DNA of 64,000 nucleotides, taken from NCBI GenBank assembly GCA_964585295.1, contig CAZPCY010000002.1, positions 102,745 to 166,744 of the forward strand, written 5' to 3'. Numbering within the stretch: position 1 is the stretch's first letter; every line of letters begins with the position of its first letter. Below the pieces are notes generated by a model. That model saw only the letters and a list, made by a program, of their open reading frames with translations, was not told where the DNA came from and ran no database searches. The stretch is from an uncultured Candidatus Poseidoniales archaeon (lineage in GTDB: Archaea > Thermoplasmatota > Poseidoniia > Poseidoniales > Thalassarchaeaceae). The position numbers were made by a program, and so were the translations under genes. This document shows, piece after piece, positions 1 to 64,000 of the stretch.

Positions 1-46
1 GGAGATCCGTGTAGAATATCCCGGCATCGGGACCGAGTTCTACACG

Positions 47-541
47 ATGGATGCGATAGACGAGCGTGGTTGGAGAAGAGGTAGAACTGCGGCAGATAGT
101 GCACGAAACATCTCCTCAATCATCAATCGATTCAGTGCGCTAGTACATGCTCATTACGAGGAAGATAGCATCATTCTGGAAATCAGGGACCATGATCTAG
201 ATCCTTCATCTCTGGTGGTTTTTATCGATGATCCCGGTGGCAAGAACCTCTTGTTGGAAAGAGAAGGGGTTGTGATTGACATCGATGCAACAGAAACTAT
301 CGACGATTACCGAGAAATGGTCAGGATTGTCCTTGAAGACGGCGTCATCTCACCGAGCGAAGACGAACTTCTCTATCTGATGAGGCACAATCTAAGAATA
401 GACGATGGGACACATCTCGCAATCGTCCAACAACTGTTCGGTGACGATGCGAAGAAGGAGTGCCCTGCCTGCCATTCACTGACGCCGTTCTATCCTGCTG
501 ATGGGGCTTGGTGGTGTTCCAGTTGCGAATCATGGCTGTGA
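47..541 (+). CDS. Hypothetical acidic protein with C-terminal Cys4 zinc ribbon (CPAC...CSSC); reading frame is open upstream to nt 2, so it may be 5'-truncated by the window edge
   Basis: ORF track; CxxC...CxxC motif at the C-terminus; in-frame codons from nt 2 to the ATG at 47 contain no stop. Confidence 0.4.
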   Translation: MDAIDERGWRRGRTAADSARNISSIINRFSALVHAHYEEDSIILEIRDHDLDPSSLVVFIDDPGGKNLLLEREGVVIDIDATETIDDYREMVRIVLEDGVISPSEDELLYLMRHNLRIDDGTHLAIVQQLFGDDAKKECPACHSLTPFYPADGAWWCSSCESWL

Positions 542-596
542 GTCTCCATCGACGCGCCCTCTAAATACCGAATCGGGATAGCCACGAATCACGGCG

Positions 597-1631
597 ATGA
601 ACATGGCAGACGAAGAGACTCTCTATATCGGCATCGATCTCGGCACTTTTCGTTCCGTACTGACCTCTAGCATTGGCCATGAGGAACAGGTGCTCACGGT
701 CGCTGGAACTCCGAAGGATCCCATCGCCCGCAATTTCCTTCGAAAGGATGTACTGTTCGGTGAAGAGGCCCTGAAGAACCGGCTAGCTCTGGATCTATAT
801 CGACCTCTGGAACACGGCGTCATAAAGGACACACCGGAAGATCGGAAATTCATTGCCCATTTCATCAATCACCTGATTGGACTTTCGAATCCAGAGGACT
901 ACGATAGAGTCGTTGCCGTCATTGGTGCACCTGCAGAAGCTAGTTTCACGGACCAATCAGCCATCTTCGACGCAGCCAGCGGCGCCGTGAATGCTGCCAT
1001 GATTGTCTCGGAGCCCTTCGCCGTAGCCTACGCACTCGATATGATTGGCCACACCATCGTTATTGACATCGGTGCGGGGACCTGTGACGTTGCACGGGTG
1101 TACGGAACCATTCCTGGACCTGGCGATCAGATGCACACATCGTTCGCTGGAGACCACATTGACAATTGTCTCATCGAAGAGATTCAGAAGAAGTACTCTG
1201 GTGCCCAGATTACCAAAGACATGGCGAGACGCTGGAAGCAGCAATACTCCTTCGTCAGCAACGCGGAATCCGATGAACCGATCATAGTTGATTTCAGCAT
1301 CGATGGAAAGGCGATGAGTCTCGACATAACGGACTGCGTAAGAACCGCTTGCGAGAGCATCGTCGGTCCGATAATAGCCAATGTAAAAGCACTCATATCA
1401 TCCAGTAATCCGGAATACCACGATGATTTCCGAAGGAACATCATCCTAGCCGGTGGTGGTTCGGGAATCAAGGGTCTGAATTTGATGATTGAAGACCGGA
1501 TGGCCGATTTCGGTGAAGTCCAGGTACATGTGGTGGATGATCCCGTGATGCTGGGTGCCTTGGGAGGCCTACGCCTCTCGATGGAGGTCCCAGAGGACAT
1601 GTGGGACTCATTGACTCTGGCACATAGATAA
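597..1631 (+). CDS. Actin-fold ATPase (MreB/ParM/Ta0583-like archaeal actin homologue)
   Basis: Phosphate-1 motif IGIDLGTFRS, phosphate-2 VIDIGAGTCDVA, adenosine motif ILAGGGSGIKGL, and YRPLEHGVIKD resembling MreB RPxxDGVI; length 344 aa. Confidence 0.6.
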   Translation: MNMADEETLYIGIDLGTFRSVLTSSIGHEEQVLTVAGTPKDPIARNFLRKDVLFGEEALKNRLALDLYRPLEHGVIKDTPEDRKFIAHFINHLIGLSNPEDYDRVVAVIGAPAEASFTDQSAIFDAASGAVNAAMIVSEPFAVAYALDMIGHTIVIDIGAGTCDVARVYGTIPGPGDQMHTSFAGDHIDNCLIEEIQKKYSGAQITKDMARRWKQQYSFVSNAESDEPIIVDFSIDGKAMSLDITDCVRTACESIVGPIIANVKALISSSNPEYHDDFRRNIILAGGGSGIKGLNLMIEDRMADFGEVQVHVVDDPVMLGALGGLRLSMEVPEDMWDSLTLAHR

Positions 1632-1679
1632 TCAGGAATGATTTGCCAGATCCTGACTGGCATCCATCCTGACTATCCA

Positions 1680-2249
1680 TCATTCCGATTCTTGCGATGA
1701 TATCACGAGCGAGCCTCTGCAGTGTGGACAGGCATCCCCATGTCCCAGGGAACTGGGCACCACTGCCAACAGACTGGTACAGTGAGGGCAGATTGCCCTC
1801 TGTTCATCAAGCCTCAGCACACCTTCGCGTTGCAACATGCTGGGAGCGCCGGAATCATACCATTTCTGGAACCTCTCGTCACTTATCGTCTCCAGCCTCA
1901 GCAACGAATGCAAACCGAGAATGGAAAGGAGCAGGCCCTCTAGGGTTCTGCTATTCGCCCCTTCGATTCGGAGAGTATCAATTGTAATCTCCACTCCAGC
2001 CGCGATTAACATGGTTCCGAACCAGACAAGCGCAATTCCGACGAGCCTCAAGCCCCTAGGTTGCCGCCTCCTGAATGAAGACCAACTTATCATGGTGAAA
2101 ACGAATGCCAATGCCCATATTGCCCCTGGTATGACTTTGACTCCGTCTGGGTTCCATGGACGAGCCACCAATGTTCCCAACAGAATGTCAATGAGTAGAA
2201 GCAACCGGACATGTCTGTGAATGGATGACAGGACCTCCTCGCCCTCCAT
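1680..2249 (-). CDS. Membrane protein (about 3 TM) with C-terminal Cys4 zinc ribbon. The ORF-track start at 2480 overlaps coaBC, so an internal Met (MEGEEV...) is the likelier start
   Basis: Hydrophobic segments; CPHC...CPHC at the C-terminus; divergent from coaBC. Confidence 0.4.
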   Translation of the reverse strand: MEGEEVLSSIHRHVRLLLLIDILLGTLVARPWNPDGVKVIPGAIWALAFVFTMISWSSFRRRQPRGLRLVGIALVWFGTMLIAAGVEITIDTLRIEGANSRTLEGLLLSILGLHSLLRLETISDERFQKWYDSGAPSMLQREGVLRLDEQRAICPHCTSLLAVVPSSLGHGDACPHCRGSLVISSQESE

Positions 2250-2331
2250 CCTTCTCTCGGACACTGATTGAGCACATGTGCATTCCCCACCGACGGCCTG
2301 ATGAGGGGGCCACCTCTGGCTCAATTCACTC

Positions 2332-3516
2332 ATGCCAAGAGACATCGATGTCGACCACGAAAGCACCGCATTGCACGGGAAGAGAATCCTCTTCGGTGTC
2401 ACCGGAGGAATCGCAGCCGTCGAAGCGATCCGTGTAGGTCGGGAATTGCGTCGGCATGGTGCAACGATCCATGTCATCATGACTGAGTCTGCAAGTGAGG
2501 TGATCAGTCCATTGGCTCTAGAATGGTCTACTCAATCAGTTGTAGACGTTGCTTGGAAAGGTACGATGCCTCAACTTCAGGGATTCGATGGAGTTCTTAT
2601 CGCACCAGCGACGAGGAACACCATCTCAAAACATCTGGCAGGTATTCTAGATTCACCATTGTTGATGGCTTTGTCTAAAGCGAGAACGAATGGGACTCCG
2701 ATGCTGTTTGTTCCTTCGATGCACGATGATCTCTTCGATGACCCAGTTACTTTGGAATCACTCGAATTATTGGCAAAAGAGGGGGCCTCCCACCTGTTCA
2801 CAGAGAGTGAAGAGGGGAGGCGAAAACAGCCATCATCAAAGACAATCGTCGCTCGGTTGTGCAATATCGTCAATTCCCGTCAAGCGGAAAGGAAGAGAAT
2901 CATAGTTACGCTCGGGGGTAACAGAGCACCGATCGATGATGTCAGGGATCTCAGGAACTATTCAACAGGAGGAACTGGTTGGAGGGTCGCTGATTATCTC
3001 CACCGTTCAGGCCATGTAGTTACCTGTATCGTAGGCACAGTGGATAGCGAACCAGTACATGGCGACTTGGACCTGGTCCATGCGAAGACACATTCAGAGA
3101 TGGGCGCGGCTATACAATCGTACTCTTCGGAGGAAATCGATGCATGGATCCTAGCCGCTGCGGTCTTGGACTATTATCCCGAACTAAAGGAAGGGAAAAT
3201 GGCATCAGGAGAAAAGGAACTGATGATACGACTTCTACCAAATGAGAAATTAATCGATGACATTTCTGCGTCCTCACCTAAATCAATCCGAATTGGCTTC
3301 AAGTTGGAAGTTGGTATCTCCGATGAAGAACTTGTTCGTAGAGCTCGTGAACAGCTCGATAGAACCGGGAATCTGGCAGTTGTCGCTAATCATCTTCGCG
3401 GAGTACAAGGTGAAGGGTCGAGAGCAATCCTCGTATCGAATGATGTATTCACCCACCTTGACGACATGGTAGCCGTTTGTGAAGCGATAGAGGGCCTCAT
3501 TGTGGCAACACATTGA
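2332..3516 (+). CDS. coaBC: Bifunctional phosphopantothenoylcysteine decarboxylase / phosphopantothenate-cysteine ligase
   Basis: N-terminal flavoprotein motif GVTGGIAA plus a C-terminal DFP/CoaB-like domain; 394 aa. Confidence 0.85.
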   Translation: MPRDIDVDHESTALHGKRILFGVTGGIAAVEAIRVGRELRRHGATIHVIMTESASEVISPLALEWSTQSVVDVAWKGTMPQLQGFDGVLIAPATRNTISKHLAGILDSPLLMALSKARTNGTPMLFVPSMHDDLFDDPVTLESLELLAKEGASHLFTESEEGRRKQPSSKTIVARLCNIVNSRQAERKRIIVTLGGNRAPIDDVRDLRNYSTGGTGWRVADYLHRSGHVVTCIVGTVDSEPVHGDLDLVHAKTHSEMGAAIQSYSSEEIDAWILAAAVLDYYPELKEGKMASGEKELMIRLLPNEKLIDDISASSPKSIRIGFKLEVGISDEELVRRAREQLDRTGNLAVVANHLRGVQGEGSRAILVSNDVFTHLDDMVAVCEAIEGLIVATH

Positions 3517-3554
3517 AGCAACGGTCACAGGCGACAAGTGAACGAGTTGGTCCT

Positions 3555-5045
3555 ATGTCGGGGGGAGAGCGAGCGAAGCGCGGTATCCCCGAGAAGTCTG
3601 ATTTCAACGCTTGGTATCCTGCCATAGTTGAGATAGCGGATCTCGTAGATAAGAGGTATCCAATCAAGGGCATGGATGTCTGGAGGCCATATGGATGGAA
3701 GGCGATGGGGCACATCGATTCTCTAACCCGCAGGGAGATGGAGAGAACTGGCCATGATGAAGTCAGATTCCCGATGCTTATTCCAGAGGACCTTCTCCTT
3801 AAGGAAAACCGCTTGGTTGCTCGTTTGAAGCGCGCACGTGAAGAAGGTGTGGATCCATCAGAATTAAGGGGCGAGGAAGACGAAACTGGATTCGCTTCTG
3901 AAGTTTATTGGGTACGGCACGCAGGGGAGAATGAACTCGATGTCCCGATGTTTCTTCGTCCAACATCTGAGACGGCGATGTACACAATGTTCCCTCTGTG
4001 GGTGAGAAGTCATGCGGATTTGCCTTTGAAGACCTATCAAATTGTCAACACCTTCCGATACGAGACGAAACAGACGCGATCGTTCATCAGGGTGAGGGAG
4101 ATTCACTTCTTTGAAGCCCACACTGCACATGTAGACGAGGAGGATGCGACAAGACAGATCGCGGAAGATCTAGAGATGGTTAACCGAATCATGCATGATC
4201 TCTGCCTCCCAGTCATCATCTCCAAACGACCGGTATGGGATACATTCCCTGGTGCCTGGTACACGATTGCAATCGATGTACTGATGCCTAACGGTAGAAC
4301 GTTGCAAGTTGCATCATGCCACCATTATAGGGATCAATGGGCTGAGGCGTTCGATCTTACATACGAAGATCAGGAAGGACAACAGCAACACTGCCATCAG
4401 ACCACCTACGGCATGTCTGAGAGACTCCTAGGAGCGGTTGTCGGCATCCATGGAGACGATGCAGGACTCATAATGCCGCCAGCCATTGCACCATACCAAG
4501 TAGTTGTCATCCCGATAGCGCCTCATGCAGATGACGCTGTGCTTGAAACCGCGAATCATATCGCCAAGTCGCTCAAGGATGATGGATTGAGGGTCCACGT
4601 CGATGATAGAGATTTGAGGCCTGGCTCGAAATACTTCGATTGGGAGATCAAAGGTGTGCCACTTCGACTCGACATCGGACCGCGGGACATCGCCGCGGAA
4701 TGTGCACTGGCCACTGACAGAATGGGGCGAAAAGAATCAATTCCACTCGATGGAATAGCCCAATCAGTCACCGAGCGACTCGATGAGATTTCAGATGAAC
4801 TACGGAAAAGAGCCAATGAATCAGTCCGAGCCAGCATCACTTCGATTGGTGACCTGAGTGAAGTTCAGGAAGGATTCGTCCATGAAGTAGCATTCGATGG
4901 TACAGATTCCGATGCCGAGAATCTAGAGAAGAGCACTGGTCTCACGATTCTCGGAGATTCCTTCGAAGAATACGCGAAAGAGAGGCCTTGCATCATGACT
5001 GGGAAGATGACACGACGAAGGCAGCACATAGCCAAGATGTACTGA
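3555..5045 (+). CDS. proS: Prolyl-tRNA synthetase, archaeal/eukaryal type
   Basis: Class II aaRS motifs; N-terminus DFNAWYPAIVEIADLVD typical of archaeal ProRS; start chosen at MSGGER inside track ORF 3513..5045. Confidence 0.9.
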   Translation: MSGGERAKRGIPEKSDFNAWYPAIVEIADLVDKRYPIKGMDVWRPYGWKAMGHIDSLTRREMERTGHDEVRFPMLIPEDLLLKENRLVARLKRAREEGVDPSELRGEEDETGFASEVYWVRHAGENELDVPMFLRPTSETAMYTMFPLWVRSHADLPLKTYQIVNTFRYETKQTRSFIRVREIHFFEAHTAHVDEEDATRQIAEDLEMVNRIMHDLCLPVIISKRPVWDTFPGAWYTIAIDVLMPNGRTLQVASCHHYRDQWAEAFDLTYEDQEGQQQHCHQTTYGMSERLLGAVVGIHGDDAGLIMPPAIAPYQVVVIPIAPHADDAVLETANHIAKSLKDDGLRVHVDDRDLRPGSKYFDWEIKGVPLRLDIGPRDIAAECALATDRMGRKESIPLDGIAQSVTERLDEISDELRKRANESVRASITSIGDLSEVQEGFVHEVAFDGTDSDAENLEKSTGLTILGDSFEEYAKERPCIMTGKMTRRRQHIAKMY

Positions 5046-5072
5046 ATTATCTTAGATGGGTTTGTGGTTCCA

Positions 5073-5606
5073 TCAAGAACGGCGTCGGCGTAGGCCGAAC
5101 AACATGGTCAATAGTCCGCCTGCTAGTAATCCGTAATCGACAACTCCGAACGCGCCTAATTCACTCCATCCATACTCCGTGGACATTTGAGTTGCGCTGA
5201 GGATGTTCAGTTTCAACCTACTAGGTGAACAAGATCCGCATGTGCTTAGCACCGATCCAACCCCCATGAAAACATTGAACAGATCGAAGGCTATTACAGT
5301 CGAACCCAGAGCTATCAGCAACGGCCTTCTACCTTTGGAGTTGGATTTCATCTGGATTACTGGCTCGGTTGGTGGCAGAGGAAGTGGAGCCGGTTCCTTT
5401 ACCTCGACACTGGTGACCTCAACGATCTCTGTTCTGACTTCATCCACATCATCCTCAATCGGATCTTCGCCAATCGCTTCACGGATTCCATCACCATAGA
5501 TTCTCAGTGCGAGACTACGGAGTATTGGATCATCTCTTATGTCCGAGAGCTCCTCACTTGAGAGCGTCCCATCGAGGAGGTCGCGCAGCCGCTCGTCCTC
5601 GCTCAT
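5073..5606 (-). CDS. Hypothetical protein: acidic cytoplasmic N-terminal domain with C-terminal multi-TM region
   Basis: ORF track; composition and hydrophobic C-terminal half. Confidence 0.4.
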   Translation of the reverse strand: MSEDERLRDLLDGTLSSEELSDIRDDPILRSLALRIYGDGIREAIGEDPIEDDVDEVRTEIVEVTSVEVKEPAPLPLPPTEPVIQMKSNSKGRRPLLIALGSTVIAFDLFNVFMGVGSVLSTCGSCSPSRLKLNILSATQMSTEYGWSELGAFGVVDYGLLAGGLLTMLFGLRRRRS

Positions 5607-5672
5607 CCAAACCCCTCGCCGTCGGCGATTCGACCGGCCTTCATGAAGGCATTGACGGGTCGGAGCAGATCT

Positions 5673-6620
5673 TCAGGACGAATCTCTACGAGTCATCGCC
5701 CTCTCGACGGCATTCTGAATGTGGGCCTTCGTCAGCCCGTATTCCTCCATCAGCGAATCGGAATCACCTGACTGCCCGAATCGATCTATCACGCCTACCC
5801 GTTCCAATGGTACTGGATGGTTCGTCACCAATGCTTCTGCGACAGCACCCCCGAGTCCCCCGATTATGCTGTGGTCTTCAGCAGTTACCAAACATCCACA
5901 TCTACGTGCAATCGAATCTAGAGTTGCTTCATCGAGTGGTTTGATGGTGTGGGCATCAACCACGGTCGCTTCGATTCCGCGAGTGGCCAATTCTTCCGCC
6001 GCATCCAATGCTTCCGCTACCATAACGCCGCATGCGATGATTCCAACATCCCCCCCTTCTCGGAGTATAGAGAACTCACCGATTCTCAGGTTCTTCGCCT
6101 GTTCCTCATTATAGATCCTCCTTGTTGCATTACGAACTGTCCTAGTATAGGATGGCTCGTTATAGGTGCGGAGTCTAAGCGTCAACCACTCTGTGGCCAG
6201 ATCATCCGCAGGATGAAGTACGGTAACTTTCGGTAATGTTCGATAAATCGCAAGATCTTCGATGGATTGAGCGCTGGATCCATCGGTTCCAGTATGGATT
6301 CCGCCGTGACTGCCACAGATGTGAACTGGTAATCCTGGTCTGGCGATACCATTGCGAACCTGTTCAAATGCCCTCTCGGTGAAAATGGCGAAAGTGGATA
6401 CGAATGGCGTTTTTCCTGACGAGGATAGACCGGCCGCGACAAGCATCATGTTCTGTTCAGCGATTCCTATAGAGAAGGTCCTATCGGGATTCTGATTCCT
6501 GAAATGACAACTCTTCGTCGATTTACCCAAATCGGCCTCAAGAACAACGACATCGGGATCCGAGGTCATGCGAAGCAGAGCGCGGCCATAGCCATCCCTG
6601 CTTGCGGCTCTGATTGTCAT
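5673..6620 (-). CDS. tktB: Transketolase, C-terminal subunit
   Basis: Transketolase pyrimidine-binding/C-terminal domain homology; 4-nt overlap with the N-terminal subunit gene. Confidence 0.9.
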   Translation of the reverse strand: MTIRAASRDGYGRALLRMTSDPDVVVLEADLGKSTKSCHFRNQNPDRTFSIGIAEQNMMLVAAGLSSSGKTPFVSTFAIFTERAFEQVRNGIARPGLPVHICGSHGGIHTGTDGSSAQSIEDLAIYRTLPKVTVLHPADDLATEWLTLRLRTYNEPSYTRTVRNATRRIYNEEQAKNLRIGEFSILREGGDVGIIACGVMVAEALDAAEELATRGIEATVVDAHTIKPLDEATLDSIARRCGCLVTAEDHSIIGGLGGAVAEALVTNHPVPLERVGVIDRFGQSGDSDSLMEEYGLTKAHIQNAVERAMTRRDSS

Positions 6621-7462
6621 GAGAGCTCCTCCATAGCTAACCTGTATTCCTCATCATTTGGGGATTTGCCATGGAACGAGGGATCATCCTCCATGAAAGA
6701 AACACCCTTTCCCTTGACAGTGTGAGCGATGATGGCAGTTGGCCTACCAATCTCCTGGCTCCAGTGCAAGGAGTCGATTATCTCACGCATGTCATGGCCA
6801 TTAATCTCCACAACAGCCCAACCGAAGGCCTCCCACTTAGCAGCAAGATCACCCATCCTCATCTGTCGTTCGATGTGATCATCGTTCTGAATCCTGTTTC
6901 TGTCAACAATCACATGCAGGTTTTCTAACTCGTGGTGAACTGCAGACATGGCCGCTTCCCAGATTTCACCCTCCTGACATTCGCCATCACCGAGAATCGA
7001 CCAAATCTGGCGTTGGGAACCATCCATACGCGCCGCCAGTGCGCAGCCGACCCCGAATGAGAGTCCCATTCCAAGTGAACCGGCTGAGAAGTCGACTCCG
7101 GGTGTCCAGTTCATGTCGACATGTCCTTGACAAACACCACCCATGCACCGGTAGGTCAACAGGTCCGATTCGTTCAGGTACCCTCTGGCCCTCAGAGCAG
7201 CGTACATGGCAGGACTGGCGTGGCCTTTGGAGAGAATCAGGCGGTCTCTATCGGGATGATCCGGATTGGATGTAGATACTCGCAATTGGGTTCCATACAA
7301 TCCGATTAGAATGTCAATGACGCTGAGGCTCCCTCCGGGGTGGCCAGCCTTCGCCCTATACACCATGTCAACTATGTCTCGGCGAGACTGCAATGCGGTG
7401 AGTTCCAATTCTTCAAATCCGAGACTCATGGTTCGGAGTCCATCACCCTTCTCGATGGTCAT
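6617..7462 (-). CDS. tktA: Transketolase, N-terminal (TPP-binding) subunit
   Basis: GHPGGSLSVIDIL TPP-binding region; split tkt is typical of archaea. Confidence 0.9.
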   Translation of the reverse strand: MTIEKGDGLRTMSLGFEELELTALQSRRDIVDMVYRAKAGHPGGSLSVIDILIGLYGTQLRVSTSNPDHPDRDRLILSKGHASPAMYAALRARGYLNESDLLTYRCMGGVCQGHVDMNWTPGVDFSAGSLGMGLSFGVGCALAARMDGSQRQIWSILGDGECQEGEIWEAAMSAVHHELENLHVIVDRNRIQNDDHIERQMRMGDLAAKWEAFGWAVVEINGHDMREIIDSLHWSQEIGRPTAIIAHTVKGKGVSFMEDDPSFHGKSPNDEEYRLAMEELS

Positions 7463-7552
7463 CGTCAGTTCTCCTAATCAACTGGCCTTTGATGATTGTC
7501 CTTCAATTCTGGATGTAACTATGGATGATGACTTGCTCAATGGATTGAATAA

Positions 7553-9694
7553 TCAACCGTCTGGCTCCACCGTCTTAATCTTGTCAATAACATTCCTCAA
7601 TCCTTGCCAAGTGACTACAAACCAATCCCACAATAGTGCTGTTGCACCGAACCTTGCGTATAATGGCCTGAAGTCCGAGTTCCGATCATCACCACCCCTT
7701 GGTAAGGATCTGGTAGCCAAGAGAACGAAAACACCTACGAACCATCCGAAGAACAAAATCGATACCAGCGACCCTAGCATTCCCATCGGGAAGCCAATCG
7801 CTTCCCCCCACTCCCATGGCATGGGGATCATGCCGCCGGTAACATTCGAGATCACGATGAACGCTGCGACGACGACTCCCATCAGCGCCTCTCCTGCTAT
7901 GAGTCCTGCTGCCAATAGAACCCCCCTATCATTCACTTTCGACGCAAGTTTTCTCGCCTCCTCCGTTGGTTCCTTGGAGATAGAACCATCTTTTCGGAGT
8001 CGCGCGGTCCCTGTCACCAAAGCCGCGATTGCTCCACCGATGACAATCGTCGTAGAGAGTTGCATCGGAAGATAGATTCCTATCGCGACTGGCATTACTG
8101 GCAATCCCTTCCAGATGAGGAATGTTGCGATCAGGAATCCCAAAGCGACCATCGGGGTATTCACGGACCCTCCGAAGAATCCCTGGATCAATGCGCCGAT
8201 CAACTCAGCCTGCGGAGCGAGCAAAGCGTGATCGCAGGCCGCCATATTCCCACCAGGTGGATCTGTCATGCAGTGCGTCTTCGTGATTCGAAAGGCATCA
8301 TTCAGGAGCACTACGGTGATTGGTGCGATTACGGCACCTGTGAGGACGCCTGCAACCTCTGCTACCTGTTGCTTCCAAGGAGTCGCCCCGACTAGATAAC
8401 CAGTCTTGAGATCCTGCATGACATCTCCTGCGATCGCGGCGTTGACAGCGACGATAGAGGCGATTAGCAGCGTGGCGTACATCAGGGATCGGGAATCCAA
8501 ACCCAATACGAGGTCTCCGACCAACCAAACTAGAAGGCTGGTAGCCATCAAAGTCGCTATGGTCATGCCTGAAACAGGGGAATTGGATGAACCTACGACT
8601 CCGGCGATGTAGCCGGCTACGGCGCTGAAGAAGAATGCTACACCGGCTAGGAACAAGGTTCCAACTAACGCTAACAGGAAGGAACCTATTCGGACCCAGT
8701 AGAAAGCGAACGTGAGAATCGCTATCACTGCGCAGACGATTAATGTCTTCTTGATATCGATGTCCTGATCCATCCTATCCAACGAATCCGTGGAAGAACC
8801 GGATGAGGCGGACAACGCTTTGGCCAAGCCTACCTTGATCGTTGACCTCAATTCGAATAATGTCCAAACCCCACCCACTACCATCGCACCAACACCTACG
8901 AACCGTATGTGTTCACTCCAGAGCAGCATGAAGGAATCGGTGGCTCCCACGCCAGCAGGCCATCCTTGTATTGATCCGAGCAGTGGGACCAAGACGACGA
9001 ATCCAATGAATCCGCCTAGGAAGATATAGGATGCTATCCTCAGACCGACGATGAATCCTACCGACAACAGTGCTAGTGAGAGATCAAAACCCATGTAGAT
9101 ACGAGTGCCCACGACCTCAACCGCTCCTTCGACATGGGAATGGACAATTCTGAAACCCTTCACTACCCAACCGTACATCGCACCAAGAACTAGGGCATAG
9201 AGAATGGCGATCAATCCTGAGCCGCCGCGTTCTCCAGCCTCTAAAACTTCTCGACAGGCTACACCTTCAGGGTATGGAAGTGGTTCCTCAACAATGAAGA
9301 CACGACGCAATGTAATCGTGAACATCGTGCCTAGGACACCTCCCAAGACCGCGATACAGAACGTTTCAAACAGATCGATTCCCATCCCCATCACCAGAAG
9401 TGCTGGCACAGTGAAGATGACCCCTGCGGCGAGGCTCTCACCAGCTGAAGCCATGGTTTGCACGATGTTGTTCTCCTGAATCGAGACATCCTCAAGACGT
9501 AAAACACCTCGAAGAACTATCATCGATAGCACCGCAGCGGGGATAGAGGCACTCACTGTCATTCCCAGTTGGAGACCTAGATACGTGTTAGCAGCCGTCA
9601 GAAGTGCACCGAGAACTACTCCAACCGCCAAGGCTCGAAGTGTCAATTCGTACGGCCCGTCGCTACGGCCGAACTCGATACGCTCGGTCATCAA
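7553..9694 (-). CDS. OPT family oligopeptide transporter
   Basis: 713 aa polytopic membrane protein with the N-terminal YELTLRALAVGVVLG...NTYLGL signature of the OPT superfamily. Confidence 0.8.
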   Translation of the reverse strand: MMTERIEFGRSDGPYELTLRALAVGVVLGALLTAANTYLGLQLGMTVSASIPAAVLSMIVLRGVLRLEDVSIQENNIVQTMASAGESLAAGVIFTVPALLVMGMGIDLFETFCIAVLGGVLGTMFTITLRRVFIVEEPLPYPEGVACREVLEAGERGGSGLIAILYALVLGAMYGWVVKGFRIVHSHVEGAVEVVGTRIYMGFDLSLALLSVGFIVGLRIASYIFLGGFIGFVVLVPLLGSIQGWPAGVGATDSFMLLWSEHIRFVGVGAMVVGGVWTLFELRSTIKVGLAKALSASSGSSTDSLDRMDQDIDIKKTLIVCAVIAILTFAFYWVRIGSFLLALVGTLFLAGVAFFFSAVAGYIAGVVGSSNSPVSGMTIATLMATSLLVWLVGDLVLGLDSRSLMYATLLIASIVAVNAAIAGDVMQDLKTGYLVGATPWKQQVAEVAGVLTGAVIAPITVVLLNDAFRITKTHCMTDPPGGNMAACDHALLAPQAELIGALIQGFFGGSVNTPMVALGFLIATFLIWKGLPVMPVAIGIYLPMQLSTTIVIGGAIAALVTGTARLRKDGSISKEPTEEARKLASKVNDRGVLLAAGLIAGEALMGVVVAAFIVISNVTGGMIPMPWEWGEAIGFPMGMLGSLVSILFFGWFVGVFVLLATRSLPRGGDDRNSDFRPLYARFGATALLWDWFVVTWQGLRNVIDKIKTVEPDG

Positions 9695-9785
9695 TCAAGC
9701 GAGACACATCTTGGATATGGGTTCTCCGACATAGGAATGCAACCCTGATTGTCAAATAGGGTTCCTCGACTCGCAGGCTGCGTAC

Positions 9786-12749
9786 ATGACTGGGATGCAT
9801 GGCGAGGACCGTGAGTCCTCTGTGGATTGGCACCTGCTAACTGTGGATGATTCCATGTCACGGCTAGATGTTACTAGAGACGGTCTCAGCGAAAGCGAGG
9901 TCGCCCGTCGACTAGTGGAGAACGGCCCGAACAAGTTGGATGAACCAGAACCCATCCACTGGATTTGGAAACTACTGGAACAGTTCAGAGACCCGATGGT
10001 CTACCTCCTACTACTGGCAGCCGCCATTGCATTCGTATTCGATCGGGAGGATATCGGCACCCCCATCTTCATCTGCATCGCATTGTCCTTGAATGCGGTC
10101 TTTGGATATATGCAGGAACAGAAGGCGGAACAGGCGATGGATAGCCTGAAGCAATTGCTGGTCAGTCAATGCGTGGTCGTTCGAGATGGGACTGAGCACC
10201 GCATCAGCACTGAAGGCATCGTCGCAGGTGACATCGTCTGGCTAGAGGAGGGGTTGAATGTACCAGCTGATCTTCGAATCATTGAAGCGAATCGCCTTCG
10301 AATAGACGAATCCTCGCTGACTGGCGAGTCTGCAACGGTATCGAAGTATCCCGATTCACTTTCCGAATCGACCATTCTCGCTGAGAGGAAGAACATGGCC
10401 TACATGGGTACTGTGGTGAGCTCAGGTCGAGGTTCTGGTTTGGTAATCCAAACAGGTATGCAAACCGAACTGGGGAGAATCGCCAAAGGAATCACTGATG
10501 TGGAGGCCCCAAAAACTCCTCTCGAGATCAAACTCGAATCGCTCGGACGTTTTCTTGGATATGTCGCACTTCTGAGCGCTGCATCACTGGTCAGTCTCCA
10601 CGTCCTAGAAGCAATACTGATGGGGAAAACCGGGAACCAATTGTACGAAGTCGTGTCCGACCAATTCCTGATCGCAGTTGCAATCTTCGTCGCTATTGTT
10701 CCTGAGGGGCTACCTATCATCCTAGTAATCACCCTAGCAATTGGAATGCGGAACATGGCCCGCCACCGTGCCATAGTCAGGAAGATGCGCGCGGTTGAGA
10801 CATTGGGTTCAACCACAGTCATCTGCTCCGACAAGACAGGGACCCTTACCACTGGTCAGATGACTGTACGTAGATTCCACTTCGCAGGTGTAGATTACGA
10901 CGTATCCGGGCGTGGTTATGACCCCACATCCGGCAGTCTCATTCTGAAAGGGGAAATCCAAGAGCCGAACGCTCAAAATGGACTTTCTGATTCATCCGAA
11001 TACAAATTGGCGTTGTCTGTAGCCACCCTATGCCAGAACAGCAACGTTAGACAGGTGGATGGTCGCTGGAAAGGAGTCGGTGACCCAACAGACACCGCTT
11101 GTGCGGTATTCGGTTGGAAGTTGCAAGAATCCGTTGATTCATTGCGAGAACGCTGCCCCAGAATTAGAGAATACACCTTCGATCGCGAGCGTAAGAGAAT
11201 GGGGACGGTTCACGAGATTGATGGTGAGAGATGGCTCTTTGTGAAGGGAGCCTATGGTCCAATTAGGGATCTTTCCACAACCATCGCCACCAGTGAGGGA
11301 ACGGTTCCTTTGGACGAGAATCATCTAAGGCTAATTCGGGAAGTCAATACCGGCATGGCCGAATCAGCACTCAGGGTCCTCACACTAGCCGTAAGAAAAT
11401 TGGATGAGGATGAGGATCTCGACGATGTAGAGGCGATTGAATCGAATCTTACTCTCCTCGGCATGATTGGCATCGCGGATCCACCGAGAGCAGAGGTTCC
11501 CGAAGCAATCAGAAGGTGCCAAGGAGCGGGCATCCGGGTCATCATGATAACCGGCGATCAACAGAAAACCGCGGAAGCAATCGGCAAAGAAATCGGTATT
11601 ATGGATGACACCCATAGAAGCATCACTGGGTGGGAACTGGAAGAGATTGACGATGAAGAACTCGAAGAGATAATCGATGAGATCTCGATATTCTCTCGGA
11701 CCACTCCCGAACAGAAGCTCCGAATCGTCGAATGTTTGCAGAGGAGAGGAAATGTTGTCGCCATGACCGGTGATGGCGACAACGATGCACCTGCTTTGTC
11801 TAGGTCCAACATCGGCATATCGATGGGGATTGGAGGCACCGATGTCGCCCGTGATGCTAGTGACATGGTCTTGCAAGACGATGACTTCTCATCCATCGTG
11901 GAGGCGGTAGAAGAGGGGAGGAAGATCTACGAGAACATCCGAAACTTCGTCCGATACCAGATTTCTACTAATGTGGCGGCGGTGACGTTGATTCTGGTTT
12001 CGACATTTATCTTCGGTTGGAAACCTCTGCCCCTGACCGCTACTCAATTGTTGGTGATCAATATCCTGATGGATGGGCCCCCTGCAGTCGCGCTGGGTAT
12101 TGAATCGCAATCAAAGGACGTGATGATGGAGAAACCGAGGCCACTCGACGAAACTCTGCCGACTCCTCCTGATGTACTGCTGATTCTGTTCCTCGGACTG
12201 GTGATGGTCGTAGGTACCGCTTCCGTGTTCTATTTCGCTGGCGGTGGAATCATGGTACAGGATCCTTGCACCGAGTTCGATGGGTCGATAGAACAGGGAT
12301 GGATCGAGCAATACAGCGAGGATGGTACGACTTGCGATGGGGCTGCCGAGGCTGCTTGGAGGTCGGATGCCGAGAATCGATTCGCGATGGCTCAGACGAG
12401 CACCTTCGCAGTGTTCATTCTGTTTCAATTGTTCAATGTCATGAATTGCCGATCCTCTGAGGACAGTGCATTCCGAATCGGACTGCTAAGGAACAACTGG
12501 ATTACAGCATCCTTCTTCATATCGGCCGCTTTCCTCGTCGCCTTGGTGCAAGGAGCCGATATTATCGTACCTCTCATCGGCATAGCCATCGGAGACCTAG
12601 TTGCTACCAGCCCCCTACAATTGAGCGATTGGGGAATCGTGGCAGCGACCGCCACGACAGTGTTCATCGCTGAAGAGATTCGAAAACTGATCTTCAAGTT
12701 GAATCAATCAACTAGAGCGGTGAATTATCAGAAAGACAGTTCTGGGTGA
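9786..12749 (+). CDS. P-type cation-transporting ATPase, Ca2+-ATPase (P2) type
   Basis: LTGES, DKTGTLT, KGAYG, MITGD and TGDGDNDAPAL motifs; 987 aa with an insertion in a late luminal loop. Confidence 0.9.
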   Translation: MTGMHGEDRESSVDWHLLTVDDSMSRLDVTRDGLSESEVARRLVENGPNKLDEPEPIHWIWKLLEQFRDPMVYLLLLAAAIAFVFDREDIGTPIFICIALSLNAVFGYMQEQKAEQAMDSLKQLLVSQCVVVRDGTEHRISTEGIVAGDIVWLEEGLNVPADLRIIEANRLRIDESSLTGESATVSKYPDSLSESTILAERKNMAYMGTVVSSGRGSGLVIQTGMQTELGRIAKGITDVEAPKTPLEIKLESLGRFLGYVALLSAASLVSLHVLEAILMGKTGNQLYEVVSDQFLIAVAIFVAIVPEGLPIILVITLAIGMRNMARHRAIVRKMRAVETLGSTTVICSDKTGTLTTGQMTVRRFHFAGVDYDVSGRGYDPTSGSLILKGEIQEPNAQNGLSDSSEYKLALSVATLCQNSNVRQVDGRWKGVGDPTDTACAVFGWKLQESVDSLRERCPRIREYTFDRERKRMGTVHEIDGERWLFVKGAYGPIRDLSTTIATSEGTVPLDENHLRLIREVNTGMAESALRVLTLAVRKLDEDEDLDDVEAIESNLTLLGMIGIADPPRAEVPEAIRRCQGAGIRVIMITGDQQKTAEAIGKEIGIMDDTHRSITGWELEEIDDEELEEIIDEISIFSRTTPEQKLRIVECLQRRGNVVAMTGDGDNDAPALSRSNIGISMGIGGTDVARDASDMVLQDDDFSSIVEAVEEGRKIYENIRNFVRYQISTNVAAVTLILVSTFIFGWKPLPLTATQLLVINILMDGPPAVALGIESQSKDVMMEKPRPLDETLPTPPDVLLILFLGLVMVVGTASVFYFAGGGIMVQDPCTEFDGSIEQGWIEQYSEDGTTCDGAAEAAWRSDAENRFAMAQTSTFAVFILFQLFNVMNCRSSEDSAFRIGLLRNNWITASFFISAAFLVALVQGADIIVPLIGIAIGDLVATSPLQLSDWGIVAATATTVFIAEEIRKLIFKLNQSTRAVNYQKDSSG

Positions 12750-13964
12750 TTGACCTTGGATGATGTTAGGCGCAATGGTGCGCCCGATTGGAGAGAGAGG
12801 TTGTCCGGAATCACAATCTCGCATCTAATCGACCCCAAACTCAAACTCGCAAAACGAATCATCGAAACCGGGGATTCGATAGATGGTTCCCTTGCTTTGG
12901 GCATCCTCAAGGAAACACCACTGAACGAATTGACTTCACTCGCTCACGCCATCAAGGTAGCACGCTTCGGAAATGAGGTGTTCTTCAATTCCAATCTACA
13001 TGTCAACCCAACCAACATCTGCGTCCTAGCATGCCGATTCTGCGCCTTCCGAAGGGGCCCGAAAGCCTCTGATTCCTATGCCCTGAATGTCGATCAATAC
13101 CTATCGAGAATCACACCCTATGCAGATCGGATTGACGAGGTTCATTCGGTAGGGGGACTGCACCCGGAATGGACCATAGAACACTACGAACAATTGTTAT
13201 TCTCTACGAAATCAACTCACCCACACATCTCGCTGAAATGTCTGACTGCAGTAGAGGTGAAGCATGTCGCTCAGATGTCTTCGTTGTCAATCGAAGAAAC
13301 ACTGAGGAGGCTTATGGCAGCAGGTCTCACCTCTTTGCCTGGTGGGGGTGCAGAGATTCTGGACGATAATATTAGAGCCAGGATCTGCAATGGCAAGGAG
13401 ACCAGTGCGGAATATCTTTCGATACATGAGACGGCGCATCGACTAGGGCTGCCAACCAACTGCACGATGCTTTTCGGAACCATAGAGAGCCACCAGCATC
13501 GAATCTCACACCTCATCGCTCTCAGGGATTTACAGGATCAGACGGGGGGTTTCCAATGCTTCGTTCCATATCCATTCCTCCCCGATCATTCTCGCCTCCC
13601 GGATGCACAACTATCCACGGGGATTGAAACGATTCGGATGATCGCCATCTCACGGTTACTTCTCGATTCGATACCTCACATCAAGGCGTACAGGATGAAC
13701 ATAGGCGACCATCTGGCACAGACTGCCCTATTATCAGGGGCAGATGACATAGATGGTACGGTTGGTCAGGAGGAGATAATGCACGAAGCTGGATCCATAG
13801 CTCCATTGGATCACGATCTAGATGATGTGGCTCGCCTAATTGAGGCTGCAGGATGTATTCCAGTGAGAAGGGACACGACTTACCGAGAATTCTGGATTCA
13901 TCGGCCACAACCGCCCCCTCCAAGAGGATCTGGCGGCCGTCTCCCAGTGGTAGGATCTGCATGA
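12750..13964 (+). CDS. mqnE: Radical SAM enzyme of the futalosine pathway, MqnE (aminodeoxyfutalosine synthase)-like, possibly MqnC
   Basis: CVLACRFCAF (CxxxCxxC) radical-SAM cluster in an NLHVNPTNIC context; TTG start immediately after the ATPase stop. Confidence 0.7.
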   Translation: MTLDDVRRNGAPDWRERLSGITISHLIDPKLKLAKRIIETGDSIDGSLALGILKETPLNELTSLAHAIKVARFGNEVFFNSNLHVNPTNICVLACRFCAFRRGPKASDSYALNVDQYLSRITPYADRIDEVHSVGGLHPEWTIEHYEQLLFSTKSTHPHISLKCLTAVEVKHVAQMSSLSIEETLRRLMAAGLTSLPGGGAEILDDNIRARICNGKETSAEYLSIHETAHRLGLPTNCTMLFGTIESHQHRISHLIALRDLQDQTGGFQCFVPYPFLPDHSRLPDAQLSTGIETIRMIAISRLLLDSIPHIKAYRMNIGDHLAQTALLSGADDIDGTVGQEEIMHEAGSIAPLDHDLDDVARLIEAAGCIPVRRDTTYREFWIHRPQPPPPRGSGGRLPVVGSA

Positions 13965-14761
13965 TGGTCGATGGCAATTGGACCCGCGTGGTCGGAAGGG
14001 TGTCGTTCGCCAACTGTGATCCTCTATTCGATGGCCTGTCGGATGAATGGGGAATTCTTCCTGCCCCTCCAGCCTGGCTAACCTCCCATCTCCTGAACAG
14101 GGATTGTATCGTTGCACCGATTCCGGTGGCTGATCTTTGCGCAAATATGGAGAAACTAGTATCGCTTCGGGGTTTGGGTATTGCTAGTGATGGTCCCGTG
14201 GGTAGTGTAATACTGTTTGGAAATCGTACCATCGAACGCATGAGGGATATCGCGGTTCCAACCGACTCCTCTACCTCAAAGGCACTCATACCATGGTTGT
14301 TATCCTACCGGGGCATAGAACCTCGAATGGTCGAGATGGGGCCGGATCTCCCCACCATGCTGGAGAGATGTGATGGTGCTCTGCTCATAGGTGATCGTGC
14401 ACTCGACGAGGCAAGAAAAAACCCGGAACTAGTAAGGTTGGATCTGGGTCGTTCTTGGACTGAAACGACTGGTACCCCGATGGTCTTCGGAGTTTTCGCT
14501 GCCAGAAGGGACTCGCCGAGGGAGGTCGTGATGCGAATCAGAGACGATTTGTTTTCGAATCTGAGAAGATTCGAAGGCGATGATGAACATAGGAAGAAAG
14601 TCATCAAGAACAGTGCCCAAAGAATAGGATTCCATGAGGAAAGGATGCGCGAATATCTCATCGACGAAGTCAGAAATAGAATCGGTGAAAGAGAGGAGGA
14701 GGGGCTACTTAGGTTTGCATCAGAAGTATGTGGAGTCTCATCTATCGACTGGCTGGATTAA
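13961..14761 (+). CDS. mqnA: Chorismate dehydratase MqnA (futalosine pathway)
   Basis: N-terminus VVGRVSFANCDPLFDGL matches the MqnA RIGxISYLNxxPF signature; periplasmic-binding-protein-like fold family; ATGA overlap with the upstream gene. Confidence 0.7.
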   Translation: MMVDGNWTRVVGRVSFANCDPLFDGLSDEWGILPAPPAWLTSHLLNRDCIVAPIPVADLCANMEKLVSLRGLGIASDGPVGSVILFGNRTIERMRDIAVPTDSSTSKALIPWLLSYRGIEPRMVEMGPDLPTMLERCDGALLIGDRALDEARKNPELVRLDLGRSWTETTGTPMVFGVFAARRDSPREVVMRIRDDLFSNLRRFEGDDEHRKKVIKNSAQRIGFHEERMREYLIDEVRNRIGEREEEGLLRFASEVCGVSSIDWLD

Positions 14762-14762
14762 G

Positions 14763-17345
14763 TCAGTCGTCATTTCTCCTCTTCCTCTTCACAGCCCGAC
14801 GCCTCCCCCCTTTCTTCTCACCTGAATTGGGGCTTGATTCATCGGCGAACATCTTGGATATTGCTTGGTCGATATCCGAGTAATCGGATTCTCCCGCAGA
14901 CTCACTGCTACCTATTTCGACCTCATCATTAGCCGTTTCATCAGGTACTTCCTTGACAACCTGTCGAACCCGTCTCTTCGGAATCGTAGTGACTCCCCTC
15001 TGATCCGGGGGTGGCCTAGGTGGAGCTCTCTGATCTGGAGGTGGCCTCGGTGCTCGGGAAACGCCTTCTTCTTCCTCCCTATCCTCCCCCCAGCTCTCGT
15101 TATCCACTTCATGTTCCTCTGCCCAATTCGCCCACTCATCTTCAACACCAGTGATTGCGATCTGCAGTTCCTCAAGGTCTATGACGCCGTTTCCATCCAC
15201 GTCTAGGTTGAGGACGAGGGCTTCCAATTGCTCCGTAGGAAGGGCCGCAATTCGCAGTGATATCAAACCACTAAGGAGTTCATCGGATTCAAGATATCCA
15301 TTCTGATTGGTATCGAATCGGTTGAACATTTCCTCTACGGTGACATCATTCTCCCTCATCCAACGGAGTAGTTTGTCCATGACCTGATCATATACAAACA
15401 AGGCATCACACTCATCACACATTACGGCGTTGATGTTGTTCAGAGCCCCACAGAATTCACACTCCATGGAATCGAAATCGATTTTGTTCCTACCTCTGAT
15501 CAGCACCATAGAAAGTCCCAAGATTGCTCCGGTAACGAAGAGGGCTGCCCACCAGTATTCGAGAATAATCGATAGCATGGATTCGGAAAACGTTGGGTCT
15601 TCTTCGATGAGTGGTTCAATGGAGAGAATCAGAGGGACTTGGTCGGGACGCAGGGCGTCGCTACTCGCCTGAGGACCGTCTGCGAGAGCGGTTGAATACC
15701 GAATTGGCTGATGTGGCATCGATTCCATTATCGACCCATCCACTGGGCCAGGGAAATTTAGCAGGTGTACATCGAATGGAGGTATGACAATTGCACTCGA
15801 TGAGGCGGTCGTAGTCCAAGTAATACGGATGTGATCCCTATCGTTGTGTGTTACCGTAGTTCCCCTCAATCCAGCCGAAACCTCGCATGTGGAAGTAATC
15901 ACATCGATGAACGTTCCATTCACCCTGACTGATGAACGCCATGCCTCAGTGTGTTCAGAGACATCGTAATCTCCACACAATGCTTCCTCCATCCTCTCCT
16001 CTTCAAAGACATCGACTGCGAAATCACGACTTGAAGGCGTCATAGCCGCCAAACGCCGGATCATCTGACTGTTAGTCAGGTTCAATGTCAGAGTATCCGT
16101 TACAATTACGCTGCCGCTCTCCACAATCACTTGGACCCTCCTGATGGTTTCTGGATCCGGGCTCTTGGTACAGTCATTCGCACCGACGCAGATGTTGTCA
16201 AACCCATCAGGATGCCCATCGCCGTCGTCATCATAATCGTATTCGTCAGGAATTCCATCTCGATCGAAATCCGGGCCGCTTATTGGGGCTGTGGAAGGTC
16301 GCGGTTCCGACCTCAAAACGACTACTATCTCCTTGCCGTTGGATACCGCCAATTCATTGCCATCTGGACTCACATCGCCCTGTCCGAAGGAATGGCCTAG
16401 TGACCTTCCAGACAATTTCTTGAGGGTGGTCAAATCATGGCTCTCGATCGAAGCATCCTCTCGATTAGTGAACACATGTAGCACTCCTTTGCGTTCATTG
16501 GGGAGCAACTGAATCACATGGCCAGAAGTTTCGATGAATCCTAGGTAATCTCCTGCTGGCTGCGATCTAATCTGGATGAGTGCATCGGCTGACCAAATTA
16601 TCTTACTCCCATTGTGAGCAAATGTACAATCAGATAGACCGCTCGTGGTTTCGTATTCAAGCAATATCGACTTGTTGGAGAAATTATAGGTTCGCAAGAA
16701 TCCCTTCTCGCCAGTGGTATGGGAACCAATCATGAGCGTCTCTCCATCTCCACTGATGTCGTGGCAGACAAATGTCTCTCCTGATTGGGGAGCCAAGAAC
16801 CAATCCTTGACGGGCCCCCCATCTGAGTGATTCCATAAGTTGAGGACTCCCGAATCCTCGATTGAGAAGAATGCTGGAGCATTTGGATACACCGTCAACT
16901 GATCCACATCCTGCCCAATCTCCACCGAACTAACCCTCGTCCAGGTTTCCGTGTCTATGATGGATACGGCGGGAGTCGAAGGTATCGACGATCGTTGGCC
17001 AGCAATGAGATACCTATCATCATCCTCGAATTCAATAGATAGCACTGAATCTGTTGGTTCGTCTTGGATGATAACGTAACCGACCTGTTCATCAGTTATG
17101 GTGTCCCATATTGTCACACCATTCTCGTGTCCAACAGCGAGCCATGAACCATCATTGGAGTAGGTAACGGGTGAAGCGAAATCCTTGTCTGATCCTGCAT
17201 CAAGGAAGTGATCGATGCTGTATGTAGGGTCAGCAACTACGACGGAGCTGAACATCGGCAGCATCATCGCAGCCAGCAGCAGCCACGCCCTCAGGCCAGC
17301 CATTGAACTCCTCTGGCATGCCGTATGTATTGAGTATGTGGTCAA
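14763..17345 (-). CDS. Single-pass membrane receptor-like protein: signal peptide, WD40-like beta-propeller, one TSP3-type Ca-binding repeat, TM, cytoplasmic Cys4 zinc ribbon plus EF-hand pair, acidic/proline-repeat/basic tail
   Basis: Signal peptide LLLAAMMLPMFSSVVVA; WD-like repeats (GSWLAVGHENGVTIWD); DRDGIPDEYDYDDDGDGHPDG; TM WWAALFVTGAILGLSMVLI; CEFCG...CDEC; two canonical 12-residue EF loops (DTNQNGYLESDE, DVDGNGVIDLEE). Confidence 0.7.
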   Translation of the reverse strand: MTTYSIHTACQRSSMAGLRAWLLLAAMMLPMFSSVVVADPTYSIDHFLDAGSDKDFASPVTYSNDGSWLAVGHENGVTIWDTITDEQVGYVIIQDEPTDSVLSIEFEDDDRYLIAGQRSSIPSTPAVSIIDTETWTRVSSVEIGQDVDQLTVYPNAPAFFSIEDSGVLNLWNHSDGGPVKDWFLAPQSGETFVCHDISGDGETLMIGSHTTGEKGFLRTYNFSNKSILLEYETTSGLSDCTFAHNGSKIIWSADALIQIRSQPAGDYLGFIETSGHVIQLLPNERKGVLHVFTNREDASIESHDLTTLKKLSGRSLGHSFGQGDVSPDGNELAVSNGKEIVVVLRSEPRPSTAPISGPDFDRDGIPDEYDYDDDGDGHPDGFDNICVGANDCTKSPDPETIRRVQVIVESGSVIVTDTLTLNLTNSQMIRRLAAMTPSSRDFAVDVFEEERMEEALCGDYDVSEHTEAWRSSVRVNGTFIDVITSTCEVSAGLRGTTVTHNDRDHIRITWTTTASSSAIVIPPFDVHLLNFPGPVDGSIMESMPHQPIRYSTALADGPQASSDALRPDQVPLILSIEPLIEEDPTFSESMLSIILEYWWAALFVTGAILGLSMVLIRGRNKIDFDSMECEFCGALNNINAVMCDECDALFVYDQVMDKLLRWMRENDVTVEEMFNRFDTNQNGYLESDELLSGLISLRIAALPTEQLEALVLNLDVDGNGVIDLEELQIAITGVEDEWANWAEEHEVDNESWGEDREEEEGVSRAPRPPPDQRAPPRPPPDQRGVTTIPKRRVRQVVKEVPDETANDEVEIGSSESAGESDYSDIDQAISKMFADESSPNSGEKKGGRRRAVKRKRRNDD

Positions 17346-18724
17346 ATCGAGGGGTCGACATACTCCAAATCAGTTGATTGGACCCATTCTAGCAAATCCA
17401 ATGCGACTTCGCATGATTCGGCAATGACGGTCGATTCATCATCAACGAATCTCTCTAGTGTCGCAATTGCTCGACGATCTCCTATCGCTCCAAGAGCCTC
17501 TGCGGCTTCGTGCCGAACCATGACATCCTCCTGTAGATCCTCTAATCTGTTGATCAGATGATCAACGGCCGAAGGATCCTGCATCTGACCCATTACGTAC
17601 GCGACCTCATGCTTCAACAAAGCGGAAGCGGAGCCAAATGAGGCTGCAAGGGCGTCAACCGCTCCCGTACCACCGATGTTTCGGAGAGCGAAAAGAGACC
17701 GCATTCGCTCAAACATCCTAGCGTTCTCATCACATAGTTTCATCCTCAATTCATCGACCATGTCATTGTCACTCGGGGGTGCCGGATCAACCGAATCGAA
17801 CCTAGACCTAGGTGGTGAAACCGTCTCTCCAACGAACTCGATTCCGTCGACATCGAGATCTGTGGGTACCATTCCTATTCGTTGACCCTCTCTCAGGAAC
17901 AATCTAACCGCGCGACGGCCGTCGGTCCCATAATCCAAAGTCCGAGAATTAACGTACATTCCTACAAATTCAGAATTGGTTTCATCATCGATCCCACGTC
18001 CCCACTGTTTGGCGAAATCAAGTGCATCCTTAGGATGATTCATTGCGTGTTCGATCGATCTTCGTACATGCTCAGTCACCGTATTGATCGCTTCTATTCC
18101 AAGATCTCTTCGAATCACATTTCCTCCAAGTGGAAGAGGAAGCCCCCACCTCTCCATCCACCATTCTCCCAAATCCATAATGAGATGTAGGCGATGCTCT
18201 CTATAGGTCAGTTGACCCTCGTGAATCACTAATCCGATGTCGACATCACCAGCTGATACTGATTCCATTATTCGGTCGAACGGGATGATTACTGTGTCAA
18301 CATCCCCGAATGCGATTCGGAGTGCTAGATGAGCGCTGGTCATCTCACCAGGTATCGCGATTCTAGCGCCCCTAGCCTCCTCGATGCTTAGTTCATCACG
18401 AGCCACAAGCCTAGGTCCATATCCCTCCCCCATCGATGCACCGCAATTCATCAGAACATAACGATCTAAAACTTGGGGCAACGCATGGATACTGACTGCG
18501 GTAACCTCGTGATGTCCTTTGAGAGCAAGGTTGTTTAGAGTCTCGATATCCACCAATTCGTGTTCGTAATCATAGCGCCCTGTGTCTATCGCACCTGTCG
18601 TCAAAGCGTGGAACATGAACGCGTCATCAGGATCAGGAGAATGTCCGATTCGGATGGTCTGCCCATCATCCATGATTGTCACCCAATCAGAACCGGTTGA
18701 AAACGGTGATGACCGAGCACTCAC
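17342..18724 (-). CDS. mqnD: 1,4-dihydroxy-6-naphthoate synthase MqnD fused to a C-terminal HEAT-repeat domain that resembles one lobe of deoxyhypusine hydroxylase
   Basis: N-terminus IRIGHSPDPDDAFMFHAL matches the MqnD SPCPNDTF signature; C-terminus has LKHEVAYVMGQM and VRHEAAEALGAIG His-Glu HEAT motifs; ATGA overlap with the downstream gene. Confidence 0.7.
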   Translation of the reverse strand: MSARSSPFSTGSDWVTIMDDGQTIRIGHSPDPDDAFMFHALTTGAIDTGRYDYEHELVDIETLNNLALKGHHEVTAVSIHALPQVLDRYVLMNCGASMGEGYGPRLVARDELSIEEARGARIAIPGEMTSAHLALRIAFGDVDTVIIPFDRIMESVSAGDVDIGLVIHEGQLTYREHRLHLIMDLGEWWMERWGLPLPLGGNVIRRDLGIEAINTVTEHVRRSIEHAMNHPKDALDFAKQWGRGIDDETNSEFVGMYVNSRTLDYGTDGRRAVRLFLREGQRIGMVPTDLDVDGIEFVGETVSPPRSRFDSVDPAPPSDNDMVDELRMKLCDENARMFERMRSLFALRNIGGTGAVDALAASFGSASALLKHEVAYVMGQMQDPSAVDHLINRLEDLQEDVMVRHEAAEALGAIGDRRAIATLERFVDDESTVIAESCEVALDLLEWVQSTDLEYVDPSI

Positions 18725-18790
18725 TCTTTCCTCCTAATGGTGTAGCGATAATCGGCATCCTCAAATCCCTACTTCGTCCAGCAACAGACG

Positions 18791-18985
18791 ATGCCACAGG
18801 CGAATCGACTATCAGTGTCAAGGGGACAATTGGGGCCACTGTGCGATGAGTGTAGCGCCCCGCTTCTTTTTTCGGAGTGTCTCACTCTAGACAAGGAGTA
18901 TGTCTGTCCGGAATGCTATGTCAAGAGGACTGGGATTGAAGGCGCGACCGAGCCCAAATCTGTCGGCGGGCTTCCAATGAATTGA
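18791..18985 (+). CDS. Small Cys4 zinc-ribbon protein (64 aa)
   Basis: CDEC...CPEC motif; located in the priS upstream region. Confidence 0.35.
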   Translation: MPQANRLSVSRGQLGPLCDECSAPLLFSECLTLDKEYVCPECYVKRTGIEGATEPKSVGGLPMN

Positions 18986-19009
18986 CCAGCAACGGCCTGT
19001 TTTGAAACC

Positions 19010-20251
19010 GTGGCAACGGTTCAAGGCCCCTCTCAACCCCCCACTGAGCCGATGGTCACCGGTTGGGCTCGCTACGCCTTCAGATTTGGTGAGCATTACC
19101 GAAATCGAAACGCTGCTGAATATTGGACCCCCCCACGACTCAGACACCGAGAGTGGATGTTCACCCGTTGGGATGGAAGGCCACCAGAACGGCACAGATC
19201 ATTCAGAACGATGGAACAATTGCATCAGAGGATTGTAACCGACCCACCACACAGTTGCTTCCACAGCACAGCCTACTACACCGATGCTGGCGCGTACAAG
19301 ATGGATGAGAAGGGCTGGCAGGGTGCGGATCTGATCTTTGATCTCGATGGCGACCACTTACCTGGAGTCACCGACCTAGACTTCCCATCGATGCTGGAAC
19401 AGATACAGGAGGAAGCATGGAAACTATGGAATGACTTCCTAGAACCGGATCTTGGATTCAGAGAAGAGAACCTTCAACTAACCTTCTCTGGTCACCGAGG
19501 ATTCCATCTCCACTATAGGGACCCTCATCTCCTCTCTCTCGATCGAGATGCGAGGCGTGAGATCGTCAGCCACATCAGAGGGGAAGGTGTCTCAATCGAC
19601 GCCGTCATGCGAGGTGGATTGCACGGTTGGCGAAGAAGAATCGAATCTGGGATTGAGAATGTGATAGAGAGGCTGGAAGCACTCGCCGGCGGAGACGAAG
19701 ATCAGCGAAAACATCTGAGGTCGTTTATCTCCAAGAGAGCAGCAGCAAGGGATGCAGAGGTGAAGAGGATGTCTAATGCTGAACTCGATGAACTCGCGAG
19801 ACTCTCGACAAACTCTGATTCCAGACGTAGACTTCTGGATTCCAAGTATCGCCGCAACGTCTTCGGCCGACGGCTTAATGACGTCTTCTGGGAACTCGTC
19901 CGAGGCGATGCCAGCGTGATCCTAGGCGGGGCAGGAGAAACTGATGAGGGTGTCACCGTGGATGTGAAGAGAGTAATCAGATGGTTATCGAGCCTGCATG
20001 GAAAGAGCGGACTCGAAGTGACTGAATTCCCGCTGAATAGATTGGACCCTGATGGAACCAATCCATTCGATGCGTTGACTGAGGCCGTACCCTTCCAAGG
20101 AGCGGCCAACGAACGTGTCCGACTATTGCACGATGACATCAGGGCGAGAATCTCCGATGAGACGGTCGAGGGATTTGAAGGAGATGAGTTGGAAACCACT
20201 GAATCAATGGCGATGTTCCTGACTTTGAAAGGGTGGGCGGAACCTCTCTGA
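19010..20251 (+). CDS. priS: DNA primase small (catalytic) subunit PriS
   Basis: GADLIFDLDGDHL catalytic aspartate motif and YHSxAxY-like region typical of archaeo-eukaryotic primase; true start may be the MVTGWA Met at 19052. Confidence 0.85.
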   Translation: MATVQGPSQPPTEPMVTGWARYAFRFGEHYRNRNAAEYWTPPRLRHREWMFTRWDGRPPERHRSFRTMEQLHQRIVTDPPHSCFHSTAYYTDAGAYKMDEKGWQGADLIFDLDGDHLPGVTDLDFPSMLEQIQEEAWKLWNDFLEPDLGFREENLQLTFSGHRGFHLHYRDPHLLSLDRDARREIVSHIRGEGVSIDAVMRGGLHGWRRRIESGIENVIERLEALAGGDEDQRKHLRSFISKRAAARDAEVKRMSNAELDELARLSTNSDSRRRLLDSKYRRNVFGRRLNDVFWELVRGDASVILGGAGETDEGVTVDVKRVIRWLSSLHGKSGLEVTEFPLNRLDPDGTNPFDALTEAVPFQGAANERVRLLHDDIRARISDETVEGFEGDELETTESMAMFLTLKGWAEPL

Positions 20252-21420
20252 TGAGAGTTCAGGATAGACAACAACATCAGCCAATGTTAAAACCGAACCT
20301 AGGGTCAAGGCTAACATCGGTGGAGATGATGTCAGGCGGCTCATCAGACGAGACCTTGCCGCCGCCACCTCCCCCGCCTGGTGCAGGACTCCCTCCACCA
20401 CCAGCCCCACCACCCCCTCAACTAACCCCATCCGAACTGCCACCACCTCCAACTCCTCCTTCTTCAGAACAAGTCATCCCCAGCACCTCAAATGATGGAG
20501 ATAGCCCAGCAATCAACGAGGCCAGTATCTCGGCCGCTACCGGTCCCGAACTAGATTCAGGTGGATCCAATGTAGTCAATCTAAACGCATTAGGAGGACC
20601 CACTTCGGAATCCGCTGTGAACCGAGACCAGATGTACGGGCACATTGACCGCATCGCAACCGGTGAAGTGGGGACCCTACTCGATCGATTCGCAGATCGC
20701 TTCGGAAGCGAGCTCGATCGAGAAATCATTGTCCTTCGACGGAAGGAGCAGCAGGAGGCCAGAACCGCACAGCCGACCGTAGAACTAATTTCTCTGCCTG
20801 ATGACGATGAGCAAGAGGAGGAAGAACCCGACGTCGAAGAAGAAGAGGAGTGGGAGGAAGAGGAGACAGAAGACCTGCCCGAACTCCCACGTGAAGCCGA
20901 GAAGCGCATCGATTCTGAACTAGCTAGGATCTCCAAGCAGATCAAGCCCTTGCAGCAGAAATACAAGCTGGCGAAGCAGCGGCGACAGAACAGCAAGGTC
21001 GCCAAATTGTCCCCTAAGTTGAGGGGGCTGATAGATCGACGGGATTTGCTTTTGGATGTGAAGGAAGGGCGCAAGCACCCCTCTGCACTAGCTAAGAGCA
21101 AGCCTAAGAAGGCGAAGCCAATGGCTTCAGAATCGGAATCCGAGGTAGGAGACGACCTCTTTCCCGATTTCGTCAACATCGTCAATGACCTGCTAGGTGA
21201 CATGCCAGACGAATTCGTCGAGGCATTCATCGCAACGGAAGGGTTCTCTCTCCTCCAATCCGTGGCTGAGGATCCAGAGGAAGCGAGTGATGAACTGCGA
21301 TCTGCATTCTTCCAGATGGCGAACAAGGAACTTGGAGAATTGCCAGAGAATAAACTCGATGCCTTCGTTAAGAGCGAGGGCTTCGCCATCTTCCAGTCAA
21401 TGGGAGAACTCTACGGGTGA
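20233..21420 (+). CDS. Acidic low-complexity protein with a long polyproline tract and a duplicated C-terminal (D/N)xFVxAFIxxEGFxxxQS motif
   Basis: PPPPPPPGAGLPPPPAPPPPQLTPSELPPPPTPP; acidic EEEE blocks; overlaps the priS 3' end and the next gene start. Confidence 0.55.
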   Translation: MGGTSLMRVQDRQQHQPMLKPNLGSRLTSVEMMSGGSSDETLPPPPPPPGAGLPPPPAPPPPQLTPSELPPPPTPPSSEQVIPSTSNDGDSPAINEASISAATGPELDSGGSNVVNLNALGGPTSESAVNRDQMYGHIDRIATGEVGTLLDRFADRFGSELDREIIVLRRKEQQEARTAQPTVELISLPDDDEQEEEEPDVEEEEEWEEEETEDLPELPREAEKRIDSELARISKQIKPLQQKYKLAKQRRQNSKVAKLSPKLRGLIDRRDLLLDVKEGRKHPSALAKSKPKKAKPMASESESEVGDDLFPDFVNIVNDLLGDMPDEFVEAFIATEGFSLLQSVAEDPEEASDELRSAFFQMANKELGELPENKLDAFVKSEGFAIFQSMGELYG

Positions 21421-22220
21421 TATGCATGGGATTGCTAGAGAAGGCCGGTGGAATGCAAGCGGACGATCCGCCGAAGAAACCGAAGCGAGCCAAGAAGAAA
21501 AGAGATCCGAATCCTGAGCCGGTTACTGAGAAGCCGAAGAAGCAACGCAGGAAGAAGAAGGAGGTTTCATTGGACGAACTTCTAGAGGAAGAGGCGCAAG
21601 ACGGACCACCTGGGGATTTCATCATCGCTAGCAAGGGTGCACGTCGTTCGCGTGGCTTGGTCGATTTCATCGTCAACTGGACCCTGCCGATAACTATCTT
21701 GACCATCGAAGCCATGGGAACTTTCTGGAATCCGACCTGGCTTTGGGTGGCCGGATTGGCTATTATTGTCTTCAACATAGGATACCTTCCTTACGCCCAT
21801 AAGAGGACTATCGGGAATTTCGTCAGTCGAACGAGATATGTGAACCGGCATGGTAAGGACCCTATTTTCCTCTATGTGACAATCAAGATGATGACCGTGC
21901 CATTCATCATGGGCGCGCTGATTCTCATCGCGACCTTTGCCGGTGAGATTCAAGACAGCAAGGAAGCGATAACCCCGTTCGCCATCGGAGTGGCATTCGC
22001 CTTGGTTCCCTTTTCCGATTGGGTCGTACTGAAGGTTCGACACGAGGCAGGACAGGGTTTGTGGGACACTATCTTCGGTGCTTACATCGTCGCACATGTG
22101 CCAGAGGAAGGTGCCGAGGGATGGCTCGCCAAATTGGAGGCTACAGGTGATTACTTCGAACAGAAAGGATGGCTTTCCGACGAAGAAGGCTCAGAGGAAG
22201 ATAGTGAGAACGAATCCTGA
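21417..22220 (+). CDS. RDD-family-like membrane protein with a lysine-rich basic N-terminal tail and an acidic C-terminal tail
   Basis: KKPKRAKKKRD...KKQRRKKKE tail; 3-4 TM segments; RTIGNFVSRTRYVNRHG resembles the RDD domain; ATGA overlap with the upstream gene. Confidence 0.5.
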   Translation: MICMGLLEKAGGMQADDPPKKPKRAKKKRDPNPEPVTEKPKKQRRKKKEVSLDELLEEEAQDGPPGDFIIASKGARRSRGLVDFIVNWTLPITILTIEAMGTFWNPTWLWVAGLAIIVFNIGYLPYAHKRTIGNFVSRTRYVNRHGKDPIFLYVTIKMMTVPFIMGALILIATFAGEIQDSKEAITPFAIGVAFALVPFSDWVVLKVRHEAGQGLWDTIFGAYIVAHVPEEGAEGWLAKLEATGDYFEQKGWLSDEEGSEEDSENES

Positions 22221-22302
22221 TTCACTGAACTCATCCCTCGCAATCACCATCGATTGGCTGGATGGGATGTTCGATTAACATCGATTGAAGACGTTAGAGA
22301 TA

Positions 22303-23385
22303 TCACGATCCGTTCGACTCTGAATCGTTCGCCTTCTGCTTGGCGAATTCCCGCATGTCCTCTCCGGTGACACCCTCTGCGATCCCCTCGATGTCCTTCT
22401 CATCGACAATCTCAACTCCCAGCAGTGTCTCGATAACATCCTCCATTGTCACTAGTCCTACCGTCCCTCCGAACTCGTCCTTGACCAGCAGCAATTGCTC
22501 CTTCTTCTGTAGCAAGATATCCAAGGCCTCGTCAACCGAATCGCCAGACAGGCAAGTATGGATGGGGCGCATCAGATCCGCCATAGTCACATCGAAATCA
22601 TCGGCAGCCGCCCTCTTGAGAATCTCACTCCTTAGTACGAGACCTCTGGCATCATCAACCGAATCGCCGTATACTGGTATCCTACCATGGACCATAATCG
22701 GCTGCTCCTCCATAATCTCCGATACCGTTCTCTCCGCTGGTACGGTAGTCATCACGACCCTCGGAGTCATGACCTCGGCCACCGGAATTTCTCTCAGCTT
22801 CAGGAGGTTGGTTATCACCATCTCTTCATCCTCCTCTATCGCCTCTTCGTCCTCTGCGACTTCGACGAGCGCAGCTAGTTCGTCTCGAGTCACAGTCTCA
22901 TGGTCGGCATCTGGAAACAGGCCGCGAATCCACTCTATCGGTGCGACGACCGGGATCAGAATGACAATCATTACTCGTAAGGTCCAAGCAGCTGGGGAGC
23001 TCAACTGCTTCCAAAATATCGCACCTAGGGTCTTTGGAAGAATCTCAGATAAGAGTAGGATGCCGAGCGTCAGAACGGCCGAAGCAATGGCGACGCCCCA
23101 CTTGGCATTCGGGGTGCCCTCGACAAGTCGGGCTACCTCTGCACCCACCCCCAGAGCTCCTACCGTGTGGGCAATCGTGTTGAGAGTTAGAATCGCGGTC
23201 AGGGGACGCTCCGGTTCATCCTTGTACCGACGCCACAATGGCGCGGACCTCCTACCCGATTGCTCTATCATCAACACATGAGAGTGGGTGGTTGATAGCA
23301 GAACTGCTTCTAGTATTGAGCAGAGGAATGAGGCGCCGAGCGCTAGGCTCGCATAGAGGATAATCATCCCGTACTCTAACGCCAC
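22303..23385 (-). CDS. CNNM/CorC-HlyC family protein (DUF21 TM domain plus CBS pair)
   Basis: N-terminal DUF21-like 4-TM region, CBS-domain region and C-terminal CorC_HlyC-like segment. Confidence 0.8.
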   Translation of the reverse strand: MALEYGMIILYASLALGASFLCSILEAVLLSTTHSHVLMIEQSGRRSAPLWRRYKDEPERPLTAILTLNTIAHTVGALGVGAEVARLVEGTPNAKWGVAIASAVLTLGILLLSEILPKTLGAIFWKQLSSPAAWTLRVMIVILIPVVAPIEWIRGLFPDADHETVTRDELAALVEVAEDEEAIEEDEEMVITNLLKLREIPVAEVMTPRVVMTTVPAERTVSEIMEEQPIMVHGRIPVYGDSVDDARGLVLRSEILKRAAADDFDVTMADLMRPIHTCLSGDSVDEALDILLQKKEQLLLVKDEFGGTVGLVTMEDVIETLLGVEIVDEKDIEGIAEGVTGEDMREFAKQKANDSESNGS

Positions 23386-23562
23386 TGATCGTCTCCTCGC
23401 AGATTCGCTCCTTCTTCCTTCGCACCCGAAACAGCCGACTATGACCTTCTGGAGTCAGCACTCCAGTGAGGGCATTGGGATAAGAGGGTTCGCCGACTCT
23501 ATCCAGTTCAGTTTGGCGTAATATCCGCCATCTTGAAGCGGCGGTGGACCCCGCCTCGTACG

Positions 23563-25797
23563 ATGAAAGGTCGGCACGTGCTCATATGCGTCGCATGGCC
23601 GTATGCAAACGGTCCACTGCACCTCGGCCACGTCGCTGGTTGCTACCTTCCTCCGGACATCCAATTCAGATATCAGCGAGCACTCGGGAACAGAGTTCTC
23701 ATGGTTAGTGGCAGTGACGAACACGGAACACCCATAACAGTGACAGCGGAGATGGAGGAAGTCAGTCCTACTGAAATCGTCGATAGATACCATCGTATCA
23801 ACACCGATGCACTGCTAACTCTAGGTTGCGCATGGCAACCGAACATCGACCAACGTGGGCCTGAATACGGAGGGGCTCTGTTCAACCGTACTAGCGATCC
23901 CGATCATGCCGATATCGTCCAACGGAACTTCCTGTCGCTCCTTGAAGCAGGACTATTCGAGCGGAAGACTATGCAGCAGTACTACGAAGTCAGAGAGGGG
24001 GGTGGGAGATTCCTGCCCGATCGCTATGTCGAGGGGACGTGCCCGAATTGTTCGGAGGATGGTGCGAGAGGAGACCAATGCGATTCATGTGGAACTACTT
24101 ACGAAGCGTTTGAACTACGTAATCCAATATCGAAGATGAATCCCTCAGCACAAATTGAAATCCGAGACACAGAGCACTTCTTCTACCGGTTGGACAGATT
24201 CCAAGAACGCCTTGAAGAGCACGCTGCACAGCGGAAAGGAACATGGAAACCGAATGTCAGAGCGATGACCAAACAATGGCTTGAGATGGGCCTCCGACCT
24301 AGAGCCGTGACGCGCGATCTCGATTGGGGTATCCCACTACCATTGGACAAGGATGAATGGTCTGGTAAGTGCGTTTATGTCTGGTTTGAAGCTGTTCAGG
24401 GTTACCTATCCTGCGCCCGCATCTGGGCCAACCGATATGCCAATGAATCTGGGCATCCAGATGGAATGGAGGCTTGGCGTCGATGGTGGTGCGAACCGGA
24501 AAACGGTGACCCCCCCCTACACATGTACTTCCTAGGGAAGGACAACATCCCATTCCACACGGTCATCTGGCCTGCTCTTATCATGGGATTGAACCATGCA
24601 GCCAAAGGACGTGGTCCTGATGACGAGATTCTCCCTCCCTCCCCCGGCGACCTACATCTGGAGGACGATGTGCCGGCTATGGAATACCTGATGCTTTCTG
24701 GAGGGCAATTCAGTAAGAGTAGGAAACACGCCGTTTGGCTCCCCTCATTCCTAGAGAGATTCGATCCAGACACCCTGCGATATCACCTCGGAATCAATAT
24801 GCCAGAAGCACACGATACGAACTTCGATTGGCACGATTTCGTAGACAAGGTGAACAATGAACTCATTGGCACTTACGGTAATTTCGTACATAGGGTACTA
24901 ACCCTAGGATTGCGCATACCCGGCGATAACCCCCTATCCTCGGTTGAGGACCTCTCACAATGCTCCGAATTGATGGTTAAAATGGAGGATTTGCATACGG
25001 AAATCGGAGGCAGTCTTGACAGACAGAGGTACAAAGAATCCCTCCGTAATGTGATGAACGCAGCACAACTTGGGAATAAAATGCTGCAGATGGCAGCTCC
25101 ATGGAAACACCTCAAAGATAGGGGAGAGGATGCAGGCGAAAGTCTGGCCAGACTGGCTTTCGGTTGGAGGGTGTGCCGTTTCCTAGCCATTACCAGCCAA
25201 CCATTCATGCCATTCAGTGCCCAACGACTCTGGACTATGCTCGGACAGCCGGGGGAAGTCTCGGAGATCCCTTGGAGTAGTGCTGTCGATTGGGCGGTCC
25301 CGATTACTTGGTCTAATGAGGCACCAGAGCCTCTTTTCGACAGATTGGATTTGGATGCCATTATCGAGACTGAACAGTCACTGGTAGACGATGATGGATT
25401 AGATACTGGCCATAACATCAAGGGCTCTGGAAGCGTGAGAGTTGAGGAGGAGGGAGATGACGAGATGAAATGGTTGGACTTCGCTACATTCCAGAGCGTT
25501 GATTTGCGCACAGGTACCATAACCTCAATCGAAGACCATCCAAACGCGGACCGACTCTATGTCGTTACCATCGACGATGGTAGCGAGAAAGGAAGGACGG
25601 TATGCGCAGGGCTGAAGGATTACATCGCAGCGGACGAAATGGTCGGAAGGAATGTGGTCTTCGTGGCAAATCTTGAGCCTCGGCCGCTGAGGGGGGTGAC
25701 TTCTGAGGGCATGCTGCTCGCTGCTGACGATGGCGAGGGGAATGTGAGGCTTATTACCACTCTAGGGGACATTAGGGACGGTTCCACCGTTCGCTGA
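23563..25797 (+). CDS. metG: Methionyl-tRNA synthetase with C-terminal tRNA-binding (EMAP-like) domain
   Basis: PYANGPLHLGH HIGH motif, KMSKS variant QFSKSRKH, zinc knuckle CPNC...CDSC, and C-terminal TGTITSIEDHPNADRLYV OB-fold. Confidence 0.9.
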   Translation: MKGRHVLICVAWPYANGPLHLGHVAGCYLPPDIQFRYQRALGNRVLMVSGSDEHGTPITVTAEMEEVSPTEIVDRYHRINTDALLTLGCAWQPNIDQRGPEYGGALFNRTSDPDHADIVQRNFLSLLEAGLFERKTMQQYYEVREGGGRFLPDRYVEGTCPNCSEDGARGDQCDSCGTTYEAFELRNPISKMNPSAQIEIRDTEHFFYRLDRFQERLEEHAAQRKGTWKPNVRAMTKQWLEMGLRPRAVTRDLDWGIPLPLDKDEWSGKCVYVWFEAVQGYLSCARIWANRYANESGHPDGMEAWRRWWCEPENGDPPLHMYFLGKDNIPFHTVIWPALIMGLNHAAKGRGPDDEILPPSPGDLHLEDDVPAMEYLMLSGGQFSKSRKHAVWLPSFLERFDPDTLRYHLGINMPEAHDTNFDWHDFVDKVNNELIGTYGNFVHRVLTLGLRIPGDNPLSSVEDLSQCSELMVKMEDLHTEIGGSLDRQRYKESLRNVMNAAQLGNKMLQMAAPWKHLKDRGEDAGESLARLAFGWRVCRFLAITSQPFMPFSAQRLWTMLGQPGEVSEIPWSSAVDWAVPITWSNEAPEPLFDRLDLDAIIETEQSLVDDDGLDTGHNIKGSGSVRVEEEGDDEMKWLDFATFQSVDLRTGTITSIEDHPNADRLYVVTIDDGSEKGRTVCAGLKDYIAADEMVGRNVVFVANLEPRPLRGVTSEGMLLAADDGEGNVRLITTLGDIRDGSTVR

Positions 25798-26349
25798 TTC
25801 GTCATCCGGTTCATCGAAGAACTCCCACTGCAACTCCGCTAATTCTTTCCTGTCTCTAGCCGATGCATACGCAGCTAGTGGGGCGGCATTGAGTTCGATG
25901 AATCCAGAACCCCATCGAAACGGGGATAGCACCCGCTCTGCCTGATCAGATCGCCCCATCAGGAAGAGGGATGCTGCCAGCGCCTCGACCGTGCTCAACC
26001 TGCCTGGTTTGCCCCAGGAGATGGGATTCCCGGCCAGCAGAACGGGTAATGTCCTGCCTTCGAGCCTTGGGGATCTCCGTCCGATATCATCGAACGAGGA
26101 GGAGAGATGCTTCCATGAGCAATCTAGGGCAATAAGTGACACCCCTCGGTTGATTGCTCCGACATCATCTGGTCCTAGCAGGAGCCCTGCACTGGGATCC
26201 AACAGGAAGCCGCGGCGAGGTAATCTGCGAAGGTCAGAATGCAAAACAACAGTGCCCTCACGTTCCATCCTTCGAGCGGTGCACTTCCTAGGGTCGTCCT
26301 GATCTAGATGTACGACATGGAGCACGACATCGTCGCGCATATCCTTCAC
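25762..26349 (-). CDS. tsr3: Tsr3-like (DUF367) small-subunit rRNA aminocarboxypropyltransferase
   Basis: LDQDDPRKCTARRM motif characteristic of Tsr3; 195 aa. Confidence 0.6.
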   Translation of the reverse strand: MKDMRDDVVLHVVHLDQDDPRKCTARRMEREGTVVLHSDLRRLPRRGFLLDPSAGLLLGPDDVGAINRGVSLIALDCSWKHLSSSFDDIGRRSPRLEGRTLPVLLAGNPISWGKPGRLSTVEALAASLFLMGRSDQAERVLSPFRWGSGFIELNAAPLAAYASARDRKELAELQWEFFDEPDDESANGGTVPNVP

Positions 26350-26350
26350 C

Positions 26351-26890
26351 TCAATCTCGCTTCAAACGCTCGTCTAGAAGGTCCCCTAGAGTCATCGAAC
26401 GATCCTGTCGCTTGGGTAGGGCTCTCGATCCTTCGACCTCTCTATCAACCCACAGTTCAATGCCCAATTCGCGTTCTATTCGATCTATAACGCTGTCCGT
26501 AGGCCTCTTCCCGTTCTCGATTCTCTGGACAACATTAAGGCGCTCTCCTACCCTAGAAGCCAGTGCTCGTTGATCAATTCCTGATTTCCTGCGGCCTGCC
26601 TGAACCCGTTTCGCGAAATCGGGCACCAGCTCCTTTCTCTTACTGACCATTATGTCCCTGCCGGCTCTACCCATCCCACCGTACCCTCCACTCGTCCGAC
26701 TCGTATCTCCTGCGATACGGCTTGATTCCTCATTCGGGCGTATTTTGGACAGCGGCGCCACCTCCTGTAATCCCATGCTCTCGATACACCGACTGCACGC
26801 ATTCAAGGTCGTTCCAGAGATTCTTGCCTTTCGAGTACCTACCTCGGCTTGACCACATAGTTCGCAAGATGCCATCTCAATCCCGTCCAC
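26351..26890 (-). CDS. mbf1: Archaeal multiprotein-bridging factor 1 (zinc ribbon plus HTH XRE domain)
   Basis: N-terminal CELCG...CSRC zinc ribbon and C-terminal QRALASRVGERLNVVQRIENGKR HTH. Confidence 0.75.
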   Translation of the reverse strand: MDGIEMASCELCGQAEVGTRKARISGTTLNACSRCIESMGLQEVAPLSKIRPNEESSRIAGDTSRTSGGYGGMGRAGRDIMVSKRKELVPDFAKRVQAGRRKSGIDQRALASRVGERLNVVQRIENGKRPTDSVIDRIERELGIELWVDREVEGSRALPKRQDRSMTLGDLLDERLKRD

Positions 26891-26994
26891 TCCTCGCTGG
26901 CATCCCTTTTCATCGTGATGAACGACACTTCACGCTAGACTCGGACCATCATGTGAAATACCGCGGCCGATGTACGATTGTTTGAGGGGATGCG

Positions 26995-28236
26995 ATGAGT
27001 GGTGGAGCGGATGCCGTCAGACCGCCTTCGGACGACCTCTCTGGTAACACCGATGATGACGGAATGGAAAATCTGCTCAGGCGACTCGAACGGGAGATGC
27101 GGGACCTTCAGGAGCAAGCCCAATCACTTCTCACTGAGAAGATCTATCTTGAGAATGAGCACGCCCAGATGAAGAAGAGAGCGAATAGATTAGAAGAGGA
27201 AGTACGACACCTCAGAAGCCCCCCCTTCATCATCGGCAACATCCAAGATATCATCGATGAGGAGAAAGCGGTTGTCCGATCATCCAACGGCACGGTTTTC
27301 CTAGTTCAACTAAACAGGAGAATCGATCTAGATCGCCTGAAGCCAGGTGCTCGAGTAGCCCTGAATCAGGATTCGCTTTCTGTGATTGAGGTCCTTCATG
27401 ATGCTTGGGATCCTCTCGTTGCTGCAGCCGAAATCGTTAGCGCTCCAAAGGTCCATTACTCTGACATAGGGGGTCTAGACGAGCAGATCGAACGGCTACG
27501 TGATGCAATTGAACTCCCTCTTAATTCCCCTGAGGAATTCGTTAGATTCGGGATCGAACCGCCAACCGGAGTTCTGCTCTGTGGTCCGCCTGGTACTGGT
27601 AAGACGATGCTGGCCAAAGCTGTCGCGAAGTCTACGGATGCGACTTTCTTGGGCCTGGTTGGAAGCGAATTAGCACAGAAATACATCGGCGAGGGAGGCC
27701 GATTGGTCCGAGAATTGTTCGATCTAGCTCGGGACAAGGCGCCTTCGATCCTATTCATCGATGAAATCGATGCCATCGGAGCCAAGCGTCTCGATGCTGC
27801 CACCAGCGGAGACAGGGAAGTACAGAGGACACTCATGCAGTTGCTCGCTGAGATGGATGGATTCAGCGAGGTTGCAGATGTGAAGATCATCGCCGCCACT
27901 AACAGACCGGAGCTCCTTGATGAGGCATTGTTAAGACCAGGAAGATTCGACCGAATTATCGAGATCCCATTGCCAGATGTGACTGGTAGGAAGGCGATTC
28001 TAGAACTTCATGCAGGCAGGATGCCCCTTGCGAGAGATGTAAGAATGGGGCGTCTAGTCGAATTGACGGATGGGTTCAGCGGAGCCGACCTGAAGGCGCT
28101 TTGCGTCGAAGCTGGAATGCTGGCCATCAAGGCTAGTAGAAGAAGGACCAAACAAGTGGACTTCACAGTCGCAATCAGAACCGTTAGGGAGAATCGAGAT
28201 TCAAAGAGCACCGATCCGAGCCCATCCTATGGATGA
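26995..28236 (+). CDS. pan: Proteasome-activating nucleotidase PAN (AAA+ ATPase)
   Basis: N-terminal coiled coil, OB region, GPPGTGKT Walker A, AAA+ box; 413 aa. Confidence 0.9.
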   Translation: MSGGADAVRPPSDDLSGNTDDDGMENLLRRLEREMRDLQEQAQSLLTEKIYLENEHAQMKKRANRLEEEVRHLRSPPFIIGNIQDIIDEEKAVVRSSNGTVFLVQLNRRIDLDRLKPGARVALNQDSLSVIEVLHDAWDPLVAAAEIVSAPKVHYSDIGGLDEQIERLRDAIELPLNSPEEFVRFGIEPPTGVLLCGPPGTGKTMLAKAVAKSTDATFLGLVGSELAQKYIGEGGRLVRELFDLARDKAPSILFIDEIDAIGAKRLDAATSGDREVQRTLMQLLAEMDGFSEVADVKIIAATNRPELLDEALLRPGRFDRIIEIPLPDVTGRKAILELHAGRMPLARDVRMGRLVELTDGFSGADLKALCVEAGMLAIKASRRRTKQVDFTVAIRTVRENRDSKSTDPSPSYG

Positions 28237-29325
28237 TTGCGCCGTTGGGATTTTGTGCGTGACCCCCCCGACCACCAATCGATGGCAAGGGACGGGGTCG
28301 TAGAGTGCGTGCCTAACTTCAGCGAAGGAAGGGACGAACATGTCATTGATTCCATAGTTTCAGCAGCCGTTGGTGTCGAGGGAGCCAAGGTCATTGGTTC
28401 GGAGCCCGACCCTGATTACAATCGCACCGTCGTGACGATTGCTGGGGAGCCAGAGGGAGTCAGTGAGGCCGCGTTCCGTCTTATCTCAAGAGCGGCAAGC
28501 GTAATCGACATGTCCGAACACTCTGGTGAGCATCCGCGAATGGGGGCGGTCGATGTATGTCCATTCGTCCCGATAACGGGTGCGAGCATGGTTGATTGCG
28601 TCTCCCTCGCGCGGAATCTCTCTGATAGGGTCGCTAATGAATTGTCATTGCCCGTCTACCTCTACGGAGAGGCTGCCACCAAAGAAGAGCGAAGGAGTCT
28701 CGCAGCGCTCAGGAAAGGGCAGTACGAAGGTTTGGAATCTCGATTCGATGGATCGGACGACATTCACTCTGATGCTACCAGATTACCCGACGCAGGCCCG
28801 ATTGAATGGAATGAGAAGACAAGTGCCTTCGGGGCCATTGCCATCGGCGCTAGAAGGGTTCTCGTCGCCTACAATGTGAATCTCGACGAGGCGGATGCCA
28901 GAGTGGCGAGGATATGTGGTAGTATCGTAAGGACCTCTGGCCGTCTAATCAAGGGGGAAGACGGCCGGAAGATGAGGACCGGCGGGATGTTGGATGGGGT
29001 GCAGGGGATGGGAGTGCCCCTTGAAACTCATGGAATCAGCCAAGTTTCCATGAATCTGCAGGATGTGACCAAGACGGACATGCACGAGGCATTCGAATGC
29101 ATAAGAAGTATAGCAGCTGATCACGGCATCGAGACCGCGGGTAGCGAACTCGTAGGGCTGGCACCTCTATCGTCTTTCATAGCAGCGGGAAGATGGTTTC
29201 ACGCTAATCCTTCGATAGCGAGCGAAGACGACTTGGTGCAAGCCGCTATCATTGGGTTAGGACTCGATCGATTGTCGTCGTTCGATCCGATGGAGAGAAT
29301 CATAGAATGGGCTGCAGTCTCGTAG
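28237..29325 (+). CDS. ftcD: Glutamate formiminotransferase (FtcD N-terminal-type domain protein)
   Basis: VECVPNFSEGR signature of the formiminotransferase domain; functional start may be the MARDG Met at about 28282. Confidence 0.8.
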   Translation: MRRWDFVRDPPDHQSMARDGVVECVPNFSEGRDEHVIDSIVSAAVGVEGAKVIGSEPDPDYNRTVVTIAGEPEGVSEAAFRLISRAASVIDMSEHSGEHPRMGAVDVCPFVPITGASMVDCVSLARNLSDRVANELSLPVYLYGEAATKEERRSLAALRKGQYEGLESRFDGSDDIHSDATRLPDAGPIEWNEKTSAFGAIAIGARRVLVAYNVNLDEADARVARICGSIVRTSGRLIKGEDGRKMRTGGMLDGVQGMGVPLETHGISQVSMNLQDVTKTDMHEAFECIRSIAADHGIETAGSELVGLAPLSSFIAAGRWFHANPSIASEDDLVQAAIIGLGLDRLSSFDPMERIIEWAAVS

Positions 29326-29330
29326 GTGAT

Positions 29331-29966
29331 ATGATGTCCATACGTGAATCGAAGATTGGACAACTGACAGAGTCGTTGGCTTCCGATTCCCCCACCCCCG
29401 GCGGAGGTTCGGCTGCAGCCATTGCCCTTTCACAGGCATTTGCATTGGCTGCTATGGTCTCGGGTCTAACCATCGGCAGGGAAAGATGGAAGGAAGGATG
29501 GAAGGCCGCAGAAGCCGTGCTTGAGATAGCTGGACCTGAAGCCAGAATTTGGGCGCTATCTGCAGCGGATCGGGATGCAGAGGCATTCGATCAGGTGATG
29601 GCTGCCTTCAGATTGCCTAAAGGTGACGAATCATCAATCAAGAGTAGATCGATGGCAATTCAGAGGGCTACGATTCTAGCTGCAGAGGTACCAATGGAGG
29701 TGTCCGATCGTGCAATTGCACTCCTCTCTGCTTTGCAACCCTTAGCTCAACTTGGCAACTCAAATGCCATCACGGATGTGGCGGTTTCGGCTCTTCTCGC
29801 CCACGGAGCAGCCGTAGGAGCCGGCTTGAACGTAGCAATCAACGCCTCATCTCTGCCGGACTCAATCGGTGCCCCGATGATGGATCGCGTCTCTAGAATC
29901 CGTCACAAGTCCGAGACAACGCTCGCAGATGTTCTGACCACTGTCGATGAGCGGATGAGGGAATGA
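29331..29966 (+). CDS. Formimidoyltetrahydrofolate cyclodeaminase (FtcD C-terminal-type domain protein)
   Basis: LASDSPTPGGGSAAAIALSQA signature of the cyclodeaminase domain. Confidence 0.75.
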   Translation: MMSIRESKIGQLTESLASDSPTPGGGSAAAIALSQAFALAAMVSGLTIGRERWKEGWKAAEAVLEIAGPEARIWALSAADRDAEAFDQVMAAFRLPKGDESSIKSRSMAIQRATILAAEVPMEVSDRAIALLSALQPLAQLGNSNAITDVAVSALLAHGAAVGAGLNVAINASSLPDSIGAPMMDRVSRIRHKSETTLADVLTTVDERMRE

Positions 29967-29967
29967 G

Positions 29968-31989
29968 ATGGCGGATCTATCCAGTCTCGCGTTGGGCATA
30001 CCTGACAATATTCCCGAACATCCTGGAATCACGCCTGACATCGATCATGCTCCGGATCTTCCCATCAAACTGCAACCCGAAGAGAGGGCTCTGGCCTTGA
30101 GGAATGCGCTTCGATACTTCCCTGAGGAATGGCATCCAGACCTCGTTACAGAATTTGTCGAGGAACTATCGAACAGGGGCAGAATCCGAATGATGCGCTT
30201 CAGACCAACCGATATAGAAATGCGTGCCCACTCAATCGATGACTACCCCGCCTCATCTAGACAAGCAGCTGCAATCATGATGATGATTCAGAATAATCTG
30301 GACCCTATGGTCGCCCAGTACCCTGAGGAACTGATAACGTACGGCGGCAATGGTTCCGTGTTCCAGAATTGGGCTCAGTATCGATTGACCATGGCTTATC
30401 TATCTAGAATGAGTGATGAGCAGACACTGGTCATCTATTCCGGACATCCATTGGGATTGTTCCCAAGCAGCCCGGGAGCACCTAGGCTCGTGGTGACCAA
30501 CGGTATGGTAATACCAAATCACTCATCCACTGAGGACTTCGACCGAATGCACGCAATGGGAGTGACGCAATACGGTCAGATGACGGCTGGATCCTACATG
30601 TACATTGGACCACAGGGGATCGTACACGGTACGACGATAACGCTGCTGAACGCCGCTAGGAGGTATCTTAGTAGAGCAGAGGGGAATCTACGGGGTATCA
30701 CCTATGTCACCAGTGGTTTGGGTGGAATGAGTGGGGCACAAGCCAAGGCCGCTGTGATAGCAGGAGCATCATCCATCATCGCCGAAGTAAATCCGATTGC
30801 AGCGAAAAAGAGACTACAACAAGGATGGTTAATGGAACTCACCTTCGATCTCGATGAAGCCATCAATCGGATGATTTGCGCAGCCGACGAGGGTCAACCT
30901 TTGAGCATCGGTTATGTCGGTAATGTCGTCGATCTATGGGAGCGCCTTGTAGAGAGGGATATCCGCGTAGACCTAGGTAGCGACCAAACTAGCCTGCACA
31001 ATCCTTCGGGTGGAGGATACATACCAGTTGGCTACGGATATGATGATGCGATGGAGATGCTAAGTCGTTCTAGATCCGAGTACATGGATGCTGTCTCTCA
31101 AAGCCTCAAGCGACAAGTCTCCGCAATAGATTCGATGTCGGACCGTGGGATGAAATTCTGGGATTATGGAAACGCATTCCTACTCGAAGCGGAGCGAGCC
31201 GGTTGTCATCTAGGAGATGGAGAGGGTGGATTCAGGTACCCATCCTATGTTGAGGACATAATGGGCCCGATGTGCTTCGATCTAGGATTCGGGCCGTTCC
31301 GCTGGGTCTGTTGTTCAGGAGCACAGGGGGATCTAGACTTGACCGACTCGTTAGCGGAGGAGGTGCTCAAGAACATGGTGTCTGAGGCGTCTACTGTCAC
31401 AGTTAGGCAAATCGAAGACAATCTCCACTGGATTAAGAACGCTGGCGATTATGATCTTGTGGTAGGGAGCCAAGCCAGAATCCTATACGCTGATTCTGAA
31501 GGCCGGAGACGAATCGCAAAATCATTCCATCAGGCTATCCGAGATGGAAGGTTGCAAGGCCCGGTTGTTCTAGGTAGGGATCATCACGATGTCAGTGGCA
31601 CCGACAGCCCTTACAGAGAGACTGCGAACATAAGAGATGGGTCCATGTTCACCGCTGACATGTCCGTCCACAATTTCGTCGGTGACGCAGTCAGGGGGGC
31701 AACATGGGTAAGCCTCCACAACGGAGGGGGTGTCGGCTGGGGCGAGGTAATCAACGGAGGGTTCGGACTACTTTTGGACGGTAGCGATGAGAGCATGGCG
31801 AGGGCGGAGTCGATGTTGGCATGGGATGTGGACAACGGCGTCGCAAGAAGGGCTTGGGCTAGGAACGAAGGCGCAATCGATACCATACGCAGAGCGATGC
31901 AATCTGACAATGGATTGGAGGTCACGATTCCCAATTCTGCAGACGACGGAATCATATCCATGGCTCTTGAGAGATGGATTGGAGAGTGA
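29968..31989 (+). CDS. hutU: Urocanate hydratase, long form (673 aa) with about 75 aa N-terminal extension
   Basis: NNLDP...YGGNGSVFQNW...YSGHPLGLFP...VTNGMVIPN urocanase core; ATG 1 nt after the upstream stop. Confidence 0.9.
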   Translation: MADLSSLALGIPDNIPEHPGITPDIDHAPDLPIKLQPEERALALRNALRYFPEEWHPDLVTEFVEELSNRGRIRMMRFRPTDIEMRAHSIDDYPASSRQAAAIMMMIQNNLDPMVAQYPEELITYGGNGSVFQNWAQYRLTMAYLSRMSDEQTLVIYSGHPLGLFPSSPGAPRLVVTNGMVIPNHSSTEDFDRMHAMGVTQYGQMTAGSYMYIGPQGIVHGTTITLLNAARRYLSRAEGNLRGITYVTSGLGGMSGAQAKAAVIAGASSIIAEVNPIAAKKRLQQGWLMELTFDLDEAINRMICAADEGQPLSIGYVGNVVDLWERLVERDIRVDLGSDQTSLHNPSGGGYIPVGYGYDDAMEMLSRSRSEYMDAVSQSLKRQVSAIDSMSDRGMKFWDYGNAFLLEAERAGCHLGDGEGGFRYPSYVEDIMGPMCFDLGFGPFRWVCCSGAQGDLDLTDSLAEEVLKNMVSEASTVTVRQIEDNLHWIKNAGDYDLVVGSQARILYADSEGRRRIAKSFHQAIRDGRLQGPVVLGRDHHDVSGTDSPYRETANIRDGSMFTADMSVHNFVGDAVRGATWVSLHNGGGVGWGEVINGGFGLLLDGSDESMARAESMLAWDVDNGVARRAWARNEGAIDTIRRAMQSDNGLEVTIPNSADDGIISMALERWIGE

Positions 31990-31990
31990 G

Positions 31991-33553
31991 GTGATCGGCT
32001 TGGATGTTATCGAAATCGATGGAGGGTCTCTCTCATTGGAGAATGCAATCTCGGCAGCGAGGGGAGACTTGGTGTTGTCCCTTTCCAATGGTGCACGTGA
32101 AAGGGTAGATGAAGCACGATTATTCATCGAATCAATCATCGATGATGGTGTGAGCACCTATGGAGTGAACACCGGTTTCGGTGACCTATGCAACACACCG
32201 ATAAGCGACGACTCCCTTGAAGATCTACAGGTCAATCTAGTCCGCAGTCACGCCTGTGGCCTTGGAGACCCAATGCATCCCGAGGATGTCATGCTCATGA
32301 TGGCGTTCAGAGCGAACTCCCTTGCATCCGGTCACTCCGGAATCAGAAGCGGGGTAATCGATACCCTACTTACTTGCATCTCGGAGGGAATCGCGCCTAG
32401 GGTGCCTAGAATTGGGTCATTGGGTGCTTCCGGGGATCTTGCCCCACTAGCCCATGTTGCCCTAGGACTGATTGGTGAGGGAGAGGCCTACATCAGAATG
32501 GATTCCGATAGAAGCCACGGCGAGTTCGATGGCTGGCGGAGAACGAAAATGGATGGAGCCATGGCACTATCGGGAATTCAACCAGTACGACTACTTGCTA
32601 AAGAGGGTCTTTCCCTCATTAACGGCACCAGTCAAATGTGCGCTTGGCTCTCCTTGAGCCTCATAGCAAGCGAGAATTTGACAATAGCGGCAGACGCTGC
32701 ACTCGCCACATCTATCGAGGCAGTCAAGGGAAGTGAGAAGCCTTTCCATCCTGGGATTCACGCGGCTAGGCCACATACAGGTCAGTCCGAATCGGCATCG
32801 AGAGTTAGGAATCACCTTGAGGGATCTCAGAACATCGCTTCTCACGCCGATTGCGAAAAGGTTCAGGATGCTTACGCATTCCGTTGTGGTGCACAGGTTC
32901 ATGGTCCAGTAATCGAACGCCTTTCTAACACCCGTAGAATCTTGGAGATCGAGATCAACAGCGCCACCGACAACCCTCTAGTCGTTGGTGAGGGGGAACA
33001 AAGGGAAGTGATCAGTGGTGGCAATTTCCATGGTGAGATTCTGGCGCTGGCAGCAGATGACATGGCGCTGTGCATGCATGAGATTGCATCGATATCTGAA
33101 CGGCGGATCGATGGAGTCCTCGATTCTTCCTCCAGTGGCCTTCCGCCATTCCTAGCTACGGAGCCAGGAGTCGAGAATGGTATGATGATTCTGCAATACT
33201 CCAGTGCAGCAGTGCTCGCCGAGATGCGGATTTACACCACTCCGGCGACTGCGAACAACATTCCAGTATCGGCCGGACAAGAGGACCACGTCTCGATGGG
33301 GGCAACAGCCGCATGGTCTGCACTGAACAACGCTAGACTATGTGCGAAGATCATTGCAGCAGAATTAATCGTAGGTTGCGCAGCAATCGATTTAATTCCA
33401 GAGAAACCCGGATTGGGTGTTGCGAAGGTCCACGCATGGATTCGAGACATGGTACCTCCAATGGAAGGTGATCGACCTCTTGGGGAGGAAATCGAACTTG
33501 TCGCTTCCGCACTCTTATCCGGTGCACTGAATGATGTCATTGGGCCGTCATAG
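31991..33553 (+). CDS. hutH: Histidine ammonia-lyase
   Basis: GSLGASGDLAPLAH MIO-forming Ala-Ser-Gly motif; GTG start 1 nt after the hutU stop, in frame with track ORF 31787..33553. Confidence 0.9.
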   Translation: MIGLDVIEIDGGSLSLENAISAARGDLVLSLSNGARERVDEARLFIESIIDDGVSTYGVNTGFGDLCNTPISDDSLEDLQVNLVRSHACGLGDPMHPEDVMLMMAFRANSLASGHSGIRSGVIDTLLTCISEGIAPRVPRIGSLGASGDLAPLAHVALGLIGEGEAYIRMDSDRSHGEFDGWRRTKMDGAMALSGIQPVRLLAKEGLSLINGTSQMCAWLSLSLIASENLTIAADAALATSIEAVKGSEKPFHPGIHAARPHTGQSESASRVRNHLEGSQNIASHADCEKVQDAYAFRCGAQVHGPVIERLSNTRRILEIEINSATDNPLVVGEGEQREVISGGNFHGEILALAADDMALCMHEIASISERRIDGVLDSSSSGLPPFLATEPGVENGMMILQYSSAAVLAEMRIYTTPATANNIPVSAGQEDHVSMGATAAWSALNNARLCAKIIAAELIVGCAAIDLIPEKPGLGVAKVHAWIRDMVPPMEGDRPLGEEIELVASALLSGALNDVIGPS

Positions 33554-34576
33554 GTGCCCGGCGGATTCCAACCGGTCCAATTCTCCTTCTACGGAATCCA
33601 AGGCTGTAAGTTGGAATGCCCTGAAGCGCAACTTTGCTACCTTGATGGAGAATCTCGGTCGTTCCAACCGATGGATTCTCTGAAGGCATTCGACCGCTCT
33701 TCGGACCTTATCTTCCACCTCGATATAAACTTCGGACCTGGCCTCACCTTCGAGTCCCAACGCCAATTCGACCATGGATACATCGAAGCCCTGTGCCGAC
33801 CACTGTTCCATCCTCTTCTCAAGTAGAGATTCATCGAGCGCAGCAGGAGGTATCCTACTGAGAATCTCTGGAGGCTCGCAATCGATTCTAGTCTTGTCGG
33901 CGAGATTTCCAGCGTTCACAGTTGATTCAAATTCCTCGATTGTTTCAGACGAGTTTGTACCGCTAATCTCGGATTCAGCTTCAGGTATGGTGTGTTTGAA
34001 CACGAGTGATTCCGAGGACAGAGACTCAGGATTCTGAACATCCTTCCCGCTGGAATCGGAATCAGAACTCGAAATGATCGCTCCCCTGAACCTAGATGCG
34101 CGATTCGTCGGACTTGCGGCAATCAACGGTGTTGCCTCTCTTCGAATCCTCGCATGTTCGGTGTCCTCCAGAGTAAGGGGGTCCATGGTGAGCACGATTG
34201 CCCATTGGGTCCCTCTCGTCGTATCGACTATGCGGCGCACGAACTTCAGGGCTGGTTCAAAACCGTGCAGATTTACCAAAATACCGAGCCCCTCTATCCA
34301 AATCACGCCTCGACCGTTCTGTATCTCACGTTCACACTCCGCATGGAGGTGCTCTAGAGATGGGTCAATCGAATCTGGGTAATCCCGCTCAGTCATCCAC
34401 AGATGCCTTTTCGATGTTGGAAATGCAGAATCTTGGAATCTCTTTGCGGGTCGCCTTGAGATGATCAGCAGTCGATCAGCAACATCCAGTTCGGACGCCA
34501 AAGATGCGAGCCGATGGTCGATGTCGTCTCCTGAGTGAGACCAGACTCTCCCTCGTTCGATAGCCACCGTTCCCAA
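33548..34576 (-). CDS. DUF835-like domain protein with serine/acidic linker and C-terminal helical domain
   Basis: N-terminal about 150 aa (HLWMTERDY...VIWIEGLGILVNLHGFEPALKFVRRI...WAIVLTMDP) resembles the archaeal DUF835 fold. Confidence 0.4.
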   Translation of the reverse strand: MGTVAIERGRVWSHSGDDIDHRLASLASELDVADRLLIISRRPAKRFQDSAFPTSKRHLWMTERDYPDSIDPSLEHLHAECEREIQNGRGVIWIEGLGILVNLHGFEPALKFVRRIVDTTRGTQWAIVLTMDPLTLEDTEHARIRREATPLIAASPTNRASRFRGAIISSSDSDSSGKDVQNPESLSSESLVFKHTIPEAESEISGTNSSETIEEFESTVNAGNLADKTRIDCEPPEILSRIPPAALDESLLEKRMEQWSAQGFDVSMVELALGLEGEARSEVYIEVEDKVRRAVECLQRIHRLERPRFSIKVAKLRFRAFQLTALDSVEGELDRLESAGHL

Positions 34577-34726
34577 CTCATCGCAAGATGCGGGTTCGGC
34601 CGCCCTTCAACCATTCCCCATCCATCCTATCGGGCGCTCTCTATGACCCCGTTGCTTGCATGAACGGTTATATCGCCGACCGCCATCCTAGGTTCGCGGT
34701 ACCAACTGGGCCGGGGTGGCGAATGC

Positions 34727-36619
34727 ATGGGAGAGTCCGAAGACGACATCGAAATGGCCACTTGTGGAGCTTGCCAAGCGGTAATCCCTCTCGACTCATC
34801 AGGATGCCCCGCGTGCGGCGTTTCATTCACTGGTGTAATGGAGGATGACCTCGGAGAATGCGGTGCCTGCGGTGCCTTGGTCAGTCTCGATTCCAGCGAA
34901 TGCCCCCAATGTGGTGTTCTCTTCGTACATGATGATGTCATCGCTGTATTGCGCGAGTGGATGCAGAACACCGGTTTCACGGTAGACCAGTTGTTCGGCA
35001 GATTCGATGAGGATGGCGATGGGAGCATAGACACGGATGAGTTGCGCAATGGCCTCGTGGCGATGAGGATCGCAGTCCTACCACCCGTCGAAGTAGATCG
35101 ATTAATCGCGATTATCGATGCAGACGGCAATGGCACCATTGAGATGGAGGAGTTGCACGCAGTTCTATCCGATGGCGATGCCGAAGACTCGGTGGGCGAA
35201 GCCGCCTCCGGAGATACTGAAGAGGATGCAGCCGAAACAGATGATGCTGAAGAGGAAGCGGATTCTGTAACCGACCTAGCCGCCATCGCAGCGATGGTCG
35301 AAGATGAGGAGGAATCCTCTGATGATGTTGAGGCGGATGAAGATGAATCATCCGATGAACCAGAGGGAACGACAGAAGCATCTGAGACAGAAGAGCCCGA
35401 GGATGTTCAAGATTCCACAGAAGAGGAAATTTCCGAGGAAGATGACGACTTGGATGAAGACATCGAGGCGGACGTACTTGAGGATGAACTAGAAGCTGAC
35501 AAAGAAGTAGAGCAGGTTGAAGAATCCGGAGACGATGAAGCAGATACGGAGGAAATCTCCGACGAAGATGGCTTAGAATCTGATGAAGACGCAGAATCGG
35601 ATGTTGACGATGAATCGAATGATGAAGAGGAATCAGCTGAAGACGAATCAACCGATGAAGATGAAGAATCCGACGAGATCGAATCGGAAGAAGATGAGAG
35701 CTCCGAGGAGGATGAAGAATCCGCTGCAGAGGACGATTCGAGAACTGCCTCAGAACCTCAACCTTGGCAAATATTCCTGATGAAGAACTACGAGAATTTC
35801 TTCCCGATAATGTATGTAATAGGATCCATCCTGCTTCTCGGAGCCGCCGCGAATGCAATGGTTGGCCCGGTGGATGGAACAGCCGGAGTCATAGCATACG
35901 ACGGTGATGCCACAACCACATACGACTTCAACTGGGATGATGAGGCAATCAAATCCATGGTGACGAGCGCCGGCTACGAATTGAGCGGCTCCGTCGAACC
36001 TGGTGAGAATTATCCCTGCGATCCGGAAATCCAATTGTCGAAGTGCAGAAATTCACTTACCCCGTTATCCGGGACATCCAGCTCTATGCCCCTCGGATGG
36101 TATTGGGATGGTGTTCTTGGAACCATTCTGGCGGTCGCGATGTTGGCAGTTACTGCGTTAGTTCAGAATCGCATCAAGTCGATGAGGGCCGAGGTTCGCA
36201 AGGATAGTAGTGATTCTACTGAGGACAATCAGGAAGATGATTCTGGGGAAGAGGATAGTGTCAATGATGATGACCCGGAATCCGCCGTAGACCAAGAGGA
36301 CGAAGTCGAACAGGTCGAATCCGAGGATGAAGAAGAGGATGAGGAACCGGAACTCGACGATTCGGAATCAGAAGATGAAGAGGAACTAGAGGACGAGGAT
36401 GATTCCGAAGAGGAGGAAGATGACGATGAAGAATCCGAGGATGATGAGGATGATGACGAAGTCGATATCGGAGACCGAGTCGGTGTCGTGATTGATGGTG
36501 AGGACATGTGGGGCGAAATTGTCGACTTCGATGGGGATGACAATGTCATCGTGCTCCTAGAGGAGAACGACGAGGAAGTCACCGTCGACTGGGACGATCT
36601 GTTCCTCGACGAGGATTGA
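34727..36619 (+). CDS. Membrane protein: two N-terminal Cys4 zinc ribbons plus EF-hand pair, polyacidic region, 2 TM flanking an extracellular loop, polyacidic C-tail ending in a small beta domain
   Basis: CGAC...CPAC, CGAC...CPQC; EF loops DEDGDGSIDTDE and DADGNGTIEMEE; hydrophobic segments IMYVIGSILLLGAAANAMVG and VLGTILAVAMLAVTALV; more than 250 residues of D/E-rich sequence. Confidence 0.65.
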   Translation: MGESEDDIEMATCGACQAVIPLDSSGCPACGVSFTGVMEDDLGECGACGALVSLDSSECPQCGVLFVHDDVIAVLREWMQNTGFTVDQLFGRFDEDGDGSIDTDELRNGLVAMRIAVLPPVEVDRLIAIIDADGNGTIEMEELHAVLSDGDAEDSVGEAASGDTEEDAAETDDAEEEADSVTDLAAIAAMVEDEEESSDDVEADEDESSDEPEGTTEASETEEPEDVQDSTEEEISEEDDDLDEDIEADVLEDELEADKEVEQVEESGDDEADTEEISDEDGLESDEDAESDVDDESNDEEESAEDESTDEDEESDEIESEEDESSEEDEESAAEDDSRTASEPQPWQIFLMKNYENFFPIMYVIGSILLLGAAANAMVGPVDGTAGVIAYDGDATTTYDFNWDDEAIKSMVTSAGYELSGSVEPGENYPCDPEIQLSKCRNSLTPLSGTSSSMPLGWYWDGVLGTILAVAMLAVTALVQNRIKSMRAEVRKDSSDSTEDNQEDDSGEEDSVNDDDPESAVDQEDEVEQVESEDEEEDEEPELDDSESEDEEELEDEDDSEEEEDDDEESEDDEDDDEVDIGDRVGVVIDGEDMWGEIVDFDGDDNVIVLLEENDEEVTVDWDDLFLDED

Positions 36620-36623
36620 CCCC

Positions 36624-36935
36624 ATGACCGGTGACCTGCTCTCTGCATTCGATGGACTAGAGGTATGCGCGGACTGTGGAACACTGCAGCAGATTCTGAC
36701 TTTGCGGTGTCCGGAGTGTGGAAGATTCCACTCATCCACCATGGTCCGAAAAGAAGCAACGGTCGAAGAAGCGAGGTCGGAGGCTAGGGGTCGAGACAGA
36801 CTTCCCATAGACCCCTCTCATTACTCATTGAATCCTACTTCACCTCTATTCGATGAGGAAGAGGACGAGCAAAGCTCGACTGTTTCAAGGCCTTGGCAGG
36901 GTGGAGTAACGGATTTCGCATTTGAGGAGGAGTGA
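36624..36935 (+). CDS. Small acidic Cys4 zinc-ribbon protein (103 aa)
   Basis: CADCG...CPECG; ATGA overlap with the downstream alaX-like gene. Confidence 0.45.
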   Translation: MTGDLLSAFDGLEVCADCGTLQQILTLRCPECGRFHSSTMVRKEATVEEARSEARGRDRLPIDPSHYSLNPTSPLFDEEEDEQSSTVSRPWQGGVTDFAFEEE

Positions 36936-37648
36936 GCATGGATGATTCCGCTCTCTTGGAATCACATCCAGGTACCAATCCATCGGAATTCACCGCCAAT
37001 GTGATAGAAGTTGATTCCCATTCCATACGGCTTGATAGAACAATGTTCCACGCTATAGGGGGGGGTCAACCAGCAGATCACGGCTCCCTCATCACGGAAG
37101 GTTGTGAAGTGGCGGTGCTGGACGTCACAGGAAGAGGCAGGATACAGCACATCATCGATGTACCGGATTTGAGCGTTGGAGACGCGGTCCTTGGTCGCAT
37201 AGACGTAGACCGGCGAAACACACTCTCAATGATGCATACAGCACAGCATCTAGTATCAGCTCACGCCGATCTTCTATGGTCTGCAGAGACTGTTGGCAAC
37301 CAGATAGGCACCGAGAAGACTCGAATCGATCTTAGATTCCCTGACCGCGATGCCTTCAATCGCGAGGCGTTACAGGAGGCGGTTAACGAATCGATCAAGG
37401 ATGGCATGCCTGTTACCATGGATTTCAGGGATAGATCGGAACTGATGGAGGATCCTCTTGTGCGCGTCAACATGGATAGAATGCCGCCATCAATCGACCG
37501 ATGGAGAGTTATTGAGATCGGAGATCTTGATAGGTGCCCATGTGCTGGAACACATGTCTCATCAACCGCCATGATTCCAGCGATTGAGATTACCAGAGTC
37601 AAGTCGAAGGGCGCAGGGAAATTGAGGATTGAGTACTCGACCAACTGA
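36932..37648 (+). CDS. alaX: AlaX-M-like alanyl-tRNA editing protein (AlaRS second additional domain)
   Basis: HTAQH (HxxxH) and CPCAGTH (CxxxH) zinc-binding motifs of the AlaRS/ThrRS editing domain family. Confidence 0.8.
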   Translation: MSMDDSALLESHPGTNPSEFTANVIEVDSHSIRLDRTMFHAIGGGQPADHGSLITEGCEVAVLDVTGRGRIQHIIDVPDLSVGDAVLGRIDVDRRNTLSMMHTAQHLVSAHADLLWSAETVGNQIGTEKTRIDLRFPDRDAFNREALQEAVNESIKDGMPVTMDFRDRSELMEDPLVRVNMDRMPPSIDRWRVIEIGDLDRCPCAGTHVSSTAMIPAIEITRVKSKGAGKLRIEYSTN

Positions 37649-37666
37649 ACGAGGGAAAAATCGAGG

Positions 37667-37739
37667 TGGGCTTGCCAGGAATTGAACCTGGGATCTTCGC
37701 CATGTCAAGGCGACGTCATCACCCCTAGACCACAAGCCC
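37667..37739 (-). tRNA. tRNA-Val (anticodon GAC), 73 nt, no encoded CCA
   Basis: Reverse complement GGGCTTGTGGTCTAGGGGTGATGACGTCGCCTTGACATGGCGAAGATCCCAGGTTCAATTCCTGGCAAGCCCA folds as a cloverleaf: 7-bp acceptor stem, anticodon stem TCGCC/GGCGA, loop TTGACAT, T-stem CCAGG/CCTGG, T-loop TTCAATT. Confidence 0.9.
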
Positions 37740-38508
37740 AGAGCGTCCTCGCCTGCGAGATTCTGTTCATGAAACATTCGCACCCGATTGGGGTATCAGA
37801 CGTGGCTGGATTGATTATCCTATGATCTTCGATAATCGACCATCGCATCCATCTTGTGAACAAGTCCCGAACACACGCTTCCTACCGTTACTCATGGTCG
37901 CGTGTTGAGGGTCGACCATAGTTCCATATGTCTTGCACTTCAGACAGAACCCCTGATAGTCAGCCATCGAAGACATTCCATCGGAGTTCGGCTTTCAACC
38001 CTGCGGAAATCAAGTTCTCTTGAGATGGGTACGAGGCGCTCTCTGAACTGGTCGGATGTGAGCCACTAAGCTATCATCATTAGAATTCACAGTGCCGCGC
38101 GGCTGCATTGGCTTGGAAATCGCTCATATCTGGGTTCTGAAGTACCAAAAGAGGCAAAATCGTTGGGTCTTCGGGCCGATAATGTCGGTTATCGGCACCC
38201 CATTCATCGATGAAAACAGACAATGACGAGATCAATGACATCACTAGAGCTCGTGATGAGTGGAAACTGTGTAATCTAGGCGTTCCAATAACGAATGTGT
38301 CGTTGAAGCATCTTGGTTGGGCCGTTAAAGAAGGGGGGGGCGGTGGCCAAAACTCCCAAATTATGAATTAATTGACTAGAGTGTTTTATTCCCACTTCAA
38401 ATCATAAGTCATTAATCTAATGAGTTTTCCATTGAATTAGAATAGATCCAATAAATTAGCCAATATGATGACATCCCTGAATTTTGGAAGGAGTTAGAAT
38501 CAATCCAA

Positions 38509-39840
38509 TTAGAAATGTGAAGTCATTCTCCCCGATACCATCGTGTGAGTGCAGGGGGATGTTCCAGGCGTCTGGCACCAACCATCGATGTTTTCTCCTG
38601 ACAGGACGTTCAGATCCGCGGGACCGCCTTCCACCAGCGTACCAACACCTGCTCCGACATCAAGAGTCGATGCAGGATTTCTCGTCACGGCGACGAGAGC
38701 GGCGAGAGGATCGACCCCCAATCGATGGGTTGCGAGACTACCACTGAATGGAATTGACAGAGATCTGCAATTCGGATTGAAGTCCGTCGCAAGACTCCAA
38801 GGCTGAGCTAGTTCGATTCGTTGCTTGATTGGTGGCCAGTGGTCCGAACCGAGAACATAGGGCGTCCCTGGTAAGAAGCCTTGCAAGACGCCCTCTTCGG
38901 CTGCCGCTGACCGCGCATCCTCCGATGAATGCCCGGCGTGGTCAGCTGTATCCACAGAGAGTTCTGCAGCGAGGGCTAGTCCTCCAGAATCCGCGAACTC
39001 ATCAACATGAAGTCTCGCAGATAGTCCAGACGCCATGCCCTCCTTGACGATTTGCTCAGTCTCGTCGACCGTGAACCAGCCATCCTCGCAGAAAACATCG
39101 CACGAAGAGGCGATGCCTTGGTCGATGATAGCGGGTAATTGTTCCGCCATGATCTCCTCAACATACGATTCTCGAGAGTGATTGGCCGGAGTATCATGCG
39201 CCCCCATCCAAGTGACATGAATCCGTTGCGGCCCTCTGCTTGCGAGCTCTCCTGCGGCTCGGATGAGGGCAAGTTCGGACTCTGTGGTAAGGCCATATCC
39301 GCTCTTAACCTCCATCGTTGTGGTTCCATGGCGGAAGGCTGTTTCCATTCGATTCGCCCCGATTGCGGTGAGTTCAGTCACTGAAAGCTCTCGCGTTTCT
39401 CTAGTTGTCTTGCCGATTCCACCTCCTGATTCGGAAATCTGCCGGTAGGTCGAACCCCTCTGTCGAAGTCGTATTTCGTTTGAACGGTCACCGGCCCAAA
39501 TCAAATGGGTGTGAGCATCGACGAATCCCGGTACGACAGCTCGGTGCGCAATATCCCAAACCTCCACACCATCTAGATCAAACATCCTCGGGCTCTTTGC
39601 CTCTAATCTCATTCCGAGGCCGAACTCCTCAGCAATCTCTTCGGTTCTACCAATGGTGCGGATCCTATCTTCTTCGATTACCATCGCTGCCCCTGTATCT
39701 GCCAAAAGCGCTGTGCGATCATGCATGGCAGAGCCAACCAGCGGTTCCTGACCACCATTTGGAGATAGGTGAGCCATCTCACCGATGCGTAACAGGACTG
39801 TCTTCATCGAGTCGACACGGACGGCGGGGCTTGAAATCAT
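38509..39840 (-). CDS. hutI: Imidazolonepropionase
   Basis: Amidohydrolase superfamily with VDAHTHLIWAG metal-binding motif; likely start at the MKTVLL Met (39807). Confidence 0.85.
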   Translation of the reverse strand: MISSPAVRVDSMKTVLLRIGEMAHLSPNGGQEPLVGSAMHDRTALLADTGAAMVIEEDRIRTIGRTEEIAEEFGLGMRLEAKSPRMFDLDGVEVWDIAHRAVVPGFVDAHTHLIWAGDRSNEIRLRQRGSTYRQISESGGGIGKTTRETRELSVTELTAIGANRMETAFRHGTTTMEVKSGYGLTTESELALIRAAGELASRGPQRIHVTWMGAHDTPANHSRESYVEEIMAEQLPAIIDQGIASSCDVFCEDGWFTVDETEQIVKEGMASGLSARLHVDEFADSGGLALAAELSVDTADHAGHSSEDARSAAAEEGVLQGFLPGTPYVLGSDHWPPIKQRIELAQPWSLATDFNPNCRSLSIPFSGSLATHRLGVDPLAALVAVTRNPASTLDVGAGVGTLVEGGPADLNVLSGENIDGWCQTPGTSPCTHTMVSGRMTSHF

Positions 39841-39873
39841 GCGCCATCTCCCGTCCGCTTAGGACGGGGTACT

Positions 39874-40878
39874 TTGGGTTGGGTTCTAGGCATCGAATCA
39901 ACAGCCCACACCCTCTCGTTTGGAGCCGTCAGCCCGGAGGGTGAGGTGATACCATCGGCATCATCCCTTTTCCGGCCAGAACAAGGTGGTATCCACCCCC
40001 GGGAAGCGGCAGACCACCATTCGGATTCGGCTGCAAAATTACTTGGAAGATTGATCTCAACTCACGGCCTTCCCCTCTCCGAATTACGAGGAGTGGCCTT
40101 CAGCCAAGGCCCAGGGTTAGGACCTTGCCTCAGAGTGGGTGCATCAGTCGCACGTGCTCTCTCTGTAGCCCATGATGTTCCTTTGATTGGTGTCAACCAC
40201 TGTGTGGCGCATATCGAGATAGGTAGGCTTCTCTGCGACTGCGAGGACCCCGTTCTGCTGTATGTCAGCGGAGGAAATACGCAGGTCATAGCAAGACTTG
40301 GCGATCGATACCGAGTTCTCGGCGAGACTCTTGACATCGGAATCGGTAACATGCTCGACAAGTTCGCACGATTTCATGGACATCCTTTCCCGGGTGGCCC
40401 ATTAATCGAGCGAAAGGCGATGGATTGGGCCATTGGAGCAGATGGTATAACGGACGACCTAACTCTACCATATTCGGTACACGGCATGGATCTAGCATTC
40501 AGCGGCATCCTGACCTCAGCCAACATCCTCGTGGAACGGGGGGCTCCTTTCGATGCGGTTTGTTGGACGCTCCAAGAACATGTATTCGCAGCATGCATCG
40601 AGGTGGCTGAAAGGGCACTGGCCCACACGGGCAAGATGGAACTCCTACTGGGTGGAGGTGTGGCTTGTAACCGGCGCCTGAATGAGATGTCGGAATCGAT
40701 GTGTGAAGAGAGGGGTGCGACCTCGCACTGTCCTCCCAAGCAATACTGCATCGACAATGGAACGATGATCGCAGTGCTTGGCAGGCTTCATCTGGAAGAA
40801 GGTGAAACAACCCCCGTGCCAATGAGCGCAGTGGACCAAGCCCTGAGAACGGATAGAACAAGAGTGACGTGGGCGTGA
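39874..40878 (+). CDS. kae1: tRNA N6-adenosine threonylcarbamoyltransferase Kae1 (KEOPS catalytic subunit), stand-alone
   Basis: LGIESTAHTLSFGAV...GPGLGPCLRVG...GVNHCVAHIEIG Kae1/TsaD signatures; 334 aa, no Bud32 fusion. Confidence 0.9.
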   Translation: MGWVLGIESTAHTLSFGAVSPEGEVIPSASSLFRPEQGGIHPREAADHHSDSAAKLLGRLISTHGLPLSELRGVAFSQGPGLGPCLRVGASVARALSVAHDVPLIGVNHCVAHIEIGRLLCDCEDPVLLYVSGGNTQVIARLGDRYRVLGETLDIGIGNMLDKFARFHGHPFPGGPLIERKAMDWAIGADGITDDLTLPYSVHGMDLAFSGILTSANILVERGAPFDAVCWTLQEHVFAACIEVAERALAHTGKMELLLGGGVACNRRLNEMSESMCEERGATSHCPPKQYCIDNGTMIAVLGRLHLEEGETTPVPMSAVDQALRTDRTRVTWA

Positions 40879-40936
40879 ACGGCGCTATCACCCAACGCTT
40901 TAGAACGGGTGGTCTAGAGCCGCACTCACAGGAGTC

Positions 40937-41851
40937 ATGGGATTGAGTCGACGACGACCTCGGAAGCAGCCTGACAATCCCTTCACCAAGGGAGGTTCCC
41001 ACGAGACATCAGTCCGATCCCCTCAGAGGAGAGCGGGGGGGCAGCCATTCGGCAACCAGCCAAACCCCACCCCATCACCCAACGTCGCTCCAGGTTCAAT
41101 ACAGAGGCCGCCTCCGATTCCGGAACCTGAGTCCAACATCCCGAAGCCGATAGTCCGGAAGAAGCAGCCAGACGTTAAGACCGAGCCAGCTCCTGATCCC
41201 AAACAGGACGAGATTAAGGATTCAACATCAGAATCTGAGATGGAGGAATCTGAAGTCCCGAAACCCGACGAATCCGAGGTTCCGGAGACGCCAACAGCGG
41301 GGGGAGATGGACGTGGTATCGGCCTCTCTGCTTTGGATGAGCCGGCATCGGAACAGACGGATTCCCCTTCGGTTTCGGATGATGACCGGGTGGCTGACCT
41401 TCTGCAGCGTAGCAGGAAGACGAGCAAGGATCTTGAGAAGGATTCTGGAGAAGAACAATCCACCGGACCAGCACCCAATGCAGTTGGAACCGACCTGTTC
41501 ACCGTTCGACGTGACTCGGCTCCAACCAACGTATTCCGGCGGAGCGGTCCTAGCAGGCCAGCTCCCGGTAGAAGGCGAAGGCCAATCCCGCAACCAGCGG
41601 TCCGGCAGAAGCGGCTCGATCGCGGCAGGCATGTGGAGTACAAGTACGAAGTACGTGGTCTGATGGTGGAGATTGGGGTTCCCGAAGAGCATAGGTCCAG
41701 CCTTCTCGGATCGATATGGGCCAAGGGCGAGAGACAGGATGTGGAAGAAGCGAAAGGATTCATCCAGACTCAGGTTGACTTGGGCAACATCACTGCGGAT
41801 ATGGCCGAGGCATTGCTGAATGTCGTCTCCCGATACACCGTCAGAAGGTGA
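40937..41851 (+). CDS. Hypothetical protein: about 210 aa Pro/Ser/Glu-rich disordered N-terminal region plus about 90 aa C-terminal folded domain
   Basis: ORF track; composition; the antisense long ORFs are Arg/Trp-rich junk, supporting the + strand. Confidence 0.5.
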   Translation: MGLSRRRPRKQPDNPFTKGGSHETSVRSPQRRAGGQPFGNQPNPTPSPNVAPGSIQRPPPIPEPESNIPKPIVRKKQPDVKTEPAPDPKQDEIKDSTSESEMEESEVPKPDESEVPETPTAGGDGRGIGLSALDEPASEQTDSPSVSDDDRVADLLQRSRKTSKDLEKDSGEEQSTGPAPNAVGTDLFTVRRDSAPTNVFRRSGPSRPAPGRRRRPIPQPAVRQKRLDRGRHVEYKYEVRGLMVEIGVPEEHRSSLLGSIWAKGERQDVEEAKGFIQTQVDLGNITADMAEALLNVVSRYTVRR

Positions 41852-41907
41852 GTCACGACCGACAGAGGGATGAACGGCGCGCTCGCCCGGACTCCAAGGG
41901 AGCCACC

Positions 41908-43512
41908 ATGACGAGTGAGCGAAAGGATCGATGGGAGACGCTTGGTGGACTCCCGCTTCCATCTATCCCTACCGAGACTACCGCAGTCGAATCTGGTCAC
42001 CAACCGGATTACGACTGCCTTCCCGGAGAACCCCCTTACACCAGAGGGATACACGAAACGATGTATCGAAGCCGGATCTGGACGATGCGGCAGTATGCGG
42101 GTTTTTCCACTGCAGCGGAAACCAATCAGCGGTTCAGGATGCTTCTTGAACAAGGTCAGAAAGGGCTCTCGGTGGCTTTTGACCTACCTACTCAACTCGG
42201 TATGGATAGCGATGATCAGATGGCCGAAGGAGAGGTAGGTAAGGTAGGGGTGGCCATCGATACGATTGAAGACATGCGCACCCTATTCGATGGAATCGAT
42301 CTCGGTACAATCTCCACATCGATGACGATCAATGCGCCGGCAGCCATCCTGCTCGCCCTATACATAGCGGTGGCAGATGAGAGAGGTGTTCCACGGGAGC
42401 GATTGAGAGGCACCGTGCAGAATGATGTCTTGAAGGAATACATCGCCAGAGGCCTCTATGTCTTCCCACCGGTCCAGAGTCTCAGACTCGCGACGGATGT
42501 GATGGCATGGTGCAGCGAGGAAGTGCCTTCGTGGAACACGATTTCGATTTCAGGATACCATATCAGGGAGGCAGGGGCGACCGCAGTCGAAGAGGTTGCT
42601 TTCACGCTGGCCAACGCATTGGAATACATCTCAGCCGCGATCGCTAGTGGGTTGGACATCGATGTGATAGCACCGAGAATCTCGTTTTTCTTCGGTTGCC
42701 ACAACGATTTCTTTGAAGAGGTGGCCAAGTTCCGTGCTGCGCGTACCCTATGGCATAATCTGCTAACAGAGCGCCATCAACCGAAGGACCGGAAATCCCT
42801 GCTGATGAGATTCCACACCCAAACTGCAGGCGTCACTCTGACCGCTCAGCAACCTCTCAACAACATCGTTAGGGTGGCATATCAAGCGATGGCGGCGGTT
42901 CTCGGAGGAACCCAGTCCCTGCATACCAATTCCTACGACGAAGCATTGGGCCTTCCGACATCCGAATCCGCGACCATGGCGTTGCGCACTCAACAGATTC
43001 TCGCTGAGGAGACAGGAGTAGCTGATGTCGTGGACCCATTGGGAGGTAGCCATCTAGTCGAGGGGCTGACTGCGATGATCATGAGTGAGGCGCTAGCGTT
43101 GATTACCGACATGGATGATAATGGAGGGGCAATCAAATGCATGGAATCAGGCCTGCAGCAGCGAATGATCCATGAGAGCGCTTGGAAGCAGTTGCGAGCA
43201 ATGGAAGATCAGAGCAGGAGCATAATCGGAGTCAATCATGCAATCGAGGAGGAGATGGGTGAGATCGGCGAAGGGCAATCCCTCAATCCGACGATTTATG
43301 AGAATCAGGTCCAGAGGCTCACGGATATTCGACAGAATCGTAATCAACGGGAAGCACAAATCAGACTTTCAGAACTTCGGGAGGCTTGCGATAAAGGCCA
43401 TTCCATCATGCCTAGGATTATCGACGCGGTGAAGGCGGAATGCACTGTCGGAGAAATCATGGGGGCCATGCGAGATTCCTTCGGAACCTATCGGGCCCCT
43501 AGTGGAATATGA
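41908..43512 (+). CDS. mcmA: Methylmalonyl-CoA mutase catalytic (alpha, N-terminal) subunit, lacking a B12-binding domain
   Basis: PPYTRGIHETMYRSRIWTMRQYAGFSTAAETNQRF...GLSVAFDLPTQ MCM core signatures; start chosen at the MTSERK Met. Confidence 0.85.
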   Translation: MTSERKDRWETLGGLPLPSIPTETTAVESGHQPDYDCLPGEPPYTRGIHETMYRSRIWTMRQYAGFSTAAETNQRFRMLLEQGQKGLSVAFDLPTQLGMDSDDQMAEGEVGKVGVAIDTIEDMRTLFDGIDLGTISTSMTINAPAAILLALYIAVADERGVPRERLRGTVQNDVLKEYIARGLYVFPPVQSLRLATDVMAWCSEEVPSWNTISISGYHIREAGATAVEEVAFTLANALEYISAAIASGLDIDVIAPRISFFFGCHNDFFEEVAKFRAARTLWHNLLTERHQPKDRKSLLMRFHTQTAGVTLTAQQPLNNIVRVAYQAMAAVLGGTQSLHTNSYDEALGLPTSESATMALRTQQILAEETGVADVVDPLGGSHLVEGLTAMIMSEALALITDMDDNGGAIKCMESGLQQRMIHESAWKQLRAMEDQSRSIIGVNHAIEEEMGEIGEGQSLNPTIYENQVQRLTDIRQNRNQREAQIRLSELREACDKGHSIMPRIIDAVKAECTVGEIMGAMRDSFGTYRAPSGI

Positions 43513-43521
43513 GGTGGAAAC

Positions 43522-43959
43522 ATGGTTACCATCGACCATATCGGAATAGCCGTAGAAGATCTGGAGGCGGGAAGCGCTTTCTGGCGGCTCTTGGGACTTC
43601 AGGAGACTGGTGATGAAACCGTCGAGGAACAAGGAGTCGATATCCGATTCTTTGAGTCAATTACGAACAACGTCGATCAGATTGTTGCGCCTCGACTTGA
43701 ATTGTTGGCACCACGAGGGGCCGATACACCCATTGGCCGATTCCTCACCAACCACGGATCGGGAGTCCAGCAAATTGCATTCCGTGTCGAAGATCTCGAC
43801 TCCACTATCATTCGACTTGTAGAAGCGGGCATCCAGATGATCGATGAAGAACCAAGATCAGGGGCCGATGGAACACGTGTCGCCTTCGTCCATCCTCGTT
43901 CGACTGGAGGTGTGCTGGTCGAACTCCTAGAGAAGGCCTCAACTGCGAACTCGGTCTGA
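43522..43959 (+). CDS. mce: Methylmalonyl-CoA epimerase (VOC/glyoxalase family)
   Basis: MVTIDHIGIAVEDLEAG N-terminus and paired VOC modules; adjacent to the mcm gene. Confidence 0.8.
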   Translation: MVTIDHIGIAVEDLEAGSAFWRLLGLQETGDETVEEQGVDIRFFESITNNVDQIVAPRLELLAPRGADTPIGRFLTNHGSGVQQIAFRVEDLDSTIIRLVEAGIQMIDEEPRSGADGTRVAFVHPRSTGGVLVELLEKASTANSV

Positions 43960-43992
43960 ACCGTCAAAAAGGAGACCTCACTCGCCGGTCTG

Positions 43993-44289
43993 ATGCGAGA
44001 CCTACTGCGATCCCTACTCGAAGGCAGTATGGCCGAATCGGAACTTCGGAGAGCGATGGACTTCCTGACCGATGCCTTGGACTCTCTTCGCCAAGAAGAG
44101 CACATCAGCAATGATGCATATCTCGACGCTGGTGCTATTCAAGGTGGTCTCGGGATGGTCGCCGACATGGCTGCTCTCGGAGTGTCCGAGGAGGAACTCA
44201 GGGACAACTTGAAGGATTTAATCGATAGATCGGAGAGACTGTGCTCAGTCCACCCCGATTTAGATGCGGCAATCGCTTCGAAGTGCTGA
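43993..44289 (+). CDS. Small acidic helical hypothetical protein (98 aa)
   Basis: ORF track only. Confidence 0.3.
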   Translation: MRDLLRSLLEGSMAESELRRAMDFLTDALDSLRQEEHISNDAYLDAGAIQGGLGMVADMAALGVSEEELRDNLKDLIDRSERLCSVHPDLDAAIASKC

Positions 44290-44298
44290 GATGGTCTG

Positions 44299-45153
44299 AT
44301 GGCGAGCCCCCTGCTCGTCACGGAATCGCTTCACAAGAGATTCGGTGACATCCATGCGTTGCGCGATGTCGATATCACGTTCCACCGCGGCGAAGTCGTT
44401 GGACTGGTCGGTGGTAACGGAGCTGGCAAGACGACATTGCTGAGGCTTCTCTGCGGTTTGTATCAACCGACCTCAGGAGATGTCTGTCTACTCGACGAGG
44501 TTGGAGGTAGGATGCCGGTAACGCGTTTGCGTAGTCATCTCGGAGTAGTCCCAGAATCAAGTGGACTCTACCATCGATTCTCCGCTTGGGAGAACATCCG
44601 GTATCACGCGAGGTTGCACGGTATTCCTGATGATGTGTCTTGGACAAGGACTGAGAGGTTTGCCAAGGCGCTAGACCTGCTGAATGATCTTCATCGCCCC
44701 ACACGTGGCTTCAGCCGTGGCATGCGACAAAAGACGGCGTTAATCAGAGCGCTTGCACACGGTCCAGATGTGCTGTTGCTCGATGAACCAACCGGTGGCC
44801 TCGATGTAACCAGTGCCAGAATGGTAAGAACGGTGGTCCGAAGACTCGGAGACGAAGGTGGTACCGTGATTTACAGCACTCACCATCTAGCCGAGGCTGA
44901 GAGGGTGTGCGACAGGATTGTCATCATCCACAACGGAACTCTAAGGGCCACGGGCACCCCTGTCCAACTGATGATGGAAACAAGGACATCCAGTCTGGAG
45001 GATGCATATGTGTCTCTGACAGGAGATGAGGCCAGAGATGAATCCCCGGAGAACGCTGGCAGCGTCTCTTCCTGGTGGACCGATCTTCTGCATCGTCTCT
45101 CCAGAAGACCGTCATTAACGACTCTTCGTAGCGAAAGGGGTGAGGAGGAATGA
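44299..45153 (+). CDS. ABC transporter ATP-binding protein
   Basis: GGNGAGKTT Walker A, LSGGMRQK-like signature region, Walker B LLLDEPT. Confidence 0.85.
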   Translation: MASPLLVTESLHKRFGDIHALRDVDITFHRGEVVGLVGGNGAGKTTLLRLLCGLYQPTSGDVCLLDEVGGRMPVTRLRSHLGVVPESSGLYHRFSAWENIRYHARLHGIPDDVSWTRTERFAKALDLLNDLHRPTRGFSRGMRQKTALIRALAHGPDVLLLDEPTGGLDVTSARMVRTVVRRLGDEGGTVIYSTHHLAEAERVCDRIVIIHNGTLRATGTPVQLMMETRTSSLEDAYVSLTGDEARDESPENAGSVSSWWTDLLHRLSRRPSLTTLRSERGEEE

Positions 45154-46427
45154 CCGAGGCAACTCCACGATCCCTGGAGGCGTTGTCTTCGATTAGAACA
45201 ATCGCCATCAAGGAGATTGTCGACTTCCTCCGTGATTGGAGAACACTTCTGGCCGTACTGCTCGTCCCCCTGCTCCTCTTCCCCCTCATCTTCGGTCTGT
45301 TGCCGATATTTCTCCAGGGTGAGGCGACGGAATTGCAGCAGAAGCGATTGTCCGTCGTGATCGAGGTGGAGGAGGGGGGGGAGGTCCCCGATGAACTAGC
45401 ACGGATTCTCAGCGAGAGCGATTTGGACACGATAGATGCCGTTTTGACTAACCTGAATGGCAAGTCCCTGTCGGAACCAGGGGGTATCGCTTCAGACAGA
45501 CTGCGGGCGGGTCTTGACTCAGGTGAAGAGCATTGCATACTGAGACTTGTGCAGACCGAGACCAATGCAACCGAATCCTGGAACTATGCGATAATCAGTG
45601 ATTCCACACACGAGTTCTCAAGGGAGGCGCGAGCCCGGACTCTCGAAGCAGTTCTAGAATGGGAGGATGGCATAGTCAATGCCACCCTCGGGGCACACGG
45701 ACTGGAACGGCAGGAGGCCATTGACCCCATCCACTGGGATGGTGAGCAGGCCGAAGCGGACATCTCTAGCGAAGGAGAGCGTGCTGCCTTCGGATTCTCT
45801 CTGATTATCCCTCTGGTGGTCGCTCTATGGACGGCATCATCTGCTATCCAACCAGCCATCGACATGACCGCGGGAGAGAGGGAGAGAGGGACTCTGGAGG
45901 CGCTGCTTTGTACGCCAGTCGAACGCCGAGACCTCTTGATGGGGAAGTGGTTTGCCGTCGCCACCATAGCGATGGTCAGCGTACTTCTTCAGGTCGCTGG
46001 CCTGTTAATAGCTATCGAGTTCATCGCGGCGGGATTCGTTACTCTACCGACCATACCGATAACCGGCTGGCTGCTCTTTGTTCTCAGTGTACTGATGTTC
46101 GCTATTTTCACGGTTGCGATCGAGCTTGCGGCAGCCATCAGAGCGAGATCGGTGAAGGAAGCTGGATCGACACTCACTCCGATGATCATCCTGTTCATCG
46201 GACCAACTCTATTCAGCCAGTTCGTCAATCTGGAAGGAATCGAAGCGTGGTGGTTCACCCTTCCGATATTCAATGTCTGTCTCGGCATGAGGGAAGCACT
46301 CGTAGGCACTCTAGACCCTCTCCACATCGTTCTCTGGTCTAGCACGAGCCTGCTCTACGCGACGCTTGCAGTAATCTGGGCAAGCAGTCAGTTCAATCGC
46401 GAGGATCTCGTCGAAGCAATCTCCTGA
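45150..46427 (+). CDS. ABC-2 family permease with large extracellular loop between TM1 and TM2
   Basis: 6 TM topology with about 170 aa loop after TM1; ATGA overlap with the ATPase gene. Confidence 0.75.
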   Translation: MTEATPRSLEALSSIRTIAIKEIVDFLRDWRTLLAVLLVPLLLFPLIFGLLPIFLQGEATELQQKRLSVVIEVEEGGEVPDELARILSESDLDTIDAVLTNLNGKSLSEPGGIASDRLRAGLDSGEEHCILRLVQTETNATESWNYAIISDSTHEFSREARARTLEAVLEWEDGIVNATLGAHGLERQEAIDPIHWDGEQAEADISSEGERAAFGFSLIIPLVVALWTASSAIQPAIDMTAGERERGTLEALLCTPVERRDLLMGKWFAVATIAMVSVLLQVAGLLIAIEFIAAGFVTLPTIPITGWLLFVLSVLMFAIFTVAIELAAAIRARSVKEAGSTLTPMIILFIGPTLFSQFVNLEGIEAWWFTLPIFNVCLGMREALVGTLDPLHIVLWSSTSLLYATLAVIWASSQFNREDLVEAIS

Positions 46428-46429
46428 GA

Positions 46430-46446
46430 GGGGCCGGTATGGCCCC
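46430..46446 (+). terminator. GC-rich hairpin (GGGGCC-GGTAT-GGCCCC) followed by a T-rich stretch, immediately after the permease stop
   Basis: Perfect 6-bp inverted repeat seen in sequence; tattcttctaatt follows. Confidence 0.35.
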
Positions 46447-46500
46447 TATTCTTCTAATTCGATCCCAGCCGTATCAGAGGTGTTTGCTCAAATTGTCTCG

Positions 46501-46516
46501 TATTACTTGAGTAATA
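46501..46516. promoter_or_regulatory. Perfect 7-bp-arm palindrome TATTACT-TG-AGTAATA upstream of the RHH gene: candidate operator
   Basis: Seen in sequence 19-43 nt upstream of the candidate RHH start codons. Confidence 0.3.
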
Positions 46517-46558
46517 TCTAAAGAATACCTTGATATGCCGAATGTCTTGGGAACAACC

Positions 46559-46744
46559 ATGCCCAAGATTAGTCTGGACATGCCAGCCGAACTGCTCGAG
46601 GACCTGCGCCTACATGTAGGGGACGAGCGGAAATTCGTCTCGCTGGCCGATGCCGTTCGAACCGCTTGTCGGAAACTGCTCGACCAATTGGATTCCATCG
46701 ATCAGCGGCACGGAAGGATTCCAGGGCGTGATTCCAATGAATGA
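46559..46744 (+). CDS. Ribbon-helix-helix (CopG-like) DNA-binding protein
   Basis: MPKISLDMPAELLEDL beta-strand plus two helices typical of RHH; overlaps the folE start by 8 nt. Confidence 0.5.
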   Translation: MPKISLDMPAELLEDLRLHVGDERKFVSLADAVRTACRKLLDQLDSIDQRHGRIPGRDSNE

Positions 46745-47321
46745 GCAGAGCGAAGAGATTCTACACGCCATAGAGACTATTCTGAGATACATCGAATCCA
46801 GCGATGGGACTCTCAGAGAGGGGCTGGTCGATTCTCCAAGACGTATACTCCACTCCTTCGAAGAGATCTTCTCAGGGTACGGAGAATCAGCCGAAGAAGT
46901 TCTCGACGCCACCTTCAATGCTGAAGGATATGATGGAATCGTTTTGCTCAGGGACATCGAATTCCACTCGATGTGCGAACATCATCTGCAACCATTCAGC
47001 GGCCGCGCGCATGTAGCTTACATCCCAGTCGAGCGGATCGTCGGAATCAGTAAGTTGGCCCGCTTGGTGGACATCCACGCCAAGCGATTACAGAATCAGG
47101 AGCGGGTGACTAAGGGAGTGGCGGATGACATCGAAGCCAATCTACAACCATTGGGTGCAGCAGTGATTCTTGAAGCCAGACACGGATGCATGCGCTGTAG
47201 AGGAGTGGGGAAGCAGAACGCCGTCATGACAACGAGTGCAATGCGGGGTGTCTTCTTTGAAAAGGCCGAAGCGAGAACGGAATTGCTCCAACTGATTAGA
47301 TCACAACCTTTGCGGGAGTGA
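46737..47321 (+). CDS. folE: GTP cyclohydrolase I (FolE type)
   Basis: FHSMCEHHLQPFSGRAHVAYIP zinc-binding signature of FolE. Confidence 0.85.
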   Translation: MNEQSEEILHAIETILRYIESSDGTLREGLVDSPRRILHSFEEIFSGYGESAEEVLDATFNAEGYDGIVLLRDIEFHSMCEHHLQPFSGRAHVAYIPVERIVGISKLARLVDIHAKRLQNQERVTKGVADDIEANLQPLGAAVILEARHGCMRCRGVGKQNAVMTTSAMRGVFFEKAEARTELLQLIRSQPLRE

Positions 47322-47926
47322 ATGTGATGCCATCATTCTATCCTGTCGTGGAGATCTTTCACTCCGTCCAAGGAGAAGGGTTCCATGTGGGCATCCCACA
47401 TGTATTCATTCGATTCGGGGAATGCAACCTGCGTTGCGAATGGTGCGACACGGATTTCTTGACCCACGAGGAGATGACGATTGGGGAGATCGTCGAAGAG
47501 GTGGTGGCTTACGATTGCGGAAGAGTGGTTCTGACCGGAGGTGAGCCGGCAATCCACAATCTCGAGCCGATATGCGAATCTCTGAAGCGAGCGAATTTGT
47601 CTATCTCAATCGAGACGAACGGTACCATACCCATTCCTGATGCAATCGATTGGATCTGCGTCTCGCCCAAAGACATGCTATATCCTAACGCAGCAATCAA
47701 GCAGCGAATGGGAGACGAACTGAAAGTAGTGTACTGTGGTCAAGATCTCGCGTTGTACGACGATTTGAAGAAAGGATTCGACCATCTTTTCCTACAACCT
47801 TGCTATATCGAAGATGCGAGCGTCGAGGAGAACGGTAGGGGATTTGCTGCCGTCGAAGCAATCGTCAAGGACAATCCAGACTGGCGTCTCTCGCTGCAGA
47901 CCCACAAGTGGATGGGGGTCTCCTGA
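47318..47926 (+). CDS. queE: 7-carboxy-7-deazaguanine synthase QueE (radical SAM)
   Basis: EIFHSVQGEG...CNLRCEWCDT motif. Confidence 0.85.
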   Translation: MNVMPSFYPVVEIFHSVQGEGFHVGIPHVFIRFGECNLRCEWCDTDFLTHEEMTIGEIVEEVVAYDCGRVVLTGGEPAIHNLEPICESLKRANLSISIETNGTIPIPDAIDWICVSPKDMLYPNAAIKQRMGDELKVVYCGQDLALYDDLKKGFDHLFLQPCYIEDASVEENGRGFAAVEAIVKDNPDWRLSLQTHKWMGVS

Positions 47927-48699
47927 TGCGCTCGATAATGGCTCTCTCGGGGGGTATGGATTCCACCGGACTGTTGATGCGTCTGCTTGCAAAAGGACAC
48001 ACTGTGGATTGTCTGTCGTTCGATTACGGCCAAAAGCACGCCATCGAACTGGAGAGGGCCGATGCGAATGTGCAACTGTTGGCAGAGCATGGAATCGATC
48101 TGAATCACATAATCGTCGATTTGACCAGCGTGATGTCAATGTTCAGATCTGCGTTGACCAGCGGGGACATCGATGTTCCAGAAGGACACTATGAGGAACA
48201 ACAGATGAAGCAGACTGTCGTACCCAACCGAAACGCGATATTCGCTAGCATCCTGCATGGACACGCGCTCAGTGTCGCACTAAGAGAGGATTGCGAGGTG
48301 AAGGTCGCTCTCGGAGTCCACTCTGGCGACCATGCAATCTATCCAGACTGTAGACCTGAGTTCTATCTTGCTCTCAGCCACGCCTTTGACCTAGGCAATT
48401 GGGATAGTGACAGGGTGTGCTTCTACCTCCCGTACATCGAATCGGACAAGGCACATATTCTCAGGGACACCATTGATTCCTGTTCAACCCTAGGTCTCGA
48501 TTTCGACACGGTTCTCGGCAACACCTGTACCTCTTATGAACCGGACGAAAGAGGGAGGGCGAGCGGCCGTACTGGGTCTGATGTCGAGAGAATCCTCGCC
48601 TTCCACTCGATTGGGAAAATCGACCCCATCGAATACGTAGATGAATGGGAGATTGTACTAGCCAATGCGCTCAGATTGGAATCCGAGGTGGAAGCATGA
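47926..48699 (+). CDS. queC: 7-cyano-7-deazaguanine synthase QueC
   Basis: ALSGGMDST PP-loop; C-terminal zinc-binding cysteines; 1-nt TGATG overlap with queE. Confidence 0.85.
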   Translation: MRSIMALSGGMDSTGLLMRLLAKGHTVDCLSFDYGQKHAIELERADANVQLLAEHGIDLNHIIVDLTSVMSMFRSALTSGDIDVPEGHYEEQQMKQTVVPNRNAIFASILHGHALSVALREDCEVKVALGVHSGDHAIYPDCRPEFYLALSHAFDLGNWDSDRVCFYLPYIESDKAHILRDTIDSCSTLGLDFDTVLGNTCTSYEPDERGRASGRTGSDVERILAFHSIGKIDPIEYVDEWEIVLANALRLESEVEA

Positions 48700-49145
48700 C
48701 GAGTAGCATACGACGATGGGTGGAGACCGATACAGGGCACAGGGTTCCAGCCCACGAATCAAAATGCAGACACATGCACGGACATCGTTACCGCTGGGAA
48801 GCCGAATTGGCAGGGGGCATTGTTACCGAAACGGGTGCTGCGGATGAGGGGATGCTGGTGGACTTCGGTGAGGTGTCATCCATCCTCCAAGAGCGGATAC
48901 ACGATGTGGTTGATCACGCATTTATTCTCCACGCTGAAGACGAAGCAGGTATACTGGCGCTTTCCGCCATGGGAGATGACCATAGGACCGTCATACTGCC
49001 ATTCGTGCCTACAGCGGAGAATCTCGCCAGATGGGCGTTCGAACAGGTAGATCCCGTCATCGCTGATTCGTACGGTGGTAGGTTGTCTCTTGTGGCTTTC
49101 CATGTGCGAGAGACTCCGAAATCGTGGGCCACCTGGCGGCCATGA
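48696..49145 (+). CDS. queD: 6-carboxy-5,6,7,8-tetrahydropterin synthase QueD
   Basis: CxxxHGH motif (CRHMHGHRY) of the PTPS/QueD family; ATGA overlap with queC. Confidence 0.85.
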   Translation: MTSSIRRWVETDTGHRVPAHESKCRHMHGHRYRWEAELAGGIVTETGAADEGMLVDFGEVSSILQERIHDVVDHAFILHAEDEAGILALSAMGDDHRTVILPFVPTAENLARWAFEQVDPVIADSYGGRLSLVAFHVRETPKSWATWRP

Positions 49146-49216
49146 TCTATACTCAAACATTACCGCCCTTAAGATTCGGGCGCACTTTGAAGTGGTATCT
49201 CCTCTGACGACCCCGC

Positions 49217-52200
49217 ATGACGACACCTGCCCGGGACTCAACGACCGTTACGACAGCCATGGTATTGATTGCCATGATGCTGCTTTCGACGTATGGATAT
49301 GCGACCCCTGATACGCTTTCCGAAGATTGGCGGCAAGAGAGCAAATCCGCGCCTACGGGGGCGATGACCACGACCTTCAACCAAACCCATGTCGGCTGGA
49401 ACGATACTATTCTTATCCACCATGCGCTGAGCGGGCTTTCCTCATCCCACTCCTACGAGGTTTCTTGGAAAATTTGTGAAGGAAACGCAGTCCACCACGG
49501 ATGCCATGACAGAGCATACGAACATTCAGACACTGGTCAGAATACCCTCTTTGAAGGGACGCACACGGTGCCAACAGGGGTCACCTCATTCCTCGTAATC
49601 CACACACTGCACACGAATTTGACCCGGAGCTCCTCAGGTGGTCATCAGACAAATGGAACCTACACACTAGTCGCCCAGATGATATCGAATACCTATGTCG
49701 TCGATACCGAGAAAAAGGTCTTCCAAACGGTCGGGGATGGATCGGGATTCTGGCATGTAGACGACAGCCCTGATGGACATATGCAACCTTACCTGAACCA
49801 GACGGCATACATGGTTAACGACCCGGTAACGGCCATCGTCGACAATCGCTTGGCCTGTGATCCGAGTGGAGATTGGGGGATTCACTGGGAGATTTTCGAT
49901 GATGCGACGAGCAATAGCGTGTTGACGGGTAGCGAGATCTCCACTAGGTCCTGTACGCACAGGTACGTGTACAGCCGCAGTGATTGGAATCCGAAGTCGT
50001 CTGGAATGTCTAGAGGAGTGCAACTTACCAGCACTGGTCTCGCTGGGGGTAACTACACAGTAGTGCTCGATCTCGTGCAGGAGGACAGCGGCATCAAAGT
50101 TGCAACCCATAGCGCTCAGTTCCAGGTCCTAGATGTCCAATTCACCGGTAACGAGGATTTCACAGTATTTTTCAGCAACGGCAGATACCTAGATGCTGAT
50201 TCTGACAACCTTGAATTCATTGTGAATGTGACCGGACTAGCACCAACCAATACTTCCTCAGGGACTGATATACCGTATCAGATTGACTGGAGGATATGCT
50301 CCGGCAACTACACTCGGAGAGGATGTTACCAGCAGAGTTATCCCGTAAATCAGAGCGGTGGGCAGAACGAAAAAGCCCGTGGAAGCGAACAAATTCCATT
50401 GGGTCATACAAGTGATTCCATCACCATCCAAGTATCCGCCGAACTCGGATCGCACGCCAGTGCTAGCCAATCACAGAATGGAACGCATTCGTTGATTATC
50501 TCACTCACAGCACTTTCCTACACGCTGGCAGTGGAGAAACCCACCGTGATGATCCTCGGCCAAGAGGGGAACGCCTACTGGGATACTGCGAAGGGAAGAT
50601 ACGGATGGCCTATCTTGGACAACAGCGGATATCTAGTCAACATGTCAATTTCCCTCGATGTCAGGATGACACTTTCCTGTGACCCAACATCGGAATGGAG
50701 ATTGGAATGGAATTTCGTGGACACCTCTGACCAAACTGTTGCTCACACTGACGGTGTCGAAAAGACCCTGGCCTGCTCGGCATACTATCCGTGGGACAGG
50801 CAACATTGGCACCCTAAGACTCCGAACAACAACAACATGTTGGAACTCACCTCATCTGGATTGGAAGCTGGTGACTACAGGCTTACGCTGTCAATCATTC
50901 AGAATGACAGTGGAGTGTCGGTACTGAGTCACTCTTTCGACTTCGCGGTGGTCGATGTGACTCTGACGGGGGCCGAGGTCATGGCATTGAGCGGAGACTC
51001 GAATCTGGGTCGGCATGTTCCTTGGGGGTCCGATTTCTTCCCAAGGGTGAATGTCACCGGCTTGGATTCCAACACCGATTACGATGTATTCTGGGAAGTC
51101 TGCGAGGGAGATGCGGATGCCGCGGGATGCCGCCAGCCAGCGTTCTTCCTAAAGGCCTCGATGAATTCGATTCTCGATCACGAATGGGACGTTTGGGATG
51201 TTGGTACAGATTCGGAGTCAGACGATTTCGCTCTCCGAGTCTACACGAGAATGTCAGGTGAGAATAATTTGAATGACCGGAGAAACGGGACATACTCGGT
51301 AATCGTCTCACTGAGAACAGAGACTCACACCTTGGTCAAACAGCACATCGAATTCATGGTGGTCGGCGCGCCCGATGCGGCCCGTTGGACCACATGGAGC
51401 CAACCCGGAGGGATACCATCTCTTCCGACGGGCGCCTACCTGAAGAACAGTTCAGTAGAGCTCGAGGTCCTTACCGAACTAGGATGCTCACCGGCATCGA
51501 CTTGGGGATTAAGATGGGAGATTACCAATCTCGACACCGCAAGCATTCTTCCTGTGGAATGGATAGAGCAGAGTGTTTCATGCGAGCCTTACGCTAGGAA
51601 TCACAAGCATAACCGCAGGTGGGTCAGCGGCACCTCCAATTCGATGCTTGAACTCTCACCTGGACTTGACAGTGGCAACTACTCTGTCGAATTGACATTG
51701 GTCCAGAATGACAGCATAATAGATGTGCTGTCTATCACTGATGAGTTCAGAGTAGTTGACGATTGGGAGGTGCTCGACGGATCGATGATTGGCCTGACTA
51801 CAGGGGCAACAGATGAGTTATCAGAGGTATACGCTAATTTCAGCATGGTCAACCAGTTGAACGATGAATGGTACAATGTCGATTGGATTATGGTGAACTC
51901 GACCGACTGGACCGAGATCGACAACGGTACATTCGGGTATCTTTCAATCTCGGACGAATACGTTCGTAACCAGACAATAGTAGGTGTTGTCGGCGAAGGA
52001 TACTGTATCAATGCAACGCTACGCAAGGGCCAGGATATCATCAAGGACACCGCGAGCGCCTGTTCTTCAGCCATCCAACCACCTCCTGACGAGGATGATG
52101 ATGGCGTTCCCGATTCGGCGGATACTTGCCCGGGAACTGAATTCAACTGGACGATAGATGCATCAGGATGCGCCCAGAACCAAATCGACGATGATGGCGA

Positions 52201-53500
52201 TGGTGTCTTCAATCACAATGACACCTGCATCGGTACCGATTCTGCTAACTGGACCGTCGATGCAGACGGTTGCGCAGATAACCAGTTGGACAGCGATTCC
52301 GACGGAGTCATGAATGATATCGACCAATGTTCCGACACCGACCAAGGGGCGACCGTTGATGCAGATGGATGCTCACAGTTGCAACTCTCAGACACGGACT
52401 CCGATGGGGTGAACGATCAGGATGACGAATGTCCATCCACGCCGGCGACAGATGTTCCTACTGTCAATGATATCGGTTGCGGGTCCACGGAACGAGACGG
52501 GGACGGCGATGGTTGGGTGGACGCTGAGGACGACTGCCCTAACACACCTCCCGGTGGGGTAATCGAAGACCGTGGCTGCCAATCAGACACCATCGACACC
52601 GATCAGGATGGAATTGTCGACATCAACGACCTCTGTCCGAACACGCCTGGTGGCCCAATTGCCATGATAACAGTCGATGCCGATGGTTGTGCCGAGTCCC
52701 AGAAGGACGATGACGGCGACCTAGTGATGAATGACGTGGACAACTGCACCGAGACAGACAGTGCCAATTGGACGGCTGATGCCGAGGGGTGCGCTCCAAA
52801 CCAACTGGACTCGGATACCGACGGAATCACCAACGACCTCGATATATGTCCAACTAGTTCGTTCGGAGCAATCGTGGATGTGGTGGGCTGCGAGGACAGT
52901 GATGGCGACTCAGTGAACGAGTACAATGACACATGTCCTGGCACACTGACAACGGAGGCTACCCTCGTTGATGAGTTCGGCTGCGGACCCAGCCAACGCG
53001 ACACGGATGGAGACACTGTAAACGACGCGGATGACCTCTGTCCGGAGGTTGCAGGCTTGACAAAGCGTGGTGGCTGCCCGCCGAACACACCTCCAGTATG
53101 CTCGGTCTACGCATCAGCGAAGGTGGATGGCATCGACGTCACCGGAGATGCGATTCTACCAACTCTCGACCTGACAATCATCCCGACCATCGATCTTCCG
53201 ACGGGCGAGTACTATCTCATCCTGAAATGCTGGGACGAGGATGGGTCCAATGTCACAGTCAACCTGAATGGGATAGAGGAGACCGGTGAGGAAGTCGTTC
53301 TCGGAACTTTGGTTAGTGTCGATGAGAACACTGAACCGATGGATGTCAATGCTCAATTCAGCGATGGGGAGACGACCAAGACAATCTCTCTGAGAGTGCG
53401 ATTCAGCAGCGATTCCCAAGCCACACCAGGATTCGGTGCAATCGCATCCTTCGTCGCGTTGCTGGGTGCAGCGAGCGCAATCCAAAGGAGACGCGATTGA
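49217..53500 (+). CDS. Giant secreted surface protein (1427 aa): signal peptide, three tandem about 320 aa units each composed of two domain types, about 10 TSP3-type Ca-binding repeats, PGF-CTERM sorting signal
   Basis: Signal peptide MVLIAMMLLSTYGYA; repeated blocks (SWKICEGN.../DWRICSGN.../FWEVCEGD... and LACDPSGDW.../LSCDPTSEW.../LGCSPASTW...); DxDxDGxxNDxDxC repeats; C-terminal PGFGAIASFVALLGAASAIQRRRD; many N-x-S/T sequons. Confidence 0.8.
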   Translation: MTTPARDSTTVTTAMVLIAMMLLSTYGYATPDTLSEDWRQESKSAPTGAMTTTFNQTHVGWNDTILIHHALSGLSSSHSYEVSWKICEGNAVHHGCHDRAYEHSDTGQNTLFEGTHTVPTGVTSFLVIHTLHTNLTRSSSGGHQTNGTYTLVAQMISNTYVVDTEKKVFQTVGDGSGFWHVDDSPDGHMQPYLNQTAYMVNDPVTAIVDNRLACDPSGDWGIHWEIFDDATSNSVLTGSEISTRSCTHRYVYSRSDWNPKSSGMSRGVQLTSTGLAGGNYTVVLDLVQEDSGIKVATHSAQFQVLDVQFTGNEDFTVFFSNGRYLDADSDNLEFIVNVTGLAPTNTSSGTDIPYQIDWRICSGNYTRRGCYQQSYPVNQSGGQNEKARGSEQIPLGHTSDSITIQVSAELGSHASASQSQNGTHSLIISLTALSYTLAVEKPTVMILGQEGNAYWDTAKGRYGWPILDNSGYLVNMSISLDVRMTLSCDPTSEWRLEWNFVDTSDQTVAHTDGVEKTLACSAYYPWDRQHWHPKTPNNNNMLELTSSGLEAGDYRLTLSIIQNDSGVSVLSHSFDFAVVDVTLTGAEVMALSGDSNLGRHVPWGSDFFPRVNVTGLDSNTDYDVFWEVCEGDADAAGCRQPAFFLKASMNSILDHEWDVWDVGTDSESDDFALRVYTRMSGENNLNDRRNGTYSVIVSLRTETHTLVKQHIEFMVVGAPDAARWTTWSQPGGIPSLPTGAYLKNSSVELEVLTELGCSPASTWGLRWEITNLDTASILPVEWIEQSVSCEPYARNHKHNRRWVSGTSNSMLELSPGLDSGNYSVELTLVQNDSIIDVLSITDEFRVVDDWEVLDGSMIGLTTGATDELSEVYANFSMVNQLNDEWYNVDWIMVNSTDWTEIDNGTFGYLSISDEYVRNQTIVGVVGEGYCINATLRKGQDIIKDTASACSSAIQPPPDEDDDGVPDSADTCPGTEFNWTIDASGCAQNQIDDDGDGVFNHNDTCIGTDSANWTVDADGCADNQLDSDSDGVMNDIDQCSDTDQGATVDADGCSQLQLSDTDSDGVNDQDDECPSTPATDVPTVNDIGCGSTERDGDGDGWVDAEDDCPNTPPGGVIEDRGCQSDTIDTDQDGIVDINDLCPNTPGGPIAMITVDADGCAESQKDDDGDLVMNDVDNCTETDSANWTADAEGCAPNQLDSDTDGITNDLDICPTSSFGAIVDVVGCEDSDGDSVNEYNDTCPGTLTTEATLVDEFGCGPSQRDTDGDTVNDADDLCPEVAGLTKRGGCPPNTPPVCSVYASAKVDGIDVTGDAILPTLDLTIIPTIDLPTGEYYLILKCWDEDGSNVTVNLNGIEETGEEVVLGTLVSVDENTEPMDVNAQFSDGETTKTISLRVRFSSDSQATPGFGAIASFVALLGAASAIQRRRD
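52085..53090 (+). repeat. About 10 tandem 33-aa thrombospondin-type-3-like calcium-binding repeats (Q.D.D.DG..ND.D.CP......vDa.GC) inside the giant surface protein gene
   Basis: Repeats counted directly in the translation; coordinates approximate. Confidence 0.6.
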
Positions 53501-53511
53501 ATTACTGATCA

Positions 53512-54366
53512 TCACGTGTCAGCACGATGCTGTCTCCGCTCAGCCGACCCGGTTGATCGGAGTTCATCCCAGAGGTCACGATTAGCATCCATGAAACCCA
53601 ACGCCAGTGAGGCGTCATCCAACATGCCGATCAGCCGGTGTGCCTCGTGATCGTTGGGGATGGCTCTCAGCAGGACCCGCTGCAGCGTCTCAGCTGCACC
53701 CTTCCTCTTCTCCTCCGCCCGAGGTAAGGATATTGCCAGCCGTTCGACGCTGCCCCGCAGAACTCTCCTCAGTTCAGGGGAAAGAACTCTCTCGGGATGG
53801 ACTGTCTTCGGCAGGGATTGCTCTCTGCCGATTCGGCCATCCCGAACAAGCCCCCCGAACCATTCGTAGACCACTATCGAGACCGCATGGCTGAGGTTCA
53901 GGATTGGGTATCCCTCCCATGTAGGAATGGTTAGCAGCAGATCGCACATCTGCAATTGCTCATTGGAGAGACCACTTCCCTCCTCTCCGAAGACGACCGC
54001 CGCCCTTCCGCTGGCCCCCAGCAATCTTTCCTCAATCTCCTCGGGGAGCAGGAAGTGACGGAACTGTACCTTGTCACCCATCTCTCTCTTACCACTAGTC
54101 CCGATTACTATGCTGATGTCCGACATACAACCATCCCAGTCTTCGTGGAACGAGATGCCATCGAGGACCTTCTGGGCGTGTTTCGCACGATTCCTCGCCT
54201 CATCGCTCCATTCAATTTTCGGGCCGATGATACGAAGTCGATCCAAACCGAAATTCAGCATTGATCTCGCAATAGCACCTATGTTTCCTTCGTTGGTAGG
54301 ATGATCCAGCACGATGAGCAGTTCGACATCGCGATGCGGTATCGGTATGTCGGCTCTGCCACCCAT
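53512..54366 (-). CDS. SpoU/TrmH-family RNA 2'-O-methyltransferase (TrmJ-like) with C-terminal extension
   Basis: LIVLDHPTNEGNIGAIARS and VVFGEEGSGLSNE motifs of SPOUT methyltransferases; start chosen at the MGGRAD Met to avoid overlap with the upstream gene. Confidence 0.7.
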   Translation of the reverse strand: MGGRADIPIPHRDVELLIVLDHPTNEGNIGAIARSMLNFGLDRLRIIGPKIEWSDEARNRAKHAQKVLDGISFHEDWDGCMSDISIVIGTSGKREMGDKVQFRHFLLPEEIEERLLGASGRAAVVFGEEGSGLSNEQLQMCDLLLTIPTWEGYPILNLSHAVSIVVYEWFGGLVRDGRIGREQSLPKTVHPERVLSPELRRVLRGSVERLAISLPRAEEKRKGAAETLQRVLLRAIPNDHEAHRLIGMLDDASLALGFMDANRDLWDELRSTGSAERRQHRADT

Positions 54367-54418
54367 GGAATCTCGACGAAGCGAATGGTGATGAGGCTGT
54401 TCCAAAACTCTGGCATCA

Positions 54419-54943
54419 TTAGTCAGCGTATCGAATCGCGGTCCCAAAGGCGAGAACCTCGATTCCAGCGACCTTGCTTTTGCCCCCCTTCTGAACCGCA
54501 AGAGTCGAAGTTTCAAGTCGCATGTTGATTACTGCATGGTAGCCCAATGATTCGGCTGATTCCCGCAACCTTTGCATCGCTTCTCTCCTGCCGAGACCAA
54601 GGGCGCGATCGAACGATTCTATCCGTCCACCGAACAGACTGATTAGCCATCCTAGCAACTGCTGCCACCAAGAAGCTCCGACGACTAGTGACTCCATGAT
54701 CAACTGACTTGCGGCGACCTCGCGATCGGGGGTAGCGGTCCGTAGGTTGCTGAGACTGTCCCCCCCTGTGCGAGCGACGAAATCCTTCTCCCTCTGCAGG
54801 CATTCATCAATTCTCTTGTTCTGGTATCGTCCACTAAACGCGGCACTGAACAGGATTGGACCAAATGATAGCGACAAGGAGAAGATTATCCCGAAGGCGG
54901 TCAACGCCATAATGAGTGTCTCCTCGGAAGCCATGTGGATCAC
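54419..54943 (-). CDS. Membrane-anchored YbjQ/UPF0145 (DUF74) domain protein
   Basis: N-terminal TM helix; C-terminal GYHAVINMRLETS...AFGTAI matches the YbjQ family. Confidence 0.55.
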   Translation of the reverse strand: MIHMASEETLIMALTAFGIIFSLSLSFGPILFSAAFSGRYQNKRIDECLQREKDFVARTGGDSLSNLRTATPDREVAASQLIMESLVVGASWWQQLLGWLISLFGGRIESFDRALGLGRREAMQRLRESAESLGYHAVINMRLETSTLAVQKGGKSKVAGIEVLAFGTAIRYAD

Positions 54944-55330
54944 TCACTGTACGATAACAGCGGTTCCGTATGCGAACAGTTCACTCGCACCGCCAGCGAC
55001 CGATGAGGTCGCGAAGCGGACGTTCACTATCGCGTTAGCCCCGCGAGCCGAGGCGTCGGCCATCATCCTCTGAACGGCTTGAGTTCGAGACTCACCGAGC
55101 AATTGGGTGTATGCGACTAATTCGCCTCCGACGATGCTCTTCAGCCCGGCTCCTATGTCCTTGAACACGTTCTTCGCACGAACGGTTGAGCCCGATACTA
55201 CTCCGAGAGTCCTTTGGATGCTCATGCCTGGTATGGTCTCCGTGTTCACAACAATCAATTGGTTCGCTACCTGTTGCATCTGAACTGCTTCAGTGGTTGG
55301 CTCTCCAGCCTGAGTTGGTGCTGATTCCAT
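54944..55330 (-). CDS. YbjQ/UPF0145 (DUF74) family protein
   Basis: GANAIVNVRFATS...AYGTAV signature; 128 aa. Confidence 0.65.
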   Translation of the reverse strand: MESAPTQAGEPTTEAVQMQQVANQLIVVNTETIPGMSIQRTLGVVSGSTVRAKNVFKDIGAGLKSIVGGELVAYTQLLGESRTQAVQRMMADASARGANAIVNVRFATSSVAGGASELFAYGTAVIVQ

Positions 55331-55368
55331 GTACGACCGTGATTCCTTACGGCAATTGAATGTGCTGC

Positions 55369-56100
55369 TCAGGTGCTGCTCTGATGGAATCCGGAAGGGT
55401 CAACCTGATCGCCACTCTTGGTCATCATGGCGACGACAGCTATCAGTGCGAGCAATGTGATGTTGCAGAACCCAATTTGTATCGGTGCAGCGAACTGATG
55501 GATTGTGAAGATGAGTTCGGCATTTCCCCCGACGACGCTCGAAAAGTGCTCCCTATGCATCTCATTGTAGAGATCTAGCATGAGGACTTGGGCGATGCAT
55601 CCCCCTAGAATCCATACGCAGCATGCGAAGAGACCCCTCCTGTCCTGAGCGAACAGAAGCACGGATGCGACGGCGGTAATTGGGATCCCAATCAATGCGG
55701 ATGTCAACTGGATTGAGGCCAAACGGTCCATCCTCTCATCCTCCATCAGGGCACGGGTCGCCTCGAGCCACTGGATAGCCTCGACCGTCGCGTTCCACTC
55801 CTCTTGCTCGACCACACTGCCGTTCTCTGGATATGGGCCGGGATCATCGATCTCGATGTCCATCATTTCGCTGGAGAAGCGGAGGGTGACTTCCATCGCA
55901 GCGGCATTCATTAGATTTAGGAGAGTAAACAGTATCAGGACGATTGCTGCCCCACGCATCCACCAGATTGAAGGAGCAACTGGGGCAAGGGTCGCCGACT
56001 GGTTCGTCACGATGCCGTTCGCAATCGAAGAATTGGCATCAATCATCTGTGGATGCACGACTATGATGTTTCGGAAAGAGTTGTCCGCACTTCGCATCAA
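55369..56100 (-). CDS. Hypothetical membrane protein (4-5 TM)
   Basis: ORF track; hydrophobic segments; ATGA overlap with rps17e. Confidence 0.4.
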   Translation of the reverse strand: MMRSADNSFRNIIVVHPQMIDANSSIANGIVTNQSATLAPVAPSIWWMRGAAIVLILFTLLNLMNAAAMEVTLRFSSEMMDIEIDDPGPYPENGSVVEQEEWNATVEAIQWLEATRALMEDERMDRLASIQLTSALIGIPITAVASVLLFAQDRRGLFACCVWILGGCIAQVLMLDLYNEMHREHFSSVVGGNAELIFTIHQFAAPIQIGFCNITLLALIAVVAMMTKSGDQVDPSGFHQSST

Positions 56101-56294
56101 TCAATACGCCGCTGGACGTATCTTGTCACATAACCAGCAATCCAGTTACGCATCCTCTTGTTACGGACATCGGTGAATCTCGCGACAAGTATCTTGTTGT
56201 GGTCGAAGTCGGAGTTGAACTGGTCGGGGTACTGCTCTACGAGTCTGAGGGCTCGCAACTTGATGAAGGAAGGTCGAATGTTCCCCATGTTCAT
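56097..56294 (-). CDS. rps17e: 30S ribosomal protein S17e
   Basis: MGNIRPSFIKLRALRLVEQYPDQFNSDFDHNK matches the S17e family. Confidence 0.85.
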   Translation of the reverse strand: MNMGNIRPSFIKLRALRLVEQYPDQFNSDFDHNKILVARFTDVRNKRMRNWIAGYVTRYVQRRID

Positions 56295-56605
56295 TCCTCT
56301 GCCAACTTGACTTCAATCGGGAATCCATCTTCCTTGGTGACGATGACTCGAATCCTTCGAGGCGGTTTCTGCATACCTCTAGCCCAGACGGCTACATTGA
56401 CCGAATCATCCAGCCATACCTTGTCCTCTTCGAGAGCGGCGCTCTCTCCAGGACTCCTCTGGAACATCTTTTGGATATCGCGGCGCATGTGCCTCTGGAC
56501 ATGGCGGCGAATCAATTCCATACACTTCTGTGCCCTCTGGGTACGTGGACCGTTCCACGCTTCCCGCAATGGAATCGTCATTTCACGGGTGATAACTTCG
56601 GCCAT
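56291..56605 (-). CDS. rpl31e: 50S ribosomal protein L31e
   Basis: TIPLREAWNGPRTQRAQKCMELIRRH...VWARGMQKPPRRIRV matches L31e. Confidence 0.85.
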   Translation of the reverse strand: MAEVITREMTIPLREAWNGPRTQRAQKCMELIRRHVQRHMRRDIQKMFQRSPGESAALEEDKVWLDDSVNVAVWARGMQKPPRRIRVIVTKEDGFPIEVKLAEE

Positions 56606-56609
56606 GGTC

Positions 56610-56765
56610 TCACTTCTTGAGCTTTGAACGGCGCCAGTGATGGCGCTTGGGATGTGTGGTGACCTTTCGGTCGGTCCGCATCATCACCCAAACCGGGACA
56701 CGACGATTCTGCTTCGTCGCCTTCATCAGCCTCTTCTTCTTGGCAAATGGTTTGTTGCGAGACAT
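56610..56765 (-). CDS. rpl39e: 50S ribosomal protein L39e
   Basis: [31 protein letters not shown]...[11 protein letters not shown] matches L39e; start at the internal Met of track ORF 56610..56834. Confidence 0.85.
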
Positions 56766-56775
56766 TTGGGGCACC

Positions 56776-57255
56776 TCAGTACTTCGAGAGGGCAGGCACT
56801 TCGGCCTCGACCTCGGATCGGATGTCGTGGGCAATCTCGTCGAGTAGTGATTGCGCTGCTGGAGTTATCACTCGACCGACGTTGAGCGCCGGTTGCGGAT
56901 CCCTTCTGATGATCCTCGATTCGACCAAGCCGCTCGCTTCAAGTTGTTGGAGTGCGTTGCGAGCTATGGATCTAGAACCGGCGACGGCTCGATTCGGCTT
57001 CACCCCACGGTCCTTCGGCCCTCCGAATCGCTGAGCCAGATGATTAGTTCCAATCGGACCGTGGATGGCGACCTTCCGAAGTACGGCCGCACAGCGCGTT
57101 GTCCACCAATCATCCTGCTCCGGAGGCCTCTCTCGATGGGTACCGGTCTTGACTAGATCAGCCCATTCGGGTGCCGATATAGACTCCATCTCGGCTAACC
57201 TCAAACTCAGAGCCGGCAGGAGGCGACCTGCGGGGATGTCTCTGAAGGTCGTCAT
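56776..57255 (-). CDS. rps19e: 30S ribosomal protein S19e
   Basis: [34 protein letters not shown]...[10 protein letters not shown] matches S19e. Confidence 0.85.
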
Positions 57256-57550
57256 CGAGTCACCTGAAGCAGCCAGCCGACCTGCCCCCCGTATTTCAAG
57301 GTCGCGTCATGTGCCCGCGAGGTAATCGGGACGCTGCATCCCCGTTTCTCACCTATCGAGAGGGCGCTCCCAATAGAAATGGGGATTCGCACTACCCTGG
57401 GGACACTGCGACATCGTCGAGAATCATGGGCTCATGCACTGATGGTCAAGGTGATGAGATTCGATTCTGAAAGATCTGCCGTGCAACCACTCCGGCAATC
57501 GGACTTCTCGTAAGGCGCATGTTCATGACTCGGGGGACAGTCGATGTGGC

Positions 57551-58363
57551 GTGCGCAGAGCGTTGGCTCGCAACCCGAACATGGTTCGAACCATGTTGTT
57601 GCTATCTGTAAGCCTCATCTTGATTCTCGCATTTGCCGTGCATTCAGCTACCATGGACTCCGAGTACTGGATGGTCAGGACTGACAACGCCCACAACGAG
57701 GCGGAGGCGGAGCCTGTGGCCGGGATTGATGGGGTCTGGAAGGTGAGAACCTCCGGCGCCTTAACTTGGCTGAATATTTCGGTTAGCGACGCTCCATCGG
57801 GATCAATCATCACAATCGATTCTGGAGGCCTATCTTGGTGGCACCATCCTTCATTGGGGGATCCAGAAGCAATCGGGTTCAATTGCATTGAAACTTCCTC
57901 CGCGGTGATTGAAGTCATTGAGCGATGCAAGAAAGCGTCGAGCCATTCCATCGTTCTCGAAGATGGTGATGGCGTGCTGCGGGGGCTCGTGGAGATCGAC
58001 CTTCCAGAGGAAGGTGTTCTGACCACGAGGCAGAAGACCGAGCAAGATGCGTTGGTATTCGCGGAGGCGATCGTTGAGCGCGCTGACCGCAATACAACGT
58101 GGACAATCACCCTCACAGACCAAGAGGGAGATTCCATCGATGGAGTCGGAATCGGAGTCGAGGCGCAGTGGACCTCGCATAGGGTCGTCAGTGCGTCCGT
58201 GTTCGCCGTCGACCCTGTGACTGAGCTCGCTTGGAGCGTTGCTGCACTCGTAGGTTGCTTCGGACTGGTCCTTCTCCTTCCTTTGACAGTATATTTAGCG
58301 GCCAGAGCCAAAGAGCGGCGCGACGAAGCACTACGCTATGTAACGGCAGAAGAAGACGAATGA
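57551..58363 (+). CDS. Bitopic secreted/membrane-anchored acidic protein (N-terminal signal/anchor, C-terminal TM)
   Basis: Hydrophobic N-terminus MLLLSVSLILILAFAV and C-terminus ALVGCFGLVLLLPLTVYL; the antisense ORF is Ser/Thr/Pro-rich and rejected. Confidence 0.5.
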   Translation: MRRALARNPNMVRTMLLLSVSLILILAFAVHSATMDSEYWMVRTDNAHNEAEAEPVAGIDGVWKVRTSGALTWLNISVSDAPSGSIITIDSGGLSWWHHPSLGDPEAIGFNCIETSSAVIEVIERCKKASSHSIVLEDGDGVLRGLVEIDLPEEGVLTTRQKTEQDALVFAEAIVERADRNTTWTITLTDQEGDSIDGVGIGVEAQWTSHRVVSASVFAVDPVTELAWSVAALVGCFGLVLLLPLTVYLAARAKERRDEALRYVTAEEDE

Positions 58364-58408
58364 CCCGCCTCCGCCGTCTTGATAAAGCACCGAGAGCGGT
58401 GCTGAACG

Positions 58409-61400
58409 ATGGTCACACGGGTGCCGGTGGAGGCTAGGCTCGCAGCAGCCATCGTGCTGATCATGCTGATTATGCCCTTGGCGCCGATTGCGACCGCAAC
58501 CCAATCCCGAGCCCCCGGCGTGGATCTAAGACCTACAGGATTCTCGACCCAATATGTCGACTCTGGAGACAGGTCCGAATTCGGACTCCTGTCCCGTGCC
58601 ACCCCGCCCACCCATCCGACCAGAAGTTCCAATCTCTGGGTCGTAGATGGACTGGTTGGGAAGGGACTCAGCATCTCCGCCACCGTTCGGAACGATGGTG
58701 ATGCATCGGCTTCTTCATTCGATGTCCAATTCGTCGTCATCCATGACGAGTATGGCTCATTCGAGATTCTGAACTCCAGCAGTACGATATCCTCCCTCGC
58801 CGCGGGTTCATCAAACACAGCATCTACGACTTGGACTCCAACCTACTCGGGGAATCACACCTTACGTATCGAGACCGTTTCCATTCAAGACTCCAATTTG
58901 GCAAACGACCGGATTCAATCGACCATAACCATCGGAGCGATGTACGAGACGGCGGAGAGTGGCACCTCTTGGACTAGAGGGAACGGTTGGAACATAGACA
59001 GCACGCACTCCCTTGGAGGGACCTCTTCGTTCAAGATAGGAGCGAGTGGCACCAGTGGCCAGTACAGCAACCTCTGGACCACATCCGTCACCTCTCCTTC
59101 GATGGATCTATCCGATGCTCATACCTCACCTAACAGCGGTTTCGGAATCGGTTTCTTCTACACCGGGTCGACCGAATCGAACGATCGCATGATGCTGCAG
59201 GTGGTCTCGGCTGGCAACGTGCATGATGTGATGGGAAGCGGAGGTCTATCCGGGAATGTGAACGGTCAACCGAACCAGTGGTTGATCAATGTCAACAACG
59301 TCGGAGGCAGAAGTGTTCCTTGGTATCCGATTGATCCATCCACCCTCTCTTCGAACTCGCAGTTTAGGTTCCTGTTCACCTCGGATGCCACTGGCACGGA
59401 TGTTGGATATTGGATCGATGACATCGTCATGTTCTACGATCAGAAGGCCGCGCCTAAGGAATTCAGACTGACTGCCAGCGGCGCTTCCCATGCGAGCGCT
59501 CCACGAACCGGTTGGGGTGACCTAAGTTTCTCAGTCCGTAATGATGGCAACGTGACCGATCGGTTCACTTTGGCTGCTGAAGGGCTACCTTCCGATTGGA
59601 ATATCCAATTCGCCAATCCGAGTGGCAGTGGTCTAGTAGCGGGCACCGAGATAGAATTACAGGCGGGTGAGACGCGGGCGTTCGTCCTCAAGTTCCAGCC
59701 ACCTGAGGATTCTGCGACGGTGTCAGAATCCGGCACGATTCGAATCCAGAGCGTGCTGGAATCCACCGCTGTAGCGACACATGGTTTCACGGCCACTGTC
59801 GATCCGAGATACGCTCCAGAGTGGGAGGGCGATCTGCCCACTCAACGCTGCGCTCCAGGACAAACCTGCACATTCACAGTGAGGTTGACGAACGGAGGGG
59901 ATGGTAGCGACACGTTCGTACTCAGCGCTGCACCAGAATTGCTACCCGACGACTGGTCATTCGGCCTCTCCAGTGATCAACCGTCTTCCGTGACGCTACA
60001 ACCCGGGGAGGGATCTGATGTCAAGATGGCAGTGGCAGTGCCGGTCGATGCCCCATCGGGTACCGATGCTAGATGCAGGTTGATTGCGGAAAGTCAAGCA
60101 GATTCGAGCAGCACCATGGAGACCACGGTCAATGTCACCGCCTCCATGATCTCAGCAGCGAGCGTGGTTCTTGACCAGGATTCCCTTCCCGGCGACGGTC
60201 TGCTCGGAATCGGCGAACATGTTGATTTGATCTACGTCGTAACGAACGAGGCCAACCGTCAGGACATCTACTCTGTGTCATTGGAAGGCTTGACCGGTAC
60301 CGAATGGGACGTCACGATTCTAGGTGTGCCGACCCTCTCCGTCGCATCGAATGACTCCGGTCTTGTCAGAGTCAGACTGACCGCTCCTGCCGACGGCTTG
60401 GCGAACGACCCAGCCACGAGATTCGAGGTGGTTCTGACTTCCGGTCAATCGGGTTCCACATTCCGTAGCTCCCAATTTGAAGGGGTGCGGGTCAGTATGC
60501 ATCACGACCTCTCCATAACTCTCACGGCAGAGCCTACGAGTTGGACGCCAAGCATCGCGGATGCCATCCGATTGAATGTTACCAACGAAGGTAACGGCGA
60601 CGACCAAGTCTACATCGATGTTACCGGCTTGCCAACCGGCTGGAACTGGTCAATAAGGGTCGATGGGGTCGCCTCTTCGATACCCTTCCCGATAGGTCTA
60701 GCTCCCGATGCTGATTCGACCAGAAGCGTTGAGATTGTAGTCGACCCATCAGGTAGTGCATCGCCTGGTACAACCGTCAAAGCGAAGATTACGGTCAGTC
60801 CAGCGATAGGTTTGGATGTTGATCCAGCCGATAACGAGATTACTTCCAGCATCAAGGTGGAATCGATAAGATTGGCAGAGATGAGTGGCTTCCCTGTACA
60901 AGAGAGGAGCGGAATCCTCCTCGGTTCGACCTCTTTTGAGGAGGTTACCATCCGTAACGAAGGTAATGCATACGATGGTGGCCTACAAGTGCGCCTTCGT
61001 ATGGATCCCATGATGCCAGAACTCGAGGCAGCAATCATCGTTGATGGTGTCGAGCACGGGTTGACCTCTTGGGTTGACATCCCACTCTCGCCGCAGGCGG
61101 AGGTGATGGTAGTGACACGCCTCATGATCGGCGAAGGCATTCCGCTTGAGACCAAGGTCACGCTCACCGTTGATGTCCGTCGAGAGGGAGATGCTTCCCC
61201 AATCGCACTGACCAGCAGCCTCACCTACACAGCAGACGAGGAGAGAGTTATCGAAGCGGAAACCACTCTGGAAGAGACCTTCACTGCAGATCTGGCAACG
61301 AGTGGAGATTTCGCTGTAGATGTGACGAGTCGCTCTACTAGAGATGAGGAGGTCTATCTACGATCATTCACACCCAGTGGATGGACGATGTCTTGCACAC

Positions 61401-62476
61401 CAACGAATGGAAGAGGCGATTCTTACCGTCTGATCCTTGAGCCCGATTCATCTGTTGGAAGAACCCTTCCATTCGATTGTGATTATGTGGTCGCGGAAGA
61501 TGCTGAGGATGGAACCATTCGTCTGGAATTGCATGATGCCGATGGGACGGTTCTATGGTTGTCGATTCACACAGCTACAATAGTTCGCCCAGATAATGTA
61601 GAAGACGAACCACTTCTATCAGGAGGTACGTCCACTGCCTTGGCCGCTGGTGGTCTCGTATCTCTACTAGCCATCGCCACGGTACTCTTCACTTTGATGA
61701 TGAGGCGACGGAAGAGTCTGGATGAGGAGCCATTGGAGGAGAAGGGGAGCGATGATCTCGTCTCTCTGGATGGTCATCCGACGCCGGTGATTTCGGATTA
61801 TCAAACAACACAGCAGCCGGCTCAAACACCGCCGGCAACCACTGCCCACGCAGCAGAATCAGAGTACCAATACCCAACAGCACACGCTTCACATCCCCAA
61901 GTCACAACCGATCACGGAATGATATGGGATGGTCAACGTTGGGTCGCACCCCAGGTTGGGATCTCCTCACAGGCCGCCCAGTACAGCCACTCTCAGGACC
62001 AACTCCAACAACAATTCCAACCTCAACCCACTGTGGAAACTCCCTACCAGCAGGAGACGCCTAACCTGGCTTACAATCCGGAACCCACGCATCCAATCGG
62101 CGCTCAGGAAGCAGCCACTGCACCCGTAGGGCAACTCGATGGTGCATTCGCAAGCCTCGGAATGACCCACCAAGATGTTGGGTCGGGACCCGTGGATGCT
62201 GCCATCGAACCATCCGAAACCTTCGCCCAACCCGTTGAATCAGTCTTTGAACCGGTGCAGTCGGAAGTCGAATTCTCGGTTGAAAATGCAACGATGGAAG
62301 ATGCAGAACAGACGGCAGCTAGTGGCACGACGCCATTGCCCATCATAGCGTGTACACATTGCCACAATCCATTGGGGCCAACAGACATCTGGTCTGAATG
62401 TCCAGGTTGCGGCGGCTACAGACATCAGGCATGTCTCGGGGCATCTCCGATATGCCCAAGATGTCACTCCTCCTGA
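58409..62476 (+). CDS. Giant surface protein (1355 aa): signal peptide, CARDB-like domains, lectin/jelly-roll-like domain, multiple CARDB/DUF11-like repeats, C-terminal TM, cytoplasmic Gln-rich disordered region and terminal Cys4 zinc ribbon
   Basis: Signal peptide AAAIVLIMLIMPLAPIATA; RNDGDASASSFDVQF and RNDGNVTDRFTL CARDB-like motifs; TM LAAGGLVSLLAIATVLFTLMM; C-terminal CTHCHN...CPGCGGYRHQAC...CPRCHS. Confidence 0.8.
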   Translation: MVTRVPVEARLAAAIVLIMLIMPLAPIATATQSRAPGVDLRPTGFSTQYVDSGDRSEFGLLSRATPPTHPTRSSNLWVVDGLVGKGLSISATVRNDGDASASSFDVQFVVIHDEYGSFEILNSSSTISSLAAGSSNTASTTWTPTYSGNHTLRIETVSIQDSNLANDRIQSTITIGAMYETAESGTSWTRGNGWNIDSTHSLGGTSSFKIGASGTSGQYSNLWTTSVTSPSMDLSDAHTSPNSGFGIGFFYTGSTESNDRMMLQVVSAGNVHDVMGSGGLSGNVNGQPNQWLINVNNVGGRSVPWYPIDPSTLSSNSQFRFLFTSDATGTDVGYWIDDIVMFYDQKAAPKEFRLTASGASHASAPRTGWGDLSFSVRNDGNVTDRFTLAAEGLPSDWNIQFANPSGSGLVAGTEIELQAGETRAFVLKFQPPEDSATVSESGTIRIQSVLESTAVATHGFTATVDPRYAPEWEGDLPTQRCAPGQTCTFTVRLTNGGDGSDTFVLSAAPELLPDDWSFGLSSDQPSSVTLQPGEGSDVKMAVAVPVDAPSGTDARCRLIAESQADSSSTMETTVNVTASMISAASVVLDQDSLPGDGLLGIGEHVDLIYVVTNEANRQDIYSVSLEGLTGTEWDVTILGVPTLSVASNDSGLVRVRLTAPADGLANDPATRFEVVLTSGQSGSTFRSSQFEGVRVSMHHDLSITLTAEPTSWTPSIADAIRLNVTNEGNGDDQVYIDVTGLPTGWNWSIRVDGVASSIPFPIGLAPDADSTRSVEIVVDPSGSASPGTTVKAKITVSPAIGLDVDPADNEITSSIKVESIRLAEMSGFPVQERSGILLGSTSFEEVTIRNEGNAYDGGLQVRLRMDPMMPELEAAIIVDGVEHGLTSWVDIPLSPQAEVMVVTRLMIGEGIPLETKVTLTVDVRREGDASPIALTSSLTYTADEERVIEAETTLEETFTADLATSGDFAVDVTSRSTRDEEVYLRSFTPSGWTMSCTPTNGRGDSYRLILEPDSSVGRTLPFDCDYVVAEDAEDGTIRLELHDADGTVLWLSIHTATIVRPDNVEDEPLLSGGTSTALAAGGLVSLLAIATVLFTLMMRRRKSLDEEPLEEKGSDDLVSLDGHPTPVISDYQTTQQPAQTPPATTAHAAESEYQYPTAHASHPQVTTDHGMIWDGQRWVAPQVGISSQAAQYSHSQDQLQQQFQPQPTVETPYQQETPNLAYNPEPTHPIGAQEAATAPVGQLDGAFASLGMTHQDVGSGPVDAAIEPSETFAQPVESVFEPVQSEVEFSVENATMEDAEQTAASGTTPLPIIACTHCHNPLGPTDIWSECPGCGGYRHQACLGASPICPRCHSS

Positions 62477-62958
62477 TCGATGGCGGTTGTCCTCAACCAA
62501 GATGGGGCCTCTATCGGGTCGCCTTCTGGGTTGACTCCAGGGGATGTATTCCAATTCCCATCGAATGGTTGAGTCAGTACCTCCATGCATCCGATTCTAG
62601 CCAGAGCCTCGATCGCGGCGGCTGTTCGCGCCTCTACTGGGGATATCTCCTCTTTGAATATCGAATCCAAATCCAAACACAACCTCTCGAATGTTCTAGT
62701 TCCATCTGCGAGTTCCCAAACTGCGCTCATCATGCCATCGAGAGGACGACGAAGTGTATTCCTGCCTCTGAACAACCGAGACGCCAAGCGATCAATTCTG
62801 TTCAGCCTCTTGCGTTGGACGATAACGACCGAAGACCCTGAGATAAGATGTGATGAATTAGGAGAATCTGAATCATCCCTCCAACCCCAGAATACCTCTG
62901 ACCTCACAGGATGGGTGCCTCTTAGGGCTTCGATTGGGATGGCCACGATTGACGGCAA
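62464..62958 (-). CDS. PqqD/RRE-like domain protein (candidate peptide chaperone), orphan
   Basis: LDGMMSAVWELADGTRTFERLCLDLDSIFKEE...EALARIG resembles the PqqD family NETAAxIWELxDGxRT core; the competing + strand ORF is basic Ser/Arg-rich. Confidence 0.4.
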   Translation of the reverse strand: MPSIVAIPIEALRGTHPVRSEVFWGWRDDSDSPNSSHLISGSSVVIVQRKRLNRIDRLASRLFRGRNTLRRPLDGMMSAVWELADGTRTFERLCLDLDSIFKEEISPVEARTAAAIEALARIGCMEVLTQPFDGNWNTSPGVNPEGDPIEAPSWLRTTAIDQEE

Positions 62959-62985
62959 GAGGTGGAGACAAATGACCGATTCGGG

Positions 62986-63177
62986 TCAAATCTCTAGTTG
63001 CATCGTCCATATGGCAAGAGAAGCCATGCAGGCGGATCCGATAATCGCCACAAGTCGCAACATTCTGACGCGTTCGGTGAATGTCCTGAGATACCAAGCG
63101 ATAACGCCGCAAATCGCAATTACCGCGAGGAGCAGGTACCATGCTGGTGGCAGGGCCACGCATCGGCGAACAGGCAC
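62986..63177 (-). CDS. Small two-TM hydrophobic protein (63 aa) immediately upstream of the PqqD-like ORF
   Basis: Two hydrophobic helices (AWYLLLAVIAICGVIAWYL; LVAIIGSACMASLAIW); 27 nt spacing to the next ORF. Confidence 0.3.
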   Translation of the reverse strand: MPVRRCVALPPAWYLLLAVIAICGVIAWYLRTFTERVRMLRLVAIIGSACMASLAIWTMQLEI

Positions 63178-63317
63178 ACACTCTCAAGATGCCCCCCCAA
63201 AGTGGCATATCGACAGAGATTGGACGATCGTCCGTGAGCAGAGACCATGCAAGGAATCGCGTCTGACCACATTCCCTTGCGACGGAATCAAGGCATCTCC
63301 GTGACGGGTGGAGGCGC

Positions 63318-64000
63318 ATGGGGCTGAGAGGAGTCGGGAGGACTCTCCTCGCTGTCGACCGAGTCCTAGTACTGATTGGAGACTCTCTTGGCTCTCGAAT
63401 AAGGTCCAATGGTGTTCGGGACCTAGCGATAATCTCAGGCTACGGGTTCGCGTACCTATTGGTCACCTTAGCCCCAGCTGAGATCGGGCTCCCCCTCCTC
63501 TGGCTGTGCTGGTTCGTGGTGATCGCCCACAGTCGTTCTTGGGTTTCAAACGAAGCGGAGCGGAGAGACATTGCCCGAGGACTATCGGATGTCGATCCCG
63601 ACTCTCTTCCGGACCTTCGTAGAACCGCCTTCTTGTCCGCCATGCAACTGTTTGTGATTATCCCCCTCCTATTCGATCTGACCGATCGAGTCTTTGGCAT
63701 CGGGGAAACTTCAGGTGATACTGACATCAGAGAATGGATGCTTTTCTCGATTGATCTGTTGTCGAGATCATTGCTCGACTGGGCCGAGGTGTACGAGATC
63801 TCATTCTCATCAATCACTCCGAATTCCATGTGGACTCGCCACATGATTCTCCTGCAACTGCTGACAATCGACTTCTTGCTGGTACAGGCGATAATCAGAT
63901 TGCTCGAAATTCGTAGAATTACGGATGAAGGAGTTCGAGCGACCGCTCGGGACCCTGATCACTCCGTCCGACTCGGGAAGAGGGCGGTAAAGCCTCTAAT
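63318..64000 (+). CDS. Hypothetical polytopic membrane protein, 3'-truncated by the window edge (absent from the ORF track because it has no in-window stop)
   Basis: My translation from the ATG at 63318 (MGLRGVGRTLLAVDRVLVLIGD...) runs more than 227 codons without a stop to the window end; several hydrophobic segments. Confidence 0.45.
   Translation, partial: MGLRGVGRTLLAVDRVLVLIGDSLGSRIRSNGVRDLAIISGYGFAYLLVTLAPAEIGLPLLWLCWFVVIAHSRSWVSNEAERRDIARGLSDVDPDSLPDLRRTAFLSAMQLFVIIPLLFDLTDRVFGIGETSGDTDIREWMLFSIDLLSRSLLDWAEVYEISFSSITPNSMWTRHMILLQLLTIDFLLVQAIIRLLEIRRITDEGVRATARDPDHSVRLGKRAVKPL

Follow-up and report, generated by a model that had tools for sequence, protein, structure and literature searches.

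The minus strand of a 64,000-nucleotide stretch of DNA from an uncultured Candidatus Poseidoniales archaeon (the window) carries, at positions 14763–17345, an 860-codon open reading frame beginning with TTG at 17345. A sequence-only reading likened it to a eukaryote-style receptor, apparently co-transcribed with a menaquinone biosynthesis gene. What kind of protein is encoded at this locus, and is it functionally tied to its neighbors? Positions below are those of the window, and features lie on the minus strand unless stated otherwise; amino acids are numbered along the 860-aa frame from TTG, and P0001 residue numbers are given separately.

Gene boundaries and a candidate promoter

The gene is real, and the TTG at 17345 is probably not used as its start. 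Translation likely begins at the ATG of codon 15 (position 17303), 38 nt downstream of the TTG overlap, which gives a gene proper of 846 aa plus stop (14763–17303). This start produces a canonical signal peptide, MAGLRAWLLLAAMMLPMFSSVVVA, followed by DP, and agrees with an 846-aa JGI gene call and with the N-termini of homologues. The upstream co-oriented gene (17342–18724) encodes a PF02621 domain (MqnA/MqnD family, by Pfam) fused to PBS-lyase HEAT repeats; in relatives, the PF02621 and HEAT parts are encoded as separate genes. The two frames were thought to overlap in ATGA. The junction reads TTGA, with the TTG overlapping the TGA stop, and a spacer of 38 nt separates this upstream stop from the ATG at 17303.

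A TATA-like A/T element, AATACATA (17324–17331), lies 21–28 nt upstream of the ATG. A TATA-like hexamer is conserved at −28 to −22 of the ATG in all eight other contigs examined from the subclade described below, where it reads GATAAAT or GATATAA at an unchanged distance; the window version, at −28 to −21, is weaker than those of the relatives. The fixed distance of the hexamer from the ATG suggests that the gene has its own promoter, with this candidate element, and a leaderless or short-leader mRNA. The reading of the A/T element as a promoter rests on general archaeal promoter geometry. A GAGGAG Shine-Dalgarno-like sequence 5' of the ATG is not conserved in relatives and hence was given no weight.

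Membrane topology

The encoded protein is predicted to be a type I single-pass membrane protein. The 860-aa frame contains only two hydrophobic segments, a signal-type segment at aa 18–41 and a transmembrane segment at approximately aa 595–617. The first belongs to the signal peptide (17232–17303), predicted from hydropathy to be cleaved before DP, and an N-terminal hydrophobic segment was detected in 31 of 34 family members. The second forms the single transmembrane helix (15495–15563; hydropathy, and AF2 helix 584–605), which is kept in all 34 members and is followed by the positive juxtamembrane sequence IRGRNKIDF. The R/K-rich residues after the helix (IRGRNK in the target, RRRNxIDF family-wide) fit the positive-inside rule. 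Hydropathy and this rule together place the protein in the type I class, with a cleavable signal peptide, one transmembrane helix and an N-out/C-in orientation.

Six ectodomain cysteines (C180, C226, C372, C378, C443 and C473) are invariant or at least 90% conserved. The EF-hands are placed in the cytoplasm by the positive-inside rule and by a related module that is N-terminal on a protein without a signal peptide (see below). Hydropathy and the conserved cysteines thus bear out the domain order proposed earlier, namely a signal peptide, a propeller outside, one transmembrane helix and EF-hands inside; the sequence evidence points away from an EF-hand outside the cell.

Extracellular domains

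A single-sequence AF2 model of the protein was unusable (pLDDT 34) and was replaced by a model built on a 34-sequence family alignment, with an overall pLDDT of 79. In the latter model, P0001 residues 29–331 (16311–17219) form 28 strands arranged in seven blades with pLDDT >90. Seven four-stranded blades closed into a propeller constitute the WD40 fold (PF00400 / CL0186), and the extracellular WD40-like propeller of the sequence-only reading is therefore confirmed at the level of structure prediction. Foldseek searches against PDB and BFVD returned propellers exclusively. The top PDB matches are all WD40 domains, with TM scores of 0.80–0.85 over ~310 columns and identities of 10–20%; the best structure is the prokaryotic WD40 domain 5yzv (E 2.5e-17, TM 0.85). 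Pfam propeller matches are weak, with the WD40 family (PF00400) scoring 14.5 bits on the target against a cutoff of 27, which is passed by the relatives P0005 (40.6 bits) and P0010 (39.4 bits).

Downstream of the propeller is a TSP3-like double acidic calcium motif, DxDxDG..DxDDDGDG..D..DNIC-x5-C (16170–16277). It includes DRDGIPDEYDYDDDGDGHPDG (aa 361–381 of the 860-aa frame), and columns D345–D362, C372 and C378 are invariant in the family alignment. For each of the six linker peptides scored, TSP_3 (PF02412) is the top Pfam match, at 15.1 bits in the target and 12–22 bits in relatives, below the gathering cutoff of 25. Of the thrombospondin-type-3 calcium site claimed previously, the invariant acidic motif stands, and the assignment to the TSP_3 family remains sub-threshold. 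AF2 confidence is low in this segment, which links the propeller to the stalk domain and should be kept loaded by seawater calcium.

The third extracellular part is a membrane-proximal alpha/beta domain (P0001 388–562; 15618–16142; AF2 pLDDT ~90), which is disulfide-bearing, with Cys443 invariant and Cys473 nearly so (at least 90%). Profile searches gave no Pfam or PDB sequence match to this domain and detected no relatives, and a search for homologous proteins with the alignment of this middle domain yielded two fragments and nothing else. The PP7 coat protein, found in the PDB profile search with E 0.004 and a per-domain E of 8, was taken as a chance match.

Cytoplasmic module and tail

On the cytoplasmic side, the sequence contains a Cys4 zinc-ribbon-like motif, CEFC-x10-CDEC (aa 629–647; 15405–15461). 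No zinc ribbon was matched by Pfam in the target at E ≤ 0.1, and AF2 pLDDT in this region is 43–53. The motif is homologous to the second ribbon of a DZR-matching region in another protein of the window (ORF 34727–36619), where DZR (PF12773) scores 27.2 bits against a cutoff of 27.3. The ribbon is followed by an EF-hand pair (15153–15383) that matches EF-hand_7 (PF13499) with E 1.9e-10 and 41.4 bits, above the cutoff of 30. Its 12-residue loops, DTNQNGYLESDE and DVDGNGVIDLEE, follow the canonical pattern (D/N at 1, 3 and 5, G at 6, hydrophobic at 8, E at 12) and are conserved within the subclade; the pair is modeled with pLDDT 86–90. Among PDB sequences, the pair matches calmodulins (best E ~1e-9). 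The ribbon motif and the above-cutoff EF-hands agree with the intracellular calcium-sensor module proposed for this region, with calcium binding predicted.

The family cytoplasmic tail spans 125–250 residues, is mostly disordered and contains an acidic-Trp patch, PRPPPDQR-type proline motifs, a D-D-A-L helix and a basic terminus, none of which gave a nameable match to known motifs. In the target, the proline-rich motif (A)P(P)RPPPDQR occurs twice in succession (14997–15053), in copies of 9 and 10 aa (APRPPPDQR and APPRPPPDQR). They had been described as an exact tandem duplication. By manual count, the DNA copies share 22 of 27 aligned bases and differ by a 3-nt insertion, and no tandem repeat was detected by TRF in the DNA of the gene. 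Variants of the form PRPPPDxR and PKPPAAVxRDL occur in one or two copies among closer relatives. Judged from these comparisons, the repeat is two copies of a motif kept in closer relatives and not a recent exact duplication.

The C-terminal helix motif SDIDQAISKMFA (14844–14879; AF2 helix 809–820) follows the consensus D-D/E-A-L-x-x-hydrophobic, which many family members retain. This helix was also considered as a PIP-box, a MIM or a membrane-targeting element, but these readings were set aside because its residues do not match the known consensus sequences. The basic tail noted earlier is present as KKGGRRRAVKRKRRNDD at aa 844–860 (14766–14816), and a KKRRRxVRRKK-type terminus is common to about a dozen family members.

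Family distribution and synteny

A phmmer search of 1.84 billion representatives identified ~35 full-length relatives of 700–850 aa that match the ectodomain and the transmembrane helix. The homologue search with the single protein returned the protein itself and one weak WD40 match, and when the full family alignment was used instead, generic multi-WD40 proteins dominated the results. Twelve GTDB genome loci belong to Poseidoniales or unclassified euryarchaeal MAGs, except for one contig binned as Rhodobiaceae, which carries the gene order of the other GTDB loci. This order is OPT / P-type ATPase / mqnE / PF02621 gene / target / mqnD(-HEAT) / PriS. Throughout Poseidoniales (marine Group II archaea), the family is single-copy and keeps the same syntenic location. 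The target shares 23–34% identity with its orthologues, compared with 47–70% for PriS, mqnE, the P-type ATPase and the two PF02621 genes, and evolves fast, as is typical of exposed surface proteins.

A lineage-specific ribbon/EF-hand insertion

In the family alignment, the ribbon and EF-hands are present only in P0001, P0003 and P0004, where they are inserted between the conserved juxtamembrane motif (RNKIDF) and the conserved tail. Six further metagenome contigs have the same architecture. The domain order of the sequence-only reading is seen on nine full-length contigs, all of one subclade. We consider it established from the alignment that the module is an insertion limited to this subclade. 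Within the subclade, the module is 49–53% identical, versus ~32–34% for the whole protein.

A paralogous zinc-ribbon and EF-hand module (34856–35170, plus strand) is located at the extreme N-terminus of the second membrane protein, ORF 34727–36619, which has no signal peptide and has Pfam EF-hand and DZR matches. It is 41% identical to the target module over 105 aa (E 2e-29). This protein belongs to the Poseidoniales double-zinc-ribbon/EF-hand membrane proteins, together with P0024, P0036, P0037, P0040 and P0046. Their ribbon-helix-EF-pair module is homologous to that of the target (35–41% identity). In contrast to the target, the module is N-terminal, and both the signal peptide and the propeller are absent. 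After the module come an acidic linker, in most members a second EF pair, then two hydrophobic segments and, at the C-terminus, a small beta domain, which is Sm/SH3-like in ORF 34727–36619.

Functional interpretation

The reality of the gene and its topology, folds, family, synteny and insertion being established, we propose, with a probability of about one half, that the protein is a scaffold or receptor-like protein spanning the membrane, and that the juxtamembrane EF-hands make its cytoplasmic interactions calcium-dependent. The propeller would presumably be a protein- or ligand-binding platform outside the cell, and the conserved tail motifs would most likely serve as docking sites for conserved partners in the cytoplasm. 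In the lineage of the window, the zinc-ribbon and EF-pair module, inserted directly after the juxtamembrane RNKIDF, could make the interactions of the tail calcium-dependent. Ligand binding, partner docking and calcium gating are thus what we infer for this protein. The module is common to a second membrane protein of the same genome, and a calcium-modulated mechanism of the scaffold or receptor-like kind is the most likely one. The earlier label of a eukaryote-style receptor refers to architecture only and should not be taken to mean a eukaryotic origin, every relative found being from archaea (Poseidoniales). Conservation as a single copy throughout the order points more to a housekeeping role in the envelope than to an environmental receptor.

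The strongest competing explanation, which we hold less likely, is a structural envelope or adhesion protein, that is, a membrane-anchored surface propeller that helps to organize the cell surface or to tether it (S-layer, attachment to particles or cells). The tail would then be an anchor or sorting signal only, and the EF-hands a lineage-specific non-signaling accessory. For the ectodomain, a purely structural or adhesive function is as good an explanation as the receptor reading. The ectodomain evolves fast, its TSP3-like calcium motif and disulfides are typical of extracellular matrix-type proteins, and other large TSP3/PGF-CTERM surface proteins are present within the window. Archaeal beta-propeller surface proteins are already known, such as the YVTN/PKD surface-layer proteins of Methanosarcina. 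Thrombospondin-type genes of Poseidoniales have been interpreted as adhesion factors (PMC6461757). However, a tail of this length with motifs kept across deeply diverged members exceeds the needs of an anchor, the ribbon/EF-hand module is more strongly constrained than the ectodomain, and a conserved single copy in fixed synteny contrasts with adhesins, whose copy number typically varies.

The genomic context points to another possibility, namely that the protein has a functional link to menaquinone biosynthesis or the respiratory chain and that its gene is co-transcribed with mqnD; we regard this as improbable. Wherever flanks are present in the related loci examined, the target lies between PF02621 (MqnA/MqnD-family) genes and adjoins mqnE, and in the EF-hand subclade only ~40 nt separate mqnD, HEAT and the target, which all run in the same direction. 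Yet 10 of the 11 GTDB-genome loci that show mqnD have it on the opposite strand, with co-orientation limited to the subclade of the window and locus L002. The conserved co-orientation expected of a menaquinone (futalosine) operon is thus not seen across the order. Co-transcription with mqnD, as initially supposed, is also disfavored by the absent ATGA overlap and by the TATA-like hexamer at a fixed distance from the ATG, which suggests a separate promoter. Nothing in the target protein resembles an enzyme or a quinone-binding domain. Because the collinear block also holds PriS, the OPT transporter, the P-type ATPase and a CNNM protein, the position beside the mqn genes reflects regional collinearity rather than shared function.

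A eukaryote-derived receptor gained by horizontal transfer is very improbable: eukaryotes are the best-known source of WD40, TSP3 and EF-hand domains, and eukaryotic calmodulins and WD40 proteins are among the best PDB matches, but the full-length relatives located in genomes are all archaeal and syntenic, the similarity is generic (calmodulin E ~1e-9 at best, WD40 identity 10–20%), the top structural match 5yzv is itself prokaryotic, and a paralogue of the EF module is encoded in the same archaeal genome.

Beyond the scaffold or receptor-like protein that we prefer, we speculate, as an unlikely extension, about an undescribed calcium-dependent transmembrane signaling or coupling system of Poseidoniales, with the target as its order-wide core and the tail recruiting a fixed partner. 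In one lineage, the portable zinc-ribbon/EF-hand module would render this coupling responsive to cytoplasmic calcium. A SERCA/PMR1-like pump, which could hold cytoplasmic calcium low, is encoded three genes from the target. Such a system, if real, would represent, in archaea, a calcium-gated counterpart of integrin-like signaling, whether outside-in or inside-out.

To our knowledge, archaeal calcium signaling has barely been explored, and the EF-hand insertion beside the membrane, together with its paralogue, supplies candidate components of it. In the surface ocean, marine Group II archaea rank among the most abundant archaea, and they are uncultured; a core single-copy envelope-spanning protein with conserved, presumably partner-docking motifs in its cytoplasmic tail offers a concrete handle on how their surface is linked to the interior, and the family is small, well delimited and readily amenable in vitro. 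Earlier work noted only that Poseidoniales-specific protein families carry calcium-binding domains (PMC9258230).

Comparison with known systems

The closest architectural parallel is with integrin alpha and prokaryotic integrin-alpha-like (FG-GAP) proteins, which are likewise type I single-pass proteins with a seven-bladed extracellular propeller, DxDxDG-type calcium sites, a stalk domain before the membrane and a partner-docking tail, docking being presumed for the target. In contrast to these, the target propeller is of the WD40 type by predicted structure, and by sequence in the relatives P0005 and P0010, and no FG-GAP family was matched in the target by Pfam at E ≤ 0.1. The calcium motif of the target follows the propeller, whereas integrin sites lie within the blades; its tail is long, disordered and equipped with EF-hands, and nothing points to a heterodimer like that of integrins.

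The YVTN/PKD-type surface proteins of Methanosarcina are also archaeal extracellular propellers that resemble metazoan cell-surface proteins. The target belongs to another propeller family, has neither PKD nor S-layer repeats, and differs in its long conserved cytoplasmic tail with a predicted calcium sensor. TSP3 repeats (PF02412) share with it the acidic calcium-binding sequence DxDxDGxxDxxD...DNC with flanking cysteines; the target and its relatives have only two tandem motifs at sub-cutoff scores (12–22 bits versus 25), and no full wire domain. The receptor Ser/Thr kinase PknD of M. tuberculosis, with an NHL propeller, combines a propeller sensor outside, a single transmembrane helix and a cytoplasmic output, and PkwA, the source of the WD40 domain 5yzv, is similar to the target in its prokaryotic WD40 fold only. 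Instead of a kinase or other enzymatic output domain, the target has EF-hands and short linear motifs.

Gene model and start codon

The minus-strand stretch 14763-17345 is an 860-codon ORF, and all motifs quoted in the sequence-only reading are present in its 860-aa translation: the acidic, thrombospondin type 3 (TSP3)-like segment DRDGIPDEYDYDDDGDGHPDG (residues 361-381), the sole internal hydrophobic helix (approximately 595-617), CEFC-x10-CDEC (629-647), the proline motifs APRPPPDQR/APPRPPPDQR (765-783) and the basic C-terminal tail KKGGRRRAVKRKRRNDD (844-860). Three details had to be corrected, one of them the TSP3 label (below). Where the ORF meets the upstream gene the sequence is ...TCG ATT TGA CC, hence the sole start codon overlapping the upstream stop is TTG (TTGA), not the proposed ATG (ATGA). 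The supposedly exact tandem duplication in the C-tail consists of copies of 9 and 10 aa that differ in DNA (22 of 27 aligned bases identical and a 3-nt insertion, by manual count), and Tandem Repeats Finder detects no tandem repeat in the gene. The ATG at codon 15 (window position 17303) yields a textbook signal peptide, MAGLRAWLLLAAMMLPMFSSVVVA followed by DP. The gene as called publicly by JGI (846 aa) starts at the same ATG, with which the N-termini of all close homologues line up; this start leaves a 38-nt spacer (17304-17341) to the upstream gene. The window is matched by a 255-kb JGI metagenome contig. Model and alignment positions below refer to the 846-aa protein and are 14 lower than those of the TTG-initiated ORF.

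Distribution and genomic context

An exhaustive search with phmmer, covering 1.84 billion cluster representatives, identified two full-length relatives (P0003 and P0004, 33% identity) and about 35 proteins of 700-850 aa matching residues ~10-615, that is, the ectodomain and the transmembrane segment (TM). Scanning GTDB with a single genome for each species gave 12 loci, all from Poseidoniaceae, Poseidoniales or unclassified euryarchaeal MAGs except one contig binned as Rhodobiaceae, which has the same gene order as the others. The window is archaeal; it encodes the PriS primase and a surface protein of PGF-CTERM/TSP3 type (49217-53500). At all loci the gene takes one and the same place within a collinear block: OPT transporter, P-type ATPase, mqnE, PF02621 gene, target, mqnD with or without HEAT, PriS, two unknown ORFs and CNNM. 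Identity to the window proteins is 47-70% for PriS, MqnE, the P-type ATPase and the two PF02621 proteins vs 23-34% for the target, which is thus an orthologue that evolves fast while its position stays fixed, as would be expected of an exposed surface protein.

The upstream gene (17342-18724, minus strand; 460 aa) fuses a PF02621 domain (MqnA/MqnD family) to PBS-lyase HEAT repeats; comparison with NCBIfam does not separate MqnA from MqnD for this domain. The sister lineage, in contigs of the P0003/P0004 type (L014 273-1602, L015 3617-4962), instead has two neighbouring genes, one for the enzyme and one for the HEAT protein. Throughout the nine full-length contigs of the subclade that carries an EF-hand insertion (below), mqnD, HEAT and the target point the same way and are separated by gaps of ~40 nt; mqnD is likewise co-oriented with the target in L002. 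Among the 11 GTDB-genome loci where mqnD is seen, it lies on the other strand in 10. Upstream of the ATG, all eight other subclade contigs examined (L014-L021) have GATAAAT or GATATAA at positions -28 to -22, and the window has a weaker AATACATA at -28 to -21 (17324-17331, minus strand). This is the expected distance of an archaeal TATA box for leaderless mRNA, which suggests that the element is a TATA box and that transcription may be leaderless; a GAGGAG upstream of the window ATG is not conserved in relatives. Given the co-orientation in the subclade, the opposite strand in most other loci and the TATA-like element, the proposed co-transcription with a menaquinone gene is possible in the EF-hand subclade, but is neither required nor conserved.

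Membrane topology and ectodomain

A single TM at ~570-615 is found in 34 of 34 family members analysed and an N-terminal hydrophobic segment in 31 of them. The TM is followed by R/K-rich residues (RRRNxIDF), the ectodomain cysteines are kept across the family, and in other proteins the ribbon/EF-hand module forms the extreme N-terminus, preceded by no signal peptide. These features give a predicted type I, N-out/C-in topology with cytoplasmic EF-hands, in agreement with the intracellular calcium-sensor module proposed earlier.

An AF2 run on the 34-sequence alignment (mean pLDDT 79.3, pTM 0.66) models residues 29-331 as 28 strands in seven blades with pLDDT > 90. Foldseek comparison of the model with PDB yields only WD40 propellers, the best being the prokaryotic PkwA WD40 domain (5yzv; E 2.5e-17, target-normalised TM 0.85); Pfam WD40 scores above the cutoff in the relatives P0005 and P0010 and weakly in the target. 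The proposed extracellular WD40-like propeller is thus well founded, and neither of the two outcomes that would speak against the receptor-like layout, extracellular EF-hands or a propeller region that does not fold as one, was found. The propeller is followed by an invariant DxDxDG...DxDDDGDG...D..DNIC-x5-C segment. TSP_3 is its best Pfam match in six family members, at 12-22 bits vs a gathering score of 25; the acidic motif claimed as a TSP3 calcium site is present, but the TSP3 label denotes a likeness only. Next comes an alpha/beta domain (388-562, pLDDT ~90) with invariant Cys443 and nearly invariant Cys473, for which no sequence relatives were found in Pfam or PDB.

Cytoplasmic module and tail

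In the alignment of close relatives, the ribbon and the EF-hand pair are an insertion between a conserved juxtamembrane motif and the conserved tail. Among representatives the module occurs only in the target, P0003, P0004 and three fragments (P0013, P0017 and P0047). Six further full-length contigs (L016-L021) and a partial one came from a scan of metagenomes. In all full-length contigs from the scan the ribbon is intact, both EF loops are canonical and the gene order is unchanged. The subclade with this domain order thus comprises nine full-length contigs, counting the window. Within the subclade, module identity is 49-53% vs ~32-34% for the whole protein, which makes it the most constrained part. 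The target EF pair passes Pfam EF-hand_7 (41.4 bits vs a cutoff of 30) and matches calmodulins, with canonical loops.

Elsewhere in the window, a 630-aa protein (34727-36619, plus strand) from a separate Poseidoniales family has an N-terminus that shares 41% identity with the target module over 105 residues (E 2e-29). Members of that family have an N-terminal double zinc ribbon and EF pair, an acidic linker (very long in the window protein), in most cases a second EF pair, two hydrophobic segments and a small C-terminal beta domain. In the window protein the hydrophobic segments flank a Cys-containing loop, and the conserved beta domain (~50 aa) shows a weak resemblance to the LSm5 Sm1 motif (E 0.07). 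The module's history is most simply explained by shuffling of domains between the two families. It is pure speculation that the C-terminal domain, if an Sm/SH3-like barrel, could bind the target proline motifs.

The target tail beyond the module is predicted to be disordered, yet motifs are kept across the family: an acidic-Trp patch, one or two copies of PRPPPDQR/PKPPAAVxRDL, a D-D/E-A-L-x-x-hydrophobic helix (809-820 in the AF2 model) and a KKRRRxVRRKK terminus, the last shared by about a dozen members.

Possible function

The target is a real, conserved type I membrane protein whose ectodomain consists of a WD40 propeller, an acidic segment resembling TSP3 and a stalk domain that has no sequence relatives in Pfam or PDB; the EF-hand subclade adds a juxtamembrane zinc-ribbon-like motif and the EF pair. 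We infer, with a probability of about one half, that the propeller would bind an external partner, the conserved tail motifs would dock a cytoplasmic partner, and the EF-hands would make tail docking or oligomerisation calcium-dependent. By analogy, a propeller outside, one TM and a docking tail inside may be compared with integrin alpha and propeller-sensor receptor kinases; unlike these, the target has no FG-GAP repeats and no kinase, respectively.

The main alternative, though less probable, is that the target is a structural or adhesive envelope protein, which agrees with the published adhesion-type readings of Poseidoniales thrombospondin-type genes (PMC6461757). A menaquinone-linked role is improbable: the adjacency belongs to a collinear block that also holds unrelated genes, and we found nothing that would tie the protein functionally to menaquinone synthesis. 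A eukaryotic origin is the least credible proposal, at a very low probability.

The individual domains are ordinary. We found no description of their combination or of the family in the literature; calcium-binding domains in Poseidoniales-specific families are mentioned, only in that form, by Méheust et al. 2022 (PMC9258230). The family is clearly delimited and offers a solid lead in an archaeal group that is abundant but uncultured; the functions outlined above are candidates.

Other genes in the window

The plus-strand gene 9786-12749 encodes a P2-type ATPase. In NCBIfam it is closest to calcium pumps, with 679 bits for the PMR1 type and 600 bits for the SERCA type, each under its equivalog cutoff. 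Located three genes from the EF-hand protein and kept in the collinear block across Poseidoniales, it is consistent with active calcium extrusion in these cells. The listed ORFs of the mqnE-like gene (12750-13964, plus strand) and the PF02621 gene (13853-14761, plus strand) overlap by ~110 nt, and the public call of the latter is 204 aa vs 266-277 aa in relatives, so the start of this gene is provisional. Adjoining PriS, a 395-aa ORF (20233-21420, plus strand) that has no Pfam family is markedly rich in polyproline in its N-terminal region (PPPPPPPGAGLPPPPAPPPPQLTPSELPPPPTPP); its C-terminal half is acidic/coiled-coil, and the ORF is syntenic in all related loci. Two very large surface proteins are encoded on the plus strand: the first (49217-53500; 1427 aa) combines TSP3 repeats with the archaeal sorting signal PGF-CTERM, and the second (58409-62476; 1355 aa) contains CARDB, FixG_C-type Ig-like and NPCBM-associated domains.

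What the first reader, a model, noticed from the sequence alone, without database searches (positions are those of the whole stretch)
17342..18724. MqnD fused to a half deoxyhypusine-hydroxylase-like HEAT domain with two His-Glu motifs
The N-terminal about 290 aa carries the MqnD signature (IGHSPDPDDAFMFHAL). The C-terminal about 125 aa contains LKHEVAYVMGQM and VRHEAAEALGAIGD, followed by ...VIAESCEVALDLLEW. These are two His-Glu HEAT motifs spaced about 33 aa apart, as in one lobe of the di-iron enzyme DOHH (established for DOHH as paired HE motifs in E-Z type HEAT repeats). A single DOHH-like lobe fused to a menaquinone-pathway enzyme is not a described architecture. A homodimer could recreate a di-iron hydroxylase-like site, hinting at an extra oxidative tailoring step or a regulatory metal site.
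Basis: partly seen in the sequence, partly recalled or inferred. Interest (0 to 1): 0.7.

Follow-up and report, generated by a model that had tools for sequence, protein, structure and literature searches.

The report
MqnD fused to half-size archaeal DOHH
In one uncultured marine archaeon, two neighbouring genes have merged, joining a vitamin-K2 pathway enzyme to a half-length copy of the iron enzyme that eukaryotes use to finish the hypusine modification of a translation factor; the merger looks incidental, but it exposes a half-size version of an enzyme that the literature says archaea lack.

Summary
ORF 17342..18724(-) encodes one continuous protein: an MqnD domain (aa 22-298), a disordered linker of about 20 aa, and a four-HEAT-repeat lobe (aa 320-450).

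The lobe is not a generic PBS-lyase HEAT domain. It aligns to both lobes of human deoxyhypusine hydroxylase (DOHH, 4D4Z) at 45-49% identity (E about 1e-30 each). The equivalents of H56, E57, G63, H89 and E90 are invariant.

The fusion is real. An independent contig (99.85% identical, 18 SNPs) keeps it. A second, distant protein (P0002, 55% identical) is fused at a different junction.

In all other Marine Group II (Poseidoniales) loci examined, mqnD and a standalone half-DOHH of about 159 aa are separate genes. They abut in 78 of 80 species representatives, and 19 of those 78 are in frame. The fusion therefore arose by loss of the stop and start signals inside an existing gene pair.

Best reading: two autonomous modules. 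The half-DOHH probably homodimerises to build the di-iron site and hydroxylates deoxyhypusine on aIF5A. A functional link to menaquinone synthesis is not excluded but is weakly supported.

The more important point is the half-size archaeal DOHH itself. It is annotated automatically by JGI but was absent from the literature I could search.

The parts
17342..18724 (-). Fused mqnD / half-DOHH ORF. It is 460 aa from the GTG at 18724; the probable true start is the ATG at 18673, giving 443 aa.
   Evidence: ORF list. P0001 starts at M18 and unfused MqnD homologues align from there. The same ORF is present in independent contig L007.
17831..18661 (-). MqnD domain (aa 22-298): 1,4-dihydroxy-6-naphthoate synthase-like, periplasmic-binding-protein type II fold.
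   Evidence: PF02621, E 1.9e-69. PDB sequence hits: AF1704 3.4e-69 and the Thermus thermophilus (T. thermophilus) MqnD TTHA1568 2.8e-60. AF2 pLDDT is about 90. Foldseek: 2czl TMt 0.92 and 1zbm TMt 0.94.
17768..17830 (-). Junction and linker (aa 299-319). This is where the mqnD stop and the half-DOHH start lie in relatives. It contains the retained flank motif F309-DSVDPAPP-317.
   Evidence: Protein and DNA alignments with unfused locus L001. L001 reads ...EFIGAE* MTENIPERSEFDSVDPAPPS; the window reads ...EFVGETVSPPRSRFDSVDPAPPS. AF2 pLDDT is below 50 for aa 302-314.
17375..17767 (-). Single DOHH lobe (aa 320-450): eight helices, i.e. four HEAT hairpins.
   Evidence: Matches both lobes of human DOHH 4D4Z at 45% and 49% identity. 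AF2 pLDDT is 86-97 for aa 320-440, with 8 helices. Foldseek hits 4d4z.
17606..17611 (-). His-Glu motif 1 (H372-E373), equivalent to human H56-E57 and H207-E208. G379 (equivalent to G63/G214) follows.
   Evidence: Translation. These are invariant columns H56, E57 and G63 in alignment A3.
17507..17512 (-). His-Glu motif 2 (H405-E406), equivalent to human H89-E90 and H240-E241.
   Evidence: Translation. Columns V87, R88, H89 and E90 are invariant in A3.
13853..14761 (+). MqnA-like gene (VitK2_biosynth), convergent with the fusion gene. The likely start is 13961, giving 266 aa.
   Evidence: PF02621, E 1e-46. It is called as 266 aa in L007 and L001.
12750..13964 (+). Radical-SAM gene with a CofH/MqnC C-terminal region (MqnC or MqnE type), upstream of mqnA.
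   Evidence: PF04055 plus PF19288. Same position in L001-L005 and L007.
14763..17345 (-). Gene of 846-860 aa (beta-propeller/WD40-like plus EF-hand pair), immediately downstream of the fusion gene. It is lineage-specific and sits between the half-DOHH and mqnA.
   Evidence: Pfam EF-hand_7 1.9e-10 and weak beta-propeller hits. Present in L007, absent at this position in L001-L005.

Best explanation
**What it is.** This is a natural fusion of two neighbouring genes in an uncultured Marine Group II (Poseidoniales) archaeon.
- Upstream module: MqnD, the 1,4-dihydroxy-6-naphthoate synthase of the futalosine route to menaquinone.
- Downstream module: a half-size, single-lobe homologue of eukaryotic deoxyhypusine hydroxylase (DOHH), with four HEAT repeats and two His-Glu motifs.

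**How it arose.** In relatives the two genes are separate, co-oriented and tightly abutting. Here the stop/start junction has been lost, which is shown. What remains is a flexible linker of about 20 residues.

**How it most likely works (inferred).**
- The two modules act independently.
- Two half-DOHH lobes pair head-to-head, as the N- and C-lobes do within one human DOHH chain.
- Each lobe donates His372, His405 and Glu406 to one iron. The resulting O2-activating di-iron centre hydroxylates the deoxyhypusine side chain of aIF5A.
- Glu373 and Gly379 take the roles of the human substrate-binding residues Glu57/208 and Gly63/214.
- The fusion merely fixes a 1:1 ratio of the two modules and gives a dimer carrying two MqnD domains.
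For: **Architecture and integrity of the fusion.**
- Continuous ORF with two Pfam domains.
- Independent contig with 18 SNPs keeps the fusion.
- The AF2 model shows two confident domains joined by a low-confidence linker, pTM 0.61.

**Origin from a gene pair.**
- In L001-L005, mqnD (285 aa) ends at nt 6000 and the 159-aa half-DOHH starts at nt 6001, in the same frame.
- In 78 of 80 GTDB Poseidoniales species representatives, mqnD lies directly upstream on the same strand. The gap between the mqnD stop and the first ATG in the half-DOHH frame is -14 to +13 nt in 75 of the 78, and 19 of 78 are in frame. None is fused.
- 44 further metagenome loci are also unfused.

**Two independent fusions.**
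- P0002 has a different junction.
- P0002 does not group with the window protein (0/200 and 7/200 bootstraps).

**DOHH identity of the lobe.**
- E about 1e-30 to each human lobe. The standalone form reaches 1e-36 to the linker plus C-lobe.
- Thirty invariant columns, including H56, E57, G63, H89 and E90. The roles of these residues are given in PMC3306375 and PMC9117371.
- NCBIfam bilin-lyase models score 16-31 bits against cut-offs of 300-600.

**Independence from the mqn genes.**
- L110, L111 and L123 have mqnD convergent with mqnA and no half-DOHH.
- L087 keeps the half-DOHH without mqnD.
- The futalosine pathway in characterised organisms needs no O2-dependent hydroxylase (established knowledge).
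Against: - No activity, metal content or oligomeric state is known for any half-size DOHH. Homodimerisation could not be modelled here, because only monomer prediction was available.
- The half-DOHH is embedded between mqn genes in most MGII, and it fused to MqnD twice. That pattern is also what functional coupling would predict.
- Neither aIF5A nor deoxyhypusine synthase is in the window (no match to the aIF5A loop motif; deoxyhypusine synthase was not searched for), so there is no local link to hypusination.
- Whether MGII aIF5A carries hypusine or only deoxyhypusine is unknown.
Confidence: 0.55

Rival explanations
1. **Functional coupling to menaquinone synthesis.** The half-DOHH dimer works with MqnD. 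It could hydroxylate a naphthoate or naphthoquinone intermediate. Alternatively it could use the naphthoquinol product of MqnD (a two-electron donor) to re-reduce its di-iron centre. On this reading the conserved gene pair and the fusions reflect a physical or metabolic partnership.
For: - mqnD is followed by the half-DOHH in 78 of 80 GTDB MGII species, and the half-DOHH sits between mqnD and mqnA/radical-SAM genes.
- Two apparently independent fusions exist.
- The physiological reductant of DOHH is not established, and di-iron quinol-using enzymes exist (own knowledge: Coq7, alternative oxidase).
Against: - The whole block is syntenic in MGII and mixes unrelated functions (priS, a 64-aa gene, mqnD, half-DOHH, mqnA, radical SAM, transketolase), so adjacency is weak evidence.
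- In-frame abutting genes make fusion mutationally cheap.
- mqnD-mqnA loci without the half-DOHH exist, and so does a half-DOHH locus without mqnD.
- The AF2 model gives no confident interdomain packing.
- The lobe is 45-49% identical to eukaryotic DOHH, including the deoxyhypusine-binding residues.
- The futalosine pathway is complete without a hydroxylase in characterised organisms (own knowledge).
Confidence: 0.15
2. **A di-iron hydroxylase acting on something else.** The half-DOHH is a working di-iron hydroxylase, but its substrate is not aIF5A-deoxyhypusine. It could be another aminobutyl- or polyamine-modified protein, or a small molecule.
For: - Metal ligands are conserved.
- A symmetric homodimer would present a different surface from the asymmetric two-lobed eukaryotic enzyme.
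- The literature reports that no DOHH orthologue had been found in archaea, and that some archaea stop at deoxyhypusine.
Against: - The residues assigned to binding the deoxyhypusine side chain (E57, E90, G63 equivalents) are invariant.
- The identity level is typical of orthologues.
- All archaea have DHS and aIF5A (PMC5178350).
Confidence: 0.15
3. **A non-catalytic HEAT module.** The lobe acts as a scaffold, a metal sensor or a protein-binding domain, like generic PBS-lyase or alphaRep-type HEAT proteins.
For: - Pfam labels it only as HEAT_PBS/HEAT_2.
- Designed alphaRep proteins also score well in total.
Against: - Per-lobe scores to DOHH (109 and 107 bits over 128 aa) far exceed those to natural HEAT_PBS proteins (CpcE 4e-5, MTH187 5e-5).
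- The His-Glu pairs and about 30 other positions are invariant between MGII and human lobes.
Confidence: 0.08
4. **An artefact.** An assembly or sequencing error falsely joins two separate genes.
For: - Relatives have two genes.
- P0002 comes from a contig with 3x coverage.
Against: - The same fused frame is in an independently assembled contig that differs by 18 SNPs.
- The junction differs from unfused relatives by an in-frame change of about 12 nt, not a single base.
- P0002 lacks about 20 junction codons, which an error cannot produce.
Confidence: 0.02

Closest known systems
Eukaryotic deoxyhypusine hydroxylase (DOHH / Lia1; human structure 4D4Z)
   Same: - E-Z type HEAT hairpins.
- 45% identity to the human N-lobe and 49% to the C-lobe.
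- His-Glu motifs 33 residues apart at the same positions.
- G63 equivalent conserved.
- The (F/Y)xSVDPAPP motif that precedes the eukaryotic C-lobe is present, as is a C-terminal ...Y(S/A)(D/E) tail.
   Different: - Only one four-repeat lobe per chain (about 159 aa standalone) instead of two lobes in about 300 aa. A di-iron site therefore needs a homodimer.
- Found in archaea.
- Here fused behind MqnD.
- Activity is untested.
MqnD, 1,4-dihydroxy-6-naphthoate synthase (T. thermophilus TTHA1568, 2CZL/3A3U; A. fulgidus AF1704, 1ZBM)
   Same: - 41-43% identity and the same fold (TM 0.92-0.94, rmsd 1.6-1.7 A).
- Conserved GHSPDPDD and IHEGQ segments.
- Neighbours are mqnA-like and radical-SAM mqn genes.
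   Different: Carries a C-terminal half-DOHH lobe. Characterised MqnD proteins are single-domain, and so were all but two of the 120 best-scoring homologues.
Standalone half-DOHH of Marine Group II archaea (e.g. P0162, P0161, P0221; named 'deoxyhypusine monooxygenase' by JGI and 'HEAT repeat domain-containing protein' by NCBI)
   Same: - 70-75% identical to the window's C-terminal module.
- Same genomic position downstream of mqnD.
   Different: A separate gene with its own start codon. In the window the start codon and the preceding stop are gone.
PBS-lyase HEAT proteins (CpcE, NblB) and designed alphaRep proteins
   Same: Same repeat type (PF03130).
   Different: - Scores are far below family cut-offs (31 against 300 bits for NblB).
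- No conserved His-Glu pairs at both positions.

Membership tests
DOHH (deoxyhypusine hydroxylase, EC 1.14.99.29) | Alpha-helical HEAT-hairpin fold of the E-Z/PBS type | tested here: met
   - PF03130/PF13646.
- AF2 model: 8 helices, pLDDT 86-97 for aa 320-440.
- Foldseek hit to 4d4z.
DOHH (deoxyhypusine hydroxylase, EC 1.14.99.29) | Eight HEAT repeats in one chain, arranged as two symmetrical four-repeat lobes | tested here: not met
   - There is one lobe only (aa 320-450).
- The single query segment aligns to both human lobes.
- There is no second copy in the window.
DOHH (deoxyhypusine hydroxylase, EC 1.14.99.29) | His-Glu motifs at the positions of H56-E57 and H89-E90 (or H207-E208 and H240-E241), which supply the iron ligands | tested here: met
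   - H372-E373 and H405-E406 align to them and are invariant in MGII and human lobes.
- There are two per chain, not four.
- Residue roles are from PMC3306375 and PMC9117371.
DOHH (deoxyhypusine hydroxylase, EC 1.14.99.29) | Substrate-binding residues (Glu57/208, Glu90/241, Gly63/214) | tested here: met
   The E57, E90 and G63 equivalents are invariant. The residue list is from PMC9117371.
DOHH (deoxyhypusine hydroxylase, EC 1.14.99.29) | Sequence similarity that is specific to DOHH rather than to generic HEAT_PBS proteins | tested here: met
   - 1.5e-30 and 8.8e-30 per lobe, against 4e-5 for CpcE.
- In the 1.8-billion-representative search the non-repetitive top hits are two-lobed proteins of about 300 aa. 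Those with source names are eukaryotic DOHH.
DOHH (deoxyhypusine hydroxylase, EC 1.14.99.29) | Di-iron centre and hydroxylation of deoxyhypusine on (a/e)IF5A. For a half-size protein this also requires homodimerisation. | not testable with these tools
   Needs biochemistry or multimer modelling. Only a monomer prediction could be run.
MqnD (futalosine pathway, 1,4-dihydroxy-6-naphthoate synthase) | PF02621 domain with the periplasmic-binding-protein type II fold | tested here: met
   E 1.9e-69. TM 0.92-0.94 to 2czl and 1zbm.
MqnD (futalosine pathway, 1,4-dihydroxy-6-naphthoate synthase) | Closer to validated MqnD than to the paralogue MqnA | tested here: met
   - 41% identity to TTHA1568 MqnD, against 17-20% identity and TMt 0.66-0.78 to MqnA structures (6o9a, 2nxo, 2i6e).
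- A separate MqnA-like gene lies at 13853..14761.
MqnD (futalosine pathway, 1,4-dihydroxy-6-naphthoate synthase) | Genomic association with other mqn genes | tested here: met
   An mqnA-like gene and a radical-SAM CofH_C gene are adjacent. The same cluster is seen in relatives.
MqnD (futalosine pathway, 1,4-dihydroxy-6-naphthoate synthase) | Conversion of cyclic dehypoxanthinyl futalosine to 1,4-dihydroxy-6-naphthoate | not testable with these tools
   Needs an enzyme assay.
Phycobilin lyase / NblB HEAT proteins | Score above the family cut-off of the NCBIfam equivalog models | tested here: not met
   NblB 31.5 bits against 300, CpcE 27 against 330, CpeY 16.4 against 600.

The most novel reading that the evidence does not exclude
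The tight mqnD / half-DOHH pairing across Marine Group II, and its two independent fusions, reflect real coupling. On this reading the half-size DOHH homodimer is the long-missing archaeal deoxyhypusine hydroxylase and resembles the form that existed before the eukaryotic two-lobed enzyme arose by duplication. Its di-iron centre would take its two reducing equivalents from the naphthoquinol made or bound by MqnD, tying hypusination of aIF5A to the oxygen and quinone state of the cell.
Probability: 0.1. Interest if true: 0.9.

Novelty: new variant of a known kind. Interest (0 to 1): 0.66.

Why it matters
[quoted passage not shown] Some archaea nevertheless contain hypusine.

**What this finding leads to.** It points to a clear DOHH homologue in Marine Group II archaea, found at 400 sites among GTDB species-representative genomes (only the 80 best, all MGII-type, were inspected).
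- It is half the size of the eukaryotic enzyme.
- It is closer to each human lobe (44.5% and 49.2%) than those lobes are to each other (40.3%).

**What becomes testable.**
- Whether a homodimer of one lobe can form the unusually stable peroxo-diiron centre.
- Whether MGII aIF5A is fully hypusinated.
- Whether the two-lobed eukaryotic enzyme arose by tandem duplication of such a gene, or whether MGII acquired and halved a eukaryotic gene.

**The fusion itself.** It is probably incidental. It does provide a natural single-chain construct, and a caution that Rosetta-stone inference from abutting in-frame genes is weak.

Tried and rejected
1. **Generic HEAT/PBS-lyase reading.** Rejected by per-lobe scores, invariant residues and NCBIfam cut-offs.
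2. **Assembly or frameshift artefact.** Rejected by the independent contig and the junction structure.
3. **Single ancestral fusion shared by the window and P0002.** Not supported. The junctions differ, and the two never group for MqnD (0/200) and rarely for the DOHH part (7/200).
4. **Placing the MGII lobe relative to eukaryotic N- and C-lobes.**
   - The first script timed out.
   - My own neighbour-joining (NJ) run gave three separate clades on the full data. Bootstraps for N and C monophyly were only 21 and 15 of 200, so the placement is unresolved.
   - The eukaryotic set was the top hits to the query, and so is biased towards similarity to it.
5. **Hypusine machinery in the window.** No match to the aIF5A loop motif. 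Deoxyhypusine synthase was not searched for.
6. **More fused alleles.** A degenerate junction pattern found nothing in metagenome contigs. A protein-based scan gave 44 unfused pairs and no fusion.
7. **Phage collection.** No half-DOHH.
8. **A compact 263-aa two-lobed cluster (P0353).** I suspected it was prokaryotic. Its contig looks eukaryotic, with Transposase_21, GST and sparse genes.
9. **AFDB fold search.** Unavailable.
10. **Papers not held.** Park et al. 2006 and Park & Wolff 2018.
11. **Literature searches.** Six searches found no paper that pairs DOHH with MGII, Asgard, Thermoplasmatota or Euryarchaeota terms, or futalosine with MGII.
12. **Half-size DOHH outside MGII.** This could not be determined, because the result lists are capped and filled by MGII or two-lobed eukaryotic proteins.

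Full report
**1.

The minus-strand ORF 17342..18724 is a single open frame of 460 codons. Homologues and the near-identical database protein P0001 start at Met18, so the real gene is probably 17342..18673, giving 443 aa.

Pfam finds VitK2_biosynth (PF02621) at aa 24-279 (E 1.9e-69). It finds HEAT_PBS/HEAT_2 at aa 359-442.

The two His-Glu motifs are H372-E373 and H405-E406, 33 residues apart.

An AlphaFold2 model (mean pLDDT 86, pTM 0.61) shows three parts:
- a confident alpha/beta domain at aa 22-298;
- a low-confidence linker at aa 302-314;
- a confident eight-helix domain (four hairpins) at aa 320-450.

Foldseek matches the first domain to MqnD of Thermus thermophilus (2CZL, TM 0.92, rmsd 1.7 A, 41% identity) and to AF1704 (1ZBM, TM 0.94). 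It matches the last domain to human DOHH 4D4Z.

**2. The C-terminal domain is specifically one DOHH lobe**

Against all PDB sequences, the last 144 residues hit human deoxyhypusine hydroxylase at E 1.3e-63. They align separately to its N-lobe (chain residues 12-139, 1.5e-30) and to its C-lobe (159-286, 8.8e-30).

Natural HEAT_PBS proteins score about 4e-5. NCBIfam bilin-lyase models reach 16-31 bits against cut-offs of 300-600.

I aligned the window lobe, the second fused protein, five standalone archaeal homologues and both human lobes. Thirty columns are invariant. They include:
- H56, H89 and E90, which are the iron ligands;
- E57 and G63, which bind the deoxyhypusine side chain.

The residue roles come from PMC3306375 and PMC9117371.

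**3. The fusion is real, rare and derived from a gene pair**

*Real.*
- Contig L007 (JGI metagenome 3300007515) aligns to the window over 11,594 bp at 99.845% identity, with 18 mismatches and no gaps.
- It carries the same fused ORF.

*Rare.* A search of 5.8 billion proteins with the whole protein found only two clusters with both domains:
- P0001, which is the window's own lineage;
- P0002, which is 425 aa and 55% identical.

The other proteins among the 120 best-scoring hits listed are single-domain MqnD proteins of 282-345 aa from Marine Group II (MGII, Poseidoniales/Thalassarchaeaceae) archaea.

*The lobe is normally standalone.* Searching with the lobe alone found standalone proteins of about 159 aa, 70-75% identical, in the same archaea: the 120 best of 2,811 hits are nearly all of this kind. 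JGI names some 'deoxyhypusine monooxygenase'; NCBI names them 'HEAT repeat domain-containing protein'.

*The two genes are neighbours.*
- On five contigs carrying the standalone gene, mqnD ends at nt 6000 and the half-DOHH starts at nt 6001 in the same frame (...GAA TAA ATG...).
- In 80 GTDB species representatives, all with MGII-type titles, 78 have mqnD directly upstream on the same strand.
- The gap from the mqnD stop to the first ATG in the half-DOHH frame lies between -14 and +13 nt in 75 of the 78; the three larger overlaps (L033, L038, L068) probably reflect my start-codon rule.
- 19 of 78 are in frame, and none is fused.
- A metagenome scan added 44 unfused pairs and no fusion.

*The junctions.*

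| Locus | Junction sequence |
|---|---|
| L001 (unfused) | ...EFIGAE* MTENIPERSEFDSVDPAPPS |
| Window (fused) | ...EFVGETVSPPRSRFDSVDPAPPS |
| P0002 (fused) | about 20 junction residues missing |

In the window the stop and start have been replaced in frame.

*Probably two independent fusions.*
- The window and P0002 proteins are each closer to unfused sequences than to each other.
- They never group in bootstrapped NJ trees for the MqnD part (0/200).
- They rarely group for the DOHH part (7/200).

**4. Genomic setting**

The conserved MGII block is priS <- 64-aa gene <- | mqnD -> half-DOHH -> | <- mqnA-like <- radical-SAM (CofH_C type), followed by split transketolase genes.

The window has the same order. 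It also has an extra gene of 846-860 aa (beta-propeller plus EF-hand) between the fusion gene and mqnA.

The block mixes unrelated functions and is syntenic as a whole. Adjacency alone is therefore weak evidence for a shared pathway. The two genes are also separable:
- L110, L111 and L123 have mqnD directly convergent with mqnA, with no half-DOHH.
- L112 keeps only a 20-residue remnant of the half-DOHH.
- L087 has the half-DOHH next to mqnA without mqnD.

**5. How it most likely works**

*Shown:*
- two intact modules joined by a disordered linker;
- all DOHH lobe residues known to matter are conserved;
- both fused proteins retain the whole lobe, including its N-flank motif.

*Inferred:*
- In human DOHH each lobe supplies two His and one Glu to one iron, and the lobes are related by a dyad. 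A single lobe can therefore form a di-iron site only as a homodimer.
- I propose that the half-DOHH, free or fused, does so and hydroxylates deoxyhypusine on aIF5A. DHS and aIF5A are present in all archaea (PMC5178350).
- MqnD continues to act in the futalosine pathway.
- The fusion enforces 1:1 stoichiometry and yields a dimer carrying two MqnD domains. I consider it most likely neutral.

My confidence in this whole package is about 0.55. The architecture and origin are near certain; the enzymatic assignment is the uncertain part.

**6. Rivals**

- *Coupling to menaquinone chemistry* (about 0.15). This would be hydroxylation of an intermediate, or use of the naphthoquinol product as reductant for the di-iron centre. 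The pairing and the repeated fusion suggest it. The separable loci, the lack of any modelled interdomain contact, and the very DOHH-like active-site residues speak against it.
- *A different hydroxylase substrate* (about 0.15).
- *A non-catalytic HEAT module* (about 0.08).
- *An artefact* (about 0.02).

**7. Relation to what is known**

The family relationship is clear, but one defining feature of DOHH is tested and not met: eight repeats and four His-Glu motifs in one chain. I therefore file the lobe as a half-size variant of DOHH, not as a standard member.

In the 1.8-billion-representative search, the non-repetitive top hits are two-lobed proteins of about 300 aa. Those with source names are eukaryotic. 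The only single-lobe clusters in the top 150 are the two MGII ones.

*Lobe identities.*

| Comparison | Identity |
|---|---|
| Window lobe vs human N-lobe | 44.5% |
| Window lobe vs human C-lobe | 49.2% |
| Human N-lobe vs human C-lobe | 40.3% |
| MGII vs 84 eukaryotic N-lobes (mean) | 44.5% |
| MGII vs 84 eukaryotic C-lobes (mean) | 46.8% |
| Eukaryotic N-lobes vs C-lobes (mean) | 38.7% |

The eukaryotic set was the top hits to the query, so it is biased towards similarity to it.

*Flanks.*
- The MGII protein starts with (F/Y)xSVDPAPP.
- That motif sits in the inter-lobe linker of 68 of 97 eukaryotic representatives and never before the N-lobe.
- By its boundaries, the MGII protein therefore looks like 'linker + C-lobe + C-tail'.

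*Phylogeny.* NJ trees give three separate clades (MGII, N-lobes, C-lobes) on the full data, but with weak bootstraps. The data cannot decide between two scenarios:
- a relic from before the duplication;
- an ancient transfer of a eukaryotic gene that was then halved.

No sign of a recent transfer from a crown eukaryote was seen.

**8. Literature**

- PMC5178350 (2016) states that no DOHH orthologue had been identified in any archaeal genome.
- PMC8153317 (2021) says a DOHH orthologue has not been found in archaea.

Six full-text searches found no paper that mentions DOHH together with MGII, Asgard, Thermoplasmatota or Euryarchaeota terms, and none that mentions futalosine with MGII.

The library is limited to open-access papers and bioRxiv, so prior description elsewhere cannot be excluded. 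The JGI pipeline already attaches the DOHH name to the standalone gene.

**9. Verdict**

The finding is real. As a fusion it is a lineage-specific variant that probably has no special mechanism.

Its value is that it points to a widespread, undiscussed half-size archaeal DOHH homologue. That makes the question of the 'missing archaeal DOHH', and the origin of the two-lobed enzyme, directly testable.

Novelty: new variant of a known kind. Interest: 0.66.

Noticed in passing
L001:6001-6480 and 78 of the loci L008-L087; also P0121-P0240: A standalone half-size DOHH homologue of about 159 aa occurs across Marine Group II archaea. 400 stretches were confirmed among GTDB species-representative genomes; only the 80 best, all MGII-type, were inspected. 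Published papers state that archaea have no DOHH orthologue. JGI already labels it 'deoxyhypusine monooxygenase'.
   Followed up: yes
window 17776-17802 (aa 309-317, FDSVDPAPP); L001:6028-6057: The N-flank motif (F/Y)xSVDPAPP of the archaeal half-DOHH is the same motif found in the inter-lobe linker of 68 of 97 eukaryotic DOHH representatives. It is never found before their N-lobe. Its role is unknown.
   Followed up: partly
window 14763-17345 (-): A gene of 846-860 aa is inserted between the fusion gene and mqnA. It has a signal-like N-terminus, WD40/beta-propeller-like repeats, an EF-hand pair and an acidic, Pro-rich tail. It is present in L007 but absent at this position in other MGII loci (L001-L005). 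A smaller EF-hand protein lies near priS in L087.
   Followed up: partly
L110:1483-3169, L111, L123; L112:2383-2442; L087:3508-4784: The mqnD / half-DOHH pair is not universal. Three metagenome loci have mqnD convergent with mqnA and no half-DOHH. One locus keeps only a 20-residue remnant. One GTDB genome has the half-DOHH next to mqnA without mqnD or the radical-SAM gene.
   Followed up: partly
window 18673 vs 18724: The mechanical ORF starts at a GTG 17 codons upstream of the ATG that homologues and the JGI gene call use. The first 19 residues have pLDDT below 50. The true start is probably 18673.
   Followed up: yes
P0016, P0013, P0088 (MqnD of 336-345 aa): A large group of MGII MqnD proteins is called with an N-terminal extension of about 60 residues that is not shared by the 285-aa forms. 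This may be a mis-called start or a real extension.
   Followed up: no
window 18791-18985 (+): A conserved 64-aa ORF with two CxxC pairs (zinc-ribbon-like) lies between priS and mqnD, divergent from the fusion gene. It is present at the same position in L001-L005.
   Followed up: no
window 20233-22220 (+): Two ORFs downstream of priS are low-complexity. One (395 aa) is Pro-rich then highly acidic. The other (267 aa) has a Lys-rich N-terminus and predicted membrane helices. In relatives the corresponding genes have no Pfam hit.
   Followed up: no
window 7553-12749: An OPT-family oligopeptide transporter (7553..9694, -) and a P-type cation ATPase (9786..12749, +) lie upstream of the mqn genes.
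   Followed up: partly
window 13816-14151 (-): There is a weak tblastn match of the DOHH lobe (27% identity, E 7e-4 within the window) antisense to the radical-SAM/mqnA junction. It is probably spurious.
   Followed up: no
L012 and L041 (MAG UBA105); L047 and L086 (MAG SAT218): Two MAGs each contain two different mqnD / half-DOHH loci. This suggests mixed populations in the bins rather than paralogues.
   Followed up: no
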